From positions 29,946,001-30,010,000 of the forward strand of contig OZ004607.1 in assembly GCA_963924565.1 (NCBI GenBank): 64,000 nt of DNA, in the 5' to 3' direction. Shown piece after piece: positions 1-64,000 of this stretch. The position numbers and the translations under genes are program-made. Source of the DNA: Ascidiella aspersa. Its lineage: Eukaryota. The notes below the pieces were generated by a model, which did not search any database, had not been told where the DNA came from, and saw nothing but the letters and a program-made list of their open reading frames with translations. The first letter of the stretch is position 1. Every line of letters starts with the position of its first letter.

Positions 1-353
1 GAAACCTCAACTCCTTCAAAATACATTGATTCACAAGGGATCAGTGTTTTGGTGTCGTGAGAAATGTTAAGGTAGTCAAACTTAAAACACTTGCTTTGTA
101 TCATTTTGCCACCCGTCGTTTCCCAAGGTATTGTTAAATTGAGCATTTCCTCCTTTGTAACAACTCTCTCTTGATAGGTGTAGTTAAGTGATTTCGATTC
201 AATATTTGTTCCTTGTAATACGTCGCATCTGTGGGGTGGTGTAAACTGTAAAATTAGAACTTGAAAGTTTGACAATCCATTTGGAATGGCCGACAAAAAC
301 AGAATTAGGCTTAAACGCCTTTCATAGTAACCCAAGTCTTTCAGTTTCATCAT
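1..353 (-). CDS. SLC22-family organic ion transporter, 5' part (runs off the left edge)
   Basis: Not in the ORF track. Reverse strand from ATG at 353 reads MMKLKDLGYYERRLSLILFLSAIPNGLSNFQVLILQFTPPHRC...LNLTIPWE...SKCF...IPCESMYFEGVEV with no stop, colinear with the N-termini of the 14903 and 22394 ORFs. Intactness beyond the window is unknown. Confidence 0.9.
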   Translation of the reverse strand, partial: MMKLKDLGYYERRLSLILFLSAIPNGLSNFQVLILQFTPPHRCDVLQGTNIESKSLNYTYQERVVTKEEMLNLTIPWETTGGKMIQSKCFKFDYLNISHDTKTLIPCESMYFEGVEV

Positions 354-1254
354 TTTCTAGATTCTATTGCCTAAATTGAATAAGTCATATGTTGAATTGT
401 AAAGAAACATCGTTCATATTTTTATATAGAACCAAACTCTAATGATCAAGCATTTAACCTATTAGTCTTGGATAAATTGCTGTTTAGATAGCATACACCA
501 TAGCATACATGTTTAGATAGCATACACCATAGCATACACCACGTCAAGTATTCTTATCTGCTACAGTAAAGTCTACGTTGTTAAAGTATTTTTCAAACGT
601 CAGTGTGTTACTTCGATAACCTAGTTTCTAAACTTGGTGCTGTACCAGACTGGCCAAAGCCCTAAAATCTGAAGAAATGTAATTTTCCTTCAGACATATA
701 TTTTAACAGAAAACAAAGCTTCTAAAACGGTTCGTAGCTTTCAATTTATGTTTCAAGGGACTGGTTCAGTACACTTTAAGGGTCATACAGTTGTTGTTTT
801 TTCTCGGATCCCTAAGGGTCTCACGTTTCAATAGTTCCGCGCAATACCATTTTTACAGAGAAATGATATTTTTCGGAAATAATTATTGTTATAAAATTTT
901 AATATTAATGAAAATAAAGTACACGCTAACAGTATTAGTTTGTCTGGTTCAAATATTAGTACGTTTATAAACTGTGATCAGTTTTTCTTGCATAAATATT
1001 ACGCTGGTTTCGCTATTATAGGTGCCTTTTAAATAAATGAACCATTATTCTAAATGTTAGGCGTATTTTAGAGTAAAACAAAAACCATAGTAAATAAAAA
1101 TTGCAGATTTGTTTATTTCGATTACTTTTGGAATTGGAATGAACATAGGCATACCGTAAACTTTTCGACTGCATATTTTTTGATAAAATAGGCCTATGTT
1201 ACTACATAGCACAGCCATATATGTCTTTATAAAGACTTGAAATTTTAAACACCA

Positions 1255-1790
1255 CTGCAAAAATTGTAACTGTTAGGATTTACTATTGCGGTCCAGATTT
1301 AACATTTTTGTCGAACTTTATTAAATTGATTATCATTGAACGAAGAAAATATAAGAAACTGTGCATTAAACACTGTATAGTGAGGCCTAATAAAAATCGT
1401 AACCATGGTTATATGATACTTTAGAAAAAATTACAATAAGCGATTGCAATAATGGCGGTTGATATCTTGCATACAGCTGGGTAAATGGTAACTCTACTAA
1501 AATCAAATTTATCTAAGAACTGTTTGGTTGGAATATATTTAGAGGAAAATAAAACTATAGAACAACACAGAATTTGTGATCACTCGGTTGCAGTGCAGAC
1601 TAAATAATTCATGGTGCACCTATACAACTATATTTTAGGCGAAAAACAAATATATTAGTGTGTTCCTTCGCCAAGACGCGAAGCTGTAAGTGTAGATAAC
1701 TAAAAGCTGCTTCTCTCAGCACTTTGCACATTTTAATTCGACGTGCTTACGCATGTAACCCAATCCACCAGCACAGACCGTTTCAAACTG
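1255..1790. repeat. Left arm of an inverted segmental duplication (upstream region of the minus-strand SLC22 gene)
   Basis: TATACAACTATATTTTAGGCGAAAAACAAATATATTAGTGTG (from 1621) is the reverse complement of sequence at about 6376-6417; similarity continues across about 6255-6815. Boundaries approximate. Confidence 0.9.
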
Positions 1791-4700
1791 GCTAAGTACC
1801 CAGTTAACCGCAAAACTAAATTAATGCTAGAGCTAAACGCCACAATCTTATAGTTCAAACCAAGGTAGATGATGCATTATAAACACAACAAAAGCTTTAC
1901 TCCGTTATTGTTCCACCAGCAAAACATCGTAGAACAGTAGTTCTCAACCGTTTATGCTTCATGGCCCCTTCAATAGGCTCTTAACCGTCGTGGCCCCCCT
2001 GCTTATAAAAAAAACTAGCATTGTATTTATTGTGTTTTTACTTGTTTTGCTACTCCACGTTAATAACAAATACAGTCATTAAACGAAGTCCAGCGAGTAA
2101 ATGCACTTACTTTCTTATAATTTTACAATGGAATGTTAGTTTTGCAACTGAACGCCGTTGTAAAACAATTCAAAATCTCTGCACCTGGCATTACACGTTA
2201 GTTGCTCGTCCAACAGCATTTGATGGATCCTTAGTAATTAAGCGAAGGTTATCGACAACTAATTGGTCGCCCGAAGAAACACTAACGCAGCATATTGAGC
2301 TACACGAAGCGGCACAGTAATTGTTTCGATACAGCGACAGGCGGCGTTAAACTTCCCACTCGCATATGTGCGACTATTCATAACTTTCCGCGATAAAACG
2401 AAAAAAAGGCGCACGATTGAGAAACCCTGTTTTAGAACGAAAAAGGTTTGATTGTGCAATATTGTTGCCAATGTGGTGTAATACTAAGTTTTATCCGTTT
2501 TAGGAAAATCTATTCATTTCAAAAGGGAAAATCAATTTACGAAGCGCATTTGTATTACATTAGACGTTAAATCCCAGTCAGAAATTTTAATGCGGGCCTT
2601 ACTCGAACTATCATCGGTGTTAGTATGGCCCATTACCAGATTACCACAGAAACCCCATAGATATATCCCAGCTGGGAGACCGGAAAGGTAACATCGGCCC
2701 ATGTTAGATTTTCTTTGATTTCCCATACATGGCATCCCACATATGGTTCAAGCGTGAAACTAGCCTGGCCAAATATATTCCTGCTTTACACCAATTTTAA
2801 AATAGCAAGCAATCAATATTTATTGTCATTAAATTTCCGCGCACAGAAGCACAATAACAGCACGTACAAAAATATCAAACGGTTATTCAAAAAAAAAAGT
2901 TAAAAACAATTGAAGAAAACGGCTTTAAAGAATAACTTAGGAATGATTAAATATAAACACAAATAGAAAAAAAGAATTATAAACATTGCTGTAATAAAAA
3001 ATGGATAGAACTTTTGACATCACACGAGTTACAAACCGCAAAATACTAAAAAATTAAATCATAAGTTATGGCCAATTCTTTCAGAGGTTTGACAGTTGAT
3101 GGAATGCTTAACCAAGAGGTTCGTAAACAATAAATGGCTAAATGTAACTGTTGACAGTATACTCATAAGTAAACACATATTAATGCAATTTATGCCTGAG
3201 TTTTGGTTTTCATATCCACTTGTAATTGTTTCTTGGTGGTTACAAACACAATATTGAGTGTTGAGTGAGGATATGGAACATCTGTAATAACATAATTAGT
3301 GTTAAAGTATGTGTATACATGTATATATACATATATATATTAAAATTATGTGCTAGTAAAACGTTTGAACTAACTATGTTTACAAAAGCAACAAACCAAA
3401 TAAAGCCTTTTTCTTAATAAAAATAATTCATAAAACATGTAATTATATTTAAAATTTATGTTAGTCACTTTATTTTAGAAAAAATCCTTAACTTGGCAGT
3501 TTATTTTTGTTCTTTGATAGCATTCGTGTAATCTCTGCATCCCTGTGTGGATGTAGCCTGTTTAACAAAATAGTGCTTGCAGGAATGCTTGTCTGTAGAT
3601 GACTTTTTGAAGCGGTGCCATTCAAATTCTAAACAAAAACAGTTAAATGGCCACAATTTATATAAAAATGATGTGCTTGTAGTTGTACCCTCCAAATAAT
3701 CACACAAAACACATATTTAACAATATAGCACTCGAGAAAGTATGGCAAGTGTACACACAATTTTTTTAGTAGACCCAACCTGCACCCCAATTTGCCTATG
3801 ATTCATAAGTGGGGTGAATTTTAATATTTTGTGCACTTGTGAGAACTCATCAAAACATGCCATACTTTCCAGACTAGGTTATATTGAACCCAAAAATTCA
3901 ATAAACACATTTAACACAATATATTATGTATGTAGAGACAATCATTTAAATAAAAATATTTATATAATGATATAAAACAACAAAACTTGGAATAATTCTC
4001 ACAGTAACAAAAAAATAAACCATACCTTTTTGTACCTTTCATACTTTTTTCTGGCTTTCAATTATAAAGAGTATTCCACTTTCTGAAAATAAATACATGA
4101 ATACATGAAATATCTTAAGGAATGTATATTTTTATACAGAAGTAAAATAATTGTCCTTGTGTAAACTGCTTCAATTATAACTTAAAACGAGGTCCTTGTA
4201 AGAATTATTTCTTCATTTTATAGGCATAGTAATAGTTTTTATGAACTTTCATTATGGATACTTAGTATTTTTCTGTTAAAAAATCTTTAAAATCAAGTGG
4301 ATTAACTCATAATTTAGCTAAAACTCATAAGATGAAACAATATAGTTTTAAGTGGTATTGGGATATTTTCAAGTTAAACATTTTAACAGACAAATTTAAC
4401 ATTAAAAAAAAAGAAAAACAACAGACATTTTGACTTACCATATGGGGATTTGGTTTGAGATGGACTTTACATTTCTTCATCATTTTTTCTGTTCAAAGAC
4501 AATGTAGCATCGAGCCTACAACCTTCCTTAGCTGCATAGCAAATTTCGTTGTCACCAAGCTACAACTGCACTTAGTTTCATAACATTTTCACGATACGCA
4601 AAAACTTAAAAACTTGCGCTGCTTCTTCAATGCATCCGTTTGGTAAAAGAAAACAGTTCACTTTTTAAAAAAAGTCGAATAACCCGCAACAATGGTTGTC

Positions 4701-5146
4701 ATTGTGACGTAACGTTTCCCGCCAACAATTTTAAATTTGTTAACGGTGATTTTAAAAAGTGTTGCTGGTAATTTTAAATTTTATAACGACGAATTTTTTT
4801 TTTAAGATTATAAAACATTTAAACAAATAAAAATGTTACACCTGGTAGTGGCCAAGAGCTTACACATAAATGTTACGTTACGCTCGGTCGATTTTTATTT
4901 AAAAATCGATTTCCTGCCGGAGTCTCATTAAGAACAGTTTAGGTATCCAATATGTTTGGTATTATTAGTACAATGACATTTTCACGCTTGATCCATAAAA
5001 CACACATTGGTTATATGTCATGTTTTCCAAAAAATCTAGTTTATCCTCACCCTTTTGAGCTCATCGTAATTTGGTAAAACTCAGGAAGCTCAAAAAATGG
5101 AACCCGTGATGAACAAGTAATATTAGATATTCAATTTGTTTAAAGT

Positions 5147-5470
5147 CATTGATTTGGGCTTAAAAAACATGCAGGAAATACCATTGACCTAACTTCGATT
5201 TTTCCGCGGGTTATCATAGAATATCATAGAAACAGTTTACAAAAACCTCAGCAATTTTTCCACTTACAATAAAAAACAACTTTTTTGTCGCTAAAAATCT
5301 TTCTACTTTGTTTAAAGTGAATTATTTGAGCTTAAAAACCATGCTAGAAATATCATGGGCTAATCTTCGATTTACCCGTGGGCTATCATAGAATATCATA
5401 GAAACAGCTCATAAAATCTTAGCAATTTTTGAATTTACAACAAAAAACCAACGTTTTTGTATCAAAACAT
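5147..5470. repeat. Diverged tandem duplication, unit about 180 bp
   Basis: TATCATAGAATATCATAGAAACAG and flanking similarity occur twice (about 5212 and 5384). Boundaries approximate. Confidence 0.75.
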
Positions 5471-6254
5471 GTACTACACAACATCTTACACTAAATTTCG
5501 TTAAGATAAGTTATCTTAATTTATCTAAGATAGACCACTGCTAATTCGAACATGCCTAGTAAGGCCCAGGGATAACTCCAAGATAATTTCTGACTGGGAT
5601 GCTTTATTTCTAACTTTATGCAAATTTCGTTTATGTTCCTAAAGCGTACTGTGCCTTTCAAATTTCCCTATGTTACGCTATGTTACACACATTGGGTAAC
5701 CGGGTTAATACAAGGCTATAAAGAAACATACTGGATTTCTAAAACCTACCATAATGACAATTTTTGTAACTTAGCACTATCGTCTTTCTAACAAATTAAC
5801 CGAAAGTGTTTTTGATTACTCCGTTTTATATAAAAATTAGGGCTAATTTGTACAGTTCATATATTGGAAATACTTCTAAATTAAGGAAAAAACACATTTA
5901 CCTAAAATATATAGCACAACCAAACGTTTAATGTTCTAAGATGCTGTTCTAAGATGCTGTATTGGTGGATCAATGACAGAGTAAAGCTTTATTGTGTTTA
6001 TCATGCATCATATATCTTGGTTTGAAATAGATTGTGCAATAGGGGACGTGGCGTTGTTTTGCACAATGAGCGCACATTGTAAAATGCGTTTCGAAATGTG
6101 AGCACATTTTTAAGTTTAAGTTGCCTTTGAAAAATGCCTTTAAAAATGCGCGCACTTTATTGCATACTGTCCAAAAAATGTTCGCATCCCCGTCTTAGAT
6201 TGTAGCGTTCAAGCTCTCGCACTAATTTAGTTTTGCGGTCGACTGTTGACTGAC

Positions 6255-7260
6255 GCAGTTTGAAATGTTATTTGTGGATTGGGTTCTATGCGTGTTGCGT
6301 AAGCACATACAATTGATTTTTCAATTGCTGAGAGAAGCAGCATTTAGTTATCTACAGCTTCGCTTGATGAAGGAGCACACTAATATATTTGTTTTTCGCC
6401 TAAAATATAGTTGTATAGGTGTACCATGGATTGTTTAGTCTGTACTGCTACCGAGTGATCACAAATTCTGTGTTGTTCTAAAGTTTTAAATTTTTCATTT
6501 CAAATTTCATTTTATTATAGAGTTAGAATTTCCCCAACTGTATGCAACATATTTACAGCCATTATTTTAATCGCTCATTGTAAAATAGCATATACCCAGG
6601 GTTACGATACCATGTTTATTTTATAAGATTTGTGCTTATTTTTGTTTTTAGTGTCTTGGAAAATACCAATGTGCTTCGTTTTTTTATTAGGCCCTTTATT
6701 AAGTCATTTTTTATTGCATGTTTTTTTATATTTCATTCGTTTACCGATATACAAGTTAATAAAGTTCGACAAAAAACATTAAACCTGAACCGCAATAGTA
6801 AATCCTAACAGTTATCGCTTTACCATACGAGTTTGGTACTAGATAAAAAGATGAAAGATGTTTTCTGCAATATAATATATAACTGTTCAATTTAGGCAAA
6901 ATTGTAGAATAGATTCTAGAAAATGGTGGACCTGAAAGACTTGGGATACTACGACAAACATCTAAGTCTACTTTGGTTTCTGTCGGCCATCCCAAATGGA
7001 TTTTCAAGTTCTAATTTTTCAGTTTACACCACCTCACAGATGTGACGTATTTAAAGGAACAAATGTTGAATCGAAATAACTTAACTACACCTATCCAGAG
7101 AGAGTTGTTACAAAGGAGGAAATGCTCAATTTAACAATACCTTGGAAACTACGGGTGGTAAAATGATACAAAGCAAGTGTTGTAAGTTCGTCTACCTTGA
7201 CATTTCTCACGACACCAAAACACTAATCCCTTGTAAATCAATGCACTGTGAAGGAGGTTA
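6255..7260. repeat. Right arm of the inverted segmental duplication
   Basis: Reverse complement of about 1255-1790 followed by reverse complement of about 1-385. Confidence 0.9.
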
Positions 7261-8591
7261 CTGAATTCAACCTCGTGTGTGATAAAGCGTGGCTTAACAT
7301 CACTTAAGTTTGTCGGCATGTTATTCGGATCTCTTATTAGTGGATACATTGCTGACCGATTTGGAAGACGTCCGACATTTCTCATATTTACTGCTTGGCA
7401 GTTTATTGCCGCTTCTATTTTGAGTTTTTCAACCGGAGTTGTTTCATATGCATTCCTTTTTCTGTAAGGCGGTTAAGGAAACTTAGTAAACTATAACATT
7501 GCCTCTGTAATAGGATCCGAAATGATGTTAAAATTCCGCCTATGGATCTATTTTGTTGCTCTCATGGGTTGTTCAGTAGGATACATGACACTAGCTCCAT
7601 TAGCTTACTGGTTACGCAATTGGCGTTGGTATCTAAGATTCTGTGGATTAACTGGCATTTTCTATATTTCTTACTACTGGCTAATCGACGAAACTCCGCG
7701 CTGGTTGCTTGCATCTGGTAGGGCGGGCGATGCAAAACTTATTTTTTAAAAGATTGCCAGACTTAACAAACGCAACTGCAGAATGAGGAATGACTCATCG
7801 AAAGTAATACGCCCATTTCATTTACTGTCTTCCAAACAATTATTAATATTGGAAAGGAACCCATTTTGCTCTTTAGATTCTCTATTACGACCTTTATCTG
7901 GTTTAATATAAGCTTCATGTATATTGCTCTTGGCCTAAACACCAATAATTCAAGTGGAAGCCGTTTTTTAAATCTGTTTCTTTCCATTCTAACAGACCTT
8001 GCAGGATGCTTTCTCTTCTTGTTGTGCGAACGCAAGCTTGGAAGAGTTAACTCGTACATTTTTCCGACAGCCCTCTTTGGACTTTCCATGATTATAACTT
8101 GCTTCGTGCCAGAGAGTCAAGTGGTCATTCTCATATCGCTGAACATGTTTGGCAAGGCTATGGTGTCGTCTGCCTTCGCTATTATTTACGTTCATGTTTT
8201 GGAGGTGTTCCCAACCAAAGCAAGACAAACCGTGTTGTTTGTTGTCGTGGCAGCTGGGAAAGTTGGTGCAATTCTGGCACCGTTTCTCATTTATGTCGGT
8301 GAAGAAGGCGACATTCTAATCCCCTCTTTAATTGTTGCAATCCTGGTCTTGCTGAGCGCTTTTAGTTGCTCGTTTTTACCCGAAACCAAGGGAATCCCGC
8401 TGCCTCAAACAGTAGAAGAAGCAAAAGCAATGCCTCGAAAGCAATGGTGTGCTTCGGGACAGTCCGCTAGATCTCCGAATTTACAAGTGTCACCAGAAAT
8501 CAATCTTCTGAAAAACTTAAGGGCAAGAAATATAATGGATTTATTGTTTTTATCCCTAAAAAGCTTTTTATCAAAGTCCAATAAGCCTTGA
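6923..8591 (+). pseudogene. SLC22-family transporter pseudogene, intronless
   Basis: Starts MVDLKDLGYYDKHLSLLWFLSAIPNG then frameshifts; in-frame TAA stops; ORF fragments 7279-7467 (ADRFGRRP), 7522-7749 (IDETPRWL) and 7866-8591 (EVFPTKAR, LPETKG) tile the full transporter. Confidence 0.92.
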
Positions 8592-10537
8592 ATATAAACA
8601 AATCGAACGGCGCTGATTCGTTTTTTTCATCTCGAAAATTATGTCAAACGATAAATCACATTTAATGTCAACTGCGGACTTCTTACTGAAACACTTTTTT
8701 GAATACGCTAAGCATGTATTTTTCTATATTGCTTAACTCGCATTGTTTATCCTTTGTGTGCTTATATACCGCAAATATAATGATTTGCAGCAAATCGAAC
8801 ATTTTGTCGTCATCGATTTTAACGTTGAGCTTTTATTTATGAACAACTTACGTTAGCTTAGCTCTGGACTCTACATGAATATATATATTTCAAACAAACC
8901 CAGCTAAAGTGATACTGGCCAACGATTACGGTATATATGCGCACAAAATAACATACCGAGTGAAAGAAATTAAAATGATTTAAGTTGTATAACTGGACTG
9001 TAGGGAAATATTTGTTTGGCAAAAAATTCTGTCATGCCCGATTAGGCATCCGTATTTATAATCTTTTAGGTTAAGTGGTGAGTCATCTGTTATATAGATT
9101 GCTAACGATATGTCCACCCAAATTTAAATAACCATAAAGCATGTGTAATGTGCATTCCTTTAGTTCACGGGCCTGACCCAAATTTAGGAAGGTGGGCAGT
9201 AAAAAATAAACTGACAATTTAGTTTTAAGCATTTCATTAAAACAAGTGCTATTTAGGAAAGGACCTAGGAAAACTACTAATGAAATTTGTCAACAGAATA
9301 TCGAAAATGTTTGTTCACATTGTGATTGAGATAATATTAGGACCGACTTATAAAGATAATAGGCTACACCCTACCTAATTTAAAAAAGTTGGTGGGTTCC
9401 AGATTCAGTAAAGCTTCTTATCAGCCGGTTTTCGTTTCTTGATGTTGTGTTCACTATGCACTATTCACCTTGGTTTGCGGCATTTTTGTTCAGTTTCTTC
9501 CTTTGCACTAACGTTTCGCGGTCGACTGGTTGAGTCAGCGGTTCTCAACCAGGGTGCCGTGGCACTCTAGTGTGCCATTTTCCACGCTCAAGGCTGTCGG
9601 GACATATTTCAAATTATTTAAGATTGTAATTTTGCTCTATTAGTAAGCTTTTGAATACATTTTTTGTGTAACATTAAAGTGCCTATAAATTAAAAGAAAA
9701 AATATATATTTGGTAATGTCCAATAAACGCGATTAATGGTTTTGCTTTCGTTAGATTCAGCGAAGAAAACATTAAGAATTTCTTATAAGGTAGCAACTAC
9801 CATTATTTAAACCATGTATTGTCAATTTAGCTAAATAAACATTTGCAGATATTCTGCTTTTATGTGCAGCATACGTAAGATAGGGTGTTCTGGATAGTCG
9901 GAGTTTCAAAATACCGTAAACCAACAACTTTGCTGCTGAAAGGAGCAAATTATGCAATAATAGATAATACATGAATTCGTTGAGCTAGGTTTAGTTTTGC
10001 TTAAGCAAGCTATATGACAAACAAGTAACAGAAAACACAAACACGTAAAACAGGGAAGAAATGTATAAAGCCGTTTGATATTTAGGTATTTCTACTTCCA
10101 TCCATCCTAATTTTAATACGATTCTTAGTAAAAAAAAAATTTTCCTAAACTTTAAAAAGAACAGTTTACCAATTGTGACCTGGATTAAATTAACGACTAA
10201 CGTTATTAACCGTGGTGTAAAATAAGCTTTTTTAGACTATTTTGTATGCGTTGTATTTGGTATAAAATTAAAATTAGGCATCATAGCTCAGAAAAACACT
10301 GTTGGCGGTTTTTATTTATTTATCAAGCAAAAGTAGTTTCATGTTGTTTGAAGTAACTCACCCGTCAGCAAAAATGATATTCAAATTGGTCGGTCATTTA
10401 TTGGGGTAGATTTAAGTACAACGCATTAGTGCTTACTTAGCATATAGCATATGGCATAAAAAGAATAAGTAAGTATAGCTTTGAATTGTTTTTTCAACTC
10501 TTATTTTTATCTAAGGCTATGTAATAGTGCCCAGAAA

Positions 10538-12050
10538 ATGTTTGGCATGGAAAATCATTACTATGAAAGGGCAAACCGTAGGCCACTCAACAAATCACAG
10601 CGCAAGTGAGCAAATTTTAAATTTGACAAGACCGTGGAAAAATGTGGGTAGTAAAGTATCCAGAAGCAAGTGTTTTCAATTTAAATGTTTAAACATTTCC
10701 CAGAAAAATCAATCCAAGCTTCCCTGCAAGTCGATGTCCTACGAAGGAATCGAGGTTTCAGCAGTAACTAAATTTAACCTCGTATGTGACAGAGCATGGA
10801 TGAGGCCTGTATTTACATCGGTTCAGTTTGCTGGAATGACAATCGGATCTTTAATTAGTGGATATCTCGGCGACAGATTTGGAAGACGCCCGGTATTTCT
10901 TATTTCGACCGCTTGGCAGTTTATTGCCGTTTTTCTGCTAAGCTTTGCGCCCGAAGTTTGGTCATACGCATTTTTGTTTCTATTATGCTAGTGGATATCT
11001 TGGCGACGAGGTGTTTCCGACCAAAGCGAGACAATTTGTACTGTTCTTTGTAATTTTAGTTGAAAAACTTGGTGCCATTCTCGCACCATTTCTGAATTAT
11101 ATTACCGAAGAAGGCGACATTCTAATACAGGGGTCGGCAACCTTTTTCTAGTCGCGGGCCAAAACCAAACTCGGAAAGGTCTCTGCGGGCCGCACAAAAT
11201 GTTAACTAATAATTGTGTTATTAAATGTTAGAAATGTGAATCAGGCGGGCCTCGGATCGTTTTTGCACTTAAAACGTGTTTAATTAAATTTAAGGGAGCA
11301 GTAAAGTGTTGACGCAAAGCGAAAAAAAGAGTTTGTTTGGTTTAAAATTAGAGTTCATTCGTCGTCATCCGTGCAACGAATGAACAGTGTAATAAAACTA
11401 CTTTGATGGAACGCGATAACATTTAAAGGTAATCTATAGCTCAGTGTTTGTTAACCTTTTTAAGTCAAGGTACACCTGGCGAGCGAAGCGAGCACGATTT
11501 TTTTGTTGTATATGGGCATTTCTTTTAAATTTTTAGCAAGTTTTTATTACATTGCCGAAAATGAAAAATAAATAAAATGTTAAAAAATATATGTCCAATA
11601 TTTTAGAATAAGTACGTTTTCCGTTTTTCCGCGACGCACTTGGCAACCTTCCACGGCGCAACGGTAATAAAGAGCTAATCTAGTTCAAATAACAGCATCA
11701 AAACGTAAACAAACCGGACGCAGAATAGTCATTCCCGCGAAGCGCAAACATTTTTCGCACTTACGTAGTTTAAATAGTAAAAAAGTGTGTGAAATGGACT
11801 CGTTTCTAATTTATCAAAGAGGCGGCGGGCCGGATGAATTACATCGGCGGGTCGTAGGTTGCCGACCCCTGTTCTAATACCTTATATAATTGCTGCAATT
11901 CTGGTCTTGCTAAGCGCATTTGGCTGTGCGTTTTTGCCCGAAACCAAACGAATCCCGCTGCCGCAGACCGTCGAAGAAGCAAAAGCGCAATGTCAAGAAA
12001 GCAATGGTTTACTTCGGAGCAGACTATCAAACACACATCTGTTGAAATAA
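10538..12050 (+). pseudogene. SLC22-family transporter pseudogene with two internal deletions and a transposon insertion
   Basis: Fragments FNLVCDRAWMRP...GDRFGRRP (to 10991), EVFPTKAR...EEGDILI (11008-11127) and PYIIAAILV...LPETKRIPLPQTVEEA (after 11872); central TM region missing; split by the element at 11128-11871. Confidence 0.9.
11128..11871. mobile_element. Non-autonomous hAT-type DNA transposon (MITE-like)
   Basis: TIRs CAGGGGTCGGCAACCT / AGGTTGCCGACCCCTG; perfect 8-bp target duplication TTCTAATA (11120-11127, 11872-11879); related copy at 57218-57777. Confidence 0.9.
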
Positions 12051-14902
12051 AGGAAGAATCATGTCCGCTAGGTGGCGACAAAGAGCAAACATAATATATT
12101 TTTTTGATAGCACGCTAATTTTTCCAATTTCTTCTAGCATATACATGGAGGCATTTAGTCGAAACTGAGTGTTTTTAATTATAAAATCATATCATGCGGT
12201 AAAATATACTGATATCTGTTTGTGCATTATAAATTTAAAAATTCAGTGAGATTATAAAGTATAGCTAATTAAGGTAACCAATTTGCTATTGTTTTATATT
12301 TCTTGCATTGTGTTTGCTTTTCTCTTGTATTTAGCAATCATGTCAGTATTAATCTATGCTGTAATTTGTATATGACTGCATAGTGCATTGTTTCAATGCA
12401 AAGTTTTTCTACTTCTAATTGTTACCTTTTTAAAAAGTATATTTCACTAAAAATGAAATATGCTTTCCAAAGCAAAACCTATTACAGCCTAACTCACTAC
12501 CATTGCACTTGATAATTTAATCAATTTTGGTTAACTGAGCTTATGGATGACTTTGTTTGGTTTTGGATCGCGGCAGTTTTGCCCAAAATATCAGGTATCG
12601 GTATGCAATAAAATACCAACTGTGCCGAACATCCCTAATCTTGCATGGCATACATACTTTGATAAACTTAGTTTTAGTCTGTAAAAGGTGTTAAATTTCA
12701 ACGCAAGCAAGTTCAGTCGGTACGCTAACCCAGTGGACAGGGGTGTATAGTGTTTTATATTATGCTTTTTACCGGTAATAATATTTATTTAGAGTAACAT
12801 TAGCTCTGACGTCATTGTTCTGCTCTTCTAAAATTCTGCATTAACTTCAAATATGATATTAAACTGTATTGTTAGTTGTATATTTTACGACCAACTAAAC
12901 GAGTTAGCGAATGAACTTGCAGACAACATATATGTGTAGACTGAAACAAGGCTTCAATCATTATTGCATTTGCATAAAGCAAGTACACCTAGACGAAGCT
13001 TAGGACGTACAATACACTGTAGTTCATCGAAGTAATGTACAGTAGTTTTATGGCCAATTCCCGAACAATTTAAAGGTTTTTCTAAAGCGCGATTTGCTTT
13101 TGGGCCACATGGCGCGATTCGTTTAAAACTGGGCTGGCGGAGATTAGAAGTTGTTAACGCTGTTCAACCCCGGCGTACGGCGCTGTCAGACATCTAAAGT
13201 GTCAAACTTTTAGCATGAGAATGAACTTTATTTTAACGCATTTAATACATATACATTTTACTATGTAGCCTTGAAATATGTTGTAAAATATGCTACGTGA
13301 ATAAACCGGCATGACGCGGCACATTGGGGAAGCTCAAGGTTGCCAAAAGTTTTTTTGGTTTTTTAGGTTTTTATTTTTTTCTTCATCCAGTAAGTTTCTT
13401 AATATAATTTTATATCAAGTTTTCAAAAATTAATTGCAAAAAATCAACAAACGAAGTTTCCTTTTATTATATGTACAACATTCATGTATTTTACAAAAAC
13501 AAATATTTATCCAAGTCAAATGGTGTTGCCAAATAAGCTTATTACTGTATGTAAAAACTTATTTCAACACGCATAGCTACTAAAAATGTGTTAACGTAAC
13601 ATGCGAACGGCCTTAACGCGTATCAGCTCTCTGTTCTAATGTGAAACATTATGCTGTGTTTCGGCAAGACAATATTGCCGTACTTGCAATTCTAAACTAG
13701 TTGAGGGAATAAATTACAAAAAAAGTACCCAAAAAGGGAATTTTTGGAAAACTTTTTCTAAGCGTCGTTATAGTTGAGGAATGCACATGTTTGAGTGCTT
13801 AAGCTTTTTCGTCGACTGCAGGCAATTCTAGGTTTAAAGTTCTGGCAACGCTGCATCACTGGATCGCTGACTGCTTGAAGCAACTTGCCCGCTTGTTGTT
13901 AGCGGTGGGTGAAGGATGTACCACGCACCAACTAATCTGGTTTGAAGTTTTTTTTAGTTCATTTGGCTTCTTTTACCCAGCCGCCTTTTTTGCAGGTGAA
14001 GCGGCCGCACTTGCAGGAAATTCGATCAGTATTTGTTCGGTTGCGGTTTTGCGCTTACAGCAGTCGTCTTCTGTCTTGAGACAAAAAACTGACAGGTTAC
14101 AAGAAAATACACCGCATTTTGCTTGACAGCGGATTTCTTATGAAATGCAGGCGTGACACCGCTCTAAAAATGCTAATATCTTCTAGTTTGGCAATAATAT
14201 TTGAGGAGAAAACAGACAGCATTATTAAATAAATAACGTTTCAATACATATCAAACAGCTGTTTGCTCATATCGCCACAGCGATCCAATATTTTGGTTTG
14301 TTTATAGAACCGGTCCGACATTTTTCACCTATTATAAAAATAAATATTTAAGTGGCAATTGGTTCTTGTTTACTATGTCTCTACAATTAAAAAACATGTA
14401 ATTTTAGGCGTAGAACAAGTTGTATCGTCTCACGTGGATTACAGTATGTGTGAAATAGCAACGCGAGTAAATTGACATATTTATATTCAAGAATAAAATA
14501 AAAGTTGATCGATTTATATGTAAAGTTCTCAGAGTGCACTCGGTTAGACTTGTTTTAGACGCTTTTAGCGCTCAAGTTTACCTTGCATAGCGTCTGTGTT
14601 AGAACATGTGTTAGGAATTTGACACTTCAAGGGAACCGAGTTACAACTGAATTCAGGTAAACAGCGAATACGCAGACTAAATGTAATGTTTAAATTTGAC
14701 CCAGTTAATGACAGGTTACAGACATTTATTGCTGTGCATATCACTTTGTCAAAATAATTTTCTAAACGGTATACTTGGTTTTGTAGATAAAAACGTATAG
14801 AGGCGATGCTTACATATAAAGTTGGTGGCAGTGTTTAACATTTATAGTATTTACTTTTTTTGATTGAAATAAATATTTGTTTTCTAGGCTACTACACATA
14901 GA

Positions 14903-16534
14903 ATGACGAAGTTAAAGGATTTAGGCTACTATGAAAGGCGTCTCTGCTTGCTTTTGTTTTTCTCGTCGATTCCAAATGGATTTACAACGTTCCAAGTTCT
15001 AATTCTGCATTTCACCCCACCACATAGATGCAATGTTCTGGAACAAAATCAGTTGGAAGGGCAAACCACCATTTACACAAATCACAGCGGAAACATCCAA
15101 ACGGAGCAGACTCTTAATTTGACAATACCTTGGGAAACTATTGGCGGTAAAACATCAAGAAGCAAGTGTTTTCAATTTGAATCTTTTAACAGTTCTGCAG
15201 CCAACAGAACAAAGATTCCTTGTAGGTCGATATACTACGAAGGAATCGAGGTTTCAGCTGTAACGGAATTTAACCTTGTATGCGACAGAGCGTGGCTGAG
15301 GCCTGTGCTTACTTCAGTTCAATTTGCCGGCATGTTAATCGGAGCTCTCGTTAGTGGTTATCTTGGCGATCGATTTGGTAGGCGCCCGATTTTTCTTATA
15401 TTTACTGCTTGGCAGTTTATGGCACTTTTTATGTTGAGTTTTGCAAAAGAGGTTTGGTCATACGCGATTCTTTTTCTACTAAGTGGGATAGGTAGCCTTG
15501 TGAACTACAATGTAGCAACTGTAATAGGCTCCGAAATGACAACAAGGAAATACCGCTTGTGGATGTATTTTGTCCTACTCATGGGATATACTGTAGGCTA
15601 CATGATGCTGTCACCATTAGCTTTCTGGTTGCGCGATTGGAGATGGTTCCTACGATTTTGTGGATTAATTGGTGTTCTCTATACTCCTTACTACTGGTTA
15701 ATCGATGAAACACCACGCTGGTTGCTTGCATCTGGAAGGGTTGTTCAGGCCAAACACATTTTCCAAAAGATTGCAAGATATAACAAAAGCAGTTGTGAAA
15801 CAGTAAGTTCCTTGATTGAAAGCAAATCGCAAGAATCATTTACTGCTATTAGAACCATTATAAATATTGGAAAGGAACCCATTTTGTTGTTTCGATTTGC
15901 TATTTTGGCTTTAATATGGTTTGATATGGGTTTTATGTATTACGCTTTGGGCTTTAGTACTAACAATTTAAGTGGCAACAGATTTTTAAATATTTTTCTA
16001 TCAAGCTTGGCAGAATTGGGCGGAGGCCTTTTGTTTCCAGCGTGCGAACGAAAGTTTGGAAGAGTTAACTCGTACATTTTGCCAACAACGCTTTTTGGAC
16101 TTTCCATGATTGTGACTTGCTTCGTGCCAGAGAGTCAAGTTGCGGCCCTAATTTCGTTAAATATGTTTGGCAAGTGTATGGTGGCGCTTTCGTACGCAGT
16201 GGTTTATGTTCAAATCACAGAGGTGTTCCCGACCAAGGCAAGGCAAACTGTGCTGTTTGTTGTTGTCGTAGCATCAAAAGTTGGTGCAATCCTGGCACCG
16301 ATCCTGAATTACGTCGGAGAAGAAGGCAACACTCTAATACCTTCTTTAATTATAGCAGCCATGATGTTACTGAGCGCTTTTGGTTGCGCGTTTTTGCCCG
16401 AAACCAAAGGTGTCCAACTACCTCAGACCGTCGAAGAAGCAAAGGCAATGCCGAGGAAAAAATGGTGCAACTCGGGGCGGCCTGCTGGACTATCCACAGT
16501 AGAACTTTCACAAGAAATGCGACAATCAACCTGA
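14903..16534 (+). CDS. SLC22-family organic ion transporter, 543 aa, single coding exon
   Basis: Uninterrupted ORF with TM1, Cys-containing extracellular loop (PHRC...SKC...IPC...NLVC), GDRFGRRP, IDETPRWL, EVFPTKAR and LPETKG motifs typical of SLC22/MFS. Confidence 0.95.
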   Translation: MTKLKDLGYYERRLCLLLFFSSIPNGFTTFQVLILHFTPPHRCNVLEQNQLEGQTTIYTNHSGNIQTEQTLNLTIPWETIGGKTSRSKCFQFESFNSSAANRTKIPCRSIYYEGIEVSAVTEFNLVCDRAWLRPVLTSVQFAGMLIGALVSGYLGDRFGRRPIFLIFTAWQFMALFMLSFAKEVWSYAILFLLSGIGSLVNYNVATVIGSEMTTRKYRLWMYFVLLMGYTVGYMMLSPLAFWLRDWRWFLRFCGLIGVLYTPYYWLIDETPRWLLASGRVVQAKHIFQKIARYNKSSCETVSSLIESKSQESFTAIRTIINIGKEPILLFRFAILALIWFDMGFMYYALGFSTNNLSGNRFLNIFLSSLAELGGGLLFPACERKFGRVNSYILPTTLFGLSMIVTCFVPESQVAALISLNMFGKCMVALSYAVVYVQITEVFPTKARQTVLFVVVVASKVGAILAPILNYVGEEGNTLIPSLIIAAMMLLSAFGCAFLPETKGVQLPQTVEEAKAMPRKKWCNSGRPAGLSTVELSQEMRQST

Positions 16535-16551
16535 ATATTACTAGTTACGGA

Positions 16552-16734
16552 CAGGTTATTTTTTAAGGTTTGGTTTGGGTGACCGCTAAGTAGTTTTAAG
16601 AGACCGCAAGTGTTTCATTTAAATACTAAAAAATAGCCATATTTGCTTAAACGAATTATTTATTATTTTTTGGGAAACCGCTGGAGAAATTTGTAGGACC
16701 GTTTCAGTCCCCCAAAACATCTTAAAAAACACTG
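16552..16734. mobile_element. Short hAT-type MITE just 3' of the SLC22 stop codon
   Basis: Imperfect TIRs CAGGTTATTTTTTAAGG / TCTTAAAAAACACTG; 8-bp TSD GTTACGGA (16544-16551, 16735-16742); second copy at about 30186-30342. Confidence 0.8.
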
Positions 16735-19700
16735 GTTACGGATATTGATTAGTGGTTTAAATGATTTGGTAGGGATTAGCCCAATCACCATTTGCGCTTG
16801 ATCGAAAGCCATTTACAATTGAAAAGAACGCAAATTAAAAAATGATGATATTTCTTGCCGCGAGTTGCCGAGAGTTCCGTTCAATGTTGGACCTTTTTCT
16901 TCTGTTCGATTTAACTAACTAATCCTAACCAAAAACTAAAGCGTATCTTGTGTAATGTCTTATTAATATATTGCCTCGCAAATGTGATGTCAAAATACAG
17001 ATGCAAGTAAAGGGATCTTTTTATATCATATATTAAAAACAATAAATTACGGTAAAAATGTTTAGGTCTGGCAAGAATATTAAAACTAAAAAATCACAGG
17101 GGTTTTCTTTCTTGAGTTAAAGCACATATAATTATATACACTTTAGATATAGAGTTCTACTTATAAGAGTATACGTGCACTGGCTCGTATTTCTGACCAC
17201 GCTTTGGAGGGATTTTATTTTCTTAGATTTCACATTACGAGAAAAGCAACCCATTGCGGTTTCGTAAGTTCTGCTCTTTGTTGTATAGGCCTATACGTCG
17301 ACGGTCACAATTGTACATATTGAGGACTGACGAGGTATAGAATAAAATTTGTACTATCTGATTGCTCTTTAAACGTCAACTAAGAAAACACATTATGTTA
17401 TACTATGGGTAATTAGGCAAGTTTCCTGTGATTTATAAAATTTATATTTCACAAATTCTCACCGTTTTTCGATAAAAATGTGGTTTACGTGGGTATTTTA
17501 ATATCATTGCAGAGTTCAGTCATTCGAAAACACAATTTGACAATACGATATATAACGCAATATTGACAATAACACCATGGGGAAACCAGGACGCCATGCC
17601 CTTCAAACTATTTTATTCTATTCTTTATTAACTTTAACTATAGTAGGCTATATATAAATATAAAGAAAAACGCGTTCAACACTTGAAGAAGAATATTGCA
17701 GAACTAAAATTATCCCTTTTGACCAATTCTTTGGCGTTTCTATATTTAAATGTTTTGCGTGCGAATCAGTGCACTTCTTATAAAACAAATTTCGCTATAC
17801 TTCGGTATAACACGCAGCGAGAGATTAAACTTTGATTGCACCGACGGCCAGCAAAACCAGCAAATATTGCCTACTGGCGGCGGTGTCGACTATAAACGCT
17901 GTTTTTTTTGCACTTTGTCTGATATCCCCCGCACACTTGCAGCGAGCTTGCACACTTCAGCAAACGCGTGGTAGGAATACCGCACCAAACAAAGTAATTC
18001 AACATATTTTAGGCTTCCCTCTGAAGCAACAGCGTCCGATGCAAACAAGGGTGTTTCCATTGTAATCGACTATTATCCATTCGTAAAGGAAGCAAGACAT
18101 TTCCATCCTGCAATTTTTGCATATCATGCTATAGGTCCCATGTATTTGTAAGCGAACGCCACGTTAGGGCACATAGCTGGATATCAACAAAACTCTATAC
18201 GTGTAAGTTGTAAGGTTTGACAGTTGGCGATATTTTAATGAAACGTAAAGCATAAAAGGTGACAGCCGAACTGTAGGGCAGGATGACCACAAGTAAGTCA
18301 CTGTTTGGAATTTTCGAAAGCAAAATGTGATTTTATTTAAAATCGCAGCCCCAAAACCTTTGCCGCACATAGTTTAAAGATTAGTGACGGTCCGAGGTGC
18401 TATTGTAACTTAACACAATAATGACTGTTATATTAAACGCTGCTCATTTACAGATATCATTAGGATAAGTAGACTAGTTGAGAAACCACTCTTAGAAAGA
18501 CTAGTTGAGAAACCACTCTTAGAGCACTCAATGAAAGTACAATGAACATAAAGCACGGAATGGTAACCCTGCCTATGAATGTTAGCCGCACGTGGTACGA
18601 AAAGAAATTTTAAGTTAAAAACTGGGAACTTAGACAGCTTTATACCAAATGAACAGCACCGGAAAAGCGACGACTGATCAATTTGCGCTTGTTCAATCGA
18701 AACACGTGGCAAAGTGGCCACTTGAGGGTCATCGACCTATAGAAAACAGCATTGTGACCGCTGTAGTATCAACAGAAAATAACACGTCAGTGTGCCGGTG
18801 GTACCATAATACTACCGTGGTATATTGTCCGTAAAGCATAAGCTTAGTTTACTACTGTGAAACATTTTATGCGTTCAACTTGTAAATTTTGGTGGTAAAA
18901 CATTTGTTTAGCTTACGAGATATGAATAATAGAATCGCAGTGCAATGGCGGCTTTTAGTATAAGCTTTCGTCAGTTGTAATCTGAAGCCTTTCATTTCCC
19001 TTTGCAAGCGTTTCAAATACTTTAATTTCCGATGCTTTTGCCGTTCCAAAGCTATCTATAACTTATAACGTCAAACGCTCAACAAGCGCCTGTTTTTCGC
19101 ACCAGCAATTGTTAAGCTTTAAGGTATGTTATGGAACCACTGTTGTATGAATGCAGCGGCAACGTTTAACTACTTTACCCAACGTTACATTGCAAATCAT
19201 GCTAAATAATGAAACACGATGTATTTTAATCAGAACTGCACAACATACGGCCCGCGCCAGCAAACCTTCCAGCTCGGGAGTCTCATTTCAAATTCTAGTT
19301 TTAAGCTCGTGTAGCATGGATTAACGTGTGGAGGATTTTTCCCACGCCAGAGTACGCGGAGTAGTTTGTTGCGGGGGCTAAACACAGTGAGTTTGTAAAA
19401 ACACGGCCACAAACATGGTCGAATCCACGAGGACGACCGAACCATACCCCTCAAACTATATTTTTGGTAGAACTATATGGAAATGTTTTTGTTCGTTTTA
19501 AGGCAATCTATTCAGACCAAAAGCGCCATGCATACTATGGAATCTTGCACAGTGCGACTCACAAACTTACAAATTTATGGTAGATAGACTATATGAATGT
19601 GAGAAACATGCGGATCCCTTTTAAGTGCCTTTCATCTGCAAATTTGCGCACGAGTTCGCTGTAGAACTATGCACTTTGCAATGGTTATATATAACTTCAG

Positions 19701-22393
19701 TATGCTGCCCGCGAGGTTAATTCTGCTTGTTGCGGCATTTTACCATTTAATGTTGTGCAGGTCAGGTTCTAATAATTCTCTGTAATGTATGGTTAAAACA
19801 TTTTACAACGGTAAGATTATGCTTAATTTTATTAGTTTCTACAGCAATTTTGTACATCACGTTTTTGCCCTTTTTATATAGTTTTTAAACTTTTTTACAA
19901 CAAAACTACGAAATCTGCGGAACATTAGCACAGCAAACGTTCGATGTGCTAACGTTATGCAGGAATGGTCAGCGAGAGCCTATTCTGGAGCAGCCGCTTG
20001 TTGATGTTAAACAAAACTGTCTACTGAAATTACTGTCAAATTAGTTCGGCTAAAGCTGTTTTTTCGTTTTGCTACATCCAGTTCTGGGGTCAAATTGGAA
20101 CGTTCTAGCCATAAGGCAATCAGTCGCCAATTAAACATATTATGTTTATTTTAAGTCAAAAACCGCCGATTAAATAATCGTCAGTGGAAATTACGTTTTC
20201 GGCTCGACTGGCAATAAAAACAATTACTGTCGCGCTTTTATTTTTATGGCATGATAACTAGAGCTAATCGTTATAAAAAGTATCGCGTGTGAGTTAATAA
20301 TTATGATCTTTTAGGTAAACCCAGCTTTAGGCTGTGGATTGTATATACCAGTGGTTTACAAATTGCGGGCCATGGCCCAGTATAGTGGGTCACGAGGACA
20401 ATTTCAGTGAAGCATAAAGCTATATGAAAATATCGCGGCATATGTTTCAATAAAATCATTTTTAGCTTATCTAAAGTTTCATGCGACTATACGAAACATT
20501 ATTTTATCCACCAGGGTTCAGGAAGCTAAACAATCCGCGGGTTGGATCCGACCCGACAATAAATGTCATCTGGCCCGCCACCTCTTATACAAACTATAGG
20601 CACGAGGCCATTTCTCATATTTTTTTGGCTATTTTCAGTGCGTAAACGTAAAAATTGTTGACTACAATTTTAGGCCAAAACAACGAATTTTTTTCTTTAC
20701 TGCATTCTTGAAACGCATTAGAAGCAAGGGCAGACAAATACTGACAATTAGAAAGCTATTGTTAATCAATTTGCATTAGCCGTTACCAGAGGTGAGAAAT
20801 ATTGACAAAACCAATTATTTTTTTAAATAATATAACAGATTAAAGATAGGATATATTTAACGCCTCTATGAGTCGTTTGGTATTCTTCCGAATTTTTTAT
20901 TCTCTACGCAGTTTTTCGACTATATTGGCGTAAAGTGTAGACTATAGTCTATGTACATCAGCCAGCCTGGTTGATATATTTTATTTCGCTGATGGACTAA
21001 ATGGCGCACAAAAACAGTTTACGGTACATGGTTGGCCACGAACTGTTTTCTGAAAAAATCGGCCAACGAAATAAAAAGTTTGGGTCCACTGGTATATACG
21101 AAAGCCAACGTACTGAAATAAAGATAAAATAACTTAACGTTTGGTTAACAACAGCACCCTGATGCTTATCACTTATTAAAACAGCACTGGCGTATTGTAT
21201 TTTTGATTTGCTTACGATGTTGTACTCCACCACGGCCTATAAATATTCAAAACTTTTTTATGGTGGTTTATATGAAACACAGGTTTTACCGCCACGGATT
21301 TGAATACAGACAGACAGAAAAAACCTAGAAAGTCGACTCACAAAATACGTGCATTAAATCCTTCCGCAATAGCCAATGTCGTCACAGCATAAACAAAAAG
21401 GAATCGTGGTTTCCTGCAGTTTACTCATCGATGTAGTTGAGCTCCACTGATGATCGTTGTCAGAGGGTTCTTTGTACTGGATATACTGCAGCGACGGCTA
21501 GCTTTATCCTTAAGCTATAATAGCTGATCTATTTCAATAGTTTAATACGATTTAAAAGCAGGTTAAAGTGTGCTCGTATTAATTATTACCCTGAAAAGTT
21601 TAGCTGATATATGTTGCCAAACATTAGTAGCCTACATTGTTTACATCACAAAAACGATTTTTATCAAATACTAGTTACTGCTTTTTTTGAAAAGCCTTGA
21701 TAAATTCTGTATGTAGTGACAAACACGAAAAAAAAGTTTTGACTTGTACCATTATGTTAATGTTTATTAGGCATTGTGACATCAAGGTTAGAAATAACCG
21801 TCCTACACCTAATACCGTAACTACATACGACGAAAACGTTACAGTTTTTGTTTTGATTGGTGTAATAAGTCTTGAATTGACAGAATGTTAGCACAGGAAA
21901 GCTTCCATAAATCGGAAATAAGCACAATCTTATTCAATAGGATATGACAACCCATGAACCCATGTATGATATGAGCAATGAGGGCAAATGAAATACACAC
22001 TAAGTGAGTGAGGCTTTGGTAGGCAGTTTGGTTAGCCTTTTATATAGACAGCACTCACATTTGAAATACTATAAACAAATTGGCATTTTCAGCTACCCAG
22101 CTTTCCGATATAACTTTATTATATAACAAAAGCAAGGAATCCTATTTTGTCATGATTTGTTTAACCTGTTCGAACAAAGGCTGTTTCTGCTTGTGGTATG
22201 CTGCTAACAGTCGTACTCAAGATGTAAAGTCGAATGGCGATAAAACCTATACATGATTAAAATGTTAAAAGCAGCTTTGCTGCTATAGGTTTCTGCGGAT
22301 TAGATTTAAATGTGTTTATGTTTGTTCTAGAAAAAGTACCTTGTTCATTAAGTTCCTTAAAACAACTAAATTCCACCATTAAGGAGGTGAAAG

Positions 22394-24049
22394 ATGGCAA
22401 CAGAGGAAAAGCTTGGGTATTACGAAAAGCGCCTGTGCCTTCTTCTGTTTTTGTCGTCCATTCCGAATGCTTTCACCACTTTTCAGATTTTAATCCTTCA
22501 ATTTATACCTTCTCATCGCTGCAACGTATTTAACCAAGTGGACAATTATACCGGTTCCTTTAAAAACTCAAACTTAACTTTGGAAGAAGCGCTAAACCTC
22601 ACAATACCCTGGGAAACGAGAAATAATGGGAAAATTTCAAGAAGCAAGTGTTTTCAATACGATTCTCGTCGCAATTATTCTCAGGAAAACCGAACGAAGG
22701 TTCCCTGTGAATCAATGTACTACGAAGGAATTGAGGTTTCAGCTGTGACTGAATTTAACCTCGTATGTGACAGAGCATGGATGAGACCTGTATTTGGATC
22801 CGTTATGTTTGTGGGAATGATGCTCGGATCTCTTGTGAGCGGATATCTTGCTGACCGATTTGGAAGGCGCCCGGTATTTCTTATATTTACGGCCTGGCAG
22901 TTCATTTCGGTTTTCTTGCTCAGTTTTGCGCCCGATGTTTGGTCTTATATTGTGCTATACTTGCTTTGCGGCATCGGAAACTTGGTAAATTACAACATCG
23001 CTTCTGTTATAGGATCTGAAATGACAACCAAAAAATATCGCCTGTGGATGTACTTTGTCCTTCTGATGGGATTTTCGGTCGGGTACGTGTTGATGTCACC
23101 ACTCATATACTGGTTTCGCGACTGGCGCCTGTTTCTCAGATTCAATGGTTTAATTGGACTTCTCTATATTCCTTACTACTGGTTAATCGACGAAACACCA
23201 CGCTGGTTGCTGGTGACAGGCAAATTAAACGAGGCCAAAGAGATTAGGCAAAAGATTGCTAAAATTAACAAAAGCCATGGCGAAAGTTTGGATTTTCCTC
23301 ATGAGGTTGATGATCAGAAGTCGTTTTCTGCTACACAAACCATTGCTAAGATTGGAAAGGATCCCGTTTTGTTGTTTCGTCTTGCTATTTCGTCTTTTAT
23401 GTGGTTTGTCCTAGGTTTAATGTATTTTGCTCTGGCATTTGGTACCAACAACCTTAGTGGAAATCGGTTTTTAAATATATTTTTGTCAAGCTTTACAGAT
23501 TTGGGGGGAGCGCTTTTATTTTTTGTCTGCGAACGTAAGCTGGGAAGAGTCAACACTTACATTTTGCCAACTACGCTCTTCGGACTCTCCATGATCGTAA
23601 CTTGTTTGGTACCAGAGAGTCAAGTGGCAGTTTTAATATCGCTGAATCTCTTTGGGAAGTTAATGGTATCGTCGTCGTACGCGATTGTTTATGTTCAAAT
23701 TATGGAGATTTTTCCCACCAAAGCCAGACAAACCGTGATATTTATTGTTGTGTTGGCATCACGAGTTGGTGGAGTTCTGTCACCGGTTATGATTTACGTC
23801 GAGGAAGAAGACATTAATCTGATACCTTACCTAACTGCTGCCTTCCTAGTTTTGCTTAGCGCTTTTGCCTGTGCTTTTTTGCCTGAAACCAAAGGAACCT
23901 CGCTACCTCAAACGGTGGACGAGGCAAGGACAATGCTGAGAAAGCAATGGTGCAGCTCTGGGCAGACCAACAGAAAAGCATCCCCATCCCTGGAAGTAAC
24001 ACACGAGTTACAGAGTTCGCTTTGGAACACAAAAGAACCGGAAATTTAG
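22394..24049 (+). CDS. SLC22-family organic ion transporter, 551 aa, single coding exon
   Basis: Uninterrupted ORF colinear with 14903-16534; ADRFGRRP, IDETPRWL, EIFPTKAR and LPETKG motifs. Confidence 0.95.
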   Translation: MATEEKLGYYEKRLCLLLFLSSIPNAFTTFQILILQFIPSHRCNVFNQVDNYTGSFKNSNLTLEEALNLTIPWETRNNGKISRSKCFQYDSRRNYSQENRTKVPCESMYYEGIEVSAVTEFNLVCDRAWMRPVFGSVMFVGMMLGSLVSGYLADRFGRRPVFLIFTAWQFISVFLLSFAPDVWSYIVLYLLCGIGNLVNYNIASVIGSEMTTKKYRLWMYFVLLMGFSVGYVLMSPLIYWFRDWRLFLRFNGLIGLLYIPYYWLIDETPRWLLVTGKLNEAKEIRQKIAKINKSHGESLDFPHEVDDQKSFSATQTIAKIGKDPVLLFRLAISSFMWFVLGLMYFALAFGTNNLSGNRFLNIFLSSFTDLGGALLFFVCERKLGRVNTYILPTTLFGLSMIVTCLVPESQVAVLISLNLFGKLMVSSSYAIVYVQIMEIFPTKARQTVIFIVVLASRVGGVLSPVMIYVEEEDINLIPYLTAAFLVLLSAFACAFLPETKGTSLPQTVDEARTMLRKQWCSSGQTNRKASPSLEVTHELQSSLWNTKEPEI

Positions 24050-24940
24050 GAAATATAATCGTTGGCAGTTGTGCGCGGTGTCAAAATGCTGCACTTGCCT
24101 AACAATCGTGTATGAGTTTTCAGTGCCTGACACATACACATTCGCCACGAAGTTCAACGATGCTGCGCACTCGATACAAGGTCTGTGTTTTCATTAAGGG
24201 AAATTTTAACTAGGAAAACAAGTACCCGAAAATGCATCGGCGCCTACCTCATACTGCGGTAGACAACTTATAGTTTCCTTAAACGTTTAGAAATTAGCGT
24301 CCAATTACATTAAAGACTTATTTTTTTGTTTAGTCTATTTTGTTTGGGTCTAACAAATATCGTAAGTTTTTGTTAATGTAGTAATGCTATCGGTTTGTTT
24401 GGCCGTACGTATTTAAAATATGCACTAAGGATACGAACAAGGTGCAGAATAGTAAAACCCCTGTTCTTGCCTCTTTCCTTACTCGCTTTTATTTCGTCTA
24501 TTTTTTATTTGCAGTACACGCAATACACGGCCTAAGGTGAAAACGCCGAGACAAGTTTGACGTTTACAAAATATAAAACCTTCCAATAGTCATTGACCAG
24601 TGCAGTTTTCCCTTTAGGAAAATATTTTTGTTAGTGAGCCAGATTATTTTAGGGCTGAGTAGGGGCCCAGTGCATATCAATGTTTTTTGTTTGGAGCGAG
24701 TCGTGGTCATTTTAAAGATGACGTCACAAAGCGAGACGTCATTAAACAAATATTCTTAATCAACTTTCTGTTCCCGGTTGAACACGGAAATGTGCAATTA
24801 CCGGTAGCCTAGTCCTAATTTTTTTAGGTACCGGTATTAGTCCTATTTTGGTCTTATTCCGAACTGTGTTTTATTCAGACGTTCGTGTTGTCATTAAATA
24901 GGTCTTTTGGCTGACGTCCAAAATAAGTAATGTGTTAGAC

Positions 24941-25279
24941 CAGCGGTTCCCAAACTTTTCTAAAAATTTTGCCTGGTTGACCGGTTGGAACTATTTTGAT
25001 ATTTCGCGGCCCAATAAAATTCAAGTGTAATTTGACCAATGTTTCTTCTAGTACACTAATTTAGTGCAGTCACGATTCTTACTAATGTAACAACTCTATA
25101 ACTAATGCGAACGATTCGCTGATAGCAGATACTACATCATAATAGATGCTTTATGATGTCACCAGAGAAAAACCTTACGGTACTTTTAAAGAAAACTTAA
25201 GGACTAACTCTCCTTGCGGACCATCTGAAACTGCTGTACGGACCCCAGTTGGTCCGCGGACCCCAGTTTGGGACACGCG
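24941..25279. mobile_element. hAT-type MITE
   Basis: Left end CAGCGGTTCCCAAACT, degenerate right end AGTTTGGGACACGCG, TSD TGTTAGAC both sides; its 3' part recurs inverted at about 43190-43270. Confidence 0.7.
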
Positions 25280-26800
25280 TGTTAGACAAAATAAGTAAGT
25301 ATTTCGCCAACGACAAAATTTTAACATAATAGGCTATAACTTGGCTCATTCAAGGAAAGGTTGTGGTGGCATGCCATGAGTGCCCGTAGCGATAAATAAT
25401 AATAATTGGTAGGCTACACCCTTTATTTTTTTCCTCAATTTGTGAAAAGGCATCAAACTCTCAAGGGATACTCAGACCGAACACGGTAAAATAGTCGTTT
25501 CTATGGCATTTTTATTTAAACTATTTTCATTTTCTTTCATTGTTGCACTTACATTTTGTATAATAAGAAACAAGATCTGCTCAATTAAAAGTAAAAAACA
25601 TTTTCTAAAAAAGATAAAAAGTTCGATGTAGGCTAAAATTAAATTATATCCCATTGGCCTATTGTAGGTGGGAACTCCTTGTTCAACGTATATCGGCAAA
25701 AGCGTCGCTGGTCTCTTCTACATGTTTTGTACACTCGGACAAAACATAATTTATGTGGAACGACACCCGACAATTTTGTATTCAATATTTGCACACTTTT
25801 ATCACTATATTTTCAATAATCTGAACAATTCGAACTGTTAAATGAGAAGTGGAATCATAACTTTGACTTAATTGTTCTCGTACAACGGCACTTCATTCGC
25901 TGTAGGCAAAGATATTATAATATTTTAAAAGCAATTAAACAAAACCAAGCATTAAAAATAAAAAGTACAATTTAATATAAGTTCAAGCAGCATACGGTCA
26001 TGTAACATTTTTTTAATTGGCTTGCTAGTAAATTTTCTAAAAAATTAAACAAAACTCAATGTCACGAAACAAGGACACTGCTTAAAATGGATGAGTGGAA
26101 ATATTGCTATATGTAATTGTTTATATTATAGCTATAAATTAAATTCATCTACAACATTTTTGTAATAAGTGAATTTTTTAGTTTAATTTGCACTGTTTTA
26201 TATGACGTATTTTACTAAATAAGAGTCAAATAACAAACGCTAAAATACATAAAAATTCTACATCTCATCCGAAGTATATTTCTTTTTCTGGGATAAGAAA
26301 ATTTTTGTAACATAGGGCAGTTTTATAAACACAAGTTTACTGAGTATAAGTTCGTGTGCGACTTGTGCGATGTTATTTAGATAAAAGCTTTAGGCGCTTT
26401 TTGATTTTTGGACGTTTGTTGATTTTTGGACGTCGAAAGCGACACCAATAATTAAAAAATGAAAAGGTACGGATTCCAAAAAGCGCCGAAATAAATATAG
26501 GAGAATATATTGCGCTGGTCTAGAATCCCACATTTTTGTCTCGAGGATCGTTTATATTGCTAACATTATTTTGGTTGGGGTGCGAGTTAGCGCTTGTGCT
26601 TGGGTTGGTCAAGTATTATTATTGTTATATTTATACTCCTATATTTATCTACTCATTTCAATTTTGACTATTCGTTTCGTTACTGTAAAAAAAAAAAAGG
26701 TAGGATTCTATAAAGATCACAAGACCAGTGCCACAAATAAATATAATGATTTTAAAAATACTTGACCCAATGCTAACTTGCACTTAAGACCCGTTTATAC

Positions 26801-27136
26801 CAGGGCTGGGGAGCCATCATAAAATAGCATTAGCTCCGGCTCCAGCTCCCGGAGTCGTACAACTCTCAATCCTTTGGCTCCGGCTCCAGCTCCGGAGTAG
26901 TAAAACTCAATCCTTTGGCTCCGAGCTTTAGCACCATAAATTGAAAAATGGCTCCAGCTCCACAAAAGTAATAAAAAGGGCTCTGGCTCCGGCTCCACAA
27001 AAATAATAAAAATGGCTCCGGCTCCACAAAAATAATAAAAATGGCTCCGGCTCCAGCTCCACAAAATTAATAACAATGGCTCCGGCTCTGGCTCCAGAGA
27101 AAATGCTTAGCTCCGGGCTCCGGCTCCCCAGCCCTG
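26801..27136. mobile_element. hAT-type MITE with internal GGCTCC tandem array
   Basis: TIRs CAGGGCTGGGGAGCC / GGCTCCCCAGCCCTG; TSD GTTTATAC (26793-26800, 27137-27144). Confidence 0.88.
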
Positions 27137-27174
27137 GTTTATACTACAGCTGCTCTGAGCTGGGCGTGAAATTA

Positions 27175-27668
27175 TTTACACTACAGCTGAGCTGGAGAAA
27201 TGCGTTTGTACTATATCTGCGTAACATGCACAGCAAAATCACTTTCATGCTTCAATGGCAGAGGAGCAAAGCATAAAAATCACTCCAAAGCGTAATTTTT
27301 TTCTAGCTGCACAGGGCTTGAGCTTAGCAAAGTGTGAAATGCAAATAACTTTGTTCTCAAGAGCAGCTGCCAGGTTGAAAAAGAAGGCCATACGCTTATT
27401 AACTGCAGTCATATCTGCATTTTGTGTAAAATCAACCTTAAATGCCGTCAGCTGCGAAAAAACTCAAATGCGCAAAATTTTCGCCGCCCTTACATTTTTT
27501 AGTATAGTACTCCATTTTCAGCTGGCAAATTATACAAAAAACATTATTACAGCCAAGCAAATTTGGGCAAAAATGTTATTGCAGCCGCGCAATTTCAAGC
27601 TGCAAAATTGTCCAACCCCCCCTCCCCCAGAATCCAAAGTTTCCAATCTGGGCCAGCTGTAGTGTAAA
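27175..27668. repeat. Inverted-repeat-bounded element, probable MITE, superfamily unclear
   Basis: TTTACACTACAGCTG (27175) and CAGCTGTAGTGTAAA (27654-27668) form a perfect 15-bp inverted pair; a further TATACTACAGCTG copy at about 27140. True ends and TSD not resolved. Confidence 0.5.
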
Positions 27669-29365
27669 TCCTCAACCCAAATAATGTTACCAATGTAAAC
27701 CCCGGACAGAAATTAGAACCATTGCCAACTGCCTAATGTACCCTGGAGTGTCTGTAATGCTAAAAAAATATTGGATATCAAACCTTTTCACCTTGTAATT
27801 AATTTTTGTGTTGCTTTTCACATTCAAAAATTAAAAGTTATGTTTTTTTTTAAACTTTACCCATTATAATCCACTTCAGTTCCACTTTAATCTATAAGTA
27901 TTTTAAAAACTGTACAACACTAAGTGCAATATCTAAGTAAAACCATTTGTATTTAAAAATTATGAAAAAAACACTTCTGATCTTACTAAAAATATAAGTT
28001 TTTGTAAAATTGCCTTGCTATATTAAATGGTTTTATATCACTAAAATGCACAATTAGTAAGACCTTAAATATTGTATTAATATTATATACAGATTGTAAT
28101 CATTGAGGTAGTAAAACCCTAATTGGAAACTTTTGTTAGACTAAAGAGATTTTACTGTTGTATCCTGTGCATGCCAAACTTTCCAATCTGAATTAAGACC
28201 ACATTTATTCAGTAAAATTTTGCTCAATTTATGGATGTTAAAATAGGTGCCCGGACATTACAAATTCCTCCGGGTGATTTTTAAAGCCAGAGCAGAAATG
28301 CTTATTTTGGGCTTTCTATAATTTGTTGCCGCCGAAGATTAATGCGTAAATTTATTCGGTTAAAATCTTACGCTAAAATAGGACAATATATTCGCCGAAA
28401 ACCCAATTTTTGAAATCCACCAAGCCATGACAGTATTTCATACCACATGACATCGCTGACATGATTTTGGTAAGCATATCATGCCAAAAATCTCTGGCGG
28501 AAATGCAGTAGAGTTTCATCGGGTCATGTGACAGCTTTGGTACTGTCATAGATTTTTAGTAAAACAAGCCATTTTATCAGTTTGTAATCGTGTGAATCTT
28601 TGACAAAATAGAACATAAAATCGAACCAGTTTTGCATAGTGTTAAATATTTTGCGTGTAGTTGTCAAGGTTAGCAAAAAATACATTTTGTGGGGTACCAT
28701 GGCCACATGATAACTCTGTACAGTTTGCACACAATTGGTTAAAAAAAATGTTCTACTGACAAGAGATGTGTTACTGAAAGCACACTAATTGTGCATGGAA
28801 TGTGGTCCAGTCTAAGTTAGGGCATTTGTGAAAATGCAAATCTACTTTGCAGGTACTAAAATTTCTGCAAATGTATAATAACGTTGTTTATTTAACTGAA
28901 AAGGCTGCAAATGAATAACTATACCACAATGCATAATCACAAAGAAAATTATGCGCATTTGAGCCCTCGGCAGACCTAACTGTCCAAGTGTCCAACCTGG
29001 GAATGATTTTTATGAAACATTTAAAAATACTTGGAACAAAATAAAAAACATGAGGTCTAGTTGCCAAATCAAGTAGTTTTCAAAACTAAGCCGGTGGTTT
29101 TAGTGTCTTTGCAGAGTTAAAATTATGCTGAAGAGTGTACATGCATTATGCATGTATGCATTTCAAATCCGGTTGAGTGTTATGAATTGATGATTTTGCC
29201 TGTTGCAATTCTGTTTAAACAAAAAAAGTGATAAGAGCAAATTTTTGCTTGCTTTTTTTTCTGCATTATTTTTGACCACCTCCCCAACACATTGTGTGCG
29301 AAGTTTTCGCTTGTAACACTATTTACCTGGACTTGTTCTGCAGGTATAAACCTATTTCAAAAAAA

Positions 29366-30553
29366 ATGTCATTTGCTTTGAGTCATAAGTTGTTGGTTCC
29401 TTTGATGAGAAATGTGAGGTACTCTTCCCATGGCAGTACTGAACAATTGCTAAAAACTCGAAGTAAGTGCTTGTATAGCCTTGTGAAACATGATAAATTG
29501 TTATACCATCGTACAATAACTTCATATAATATGTTTATATGTTAAAACAATGTTAAACATCCTATGTAAATGTTAACTATGTACTGTTTTCTAACAATGC
29601 AAATAAATTGATGCTTTACTAAATTCCACATTTTGTAATAACAAAAACATTTGTCTTGTTTAGAACTGATGAAAGTGATGTCACTCACTTTCATTCCTGC
29701 GACCCTTGCTTTGGTGGGCATCAATACATACTTGTCTGAAAAGGAACATCTTAGTCATTCACGTCCAGAATATGTACCGTATTCTCACATTGGTATCAGA
29801 TCCAAGGTTTGCATTATTTTTTTGGAAATGTCACAGTATGAGATCGGGATCGATTTACCTTAAACTACCGACAACATTGACAGTAAAGCAAAAGTGTATA
29901 GGTTGTGTAGAAGTTGAATGTGTGGATAGCATTGAGAGCTGCTATTTTTTGGTTCTTTTATGCTTTTGATTATCTACTTGTGGTCTGTGTAACAAGCAGC
30001 ATAATAAAAAATAGCCGTTTGATATTTTTAGCTTATTTAAAAAACGATTGTAAAACAAATTCCCCTCTACGCAGCTAAAACAGGTTCGGTGCCTACAATG
30101 CAATTTGTATGATATGAGATATGAAGTATATTCCAGAACATATACTAATACTATAATGGAGCCTTTAGTGTATCAATCTCACACCCAGGGTTTTTTTTAA
30201 GGTTTGGTTTGGGTGACCGCTAAGTAGTTTTAAGAGACCGCAAGTGTTTCATTTAAATACCAAAAAGTTGGAAGTCCAAAATTTGGGAAACCGCTGTGAG
30301 AAATATTGGGGACCGTCTCGGTCCCCCAAAACACCTTAAAAGGATATTATGTCAAGTTTTTCGCACTAAGAAATCAGTTATGATTTGCTTTACGAATGTT
30401 TAGTTGTAAACACTCTTATCCCGATTTTGTTTCTTGATATAATTTCTTGTGTTTGAGCAGAGGTTTCCGTGGGGCGACGGCAACCATTCCCTTTTCCACC
30501 ACCCCAAAGCCAACTACGTGCCTGGTGTCGGCTATGAGGAGGAGTGGTATTGA
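29366..30553 (+). CDS. COX6A: Cytochrome c oxidase subunit 6A, mitochondrial precursor, 110 aa; exons 29366-29462, 29664-29806, 30461-30553
   Basis: GT-AG introns with consistent phase give [110 protein letters not shown]; [20 protein letters not shown] is the COX6A signature. Confidence 0.95.
30186..30342. mobile_element. MITE copy in COX6A intron 2 (same family as 16552-16734)
   Basis: Shares TAAGGTTTGGTTTGGGTGACCGCTAAGTAGTTTTAAGAGACCGCAAGTGTTTCATTTAAATAC with the 16552 copy. Confidence 0.75.
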
Positions 30554-30833
30554 GAAAGGACATCCATCTAAATCCTCTCTTGTTTGATTTGACCATTGTT
30601 TTACCCTTATCCCAACCCTAAAAAAACATAAACCTGTCTTAAGCTGTGTTGAAATAAATATGTCTCCTGAAATTCGTCGTGGTGTTTTTTGAATTCTGCA
30701 AGCGAGTACCGCTGTCATCGATTCGTTTAAAATCGTTCAATTTTGGCCGCATTTACATTTGCTTCGAAGGTGTGAACAGTGGGCGATTAACTGGCATTAG
30801 TAGTGTTAATATGTCAGCAACCTCTGTTAACAC

Positions 30834-31209
30834 CAGGGCTGCGGAGTCGGACTCGGGACTCGAGTAAGAACTCGTGAAACTACCCGAGTCCGACATGCGC
30901 ATGCGCAGTACCAAATTTTAAAACTGATATGCCCGCCAAATGGAAATTGTAAAGGTGGAATATTATATGGATTAATATTTTCCAACCATTTATTGTGAGT
31001 GAGTAAATTCCACGACACCCCTATAAGTGGCTTGCTGAATATCCACGTTATTTTAGTTACGTAAATTGGTGAAATACAGGCTGTAGAGTCCGGGCCGGAC
31101 TCGGGACTCGACAAAATCGCACATTTGACCGGAGTCGGAATCGGTACTCGGGTTTATTTTTTTGGCCGGAGTCGGACTCGGGTTATTTTTAACCGACTCC
31201 GCAGCCTTG
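30834..31209. mobile_element. hAT-type MITE with GAGTCGGACTC subterminal repeats
   Basis: TIRs CAGGGCTGCGGAGTCGG / CCGACTCCGCAGCCTTG; TSD GTTAACAC; close copy at 54577-54993. Confidence 0.9.
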
Positions 31210-32600
31210 GTTAACACAACAAGTGTAAGGCCAAAAGCCGAGTTTTGTTATCAACTGAATTTGTTTTAATTCTGTCAGTACTAAAACTTTGCTTAATTAG
31301 AAATTTTAACAAAAACATTTAATATTATATCACCCTTGCTAAAACCGAAAGTTAAAAAGAGCGTGCCGTGAAATGATTTTTCTTTTAACACGCTACCGGC
31401 TTTTCCTCGTAATAACCTCCAGTGTGACAGGAGCGAGGGCATCAAAACGTTCTGTCGTATAACATATATTTTATAACCCTTGTCGTGCACAAATATGCGA
31501 GATGAAAAGCAGTCTAACCGCCGAAAACAATTTTTTTGGTTTAAATTAGCAAAACTTTAAGCACATGAATTCGCATCTCCATAAAATGGCATATATCATA
31601 TAATTTAACACAAATAACGCTTGTGTAGAGTCACTCTGCATAACGTAACTTAGTTTGCATGTCGCCTTCGCGTAAAAGGAGCAAATTCATACCAATAACA
31701 GAAGAGGGGGCCTATAAATGTTAAGAAAAAGGGATGGTACCCCAAAAAATGACATTGTACTTAGAAATGCGATTAAAACTTGTTTTTATTACTAGCCTAC
31801 CGACTGCACACCAAAAATGTAACCCTTTCTTTGCTGCCCTATAACTATAAAAATTACCTTTTGTTGTCAAAAAAACGCGAGAAAATACAGTTTGTGGTGG
31901 CCACGCACCCTCCGGGATCCGCATAGGTGGCGTGACTGTATCCCTTCAGGTTTGTTGTTTGTTTACCACCGTTCGCCATGATTATGTCAACAGAAACACA
32001 ATAGGCTAACTGTAATGACAGTAGAAAAATCCTCGAGCATAACCTCGAGTACCATTGGATTTGAGAAGTAGGAGTTAAATTTAGCATGTCAGTCACAGTC
32101 ATATCAGCTCTTTAACCTACAGGTCTATTAATTATCAGCTTTACTACTAGCTTGGATTAAGGCATTGGTTCTCTAAACTTATCCAGCCAGCACTCTAGGA
32201 AAAAAATTATAGCCTAACTTAAAAAACACGCCAATTCCCTGTATTTCACCAGTTATTATAGGTGGCGAGGAATGGAAAAAGGCACAACGGCTGAGTTTAT
32301 GACACGCCGATAATATTCAAAATTAATTACATTACGTCACTACAGTTGTATCAGTTGATCGAAAAAAACATCTGTCAGCATGACGTAAAGTTACCATACC
32401 GTTCTGTTAAGGCAGGGTTTGTGAGAGAGCTGCATTTGTGTTATTTTCTATTTTGTGTGTCTAATTTTTGGTTTTAAAAGACAGGTTTTAATACATAAAT
32501 TTCGTGTTTAGTTGATTATAATGTATGCGTGGGCATAAAATATTTTTTAACTATAATTAACATTTACCACCCACGCAGTAAAAAGTCAGCAGAAACTAAT

Positions 32601-35600
32601 ATGAGTGTGCTTGGTCAGTCGGTCAAAGCGTTGGAGGCGATTGACTATCACTGTGGAGGGTCAGCGATACGGGTCATCAGTGGTGGACTTCCAAAAACCC
32701 AAGGCGACTCGTTTGCCGAGAGGCGGGATTTTGCTAAGAACAAACTGGACTACATTGGAAAGCATGTCAAATAGTTTGTGTCTGCTAAAGACAGATTCAG
32801 ATTCAATTTATTTTTGTGCATGTTTGCAAACATCGAAAAAACAAAATAACATAAATAATAACACAAGGACAGCGAAAGGACCATTCGGTCTTCGAGTCGA
32901 GCTGCCCATCAAAAATAAATAAATTTAGTGGCAATATTGAAAGTTACAATAATTGGAAACAAAAAGTGCGTAGATAAAAAACATGTAGATTTTAACGGTT
33001 TTAAATAAATTTTAGAAATAAAAAATAGATACGAAAACGCAATGTAAAACTAGCAAAACAACGATAAGGTCAGAAAGTGCTATACAACGGTTACGTACTG
33101 CAGGATTTATTTCAAATCTGTGCCTTCGCACGTGTCTGTGCGACTGCGCCTACGGCTGGCAATTATTAGTAATAGTAATAAAATTAGTGGTAGATAATAA
33201 GTAAAATGATTGTTGACCAATTTGTAAACCTCGGGCAGCGTCTGCTCCGTTGTTTACATTTAGTTGTGACAGTGAGGCCTATCGTAAAAAATAAATCAAG
33301 TGCACTACTATTACTTAAAATATTGATATTTTATCGATTGACGTTTACTTGGACTTTGGTTTTTGTTTAAAATGGCCCAAATTTTCTTTTTTCCAAAATG
33401 GTTCTGAATAGCAAAAACTCCACGAGGCAAACAGATGTTTTTCAACTGTTTCAGGGTCCTCTGCTTCGAGCCGCGGGGTTACCGGTGCATGACTGTTGTC
33501 ATGCCGATAGCGCACGACGAAGAGGCAGCGGATGCAGCGGTGGTGTTTCTGGCGGCGACCATGTACCTACCCATGTGCGGGTAGGCCACCATCTGCTACG
33601 TAAGGTCGGTCGCTTTATTTGAAGGATTAAAGTGCATTCACGTGGAGAGACGCTTCGTACCAGTGTTTCACTACATTGATAAGAAATTGCAATTTTTGAG
33701 AATATACTCAACGAAATACAAACGAATTTTGTGTGAAATTGGAAATCAGGATATATATCGGCTATTAGCGGTAATCGACATCCCTCAACAAAGTAGGCTA
33801 CATGGGATTTTGGGAGGGATATGTCCTTTCTTGGAATTTCTACCATATTAAAAACGTGGAATTATCGGTCAGCGCTAGTCGTTCGTGGTATTGGCTGTGT
33901 GTTGCCGACTTGTACACAATAAACACCGCTCTGTATCAGGAAAATATGTTCGCTAGTCAGTGACATTATGGTCTACGCGCAGTTAAAATCGTTTAAGGCT
34001 ATGAATATGAGCAAAGCTTTGTCAAAACATAACCTCAAGTCAAAGCTATGCTGATTTGAAGTTTAAGAAACTTTATGCGGTACTTATTACAGATGGTTGC
34101 TGGAACACGGCATCGTCAAGGCGACTGAGCCTGAGACAGCCCTGACCATTCAGTGCCCGGTAGGTCTTGTGAAGGTCTTCGCCGAGTGGAGCAACGGCAA
34201 AGTGGGCAAGGTCCGATTTCACAGCGTACCGTCGTACACACTGGTTTCAGGTACATTTTTTACGTAGAAGGTTTTCGTGGCTTCTGAATTGAATCGCCAG
34301 TGGACAAGATTTTACCTTGACCGCTTTTAATGTCGGATTTTCGTACCTGTTTCCAAAATGTGACATACTTAAATTTATTAAAGCAACTCAGTGTCGCTAA
34401 TCAACCGTACTTATTTTTTTAGAATAGCGACAAATAAAACACTACATAAATCACTTCTATTTGTCAGATTTGGAATTGGTTATATCGCCGGGCAGAAAAA
34501 TCACCGCGAATGTAATCAACAGCGGTGAAAATTACGCCATTGTTTCTCAAACCCAATTAGGGCTGGTTATCGAAAACGAAGACATCCAGAAATTAATTGC
34601 AGTCGCAAACAAGATTACTGCGAAGGCTGATACCTTGGTAAGTTTATCAATGGAAAGACGATGGTTCTCTCTCGCCACCTTGTGGCAACTGGACCTAAAC
34701 ATTGGTTTGACGTAGAGTAATTTGGTTGCAACGCAAGACTTATCTGCTTTCGTTCTTGGGTCAATGTTGGCCAAGCGTAGGACCATGTTATCAAATTAAG
34801 AAAATTTTCCTGCAACCATACTTGAGTTCATTGATTCTTACTTAAAACTTTCTATATCAACAGCGAAGAATTTATCCTAAAAGTTAACCATTACAGCTCA
34901 TTGATGTGGCATGAATAACAACTTAGATTAAAAATAGGGGATTTGATTAAAAAGGTTAAAAAAAACTGAAGCACTGTCCAAGATGTTTAAACCTGAATGA
35001 CTTTATTTTGTAGAAAGTAGTATAGACTTACCTATGTGGCTTGTAAAAATTGATGACTAAATCTAATGAGCGACTTGGCCATAGGACACACTATATAAAT
35101 TAGGTATAAAAGGAAAGGTCGAAGCCGGGTAAAGAGCTGCAGGAAAGCCGCACAACCTGCTGTAAATGTTTGCTAAAAAGCTTGACACCTTCGAAGATAG
35201 TACACCGAAAAGCCATCGCAGACTCGCCGAATCTGTCGATCGATGATGCAAGCAGACCAAGCCAGAAAAACAACTGGCCTGCAGTGAGGTTCGAACTCAC
35301 GACCTCCTAAAGCAACTTCCGAGGGGCTAGATCACAGATGTTATTAAACACATATGTTTGTGTGTGTCTTTCATTGATTGATACGGACTGATGATCCCCC
35401 AGTGTGAAGTTGCTTGTACTAACAAAATGTGCAAGTATTGGCGCATGGTTGTTTCTCGACTCGCTCCTCTCTGAGCCTGCATAGCTCAGTTGGTAGAGCG
35501 ACGGCCCCGGCTTGACCGGAGGTCGTGAGTTCGAACCTCACTGCAGGCCAGTTGTTTTTCTGGCTTGCTCTACCTTCGAAGGTGCACGGTATATTAGGGT

Positions 35601-37866
35601 TTTTCGATACTATCGAATTGACACACAAAACGTAAGGATTTAGGCCAGGGGTGTCCAACTCAAACATGCCGGCGTGCCAATTTTTATCTTACAACTTCTT
35701 TCCGTGCCAAAGTTTCGTAACCGAACCAATTCTTTTTAATCATAAAAGCGCTTTTTTACCAAAAATAAGAACGTTTGTTTAAACTTGAAAAAAAACTGTC
35801 TAGTAGAAATGTGCATCACTACATCAAAGTGTCTCTCGGTGAGCTGACTTTTGTTTCTTCACACCAAGCTATATAATATTATGTGAATGCTAGCCTCCAC
35901 ACAGTATAATGTTACTATATCAAAACTAATTGTTGGTTGTCGTGACTGCCGCGATTGTTTTTTTTTGTGAACCAAACAATGGCAAGTGGCTGTATAACAA
36001 ACTTAGTGAGCTTTTTTGGCAATTGGCTAAATAACAATTTTATTATTTTGGGGAGAGGCCATTTTTTATTAGCCACATTTGGCACGCGTGCCGCTTCTGA
36101 TTTAAGCTATAGTTCTCCATTCAATACAGTGATTCCAACCTTGAAAGGTAAATTTATCAAAAAATAGTAGGTTAACAGCTGAGGTTATTAGCTAAACATT
36201 AAGGCCTACAACCTGAAAAAACAACAAGTTTAAACCAATTTTAATTTGATTTAGTTTGCTTAGGCTACTTGGGCATGGTAATGACGTAATTTTGTATAGA
36301 ATGGAATCGCGTTACTTTTGGTCAAAAATGTTGGTTATCGCTATTGGAAAAAAATGTCAAGTATCTGACATCCATAGTAAAATTATCTGCCCGATGTTAT
36401 TTAAAATAGTTTTTATAGGTTGACTCGGAAATATGTGGAACGATCATTACGAACGACGACATTACGAACGACGAGAACGGTAGAACACACCTCGTCGTGT
36501 ATGAGGACTCGATGGTTGGTATTTAGGTAAAAAAGTAACTTTTGTGTAGCTATAGCACCTTGAATGATTGAAAAAATTGTCCTAGAAAAACGGATATATG
36601 TTTTTAAGTCCCCACACTTGGCAGTTTTAAATTAAAAAGGTATGAAGTGACATGCTTACTTTTTAATATTTTTCCAGAAAGCTCATGACAAACCTAAATA
36701 TTAGAAAGAGTAATTCGCCCAATTTACCCTTTAGTGCAAACTTAACATTAGCTTGAAACTTCAATGTCGCAATTTTTTCAATGTCGCAATTTAAATCTGC
36801 TGATTTCACTAAAATATACACTAATATTTTAATTAGGGGTTGATGGACCCCCTAAAACTAGTTCACGGACCCCTAAGGGGTCCATGGACCCCAGTTGAAG
36901 AACCCCTGACTTATTTGCATTGTGTTTGTCAGATAAACAGGGGCTTTTGTGGCTCCGGGTCCGCAGCGCGGACGACATTGGATTACTTTTTCGGCCATTT
37001 GAAGTTGGGAGAGTCGCGAAATTACGCAAGTGTAATGACGATGCAAGGGTAAGTAATGGTTCGCGACATATCAGGGCAAAGCTTGCGCCAGCATCATTAA
37101 CGTTTTTTAGCAGTCGTGTTTATTTTTTAGCTTTGGTTTTCCGGCGTTATAAACTTAAAACAAAGACTAAACGGTAGCAGATCAAAAAGTCCGTGAACAG
37201 CTGAACTGGCAGCTTAGCTGCTCAAAATCATAGCATTAAACTGGCATTTCGATGGTTTCAAAATCCATTGCGCAAGACCTGTTCATAAAAACAGAAGTAG
37301 TGCCTGCGTTGCTTTTATATTTGAGTTTTAAAAATAGGTCCTATACTTAAAACAATTTACGCCAAATTTATCTGAATTGATTTGCCGAAAATACGGTGGG
37401 TCTCAATGTTGCAACGAATTGTTCGATGATGTTATAGAAATAATTACTAGCACATTGGCACCTGGGCGTGGTTTGGGCTACTTTCAAAAATAATATTCAA
37501 GCAGTTCGTTTGAACCCGTTCTTGGATTTACATATATTCGACCCGATTGTTGCCATTACTATTAACTTTGAGTGGAGTTAAAATATTTCAACGAGTTGGC
37601 TGTTTACTACAAACCCACCCCCAAACAATGATCGCCACCGTGAATTAATTTGCATTACCGTAAGTGCCGGACGCCAAAAAGGCCTAAAGCACAAAGGTTA
37701 AATAAATGCTTTGTTGATTTTTTCCGTAGGACAACAGCTACACCGATTCGTGCAGTTAAACTGGAAGGCAGGGATGCGGCAAATAGAAGGCCGTGCTTTT
37801 TGCACTGGAAAGCATCAGTTTGTATTGGAAGCGGATGATCCTCTTGTGGATGGATTCCCAGTGTAA
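32601..37866 (+). pseudogene. Proline-racemase-family (L3HYPDH-like) pseudogene; exons 32601-32761, 33455-33604, 34093-34250, 34468-34637, 36419-36514, 36933-37048, 37730-37866
   Basis: Exons 1-6 match the minus-strand paralog in length (161,150,158,170,96,116). Lesions: GC at donor 1, in-frame TAG at 33582-33584 (paralog GAG), 8-nt deletion frameshift in exon 7. Confidence 0.9.
35475..35549 (+). repeat. tRNA-like module inside a dispersed repeat (pseudo-tRNA or SINE-like head), in an intron
   Basis: Acceptor stem GCCTGCA/TGCAGGC, D stem GCTC/GAGC, T stem GTGAG/CTCAC with TTCGAAC loop; anticodon arm non-canonical. Related pieces on minus at about 35200-35310, 38043-38212 and 45345-45435. Confidence 0.75.
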
Positions 37867-38808
37867 TTGGACTATTGATGTTACGTCGTTATGCCGAATT
37901 TATTTCGCACATTCTCCGTAGCAAAACGTTCTCCAGTCCTTATGATGTTCTCACTAAAAATAAATTTGGCAAAAATTGGGTTGTGAGCTATAAATACAAT
38001 TAGTAACACCTTGTGTCAAAGCAAACGCTAAAGTTATGTTAATAGTACACCGAAAGCGAACGCAGAACAAACAACTAACCTGCATTGAGTGTCAAACTCA
38101 CGACCTCCGGGACCATCACTGTACTAACTGAGCTACAGCTTCAGAAAAGAGCGAGTCGAGAAACAAACAAATGCGAATGCTTGTTATATTGTATTAGTAC
38201 AAGCAACTTCACGTTATAGGATATCTACACTACCATTACTAAATGGAAGTTTATGTTATGCTAGCTGTGGACTCCGAATCTGGGTTACAGCAGAGGCGGG
38301 GTCAGGATTTTCATTTGATTGTTGGTGTAAATATCCTACAATTAAATTCTTGTTAAGAACCCGAGATCTTTAACAGATCTTTCGTATATAAATGTTAAGA
38401 TGTGTTCCTAATGTTCCGTAAAGATTTTTCTTTAGAAAATTTACTTTTGAAAATCACATTTTAATTAGGAATTACTTCTCCATGTAGCTTAATGAAAAAC
38501 GCTATTTAAACAATTCAAGTATTTTACATAATTGTCTGATTTATTTAAAACTTTTAAATGTACAACCACTTTAGAACATACGCGACAAGACTGTTGGTTG
38601 AACTAAGCATTTCCCTCATTTTTGTACAATTTTACCCTAAAAAATATATTGTTTTAACACTCAAGGGGGAAATTTGTTTAAACTATATGCCAGCAAATTG
38701 TTCAGGTCGCAACGTACAATGTTAGGTTCTAATGAAGCCTATAGGCCAACGCGTTTATTTCAGCGGTAGTAGTAACTAGGCCCAAGCGCATCGGCACAAC
38801 ATCCACGG

Positions 38809-41800
38809 TTACACAAGGAATCCATCCACAAGAGGATCATCTGCTTCCATTATAAACTGATGCTTCCCTGTGCAATAAGCACGACCTTCTATTTGTATCA
38901 CAACGGCGTCCCTGCCTTCCAGTTTAACTGAGTGTATCGGTGTAGCTGTTGTCCTAAAAACCAAAAATTAAAAAAAAAATGAAACACACATTTATAACGT
39001 TTGTTGGTCCCTATTTTTTCTCCCCTTGTTAGCCCCTTTTCTGTAATTTTATACTGAAAATTAAAAACCTGGAAAAGCTTTCGCACAACTGTGCTTCATC
39101 GGATTTTCTACTTTGGCCTAATGAAACGTTACGCAAAATCGTGTCAAGATTTTAATACAAATTGTTGGTTATTAGTGTCACCTGATTTCCAGATATTTAA
39201 AAACAGTTCTTATTTAGTGAATAACTATTAAACCAGATTACACTAACCGCGCTTCTTTTACAGTTGTATTGATTATAAACGTTGAAAATAGAAGAACTCA
39301 TGGGTGATGCTGAGTCAGCGGTTTTGTGGGCGGACCATTACTCACCCTTGCATCGTCACCACGCTTGCGTAATTTCGCGATTCCCCCATCTTTAGGTCGC
39401 CGAAAAAGTGGTCGAATATCGTCCGAGCTGTGGTTCCCGATCCACAAAAGCCCCTGTTTACCTGAAGAACACCAAGCAAATCAATCGGCTACGAAACGGC
39501 GATCAAGTTGGCTAAGCCAGAGGTTCTTCAAACTGCGTCGCGACACCCTGGTGCGTCGTTTCAGATTTGTTTAAGGGCGTCACAGAACTATCTCCCCTCG
39601 TATCTGACATCAGATGCAATAAAATTTACCTTTAATGGTAGAAATTAGGTCATGGCATAAATTCATATAAGTCAGAGACAATTTAGTCAGGAGCTATACA
39701 GGAATTAGGAGTGTAACCTGTACATCTTTAATTGAGGTAAGTCTGAAACTGAAACAAATGGAGAACTTTCCATATAAAGGATCTATGGAAAAGCCGTTTT
39801 TGATCTCCGGCTAAATACCAACCATCGACACTCCACATACGACGAAATGAGTTCTACCCTCTTTACTTTGACCCACGCTGTCGTTCGTGATGATTGTTCC
39901 GCACATTTCCGGAGAAATCTAAACGAATATATATTTCCAGTGCGCGTCATTTAAATAAAAACAAAACGTTAGAACTATGGTAATGCAGTATGCTTTACAG
40001 CAGTATGCTTTACAGCAGTATGCTTTACATTAATATGTATATACGATTTTATATTAGTAGAAATTGGTATGCAAAATTAATACTTATAAACAATAATGAT
40101 AATAGCTTTTTGAAATTCCAAAGGGGCAAGTGTCACCCCTTGCTCCCCGTCGGGCGCTCATGGGCGGAATGTATTTGTCCTTATATTTTGCCCGAACACA
40201 CACAATATAACATAAATAAATTTAGAAATGCAATAATATTAAATAACATTTTTATTAAGCACGGTGTACAAACATCGATGGCTACAGGATGTTTTGGTCA
40301 GCCCTTAATAAAAAGTAGGATTCACATTTTTACCCTTTGTTCGAATCTTAGTTTTATGATAGTATACTGAATCGTCACATTGTAAACGTTATCTGTAAGT
40401 TCTATGCCGTTACCATTCTTTGTCATCCAGTGACACGGCAATGCAGCCAATATACACTGGAGAAAAAACAATGTCTCTCCCAAACAACGAACTTACCAAC
40501 TTATCGGCCTTCTCTGTGATTTCGTTCGCAATTGCAGTCATTTTCTGGGTGTCTGCTTTTTCGATTTCCAGTCCGAGTTGATTTTGAGAAACAATGGCGT
40601 AATTTCCGCCGCCATGCATAACGTTCGCTTTGATTTTTTGGCCCGAAGAAAGGGCGATTTCCAAATCTGGCAAAAAGTTGTGGGAATCGTTAAAACCAGG
40701 GGTGGGCAACGTGCGGCCTTTTTACATTTTTCGTGCGGCCCTTCACCTTCTTCCAGCTAATTTTCCCTAAATAAGGCTATGAGTGTGCACCATGTTCGGA
40801 CTTTGCTCTATCAGCTTCCTGTTTGAAGTGCGATGTAACCCATAAGCTACAGCGCTACACTAATGCTGTTGAACTCGAATAAGAAGCATCTATTACAAAA
40901 CAATCTTCATTCATAAAGTTTACTTGTATCACGTTGTTATGATAAATAATTGTTTTGACACAACTACACTTGTTTAGTATAGGGTCAATGTGTAACAGAC
41001 TTTTGCCACGCATATATACTGAGATGTTGTGTTTAACAGCTGGTTTTGAATTTTGGCTGTTAATTAAATTGTCAGTACGAGAAAGGCGTCATTGGAAACG
41101 TAGGAAAAGTTATTTCCGAATCACAAGTAGACAGCACTGACAAAACGCCGTAGTCGCAGCCTATAGTAGCTCATTAGTTTTTTTCTATTAAAAGCTGAAA
41201 ATATGAATTAGTGTTTATCTGATGTGCGGCTCCCTGTAAGCATTACATTTCCTAACTGGCCCTTGTTAAAAAGGCTGCCCAACCCTGGTTAAAACTATCT
41301 ATTTCTACGAAGGGTTTTTCGTTGTTTGCCGCATAAATGTTAGTGACAATAGTGATTCGCAAATTGAATTTGTGCTGTTTATTTTTTAGTTCAGGTTGAC
41401 ATAGTTCGCATCTTTTTATTTGTCATAACTTATGACTCATAAGATTTATACTAACATTCATTTAAAAATTGGTCATTCATCGTATAATTGTAGTTTTATA
41501 CATAGAAAAAATACGTCAACGTTAATTTAGCGCGCAAGCTTTACCAAACACAATTCCGGACATTGTTATTGTCATCCCTAGTCTTTGTATTCATTTTTCA
41601 AAGATGTCTATAAGTGTAAAATTAGGACATAGTGCAATTCGAAAACGTGGAAGCCGCAGATAAAAGTCTTTAACGGGCAGTTGCGATAATAATTAACCTG
41701 GAGCCAGTGGGTACGATGGGACGCTGTTAAATCGGACCTTGCCCACTTTGCCGTTGCTCCACTCGGCGACTACCTTCACCAAACCTACCGGACACTGAAT

Positions 41801-43054
41801 GGTCAGGGCTGTCTCAGGCTCAGTCGCCTTGACGATGCCGTGTTCCAGCAACCATCTGGAAAAAAGCGACGACTTTATTATTTCACTTTTTTTCTGTGGA
41901 CCTCAGGTTGATCCAATGTATGGATTTAGCCTTGTTTTCAGTAGTAATAGACCGATGTTGGTTGGACTAAAAACAACCGTGTAGTTTAACACGACTACAT
42001 TTTTCCTTAAGTAACATAATTTTGAAAAAATACATACAAAGCTATTTACCGTTTACCGTTGCCGAAATGACAATTTTTTCGGCCGACACTTGACTATACT
42101 ACGCGCTCTTTTTGTTGACTTTAAGAGGTTCAAAGTCGAATATTTTATTTGACCAGCTTGCATTGTCTTAGCACTGTGCCGATGTACCTATATTTCGGCT
42201 AATGACGGAAGATGACAATTATATAGTATAGGTCTACAAGATTAATTCTTGATTGCTTGGTGTGTTTGTTTCTATGTGACCTCAATCAAACCTTAGGCCT
42301 CGGTACTTGGCGTTTTTACCAGCCCGTGGACAACCTTTCACACAACATAACTGACCTTACATAGCAGATGGTGGCCTCCCCGCACATAGGAAGGTACATG
42401 GTCGCCGCCAGAAACACCACCCCTGCATCCGCTACATCCTCGTCGTGCGCTATCGGCATGACACCAGTCATGCACCGGTAACCCCGCGGCTCCCAGCAGA
42501 GGACCCTGAAACAAAACAGTTGCTCAGTTTTCCTGGAGCATTACACATCTCACTTTTGACTGCGGCGGTGCGCCTCGAGTGAGATTCGAACCGACGTCCG
42601 GCAAAAAAATAGCTAGAAAAAAAATAGTATGGCAAAGCTGGTCACTAAAGTAAGAAACAAACAACACTAATTTCAACTGTAATTTAAGTTATAAAGGTTT
42701 GTTCTCAAAATAAAAATGAAGTGAGAAGATTATTTAGCCGCCCTCTTCTTGCTGTGTTAAAAATATAGCTAATAAGTTGCCAAATGTTTCTCATAAAAGA
42801 CGCGAAAAACTCTACTATAAAATGGTTCTTGAAGCCGTTGCGAAAACAAGCCTATCGTGACCACGTGGCAATCGACTCCGCCAAGCGTAATACTTTCGAA
42901 TATAGTCCATCTTGCTCTTGACAAAATCCAGCCTCTGTTGAAAGGAGTCGCCTTGGATCTCAGGTAGACCGCTCGTGATAACCCTCATGGGTGAACCACC
43001 GCAGTGATAGTCGATGGCCTCCAGCGTCTTGACCGACCGACCAAGTACACCCAT
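38809..43054 (-). CDS. Proline racemase / hydroxyproline epimerase / L3HYPDH-family enzyme, 331 aa, divergent active site; exons 43054-42894, 42505-42356, 41855-41698, 40666-40497, 39918-39823, 39461-39346, 38953-38809
   Basis: All introns GT-AG, phases consistent, 996 nt open. Family landmarks: DYHCGGSPMR, EPRG, YLPMCG, IQCPVGLV, VRFNSVPS, GGGNYA, CGSG and C-terminal EADDPLVDGFLV. Confidence 0.92.
40697..41287. mobile_element. hAT-type MITE in intron 3 of the intact racemase-family gene
   Basis: Ends CAGGGGTGGGCAAC / GCTGCCCAACCCTG; TSD GTTAAAAC (40689-40696, 41288-41295). Confidence 0.85.
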
Positions 43055-44314
43055 CTTTATTTCTGTTTACGATTTTCGAGCTGTTGACCGTAAATAATTT
43101 CTAATCAGTCTAAAATAAGGCGGTTATCCTCACTCTGTGACACTTAGGAAATCCTTTGTAATATCTATGTGCCTATATAGTTGTAAGGCAGCGGATTCCG
43201 AACTAGGGTCCGCGGACCAACTGGGGTCCGTACAGCAGTTTTAGAGGGTCCGCAATGAGAATTAGTCTCTAAAGCTTTAAATCATTTTCAGAGGGTTTGC
43301 AATGTACAGCAATAATTGTGATTCGATTATAAAGCTTTCTCGGGTACATTGATGAGTTAATTGCAGCAAAACAAGTGCACCCATTTATATATTTTGTTTT
43401 GTTTCGGTAAAATAGTAAATAGGTTTAAGACAATGAAGATTTTTTATGTCGGATTTTTTAAAACATTTCCTTTCCTGGCTTCAACTTATAACTTGCTAAG
43501 ACAGCTGCACTGGCTATCAGCCTACAAGAGCAAGTGTAATAGTCCCAGACCTGGCATCGAACATAAGACCAGTAACATTTTATTTCCAATTGAATAAATC
43601 TCTACCTTCTGTCGAAGTAGGCTACCTAAATTACACAACTCCACGTGCTGCAACCTTAATTGAAAAACTTGGATAGCCGTTCTGCAAGAAAATGTTGACC
43701 TAGCGAAACGAAAAAATTTCGGTCCACTGCCTCGCAGTGCTCATATGCCTTGTTTGAAATTTTAGACTGAAAGGTAAATATTACTACTTCAAAGATTTGC
43801 TCATGGTCAATACAGTTTTTAAGACTCTGTTGACATTAACGTGGCGATCAATGTAGGTACAGAAAAAAAAAACACGCTGATTCATTTATTTCATGCACAT
43901 TACAAGACTAATTTACAAAACATCATATATACATAAGCGTACACATTAGGTTTCCACTTTTTGCCAAACAACTACCTTCGTGCCGCAAGGTCATGTTGAA
44001 CGATTAAAATTCACTTGGTACTCTTTCACAAAAAATCTAGACCGACACATGAACAAAACAGCAATATGGGGCAGGAACTTGCGTAAGATGGCATGAATAG
44101 GCTTTACATAAATTTTACTGAAACTGCGTAGATATACCGTTGCTAACTCGTCAGCAATGATATTCTAGTACGCGGTCAGTTAAATAATAGGCAATTGAGA
44201 AATGTTTTACACAGATCAGAGCATCGTTTATGCGACGGTTGTTTCGCACCTTTTTATCATTCTTTTATGCGACTAAAGTGTATACAAACGGGTGTAACTG
44301 ATGTGGCCTTTATA

Positions 44315-44352
44315 TCACTGATGATGGCATGAGCATTTGCCGAAACGTTTGA
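44315..44352 (+). ncRNA. Candidate minimal type I hammerhead ribozyme (Penelope-like element remnant)
   Basis: TCA-CTGATGA-T-GGCA(TGAGCATT)TGCC-GAAAC-GTT-TGA: both conserved core boxes, paired stem II, palindromic AACGTT stem III, but only a 3-bp stem I. Confidence 0.55.
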
Positions 44353-45518
44353 GCAGTAAAGCATGTCGCTTTTTACGTCTATTTGGGCCGTTATTTTCAC
44401 CATTAAACATGAATAGATCCGTATATAGTGTTCCAAAGATCAGAGCATGTTTTCACACTATACCAGTTTATCTTTAATTATTGGGTTGGTTAGACAGCAA
44501 CAGCATACCAGTCATAGTCGTTGGTAGGGGCTAGGGATGCCCCATATTATCGGAATGGAGACGGTGCCTCAAATGGTACTAGCCTAACGTTACACATTCA
44601 ATGATATGATCGTTTTGATGCGGATCAGATACCAACGATTTAAAAGCTTTTTTGTAAAAATTGAACGATAAATTTAAAAACAACTGAACGACGAATTTTA
44701 AAGAGCTTACTATATATTTTTTTTAATTTTGTAAACTATATATGTGCATTTTTATTTGATTTTGACTTTACAAATTTTTGACAAATTTTGACCTAACGTG
44801 TAAATTTTGACAAAATTTAAGTCAAAAAATATTCGCCCTATACTTATCACTGTAACAACATAATTTTGTATTGAGTCGATGTGACTTTAGCCCCAATATT
44901 GTCTTGGTAACGGGGTAATACTCGAAATATCCCATTCATAAAAATCGTTTTTGCTTCGCAGGCTTCAGATAGAACATTATAGATGGAAAGGATACCGCTA
45001 AATTATTATTTAGCTACTGTTATGCTTTGTAAACAAATAGTAGCAAAAGTATCGAAGTTCGACAGCGATTAGGACAAAACGGGTCTGATGTGTATTTATT
45101 TTCAAGATACGCCATATTTGATTGCGTTATCTAAACGTAATATTTGTCAAAATGTACGATACCAAACGATTTTTCTTTAGAATTAAAACGCATATACAAC
45201 GACAGTTTAGTATTTTCTGAGAAATTTACTTTTGTGAAGAAGAAAAGGCTTCCGACAGATCGCGGCGCCATGTATTGGTAAATAAATGAAATAAGAATAA
45301 AACTAGTAAAATATTGCACCGATAGCACCCTATAGTTTCGAACAAGTACAGCGAAAACCAACGCAAACTCACCGAATCTGTCGATCTATGATGCAAGCAA
45401 GACAGGCTAGAAAAACAACTAGCCTGCAGTGAGATTAAGTCTGCTATGGCTTTCGATGTACTAACGATACGTAAGCTGTCATTGTTAGTCAAAAAGCAGC
45501 TTCAGAAGGGCTATAGAT

Positions 45519-45853
45519 CAGTGCTTATTAACCTTTTTCAGTGCGCGACCCACTTTTAATGCAAGTTTATTGTGCGACCCACAATGTGATGACCAAACGA
45601 ATAGAAAAAACAAATTAAGGATATAAACAACAATGTATACACGACACGTGTCGCACTGAAATAGTTAATGCGACCAAACGCATATAATTGTTACGTATTT
45701 TATTGCATTGTTGAATAAATTTTACGTAATGATAATGCATCACTTTCCCGATCTAATAGAAAACGGCAACATTTAGAAATGCTTCGCGACCCACCTAAAA
45801 TAGCTTCGCGACCCGCCACCAATGGGTCGCGGTCCATAGGTTGGAAAGCACTG
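45519..45853. mobile_element. Probable hAT-type MITE
   Basis: Ends CAGTGCTTATTAACCT / AGGTTGGAAAGCACTG with GCGACCC subterminal motifs; no clear TSD. Confidence 0.55.
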
Positions 45854-48449
45854 AGCCAGAAGTGGATTTTGTACAGATGTGGGATCAACTGTCCCAACAA
45901 CTTATTCGCCAGAAATATTTTAAAATATACCATCATATCAAGTTATGTCGAACTATGGATATAATGCTAAAAGCTAGCGTTACGCCTATAGCTTAATTAA
46001 ACGTTTTGTCAATTTAAAACAAATAATAGCATCGTTTCGCCTGTTGCCTGGTTACGTCATCAACCTGGTTACGTCATCTATAACAAAATCCATGCCTTCC
46101 CCTAAGAAAAATCCTAGATCCGTCCTGTTGTATCCAACATCTATGTTTACTATACTACGAAAAAAATGATTAAAATTATGAATTAATATAGTTTTTTTAT
46201 TAATCGCTTTAACAAAGATTTTGAACGGAGTACCATATTTAAAACCGATAAGCCCGCAAAAATGTACATTGTAAAAGTTGGATAGAACATGGTAAAATAT
46301 TTTCCAACCACATATATGATGAGTTACATGCATTACCTATATTATACTTATAGGTCCTGTAGTTGGATTACTGTATATACACCTCATGGTGGATATGAAT
46401 AAATGGAATACAGGTTATAGAGACGGAGCGGGATTGGTGGATTTGGCAAATTTGCAGGAGTCGGACTTGGGGCTCGAGAAACGGATTCGACTTGCTATTT
46501 TTCGAGTCGGGCATCGAAGTCAGATTCGGGTTTTTTACCCAACTCCACAGCGGTGATTTTAAGTGCGTGAAATCTAAGTTTATTTTCGAGCTGTTCGTTA
46601 GTCATAGTATAGGGTTGTCCAATAGTTATGTGTTCTTCAGATGCCGATACCCGATATTTTGGACAAAGATAGCGCGACCCGATCCGAAAACAAATGAAGT
46701 CTTTACTCAAATAATTAAAACAGATAAAATAAAAACGTTGAAAAGAATTTTTTAGGTTTTCAGGTAAAATTTTCCTGAGGCGACGCCCAAACTCTATCAT
46801 TGCTGTCAAAATGTTGTCAACGAAACTACTGTTGTCGAATAGTTTCGCTAGGAATTTTCGAAGTCCAGTTCATTGCCAAGCTGTTCCTTTTAGCTTTCGA
46901 GTTGCGCTCTGATCGGTTTTGTGGCGCTCCGCTGCGTACGCGTGACGTAGCCTCCTAATTTGAAAAAAACAGTTTTTCAGTTTCCGTTGCGCTTTTTTTG
47001 CATAGAACAGTGCTTTTTAGCCTTTTTTGGTTTGGTGAACCCCTAAGCTTGTTGTTACGAACTCATGCACCCTGTTTACTTCAAGGCTAAACTGAGGTAA
47101 AAAACAAAATGAAAATTCATTACGCTCATCCAGATTTAATTATTTCAATTGAACCAAGCGGAGCTGCAGAAATTTCGCACACCGATTATAACTGCAGGCT
47201 GCTTGCCAGGACTATTCCATGTCAAAAACAGCATTCCAACAAACTTAACAAAATAACAAAGAGACCATTTTTTTGACCATTTTAACATGAAACCTACATC
47301 TTTTTTGTAATATCCTGAATGTCAAATATTAATGGCACATTAAAAGTTTGTGATTGCACCCTTGTATACCTTTCGTACTGGTACACCCCATGCATATTTT
47401 GCACACAGGTTGTAGAGCATTGGCATAAAAAACAATTGCATGTCTAAAAATAGTATTGCTTTAAATTGCCCAGAAGCCGATATGTACGCACGTGAGACTT
47501 TTAAGAATGAGTCTCAAAAACACAACCCTTAAGTTAAAATAGCGTATTTGTTTTTGATAGCAAATCTCGTATCGTCAAAGGCACTGGTTGCATTTCTTAA
47601 ACAAAATATTTTACCAGGATTTCGAAACTTAGTCTGTAGCAGTCTAACGATCCTTAAGTGTGAAACGAGGTTCAAAACTCATTAAATCTGCTAATTCGGC
47701 AAGTTTTTTTTTAACGCCACGCCCCCTAATTTAGGCGACGACTTATCCTTTGGACAATCTTGAAACTTGAAACGATTCGCATCGTTTCACCCCCGAACTG
47801 AAATGCTTACGCAGCAGAATCCAGGTCGCGGTTCGCTGGAAAGCGAGTGACGTCTGGGGCATTTTTGTGACACAGCACTATTAGCGCCCCAACTTTGTTG
47901 TCGACTCAGCAGAGTTTGCGAGAATGGTTCGACATTTTTCGCATCTGCGGTTGAAATCTTATTAAGCAAGTAGCAGTTTTTACGTAGAGATTGTTTATAA
48001 ATTCGAATCTAATTGCCTGTAAATTGTTCGGATACAATGTTTAATAATTTTTAAAACGTAGATATAATCAAGTATTTTAATTTTCGGGAAAAGGGGCAGG
48101 CTATAGCGTATAAAAAAAAGATTATTTTTTTGGTACCTCTTGCTAGTAGTATTCGTTTTGCGAAATCACAGTTGTATTATTTTATTGACAGGTTATTCTT
48201 TGAATAGTTGGCACCTCTGCTAAATGAACATTTTGAGTTACACCGAAAAATATTGTTCATATACAGTCCAGGCAGGATTACCTTTAACAAACATTCTTAT
48301 AATAACTTGGATGGGTTATCAGCAGGGGAGTGCAAAAAATGTTTCTCAGTTAGTTTCATTCGTGGCTATGTTTTATACTCGTTTAACGTTACAATATTTT
48401 ATACTTGTTTTCAGTTTTGTTTAACATTGTTGCTTCACTTGCGAACAAC

Positions 48450-51400
48450 ATGGGTGATGTGGTCATCAACGACGGTCAAAGTAATGGCAAAAAGTCTTTG
48501 TACCAACGTTACAAAGAGTCGAGTTACGAGGAACTCTACATGAAAGTCTTCCTTCCGATTTTTTGCGAGTTCGCAGCGACTTTGCTGCACACCTTTTGGG
48601 GCTCGTTGATCGGCCCACCAAACCGACCGGACGTGTACGAGTCTATTAACAGGTATCTGCTGTTTTGCGTTCTAGTTTTTCTGTGATTGCGCTGTTTAAG
48701 TTTAACTAATTTGGTTTCTTTTCGTTGCTAGTTTTTTGTTGTCTTCGTTCGCAAGTTCGCTCGTTGTTTGTTCCGAGATAGTAGAACATGTGGTTAAACT
48801 TTTGGTTCTTTTGAGTTCAGTTTGCAGTATTTTTCGCGTCGCTGATCTTGGTACTATGAGGGTGTTTTGGAAATAGAACACCGCCGCTGTTGCGTGGGTT
48901 TTCTACGCGAAACTTTGAGTGGCAAAAACACGATTTAAGCGGAACCATTAAAAAAACGAAAACTGGCTCAATCGCTTCGTGTACGGTTGATGTATTTTAT
49001 AGATTGATAAATGTGCAGCTCATATATGTGGTTAAAACAACAATTTAGCCTCAAGTTAAAAACGCACTTTGAATAAATAACTTTCGGTAGCCTTATTAAA
49101 ATTAATTAGTAATTGAAAGAATATTTAGATATTTATCCTAAGCAATAACCAACTTTATTCTGCTTGTATATACTTGCATGTTTTCTATAGCCAAGTAAAT
49201 GACTTAGTTCTTCGCCTTCTTTTATAGATGTGCAAAACGCCTAAAATAAAAAAAAACTTGTAAAAATTAGTACAAATGTTTTGCATAGAATCTAATTGCA
49301 AACAACTACCATAATAGTGTATCTTCCCTGGGTCATAATGATTAGAGATAAAACGTAAGCGAAAAAAAATAATAAAGTCGAATATAACTTAATTTGAAGT
49401 TATTTACTTTTGCAAATGCTTTGGCTATTGTACTAAGTAGTGATACTTTTACCAATTTTTAATCGTCATGACTCACCTGCGCTTCAAAGGCAACAATTAA
49501 AGGCCATTAAAACAGTGAAACAAAAACCATTATGTGTACCCACAGAACCATCCTTCCAGGCGAATACGCCGCCAACTATGTGGTGAGCACGTTGACTCCA
49601 GCACTCCAGGCAGGATTCGCCGTGTGGATGATCATTGTCGTGTTCATAAAAATAACGTAAGTGTAACTGCCTGGACTCTTTTATTGCTGTTAAGAAAAAC
49701 TCGGGCTGTGGTTCTTAGGCTTTGCTTTATGAAGGCTATAACACCCCCGTGAGCATGACAAACAGCGTTAACTCCCATCTGTTTGTTTAATGGCCTGACA
49801 AGACTAAATCAAAACACTGGGAAGGGTGCCAAGGGGCCTTTTAATCTAAGACCTTTTAAGCTAAAGGAGTGTAGATGATGCCCAGTACAATTAACCTATC
49901 TAGTTTTACGGTTACGTGGCGTGCAATATACAGGCTTTTCAAAAGTCTACGATGTTTATAAATACCTTAGACTTATAAATAGTAAAATTTTGTCATTTCT
50001 TTGTTACGTCGGGTATAGATATATTTTATGAAATACTTTGCATCGCCTATAGACAGATAGATAGAGTGTGTAAAAATAACTGCAAAAACAACTTGTGTGA
50101 TTAATAATTCTCGAAAATGCGCTTTAAACTAAAAATTAATAATCCGCTTATAATGCATCACGTGCATGGTATTACATGTAACTTTTTGAGCGCCCAAAAC
50201 CTATTGGTAGAAAAGGCCCGGATATAAAAGGAGCTCCAGCGCTTATTCAATAACCTTCTCGTTACCAGAATCATCCAGTTCAACCCGATAATGTCGATGT
50301 CGTTCGTCATCGCTGGAATTCTCTCTCCCTACATGCTGGTGCCTTACGTGCTGGCACAACTATTTGGCTCCGGGTTTGGAGCGTTCCTTGCACAGGTAAA
50401 AACTTTTATATTCGGCAAAACTCTTTTTTGCGCCATGGCCCATATAAAATAGGTTTACACCAGTGTTGTAAATAACAAGTCATTATGACTTATTTCCAGT
50501 CAAGTCATTTGTAAAATAACTTAAGTCCAAGTCAAGTATTTTTGAATATAGTAATCCAAGTCCCAGTCCAAGTCATGGTTTGCCCAAGTCAATTCCCAAT
50601 CAAGTCATTATTAGAGCGAGTTAACTCCCTTCACATAAAAATAAAACTTTAAACTATTAGAATTTTTAAACACGTACATTCGTACAATTATGAGCAATAC
50701 CTCAACTAAAAAAATAAGAAAATCGCAACATGTAGCAAGCAAAAGGGGTGCAAACATTAGGGTAAATAACTCAATTTTATAAACAAAATACTAAATGAAA
50801 ACACCTCATTTCAACCCAAGTCAGTTTTCCGAAAGACTTAAGTCAAGTCAAGTCACTTCCGAGCCTGACTCCAAACAAAAAATAAAGTCGAGTCCTACCC
50901 TCGACTCCCAAACCTGATTCCAGCGAAAATAACTCGCCTCCGGCTCCGACTCCACAGAATATATATTCCACCCACCCCCAAGACTAAAATATAGTGGATG
51001 TAGCCTACAGCAGGGAATGTCATACAACCTTCCTCTACACCCACAGAATTTGAGTGGAGACTATTCCACGTCACCATTCTATTTCACCTTTTGATGGTGC
51101 TGGCCTTGTCGGCTACAAACTTGCTAGTATAAAAGTGCACGCCGATAACCAGTGCGCGTTGATTTACCGTTTCGACGACAACGTATAACAATTTTTAACC
51201 CAAAATAAGCAAATTGATTAAAAATGTTTATTGTTACGAAGCTTAAACCTATAGGCGTAAAAAAGCCTTCGGCAAATTAAATATACTAACTGTGCGATTG
51301 GAGCCAACTTCGCCTTTAACGATAAAACAAAAAAATGACTTCGCCTCGCATAGCCTAGATCTAATTCTCGACCAAATTGATTTCAGTCGATCAAGGGCGA

Positions 51401-54125
51401 CGAGCCCGGTCCGTTCCGAGTGGCGCCTGGTTCCAGCGTTGGCCCGATTATCGGCGCCGAGACCTTCAACACGGGCGTCATGGTCTTCTTTGCCCTGGCG
51501 ATGACCCTGGACAAGCGCTATGACCAGGCCACTGGCCCAATGGCAATCGGATTTACCGTTTTCCAAGCAATTCTCACCGGGTATGTGAAATACACCAGGA
51601 GCGATTCCGATCAGTTTTAGCGGTGATGGTTGATTTGGGCTAACAGGTTTGATTAGCGTTCACGTTGATGGTTTGTTTTAATTATTTGGGTCAGTGACGC
51701 CACCAAACGCTATAAGTGCCAAAAGTTTTTCAACAGACCTAGTGGTTTTACAAATCTGTGGGGTCTGCGTTGCTCTCAAATTGAAAAGAATAAGAAGAAA
51801 AAATACTTTTAAAACATTTTGCTAGTGCTTAACCAGCCAAAAGGTAGATTTAAAACCATTTTCCTAATGTTTTTGTGTAATTTTGAAAAAAACATAGAGT
51901 TAAGAAAAAGAATGTTTGATAAATCTAGCATATCAAAATTCGACAAGTTAACATCTGTCTTGTAACAGTTACACCTAATTGATGATTATTGCAATAGATG
52001 CTCTGTTCTTTAAAAGGTTTGACAATCAAGAGTCAACTTCGAAATATACAACACTACTATCTACTAAAACTAAATTCTATAGCAGTAGTTCTTTAATGAA
52101 TAACAGCGTTTTTTTAAAAGATATGTTGCGCCATCCTAAACACATAAGTAGTCATATACGAACAAAATATTTTTGCGTAAACTATTAGTTTTGTACAAAA
52201 TAGGCATCGAAATTACACAAATTCGTTTTAAAACAACCTTTCTAATGTAAACATACCATATTATTCTCTTAGCTCTATCAGAGTCATCGCGTATTTAACA
52301 CAATCCGCCATTTGGCACACTCGGCAATGCGCATATAGATACCTTGCTTTCTGGGTGGCGCTTTTCTCTGGAAACACAAAATCACCAAAACGTTTGCTTT
52401 GCAGACGCTGGGTGGGCTCATTCTGCCTGAATCCGGCCCGCGCCTACGGTCCTGCTTTGGTGATGGGTGAGTGCGACGACCACTGGGTCTGGTGGGTTGG
52501 CCCGGCGTGCGGTTCTCTTCTTTTCACCTTCATTTACATGTGAGTTTTGAAGTTTCCAGGGATTGTAAAAAAATGATAAAGAAATGATAATAAATTGCAA
52601 CGCCTAAAAGGTCGAGTAGATCGACATCATCTTGATTAAGACGTTTCGAAACGAACGTGTATAACCTTTAGTTAATGTAACTGAGAAGTAAAGCAAAGCA
52701 TCACTTATAAAAGTGGGAACGCAATTATTATTATTTTGAGTTTCTATAGTCGAAGTATATAGTTAAAGAAGGGTTTTATGATTTTCTTTCGAGGGTAACT
52801 TGCTATCGCTTGGTTTTGACGATAGGTTATTTAGGGCAGTGGTTCTCAACCGCCGGTCCGTGGACTGGTGCCGGTCCGCGTCTAATTTCCTCCGCAAATA
52901 TATTAAAATTTGATATCTCAATTGCAAAATTCAAGATGTTGAAGGCTTATCCATCAAATTTAGAACTTCGCCACCTCCGTAATTTGCAGCATTGTGACGT
53001 AAATAGAGTTAATGATATTCTTTGGACTTCATTTTACGTCATAATGCTGCAACTGTTTAAAAGTAGGCTACAACTCGTTTAAGTCTTAAACTTAAGACCA
53101 GTTGTATGTGAAAGCTAAGAAGTGTTTTAGTTGTATACTATTGCGTAATTAAATTTTGGATTGATTTTGATTCTTGAAGGTCCACCGGTCCGCAAAATTT
53201 GTTTTGAAATTTGACAGGTGCGTATACTAAAAAGGTTGAGAAACACTGATTTAGGGTGTTTACAGTGTTGTATTGACTTAGGTCAATTGCTTGACTTAAG
53301 TGCACTTGGGTCACTGTTTTCAAATGACTTAACTTGACTTAAGTAATTTTGATAAAATTGCTTGACTTGACTTAAGTCTCTTAGACAAATGACTTGACTT
53401 AAACTTAAGTCATTGAGTCAAATGACTTGGGTTGAAATTAAGTGTTTTTATTTACCATTTTATTATAAAATTGAGCTATTTATCGCAAGTTTTGCTCATA
53501 AAACAATTAGATTGCTACATTTTTTTTTGTTTGTTATTTTTTAGTTAAAGTATTGCTTATAATCGGACGAGTTTACCTATTTTAATGGTGTGTCGTTTTA
53601 TTATTATATTCGTGGTTTGACTTGGAGATGACCTGCTATAATAATGACTTGACTGGGACTTGACTCGGGCAACTGATGACTTGGACTGGGAAAAATACTT
53701 GACTTGGACTTAAGTTATTTCACAAATGACATGACTGGGACTAGCCAGAGGCACATTGAAGCTGATCTTTTTCAACCTTTGTAGTTTATTTAAACTATGT
53801 GACGCATTGAAAAACAATTAATAACTTAAAAAAACGGCGTTGAATTGATTCTGTGTCTGCAAATTCGCGACCTTCAAATTTATCTACTCTATACGTTAGC
53901 TTAGTAAAAGGTGTAGGAAACCTACTGCCCCTTACCAAATTGAACAGAGCCAGTATAAAAAACATAAAAACACTTTCTCGATACAGGATGTTTGCAGCAC
54001 CCCGGGAAAAGGTCTGGTCACTGCAGATTCTCAAGCGCTTTTACAGGAAGCGACGCAACGAAAACGGCAGCTCCAAAGCAACCGATGCAACGATTGAAAA
54101 TAAATACGCAACCACTGACACATAA
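48450..54125 (+). CDS. Aquaporin (MIP family, AQP8-like), 302 aa; exons 48450-48652, 49546-49656, 50269-50395, 51387-51580, 52405-52539, 53987-54125
   Basis: GT-AG introns, 909 nt open. TM1 PIFCEFAAT, loop B QFNPIMS, YVLAQLFG, TM4 GAETFNTG, TM5 PMAIGFTV, loop E CLNPARAYGPA, HWVWWVGP. AQP8 grade is inferred from motif context. Confidence 0.93.
50461..50860 (+). repeat. AAGTC-rich dispersed repeat in aquaporin intron 3
   Basis: CCAGTCAAGTCATTTGTAAAATAACTTAAGTCCAAGTCAAGTATTTT matches the reverse complement of about 53690-53738. Boundaries approximate. Confidence 0.75.
52585..52690 (-). mobile_element. Penelope-like terminal repeat remnant with a degenerate hammerhead core
   Basis: Reverse strand ATTAA-CTAAAGG-T-TATAC(ACGTTC)GTTTC-GAAAC-GTC-TTAAT-CAAGATGATGTCGATCTACTCGACC, homologous to 59985-60090. 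Confidence 0.65.
52837..53248. mobile_element. hAT-type MITE
   Basis: TIRs CAGTGGTTCTCAACC / GGTTGAGAAACACTG; TSD ATTTAGGG. Confidence 0.88.
53263..53745 (-). repeat. Inverted copy of the AAGTC-rich repeat, in aquaporin intron 5
   Basis: GACTT-rich arrays at both ends and a central segment complementary to 50461-50860. Confidence 0.75.
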
Positions 54126-54194
54126 GATAAATTTGGGATTGGCCCTTCAGTCAAGGATAAGGCTTTTTGTAAACTTTGTTGCATTTGGATGTAT

Positions 54195-54375
54195 TGAGAT
54201 CCTTGTAAAGCAATTGCTTTTGCTGTTGGAATATAAAATCCTTGTAAATGCTGTTGGAATATAAAATCCTTGTAAATGCTGTTGGAATGTAAAATCCTTG
54301 TAAAACTATTGCGTTTGTTCTTGTAATGCAAAATCCTTGTAAAACAATTGCCTTTGCTCTCGGAATGTAAATCCA
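54195..54375 (+). repeat. Minisatellite (units of about 27-36 bp, core AAAATCCTTGTAAA) in the aquaporin 3' region
   Basis: ATCCTTGTAAA recurs five times with TGCTGTTGGAAT-type spacers. Confidence 0.85.
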
Positions 54376-54576
54376 GTAACAAAGAAGAGTAAACAACCGT
54401 AAAACTCCTATCAAGTAACATGTTTGGTATTCGTTACACTCTACGTTTAAAAATTCATTATCTTCGGCACGCAGTTCTAAGAAACGTATATTTCATTATA
54501 TAGTCAACTGTAATGGTTCAAACAATAAACTAATATTGTCCGAAATGGTATTGGATGATCAAGGGTAGGCTACAGC

Positions 54577-54993
54577 CAGGGCTGGGGAGTTGGAGTCGGA
54601 CTAAAGACTCGGGCTCGAAAAGTCGGTTTGTTTTACTGGAGTCGGACTTGGGACTCGGGACTCGAGTAAAACCACGTAAAACTACTCAAGTCCCGAGTCC
54701 GACATGCCCATGTGCAGTACCAAATTTCAAAGCTGATATGGCCGCCAACTGGAAATTGTAAAGGTGGAATAGCATATGGTGGAATATTTTCCAACCATGT
54801 ATTGTGAGTGAATGAATAATACCGCACCCCTTTAAGTGGATTGCTGAATATCCACGTTAAATTAGTTACGTCAATTTGTGGATTACAGGCTGTGGAGTCT
54901 GGGCCGGACTCGGGCTCCACGAAATCGCACATTTGGCTGGAGTCGGACTTGTGTGTCCGACTCGGGTGAATTTTAACCGACTCCGCAGCCCTG
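54577..54993. mobile_element. hAT-type MITE (family of 30834-31209)
   Basis: TIRs CAGGGCTGGGGAGT / ACTCCGCAGCCCTG; TSD GCTACAGC (54569-54576, 54994-55001). Confidence 0.9.
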
Positions 54994-55000
54994 GCTACAG

Positions 55001-55728
55001 CAGTGGTCTCCGTCCTTTGGGTCGCGACCCCAAGTGGATCGCCTAAAATGTTTTGAGGGGTCGCCATAACTCACCATAGTCCTGCTGTTTTAGTACGATT
55101 TATGTATTTTGTTTACTTCACAATGACGCTACTAAATGTGCTAACGTGACTTTTGACAAAAATTAGGTTTCTTTTTACCCAGCGAATGTCGCACTTGGCA
55201 AATTGTTTGATTGTGAAATTCCTTCAATGAGTTATATAAAAGAGCTTGTTTTTCAAAAAGTCAACTTTTTGTTACTAAACTTTAGCAACGTGGTTTGCAG
55301 ATATAAGGGGTAGGCTTTGAGCGTATTACAAACGAAACATCTCAATTGCTTGGAAGTAAAGCCTGACATCCGGTTATGTTTATGTAAAGTGGGGCCGCGT
55401 TTGCACAACCTAGTGGATATGTACACGCAACCATGGCAATGGATGCAATTTGTTGTCAAAAACTAAGTGCATTTTTTGTTTTCGTTCTTGTGGTAAATTC
55501 AAATTCGTATGTTAAATAAAACTTCCTAAAGGCAATCGTTTTGTTGCACATGCTTATAGCCGCAGTTCTCTGGAATGGTGTGGGCCTATACAGTTGCTCG
55601 TGTTACTTTGTTCCCGCATTATTTGAAATAGTTTTATTCTTATATGAAAACAGAATGGGGACGCATTGTGAATTCTAATTTCATTTATTTAAATTGGGGT
55701 AACTTATTAGAAAGGTTGAAGACCACTG
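55001..55728. mobile_element. hAT-type non-autonomous element abutting the previous one
   Basis: Ends CAGTGGTCTCC / GAAGACCACTG; near-perfect TSD GGCTACAG / GGTTACAG. Confidence 0.7.
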
Positions 55729-56385
55729 GGTTACAGGACATGACGGACAAAATCTACAAAACTTGGTGCAACCTTTAAAAACTCTGAACTCCAAAAAATA
55801 CGAAACAATATCTTTCACACATAATTATTACTGTAACTTACAAAAACAAAACGCCAGCGAACCAAATAAAATTATTAACAACGCCATTTAGATAGCTTGA
55901 AATGACAACTTATAGTTGATAACAGTATAAACATAGTTCATGCATTGCTGAAAAATTTCCGCAAACAGTAAAGTGTAAAAAGAAATGCTTAATAAAATAG
56001 GCGCCAAAACAGGTATCTTTGGTTTCGTGTTCTGCTTTTATTTAATTTTATTTAAATAACAAACGGAAGAAAAATAAGCAGTGTAAAATATCCATATGGC
56101 ATTTTCCAATATACAAACGAAAAAGCATAACAAAGTATATAATTGATGTACAGCTGTGCGTAAAATAGCTCGTAATTATGCCTTAGCTGGGTTACGTTTT
56201 TGCTAAAAAAGGCATTATAGAGCAGCCGGCTAAACAAAAGATTTTTCGTTAAAGTGTATTGTGTTTTCTTAATCTTCAGTCGAATTGCCGTGGCCTTTAA
56301 TCAAAATCTTGAGTGTGTAAGAAGATGTTTCACATGGTCAGTCGTTTAGCTGTGAGTTGTTTGAAAATTGGTTTGAGAACGATAC

Positions 56386-59300
56386 TTATAAATCTTCTTT
56401 TGAAGGTGGAAGGGGCTTTCTTAAGCGTCTGTATATCTTCAAAATCCACACAATCTTTTGTGGAGCGAAGAGTACCCTAAATAACACAAAATCATTATAT
56501 TGCAGACCAATTTTTTGTAAAACTTTCGTTAGAGGTAACATCACAAAGTAACGTGGTAACGAGATGTCACAAAGTTATGTCAAAACGATACTTCACAACA
56601 ACATGTAAACGTGACTTTATGTAAAATTAGTCTTTGTTACGTTTTCGACTAGAGAGGTGTTACTTTTAGAAACACATTACTTTGAGAAACACCTTACAAA
56701 ATGACTCGCGCAAAGCAAAAAAAGCCCTAATGGCGTTTAAGTTTACAAAAAATTCATTTTCAATGATGCGACGATAGCTTTGGAATAAAAAAATTGGTGA
56801 TTAAACTTAGACATACTGGAAACATAATTAGATTCTCAATTTGGAAAAAAACACTTTTAAGGAAGGCATAGCCGGATTGCTCCGTTTCATTTCGTTTATA
56901 CCAGAGGTTCCCAACCTGGGCGGTACCGCCCCCTTGTGGGCGTTGGCGAGGGTCTTTTTCCCATTTGGGGGGCGCTGAACACACATAAGGGGACGTTACA
57001 TGAAAGTACTTATGGCAAAATTTTATAAAATGTTCACAAAAAAATAATTACAAACAGCACTGTAGGTAACTTTTAAGCTTAAATGGCAACTTCCGTACTG
57101 CGAACTTGTAGTAGTTTCCCGACCATTGTTACGTTAAATTGGCTTTCTTATGAAAAGTTGTTGGTTGCTGTTGCGTTTCACCGTTTTATAGGCGGCAAAA
57201 TGTTCGTGTATTTAAAGCAGGAGTCGCCAACCTACGGCCCACGGGCCGGATTCCGCCCGCCGCCTCTTTGACAACTAGACACGAGTCCATTTCAACTACT
57301 TTTTGACTATTTTAACTTGGTACGGGCGAAAAATTTATGATGTTTCCACGTCCAGTTTGCTTAGGTTATGATGCTGTCTTGGACTAGATGGAAGGCTTCC
57401 AAGTGCGTCGCGGCAAACGGAAACCTAGTCAAAAACGTTTCACATATATATTTTTTAACATTTTTTATTTTCGGCAAAGTGATAGAAATAAGTAGGAAAT
57501 TTAAAAAAAATGCCGGTATACCCAAAAAAGTGCGCTCGCTTCGTTCTCCAGGTGCACCCGTACTTAAAATATATCTATTAAGGTTGTCGCGTTTCCTTAA
57601 TGTAGCTTTATTACACTTTTCATTTATAGTAAGGATAAAAAAAAATCCGAGGAACGTGTGATTCACAGTTGCTCTAACATTTTAATAACACAATTCTTAG
57701 TTAACATTTTGTGCGGCCCACAGAGACCTTTCGGGGTATGGTTGGTGCCCGCGACTAGAAAAGGTTGCCGACCCCTGATTTAAAGTCTTGGTGCAGAAAG
57801 TTGAATTTTTCCAGGTAATGACATAAACTGGTGAAATAATGTATTTAATCGCACAACAAATCATTACACAATAAATTGTAAAATTAATGGTGATGACTTT
57901 AATGTTAGAACAATTCAAAGTAGTTGGGGTTCTCTAGCGTTCAAAGAAAGGAAACGTGTTCGCCTGCTTAAAAATAAAAAAATAAAAAATAAGCAACTCA
58001 CATGTAGATGACTGTGAAGAGCAACGCACCAAGGGTGGGTCCGAGCCACCACACCCACTGGTTATCCCATTCTCCAAGCACGACAGCAGGCCCGAAGGCA
58101 CGGGCTGGGTTCATGCAAAATGCGCCGACCCATCGCCTGCCAAACATGAAGTTTATTATATGTCCATTTTTTAACCAACAATACAGTTGAAATATGTGTT
58201 GATACGCATACAGGTTTAAGGTAGAGATTTAAAGAAATACAATTATTTTTCTTTAACGAAATAAAAAAGTTTATTGTTTTAGAAAAACGCTTTCCAGGAT
58301 GTTGGTCGCGCAACAAAATTTTGGGTCGCATTTGGACGACATTAAATGTACAAACAATTTTTCATTGATAAAAATGTTGTTTTTTCTCTTTGATATGAAA
58401 TCTGAACAAATAGTGCAAAGCATTAAAACAATCATTAGTCAGCAAATACCGGCCGAAGCAAACAACAAGAAATGATTTGTTTGGAAAGTAAAGCTTTAAT
58501 AAATTAAAAGTGTCGCATACTGAACGGTTAGGGATACCTTAATTTAGAACATACATGAACTGCATATTTTTTTACTAATGCACAAATGTGCAAAACTAAA
58601 ATCGAGTCGAGATATATTTAGGACAATTCCGCTAAAAAACACCCTTAATCCGCCATTGCCAGGTCCAGCGTATACTTCTACGTCCGCTGAAGAAGGTCAG
58701 TTGAACAAGATTTTAAACGTGCAAACGTCATCGTTACCCGAGCAACCCGGCCTGGAACACCGAAAATCCGATGGCCAACGATCCAGTGACGTCATCAAAC
58801 CGCTTGTCCACCACCATCGCGAGGACGAAGAAAACCAGGATACCGGTGTTGAAGATTTCGGTGGCGATAACAGTCTTAAGGTCAGCCCAAGATGCCAAAC
58901 GAAACGGACCTGGCTCGCTGCCTTTCATCGTCTGTGAATAAATCGAGGACGGAATAAAGCGTCAGAGTCTTTTTCGGTCGAATCAGTGTTCTGTTTGAGT
59001 TTTCATTTTGAGCACTTGTTTGTTATTGTAAGTATAAATATATGGCGCTAAACTAATTACAAAACTGCGCAAAAAAGAAAAAAAAGCCTATTTAATTTAA
59101 ATGTGCCAACGACGTTGATATTTTTGGCAAAATTTCATACTCTTTTTCAATTGATTAGAACGCAATTTTGCCAAAAATATCAACGACGTTGACCGATTTA
59201 AATCAAATAGACTTTTTTTCTCTTTTGGGGCTTTGTAATTAGTTTAGAGCCAAGTCGGCCTTAAAATATTCAATATTGATTAGAAGAGCTCGTATGAATT

Positions 59301-62300
59301 TTTGCCAAAAATGTCGGCGTCGTTAGCACATTTAAATTAAATAGGAGTTTTCTACTTCTCGTGCTTGTTATATGTGTATAAACTTTGTTCAGGTTAAAGC
59401 AAATCGTAATGCTCATAACCTAATGGTGCTGCACAAAGTTACGCACCTGAAAGGAAATGCTGGTAATATACCAATCTTGCTTTTTGCATCGAAATGCTTT
59501 GTATATGCTGTAGTTGGGAGACAAAACACAAATGTACACGGCACGGATAATACATTTTATTGGTTAATAACCAACCAAGAAATTAATAGCGCATTTAAAT
59601 AACACTCCCTTAGAAATTTCACGGGGAACTAAAATTGAAATTGCTGACAACAATGTATAAATTAGGCGAGAAATTTAGCGATCAATAATTGGAAACTATA
59701 ATATTTTAGATCTAAATAGGTTATTAAAGGAAAATAAGTTAATACTAAAAATTTTGGAGTGCTCGTAAATTTACAAGTCCAAGTAGAGTTTGGAGAAAAT
59801 TCAATAAACTTATTTTACTAGGTTACACTATGTACGGATCTGTAATGTAGCTTGATAATAAATTGCAAAGCCAAAAAGGGCAAAAGCCTGTTTAACACCT
59901 GAAGGTGCTAAATAATGGCCCAACCTTCGAAACTCAGACCGATAACAATTGCGTCCCATCTCTTATAAGTGATGCTTAATGTGCTTCTCAGTCACATCAA
60001 CTGAAGATGATACAAGCTCGTATCGAAACGTCTTAATCAAGATGCTGTCGATCTACTCGACCTTTTTGGCTTTGCAATTTATTATCAAGCTAACTTTACT
60101 ATTTTTCTCAGTTTCGCGTTTTTGTGCAGTACGTCAATTGCTTCAGTGCCACTTATTAAATTGTATTTAAAAGCAATGATCCAACTCGTAATTCTTTTTG
60201 GTTGAACACAGAATTACCTTCGTCAAACTGTATTTAAAACTTGCGTCGGATTAGTTTCCATTTATTTTTAAAATTCCGCTTGCATTACTACAACCGCTAA
60301 ATAACAAAAATTGCCCATACCAGTGTCATTTGGGCTCCCGCCACGGCTCCAAGCAACTGTACCAGGACGTACGGTACGAACAGTAGAGGGTTGAGTTCCC
60401 CGACTATCATCAGCGACAGTGAAATAATCGGATTGAAGTTGATCAGTCTGCGTGTTTTTCAGAAATATTTTCGTTGTCCGTTTTTTTCGTTGCTTTTAAG
60501 TAGTTTTTTAGCAAACCGCCTTAACAATATGCAAATTTTCGATTTTAAATGCAAATAACATATAGGCCTACGTATAGAACAAGACAATATTTGCAAGCAA
60601 TAAACTTAAAAAAGCAATTAATTATATATATATATGTTCACCTAATAAAAAAACGTAATAATCGACTTCGATATTTTAAAGCAATTGTGAAAATAATATT
60701 AAGAATACTTTATTTTCTTTACTTTAAAAGAATGACTATACAAGTATACTTACTTTGTTTTGTTTCATTTTTTTAAGTTAAGCGGTCTTTTCTTTAGTTA
60801 AAAAAAAAACAGAAAAACATGACGATATTTTTTCATTATGTAATATATTAAAAAAACCGCACTACATTGCTTTGGAGAAGTAACCTTTTAAATTAATTTA
60901 TAGTGAGTTCCACTTTTGTATAGCGTATAAAACTCGTCGACCAACTTTTTCGGTTGGTAGTATTGCGAACAAAGATACGTTAATCATATACCACTCGACA
61001 ACCATTAGAAAAAGAAAGCCGTTTTGTGCCGCTTTCATCAAACTAAAACCTACTCTCCACCCAATTGCCTATACTTTAATAAAAATCCAAACTACGGATA
61101 AAATTATTTGTACAGTTCCGCGTTTACCATCTAACGTTTCATTATCAGGTATGTGGGCTAATAGTTTTTTTTTCTAAATAGTCTGTCTTTACGGGAAATA
61201 GTCTGTCTTTTACCAGGGTACGAAAAAGCTGCATGCGGCTCCGGAGCCGCGTGTTGCCAACCAGTAGTATACATTGCAACTTGAATAGAAACTAAACAAA
61301 TAAATTGATTGTATTAACTACACTTAATCAATCTTTAAAATGAATTGTAAGTTTAATTAAACTTGGAATCTCTGGCTAAATCGATTTACACAAACGGTCG
61401 TCAAATCATTGAAAAACAAACCACGAAAAACAAACCGTTTGGGTTAAATTTATAGTATTAAAATAACTTACGTCATTTTCGTGAAGACGACGATAAGCAA
61501 CCAAACGGCGATTGCAGTTTGGGTTGCAGGCATCAGCGTACTAACAACATAGTCAGCGGCGTATTCGCCCGGCAGGATGGTCCTAAAACGACATAAAACG
61601 CTACGACATACTGCAACCATTGATCGTTCGCAACACGGTTCCTAACGCATTTACAAAACATTTTCTTTAGTAAAACAATGTGACTAAATACTTATGTTAT
61701 ATACACAGAATCCATTCCTTATCTCCACCTTAAAATTGATTAAGAAGAAGTTTAAAACGTTCAAAATGTTACCTTCTTCTATATGGGCTTTCATATTCTT
61801 ACTACGTCTGACTAAAACCTTGCGCCATACTATTTACAAAACTTTAAAACGAAGTTGATTTGTGATATTTATGATGGCCATCAAACATTAATAATGGCCT
61901 TCAAACTAATCGTTAATTATCGCAAACAATGTTCTATAAACGGAAAAGAGCTTTTTTTGAAAACTTAACTGATAAGTGATATCTCGTTATTTTAATAGCG
62001 TTGATTACAGTTGCTAATTGATTTGATTCTAGCAAGCTGTAAAAAATATTTTTGCTAGTTATAAACATAGAAAAAAATATACTATTCAAAAAAAAAATTC
62101 CACAGGCAATCGCTAACTTAAAAAATATATATGGAAATTACTCCTAAAATGGTCAAACATGATTTTTCGTAAAAAGACTAAGAAAGTAGCCATATAGATT
62201 AAACTTTCCAGGTATTGTTTCACTGAAAACACGCTCTGGTGACATATCAAGGTAATAACAAGGACTATAAAAGTCACCAAAATTGGCACGACTTATCATG

Positions 62301-62812
62301 CAACCTGTTGATCGATACGTAGACATCCGGTCTGTTAGGTGGGCCGGGCATCGAACCCCACATGGTGTACACAAATGTGGCGCTGAACTCGCATAACAGC
62401 GGCAGAATCACCACCATGTAAATCTCCTCAAAAGTCGACTCTTTGTATCTTTGCAAGAGAGACTTATTTTTAGTCTTTCCTCGCGACTCACTGCCATCCG
62501 TAAAAGTTTCTTTAGAAGAATCTGTAAGGCAACAATGGTTCTAATAGGTCTTTTTCAAGTCTCATAAACCAAACGTGTATGCATTTTGTGATCACCCTGA
62601 TTAGATTACTGTCAAGCCAATATAACAAAGCCATATAACCATCCCTACTAAAAACAATATTGTTTTTGATCGACAACCTATAGTTGGTGCTCATATAGTT
62701 ACTATCACAACTAAACATCGATTAAATAAAAAAAATTGAAATATGTTAGAATCGTTTTATACGGTGGTCATCTATAATTAAAAACACCAAACAACTCACC
62801 GCTTTTTTCCAT
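56386..62812 (-). CDS. Aquaporin (MIP family, AQP8-like) paralog, 295 aa; exons 62812-62800, 62521-62305, 61582-61472, 60447-60321, 58931-58738, 58136-58002, 56476-56386
   Basis: Internal exon lengths 111,127,194,135 equal those of the plus-strand paralog; NFNPIIS and [11 protein letters not shown] motifs; 888 nt open. The 13-nt first coding exon (MEKS) is the least certain part. Confidence 0.9.
57218..57777. mobile_element. hAT-type MITE (family of 11128-11871, opposite orientation)
   Basis: TIRs CAGGAGTCGCCAACCT / AGGTTGCCGACCCCTG; TSD ATTTAAAG. Confidence 0.88.
59044..59251. repeat. Long imperfect palindrome (foldback, MITE-like) with a partial extra arm to about 59360
   Basis: CGTTGATATTTTTGGCAAAATT / AATTTTGCCAAAAATATCAACG and CTAAACTAATTACAAA / TTTGTAATTAGTTTAG inverted pairs. 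Confidence 0.75.
59848..60092 (+). mobile_element. Penelope-like terminal repeat remnant with an inverted 32-bp end
   Basis: 59848-59879 is the perfect reverse complement of 60061-60092, and a hammerhead core lies between them. Confidence 0.65.
59996..60037 (+). ncRNA. Candidate minimal type I hammerhead ribozyme
   Basis: ATCAA-CTGAAGA-T-GATAC(AAGCTC)GTATC-GAAAC-GTC-TTAAT: CUGANGA box, perfect 5-bp stem II, GAAA box, GUC cleavage triplet, stem I with one mismatch. Confidence 0.72.
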
Positions 62813-63655
62813 TGTCCAGTTTTGCAAAAGCACTTGAAAACTTTGATTGTGTTTTGTTAATATAAACCAGAAAAAAGCCAAAGAAATGAAACTGGTGTCC
62901 AGCAAGCTTTCAACTCTGGAACTGATCGTTTTCAAATTCGCAAACACGAATAACGCAATTTTGGCGCCGCGCGGCTTAAATCCCGACAGTCTCGATTGAT
63001 GTCGGTTTATTTTATTTGACAAAACCAAAAAAATCTGGCTTGCCCGCCAAGCCACTCGCGTGACGGCAGAGTGCATTGATGCGAAACTTTTAAACGAAGT
63101 TCACCCCTTATGTTCGCTAATTACTTCCCGAAACCGACGATCTCCGCAAAGTTACAACGCGGCAAAAAACAGGGTCGTCAAAGTTTCCGCTGGATTGCCC
63201 GCAATAACCGCACTTGTTGGTGTGCTGCATTTTTACTGCTGGCGCCAAACAAACGCACCAACGCGGATGTTGCTGCCTTGATCCGAAAATGTAACATTCG
63301 CAAAATATTAGTCGTTACTTTTATTGTTTGGAAAAACAAAAACAAATGAGTTTATAACTCTCGTGTTAACCATTACCTTATTTTGCAAAATATAATAGTT
63401 TTTGAGCGACTAAAATAAAATAATAATATATTTTTCTACAAAATAAGTATTTAAAGTGATTTCCACGTTTTTTGTTTAATTGTAATTGTTAAATAACGGT
63501 TTAATTGACACAATTCCATAAAAAGCAACAGTTTTATTTTTTTTTAGTTTTTATTTTATTATAAATGCTTCAAAAATAATTATCGAATGGAAATCAAATT
63601 AAACTATAAAAGGTGGTGCCCGCACTAGAAAGATGTTGGCAAGCTCAAAAGTAAG

Positions 63656-63742
63656 CTAAAAAAATGGGACTAAACACCCCATCCGATATCGGCTTCGTTG
63701 CCTATTTAGGACTTGTGCAGTTTTGTAAACCGAACGCATGAC
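63656..63742 (-). other. Possible exon of a minus-strand transcript entering from the right edge
   Basis: Donor-like G|GTAAGT at 64000-63994 and acceptor TATTTTCAG ending at 63743; phase and coding status undetermined. Confidence 0.3.
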
Positions 63743-64000
63743 CTGAAAATACACAGGCGCACAAACAAGTTTCAAATGTAGTGTTTTGTCAAGCTGGAGT
63801 GCACTTAAGGGAATCCAGAGAATCGAACTTTGACTTTGGGTTGATTTTCTCGAGCTCAAATGAGACCAAAGGTGTACGCCTTAAACTTGGCCGTGGTGCA
63901 CTTGTGTTGTCCCGCCCTAACAGAAAACCCTTCAAAGGCGGCTCGTTTCGACCATGATTTTTTGCCTACTAAAATAACACCACGGTACTGTGAACTTACC

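What the first reader, a model, noticed from the sequence alone, without database searches (positions are those of the whole stretch)
38809..43054. Animal proline-racemase-family enzyme with a Cys/Cys catalytic pair and a rewritten substrate pocket
Seen: the spliced 331-aa protein has Cys95 in YLPMCGEAT (MCGE at 42376-42387) and Cys251 in VNRGFCGSG (exon 6). Established: proline racemases and hydroxyproline 2-epimerases use two cysteines in MCGH and DRSPCGTG, whereas vertebrate L3HYPDH has Cys/Thr (DRSPTGSG) and is a trans-3-hydroxy-L-proline dehydratase. The scaffold here resembles animal L3HYPDH (IQCPVGLV, VRFNSVPS, DDPLVDGFL), yet His to Glu, Asp to Asn and Ser-Pro to Gly-Phe change near-invariant ligand-binding positions; HTGGEP also becomes HCGGSP and EPRGH becomes EPRGY. 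The paralog shares NRGFCGSG, HCGGS and EPRGY, so these are not sequencing errors and predate the duplication. Inference: a cofactor-independent racemase or epimerase for a substrate other than free proline, possibly an undescribed D-amino-acid or alkaloid-related activity in an animal.
Basis: partly seen in the sequence, partly recalled or inferred. Interest (0 to 1): 0.85.

Follow-up and report, generated by a model that had tools for sequence, protein, structure and literature searches.

The report
Divergent ascidian proline-racemase-family gene
This is an intact gene for an unusual sea-squirt branch of the proline-racemase enzyme family: it keeps both catalytic cysteines, but the two residues that normally hold proline's nitrogen are replaced, so it probably acts on a different, still unknown amino acid.

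Summary
On the minus strand, seven GT-AG exons (43054-38809) encode 331 aa with Cys95 in YLPMCGEAT and Cys251 in VNRGFCGSG. Six exons match Pfam PF05544 colinearly.

- **Not private to this genome.** Ciona intestinalis H2XL36 (331 aa, same intron positions) shares HxGGSP, EPRGY, LPMCGE, NRG[FY]CGS and GESRxY. It forms a 100/100 clade with the focal gene on a very long stem. A Styela clava protein also has MCGE, with GRGPCGSG.
- **Cys/Cys is normal in invertebrates.** Two unlinked canonical MCGH/DRSPCGSG genes exist in this genome.
- **What is unusual.** His to Glu and Asp to Asn replace the published ligands of the prolyl nitrogen. The closure-lock residues are also lost.
- **The paralog is a pseudogene.** It has TAG at the Glu codon, an 8-bp frameshift and a GC donor.
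- **Evidence of constraint.** dN/dS is 0.26, 4 of 4 coding SNPs are synonymous, and 19 conserved sites changed in both the focal gene and Ciona, against 5 and 3 changed in only one.
- **RNA support is weak.** There are few sense reads and no junction.

Most likely this is an active two-cysteine enzyme with a changed substrate. The function is untested. It is a new variant of a known kind.

The parts
42894..43054 (-). Focal gene exon 1 (ATG at 43054; carries YHCGGSP)
   Evidence: PF05544 positions 2-41, 27.7 bits
42356..42505 (-). Exon 2: EPRGYRCMT and YLPMCGEAT (Cys95; Glu97 replaces the family's His). MCGE lies at 42376-42387
   Evidence: PF05544 positions 44-90, 37.2 bits; Glu aligns to His in PDB relatives
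41698..41855 (-). Exon 3: IQCPVGLV, VRFNSVPS
   Evidence: 41.8 bits, positions 94-141
40497..40666 (-). Exon 4: MHGGGNYAIV (family consensus YGGAFYA)
   Evidence: 26.5 bits, positions 154-200; sense-oriented RNA reads at depth about 1.9
39823..39918 (-). Exon 5: MCGTII (family consensus LYGTI; the equivalent of human Tyr241 is Cys here)
   Evidence: no Pfam hit on its own (32 aa)
39346..39461 (-). Exon 6: VNRGFCGSG (Cys251; Asn247, Gly249 and Phe250 replace Asp, Ser and Pro) and GESRNY
   Evidence: RNA depth about 2.4
38809..38953 (-). Exon 7 with the TAA stop: GTTAT, DDPLVDGFLV
   Evidence: 31.4 bits, positions 288-324
32601..37866 (+). Tail-to-tail paralog, a pseudogene. All seven exons are recognisable: 32601-32759, 33456-33602, 34094-34249, 34470-34637, about 36426-36514, 36933-37046, 37731-37866
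33582..33584 (+). Paralog lesion 1: TAG stop exactly at the codon that is Glu97 (GAG) in the focal gene
37775..37785 (+). Paralog lesion 2: site of an 8-bp deletion relative to focal exon 7, shifting the frame

Best explanation
The locus is an intact, selectively maintained gene for a 331-aa enzyme of the proline-racemase superfamily. It belongs to a fast-evolving offshoot of the animal L3HYPDH-like branch. So far this offshoot is seen only in ascidians; the ortholog is Ciona intestinalis H2XL36 / XP_026695422. What is shown: the scaffold for cofactor-independent two-base proton transfer at C-alpha is kept. That covers both cysteines, the Gly-rich helix N-termini that clamp the substrate carboxylate, the equivalents of human Met103, Tyr192 and Ser275, and the Arg of xRGx. 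The two side chains that coordinate the prolyl nitrogen are exchanged (His to Glu, Asp to Asn). The residues that lock the closed state in human L3HYPDH (Asp74, Tyr76, Tyr241) are replaced. Ser-Pro before the second Cys becomes Gly-Phe/Tyr. What is inferred: one acidic and one neutral hydrogen-bonding group remain around the amine site, but on opposite domains, so the protein still binds an alpha-amino or imino acid. With Cys/Cys it most likely racemises or epimerises that substrate, or dehydrates a hydroxylated form, and the substrate differs from plain proline or hydroxyproline. The two canonical MCGH/DRSPCGSG genes elsewhere in the genome presumably cover the ordinary hydroxyproline role.
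For: The gene model is intact with canonical splice sites, and PF05544 matches are colinear. The closest full-length relative is Ciona P0001, with the same length, intron positions and derived motifs, in a 100/100 clade. Of 69 columns at least 88% conserved in 36 canonical proteins, the focal gene keeps 45 and Ciona 47. Nineteen changed in both (7 to the same residue), against only 5 and 3 lineage-specific changes. This indicates a burst of change on the stem followed by conservation. Identity to Ciona is highest in the two exons that carry the catalytic motifs: 63% and 53%, against 30-49% elsewhere. dN/dS against the paralog is 0.26. All 4 coding SNPs in another individual are synonymous. The model of the Ciona ortholog has pLDDT 94.3 and keeps both helices after the cysteines. 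Its TM-score is 0.88-0.93 to t3HypD, L3HYPDH and ProR structures. Roles of the replaced residues come from the literature: His and Asp coordinate the prolyl nitrogen (PMC4113996 Fig. 5; PMC4364671 section 22), and the closure lock is described in PMC9309405. Two canonical copies exist in the same genome.
Against: No activity data exist for any MCGE-type protein. RNA support in this species is thin: with about 6% of one run read, a few sense reads cover exons 4-6, none cover exons 1-3, and no junction was listed. Losing both nitrogen ligands and the closure lock could equally mean loss of catalysis. The sister copy has died. The branch evolves roughly 1.5 times faster than the canonical tunicate genes. 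Pocket geometry could not be inspected, because the tools return no coordinates.
Confidence: 0.5

Rival explanations
1. It still performs one of the known superfamily reactions (4- or 3-hydroxyproline epimerisation, trans-3-hydroxy-L-proline dehydration, or proline racemisation). On this reading, the replaced residues tune kinetics or regulation rather than substrate identity.
For: Superfamily members with non-canonical active sites keep known activities: Ser/Cys and Ser/Thr pairs, and the MCGH His replaced by Ser (PMC4113996). One acidic group is still available near the amine site. In Ciona the gene lies about 9 kb from two OCD/mu-crystallin genes, a family that includes Pyr2C reductase, the step after t3Hyp dehydratase (PMC3958920, PMC4141209 listed).
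Against: Both nitrogen ligands, Ser-Pro and three closure-lock residues changed together and then stayed fixed. The genome already has two canonical genes for the ordinary reactions. The OCD linkage is not conserved here: this genome's OCD genes are on C4 and C5.
Confidence: 0.2
2. It is a pseudoenzyme. The fold is conserved and used for binding or regulation, without catalysis.
For: The nitrogen-coordinating His/Asp pair and the equivalents of the Asp74-Arg270 and Tyr76-Tyr241 closure contacts are lost. The stem branch is very long. Human L3HYPDH has a reported non-metabolic antiviral role (PMC10875296).
Against: Both catalytic cysteines, the glycines after them, and the Met, Tyr, Ser and Arg equivalents survive about 1.4 + 0.8 substitutions per site. 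Conservation peaks around the catalytic motifs.
Confidence: 0.15
3. The gene is on its way out. It is intact by chance but under relaxed selection and little or not expressed, like its broken neighbour.
For: The adjacent paralog carries three lesions. Only a handful of RNA reads were found and no junction. No focal-type ortholog was found for Ciona savignyi or Clavelina among the listed hits.
Against: The 996-nt ORF is intact with all 12 splice sites canonical. dN/dS is 0.26, and both copies carry similar numbers of derived changes (13 against 16), so the paralog's death is recent. All 4 coding SNPs are synonymous. Derived motifs are conserved with Ciona.
Confidence: 0.1

Closest known systems
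[quoted passage not shown]
   Same: It is the best solved-structure match by sequence for the Ciona ortholog (E=2.7e-55), with the same fold (TM 0.88). The scaffold motifs are shared (EPRG, MCG, IQCPxG, GG.xYA, xRxxxGSG, DxLxxGFL). The equivalents of Met103, Tyr192, Ser275 and Arg270 are kept.
   Different: The second catalytic position is Cys, not Thr. The equivalents of His106, Asp269, Ser271, Pro272, Asp74, Tyr76 and Tyr241 are Glu, Asn, Gly, Phe, Cys, Thr and Cys.
Canonical invertebrate L3HYPDH-like proteins (MCGH + DRSPCGSG), including this genome's own two copies at C1:27.59 Mb and C7:31.30 Mb
   Same: They share the Cys/Cys pair, a seven-exon layout with the same junction positions, and the same superfamily branch.
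   Different: Only 34-38% identical to the focal protein. They keep every canonical ligand-binding residue. The focal/Ciona clade sits on a stem of 1.36 substitutions per site.
Ciona intestinalis H2XL36 / XP_026695422 and Styela clava XP_039249424 (automatic name 'trans-L-3-hydroxyproline dehydratase-like')
   Same: Ciona: 331 aa, 43% identity, the same derived motifs and the same introns, so probably the ortholog. Styela: shares His to Glu, Ser to Gly, loss of the DRSP Asp, the aromatic residue five positions after Glu, and GES.
   Different: Styela has GRGPCGSG and keeps EPRGH. It groups with Styela's own canonical paralogs (98/97), so it may be an independent origin, although a single MCGE clade is not rejected (AU p=0.325). 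None of these proteins is characterised.
Proline racemase (T. cruzi 1w61) and bacterial 4-hydroxyproline 2-epimerases (4j9w/4j9x, 2azp)
   Same: They use the Cys/Cys two-base mechanism, have the same fold (TM 0.82-0.91), and carry Leu three residues before the first Cys (YL.MCG), as in ProR-type sequences.
   Different: The nitrogen-coordinating His/Asp pair is absent, and identity is only 20-26%.

Membership tests
Proline racemase superfamily (Pfam PF05544) | Colinear match to the family profile over the whole length | tested here: met
   Six of seven exons match profile positions 2-324 in order. Four exceed the 27-bit cut-off on their own.
Proline racemase superfamily (Pfam PF05544) | Two-domain DapF-like fold with a helix starting at each catalytic residue | tested here: inconclusive
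   Met for the Ciona ortholog P0001 (pLDDT 94.3; helices 89-101 and 251-263; TM 0.93 to 6r76). Not run on the focal protein, because the joined sequence has no reference.
Proline racemase superfamily (Pfam PF05544) | First catalytic residue in motif M-C-G-H: Cys present | tested here: met
   Cys95 in YLPMCGE.
Proline racemase superfamily (Pfam PF05544) | His of M-C-G-H (ligand of the prolyl nitrogen) | tested here: not met
   Glu97. His is 36/36 in canonical rows. Role taken from PMC4113996 and PMC4364671.
Proline racemase superfamily (Pfam PF05544) | D-R-S-P before the second catalytic residue (Asp is a ligand of the prolyl nitrogen) | tested here: not met
   The motif is N-R-G-F. Only the Arg is kept.
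ProR / 4HypE type (racemase or epimerase) | [quoted passage not shown] | tested here: met
   Cys95 and Cys251, both also present in Ciona and Styela MCGE proteins.
ProR / 4HypE type (racemase or epimerase) | Racemase or epimerase activity on proline or hydroxyproline | not testable with these tools
   Needs an enzyme assay.
Vertebrate-type L3HYPDH (t3Hyp dehydratase) | Cys/Thr pair (DRSPTGSG) | tested here: not met
   Cys251 aligns to human Thr273.
Vertebrate-type L3HYPDH (t3Hyp dehydratase) | Closure-lock contacts Asp74-Arg270 and Tyr76-Tyr241 (PMC9309405) | tested here: not met
   The equivalents are Cys65, Thr67 and Cys in MCGTII. Only the Arg is kept.
Ascidian MCGE subtype (defined here: HxGG[ST]P, MCGE, x-R-G-x-C-G-S, GES) | Shared derived residues and clade with Ciona H2XL36 | tested here: met
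   100/100 clade. 19 shared changed columns, 7 to identical residues. Shared intron positions.

The most novel reading that the evidence does not exclude
Ascidians carry a so far undescribed class of cofactor-independent Cys/Cys racemase or epimerase in which the amine-binding pair has been inverted (His/Asp to Glu/Asn or Gly). It acts on a non-proline substrate. Candidates are N-methylated or betaine-type prolines, pipecolate, or another cyclic or alpha-amino acid, any of which would give animals an unrecognised route to a D- or epi-amino acid. The same residue network may have been rewritten twice independently, once in the Ciona/this-genome lineage and once in Styela. Weak contextual leads only: an adjacent array of OCTN-like SLC22 transporters in this window, and OCD/mu-crystallin neighbours in Ciona.
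Probability: 0.3. Interest if true: 0.75.

Novelty: new variant of a known kind. Interest (0 to 1): 0.55.

Why it matters
[quoted passage not shown] Here a chordate lineage has kept, for a long time and at times in two copies, a branch in which the catalytic pair is preserved. The residues that define what the enzyme holds have been exchanged in a coordinated way, alongside two ordinary copies. That is the signature of neofunctionalisation. It gives a concrete, clonable candidate, with a Ciona ortholog in a laboratory model, for an unknown amino-acid stereoinversion or dehydration in animals. It also shows that automatic 'L3HYPDH-like' labels hide active-site variants. If the Styela form arose separately, it would be a natural example of a coupled residue network being rewritten twice.

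Tried and rejected
1. All searches used exon references or database proteins.
2. HMMER over 1.84 billion representatives with exon 2 gave only 7 hits, one of the same subtype.
3. A word-indexed search with P0001 alone found only itself. The profile of P0001 plus four exon rows found no further focal-type protein and not the focal protein itself.
4. The first exon-row alignment (A1) misplaced exons 4, 5 and 7 and was discarded.
5. The ESM Atlas look-up gave only generic proline-racemase clusters.
6. Conserved linkage to OCD/mu-crystallin was rejected: it is present in Ciona and absent here.
7. One origin against two for MCGE is unresolved: the free tree separates Styela, but AU p=0.325.
8. Using Ciona to show that the broken paralog carries more derived changes gave no asymmetry, 16 against 13, p=0.71. 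The exon-6 part was my frame error and is void.
9. Gene conversion as the cause of the high identity of exons 2-3 is not supported, because the intron between them is unalignable.
10. Literature searches for tunicate or MCGE-type members and for D-proline in ascidians found nothing relevant.
11. RNA: one run, about 6% read, with no junction reaching the listing threshold.
12. The exact look-up of P0001's contig failed. Its near-identical RefSeq form P0159 worked.
Full report
**Rules followed.** The spliced model was searched exon by exon, by reference. The joined 331-aa sequence was never sent to a search, fold or look-up tool. That joined step is left out, so structure prediction, word-indexed searches and the exact look-up were done on database proteins (mainly the Ciona ortholog) instead. 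They were not printed.

**1. The observation.** On the minus strand, seven exons with canonical AG...GT borders sum to 996 nt, giving 331 codons plus TAA. They are 43054-42894, 42505-42356, 41855-41698, 40666-40497, 39918-39823, 39461-39346 and 38953-38809. MCGE lies at 42376-42387, with Cys95 in YLPMCGEAT and Cys251 in VNRGFCGSG. HCGGSP, EPRGY, IQCPVGLV, VRFNSVPS and DDPLVDGFL are all there. Six exons match Pfam PF05544 colinearly over profile positions 2-324.

**2. The genome's other copies.** The 308.6-Mb assembly has four Pro_racemase loci.
- Two are unlinked, at C1:27.59 Mb and C7:31.30 Mb. They carry the canonical HTGGxP, EPRGH, MCGH and DRSPCGSG motifs and show colinear exon matches to tunicate proteins.
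- The fourth copy lies tail-to-tail with the focal gene, at window 32601-37866 on the + strand. It shares the odd motifs but is a pseudogene. It has TAG exactly where the focal gene has the Glu codon (33582-33584), an 8-bp deletion in exon 7 and GC for GT at the exon-1 donor.
- Introns of the two local copies are unalignable, so the duplication is old.
- dN/dS between them is 0.26, with dS 0.48.
- Polarised with Ciona, derived amino-acid changes are balanced: 13 in the focal gene, 16 in the paralog.
- Both copies were therefore constrained for most of their history, and the paralog broke recently.

**3. Relatives elsewhere.**
- HMMER with exon 2 against 1.84 billion representatives returned only seven proteins. 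The best was a 331-aa protein with HSGGSP, EPRGY, LPMCGEA, INRGYCGSA and GESRVY. It is Ciona intestinalis H2XL36 / XP_026695422.
- It is 43% identical to the focal protein, with exon junctions at matching positions.
- A profile search found no further member of this type, and the focal protein itself is not in the database.
- Styela clava XP_039249424 has CLTMCGEAT with EGRGPCGSG and LGES. It lies in a tandem pair.
- All other animal homologs retrieved keep MCGH and DRSP: sea cucumber, urchin, acorn worm, bivalves, gastropods, Octopus, corals, an anemone, sponges, Clavelina, Ciona savignyi and other Styela copies. Nearly all of them have Cys at the second catalytic position.
- So Cys/Cys is the ordinary invertebrate state. 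The unusual feature is the replacement of the ligand-binding residues.
- This genome's canonical copies group with Clavelina and Ciona savignyi (99/95) and are 57-59% identical to them. The organism is therefore most likely an ascidian of the Ciona/Clavelina side, and not Ciona, Clavelina or Styela itself.

**4. Phylogeny and constraint.**
- Focal plus Ciona H2XL36 form a 100/100 clade on a stem of 1.36 substitutions per site, with tips of about 0.8.
- The Styela MCGE protein groups with Styela's canonical paralogs (98/97). An AU test does not reject one MCGE clade (p=0.325), so one origin or two remains open.
- Of 69 columns at least 88% conserved in 36 canonical proteins, the focal gene keeps 45 and Ciona 47.
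- Nineteen of those columns are changed in both, seven to the same residue: K41R, H63Y, H97E, F152Y, D247N, S249G and F285T. Only 5 and 3 are changed in one lineage alone.
- That pattern is a burst of change on the common stem followed by conservation. It is not independent decay.
- Identity to Ciona is highest in the exons that hold the two catalytic motifs (63% and 53%).
- Four coding differences in a DNA run of another individual are all synonymous.

**5. What the replaced residues do** (taken from papers, not tested here).
- In liganded 4HypE structures, the carboxylate bridges the backbone amides at the N-termini of two opposing helices. The prolyl nitrogen is coordinated by the Asp of DRSP and the His of MCGH (PMC4113996 Fig. 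5; PMC4364671 section 22).
- In human L3HYPDH, Asp74-Arg270 and Tyr76-Tyr241 stabilise the closed state, and Met103, Tyr192 and Ser275 shape the catalytic site (PMC9309405).
- Mapping by alignment, these are kept: both Cys, the glycines after them, and the Met, Tyr, Ser and Arg equivalents.
- These are changed: His to Glu, Asp to Asn, Ser-Pro to Gly-Phe/Tyr, the Asp74 equivalent to Cys/Tyr, the Tyr76 equivalent to Thr, and the Tyr241 equivalent to Cys.
- Styela's MCGE protein has also lost the Asp74, Tyr76 and Tyr241 equivalents.
- An AlphaFold model of the Ciona protein is confident (pLDDT 94.3, pTM 0.92). It keeps the helices that start after each Cys and superposes on t3HypD, L3HYPDH and ProR structures at TM 0.88-0.93.

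**6. Mechanism.**
- Shown: the scaffold is intact, both catalytic cysteines are present, the carboxylate clamp is retained, the amine ligands are exchanged, and the gene is conserved and constrained.
- Inferred: one acidic and one neutral hydrogen-bonding side chain still face the amine site, but on swapped domains. The protein therefore probably still binds an alpha-amino or imino acid. It probably abstracts and returns the C-alpha proton through Cys95 and Cys251. Its substrate preference probably differs from that of the canonical copies.
- The identity of the substrate is unknown. I give this reading 0.5. Rivals are an ordinary activity retained (0.2), a non-catalytic role (0.15) and a gene in decay (0.1).

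**7. Expression.** One RNA-Seq run of the same species, about 6% read, gave a few reads over exons 4, 5 and 6. Their orientation fits a minus-strand transcript in a standard stranded library. No reads covered exons 1-3, and no junction reached the listing threshold. This neither confirms nor refutes a spliced transcript. It is the weakest point of the case.

**8. Context.**
- Upstream in the window lies an array of intronless SLC22 ORFs, closest to OCTN2.
- In Ciona the ortholog lies about 9 kb from two OCD/mu-crystallin genes. In this genome that family is on other chromosomes.
- Both are leads only.

**9. Novelty.** I found no paper on tunicate or MCGE-type members. Databases label them automatically as L3HYPDH-like. 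This is a new variant of a known kind, of moderate interest until an activity is shown.

Noticed in passing
window 7866-24049 (+): ORFs 7866-8591, 10527-10991, 14903-16534, 22394-24049: A tandem array of intronless MFS/SLC22 transporter ORFs, two full-length (543 and 551 aa) and two partial. The best solved relative is the organic cation/carnitine transporter OCTN2 (E=2e-68). It lies about 8.5 kb upstream of the Pro_racemase pair.
   Followed up: partly
window 42350-42513 and 41688-41864 versus 33447-33610 and 34084-34260: Exons 2 and 3 of the focal gene and its pseudogene neighbour are 91-93% identical with very few synonymous differences. The other exons are 74-84% identical, and no intron aligns, including the one between exons 2 and 3. 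This is not explained by a single ordinary conversion tract.
   Followed up: partly
window about 40641-41268 (intron 3 of the focal gene) and 43153-43300: High-copy repeats: word depth above 4,000-14,000 in the DNA run against about 40 for flanking sequence, with RNA reads on both strands and many loose ends.
   Followed up: no
L031:1-1352 and 10001-12483 (Ciona intestinalis AP043576.1): The Ciona MCGE-type gene lies about 9 kb downstream of two OCD/mu-crystallin (PF02423) genes, inside the span of a large ABC-transporter gene call. The linkage is not conserved in this genome.
   Followed up: yes
L032:10001-12924 and 21654-22924 (Styela clava OZ123515.1): Styela clava carries at least two near-identical MCGE/GRGPCGSG genes in tandem. 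Canonical copies (P0044, P0052) are on the same 25.4-Mb chromosome.
   Followed up: partly
protein P0003 (480 aa, source not looked up): An L3HYPDH-like protein with a duplicated N-terminal half, carrying EPRGQ and A-C-G-T in place of EPRGH and M-C-G-H. This is another divergent active-site variant, found with exon 2.
   Followed up: no
G000:C1:27592544-27596407 (L017) and G000:C7:31297186-31299036 (L018): Two canonical MCGH/DRSPCGSG paralogs, 64% identical to each other. The C7 copy is very compact, with introns of only tens of bases. Exact gene models were not built.
   Followed up: partly
I did not examine it.
   Followed up: no
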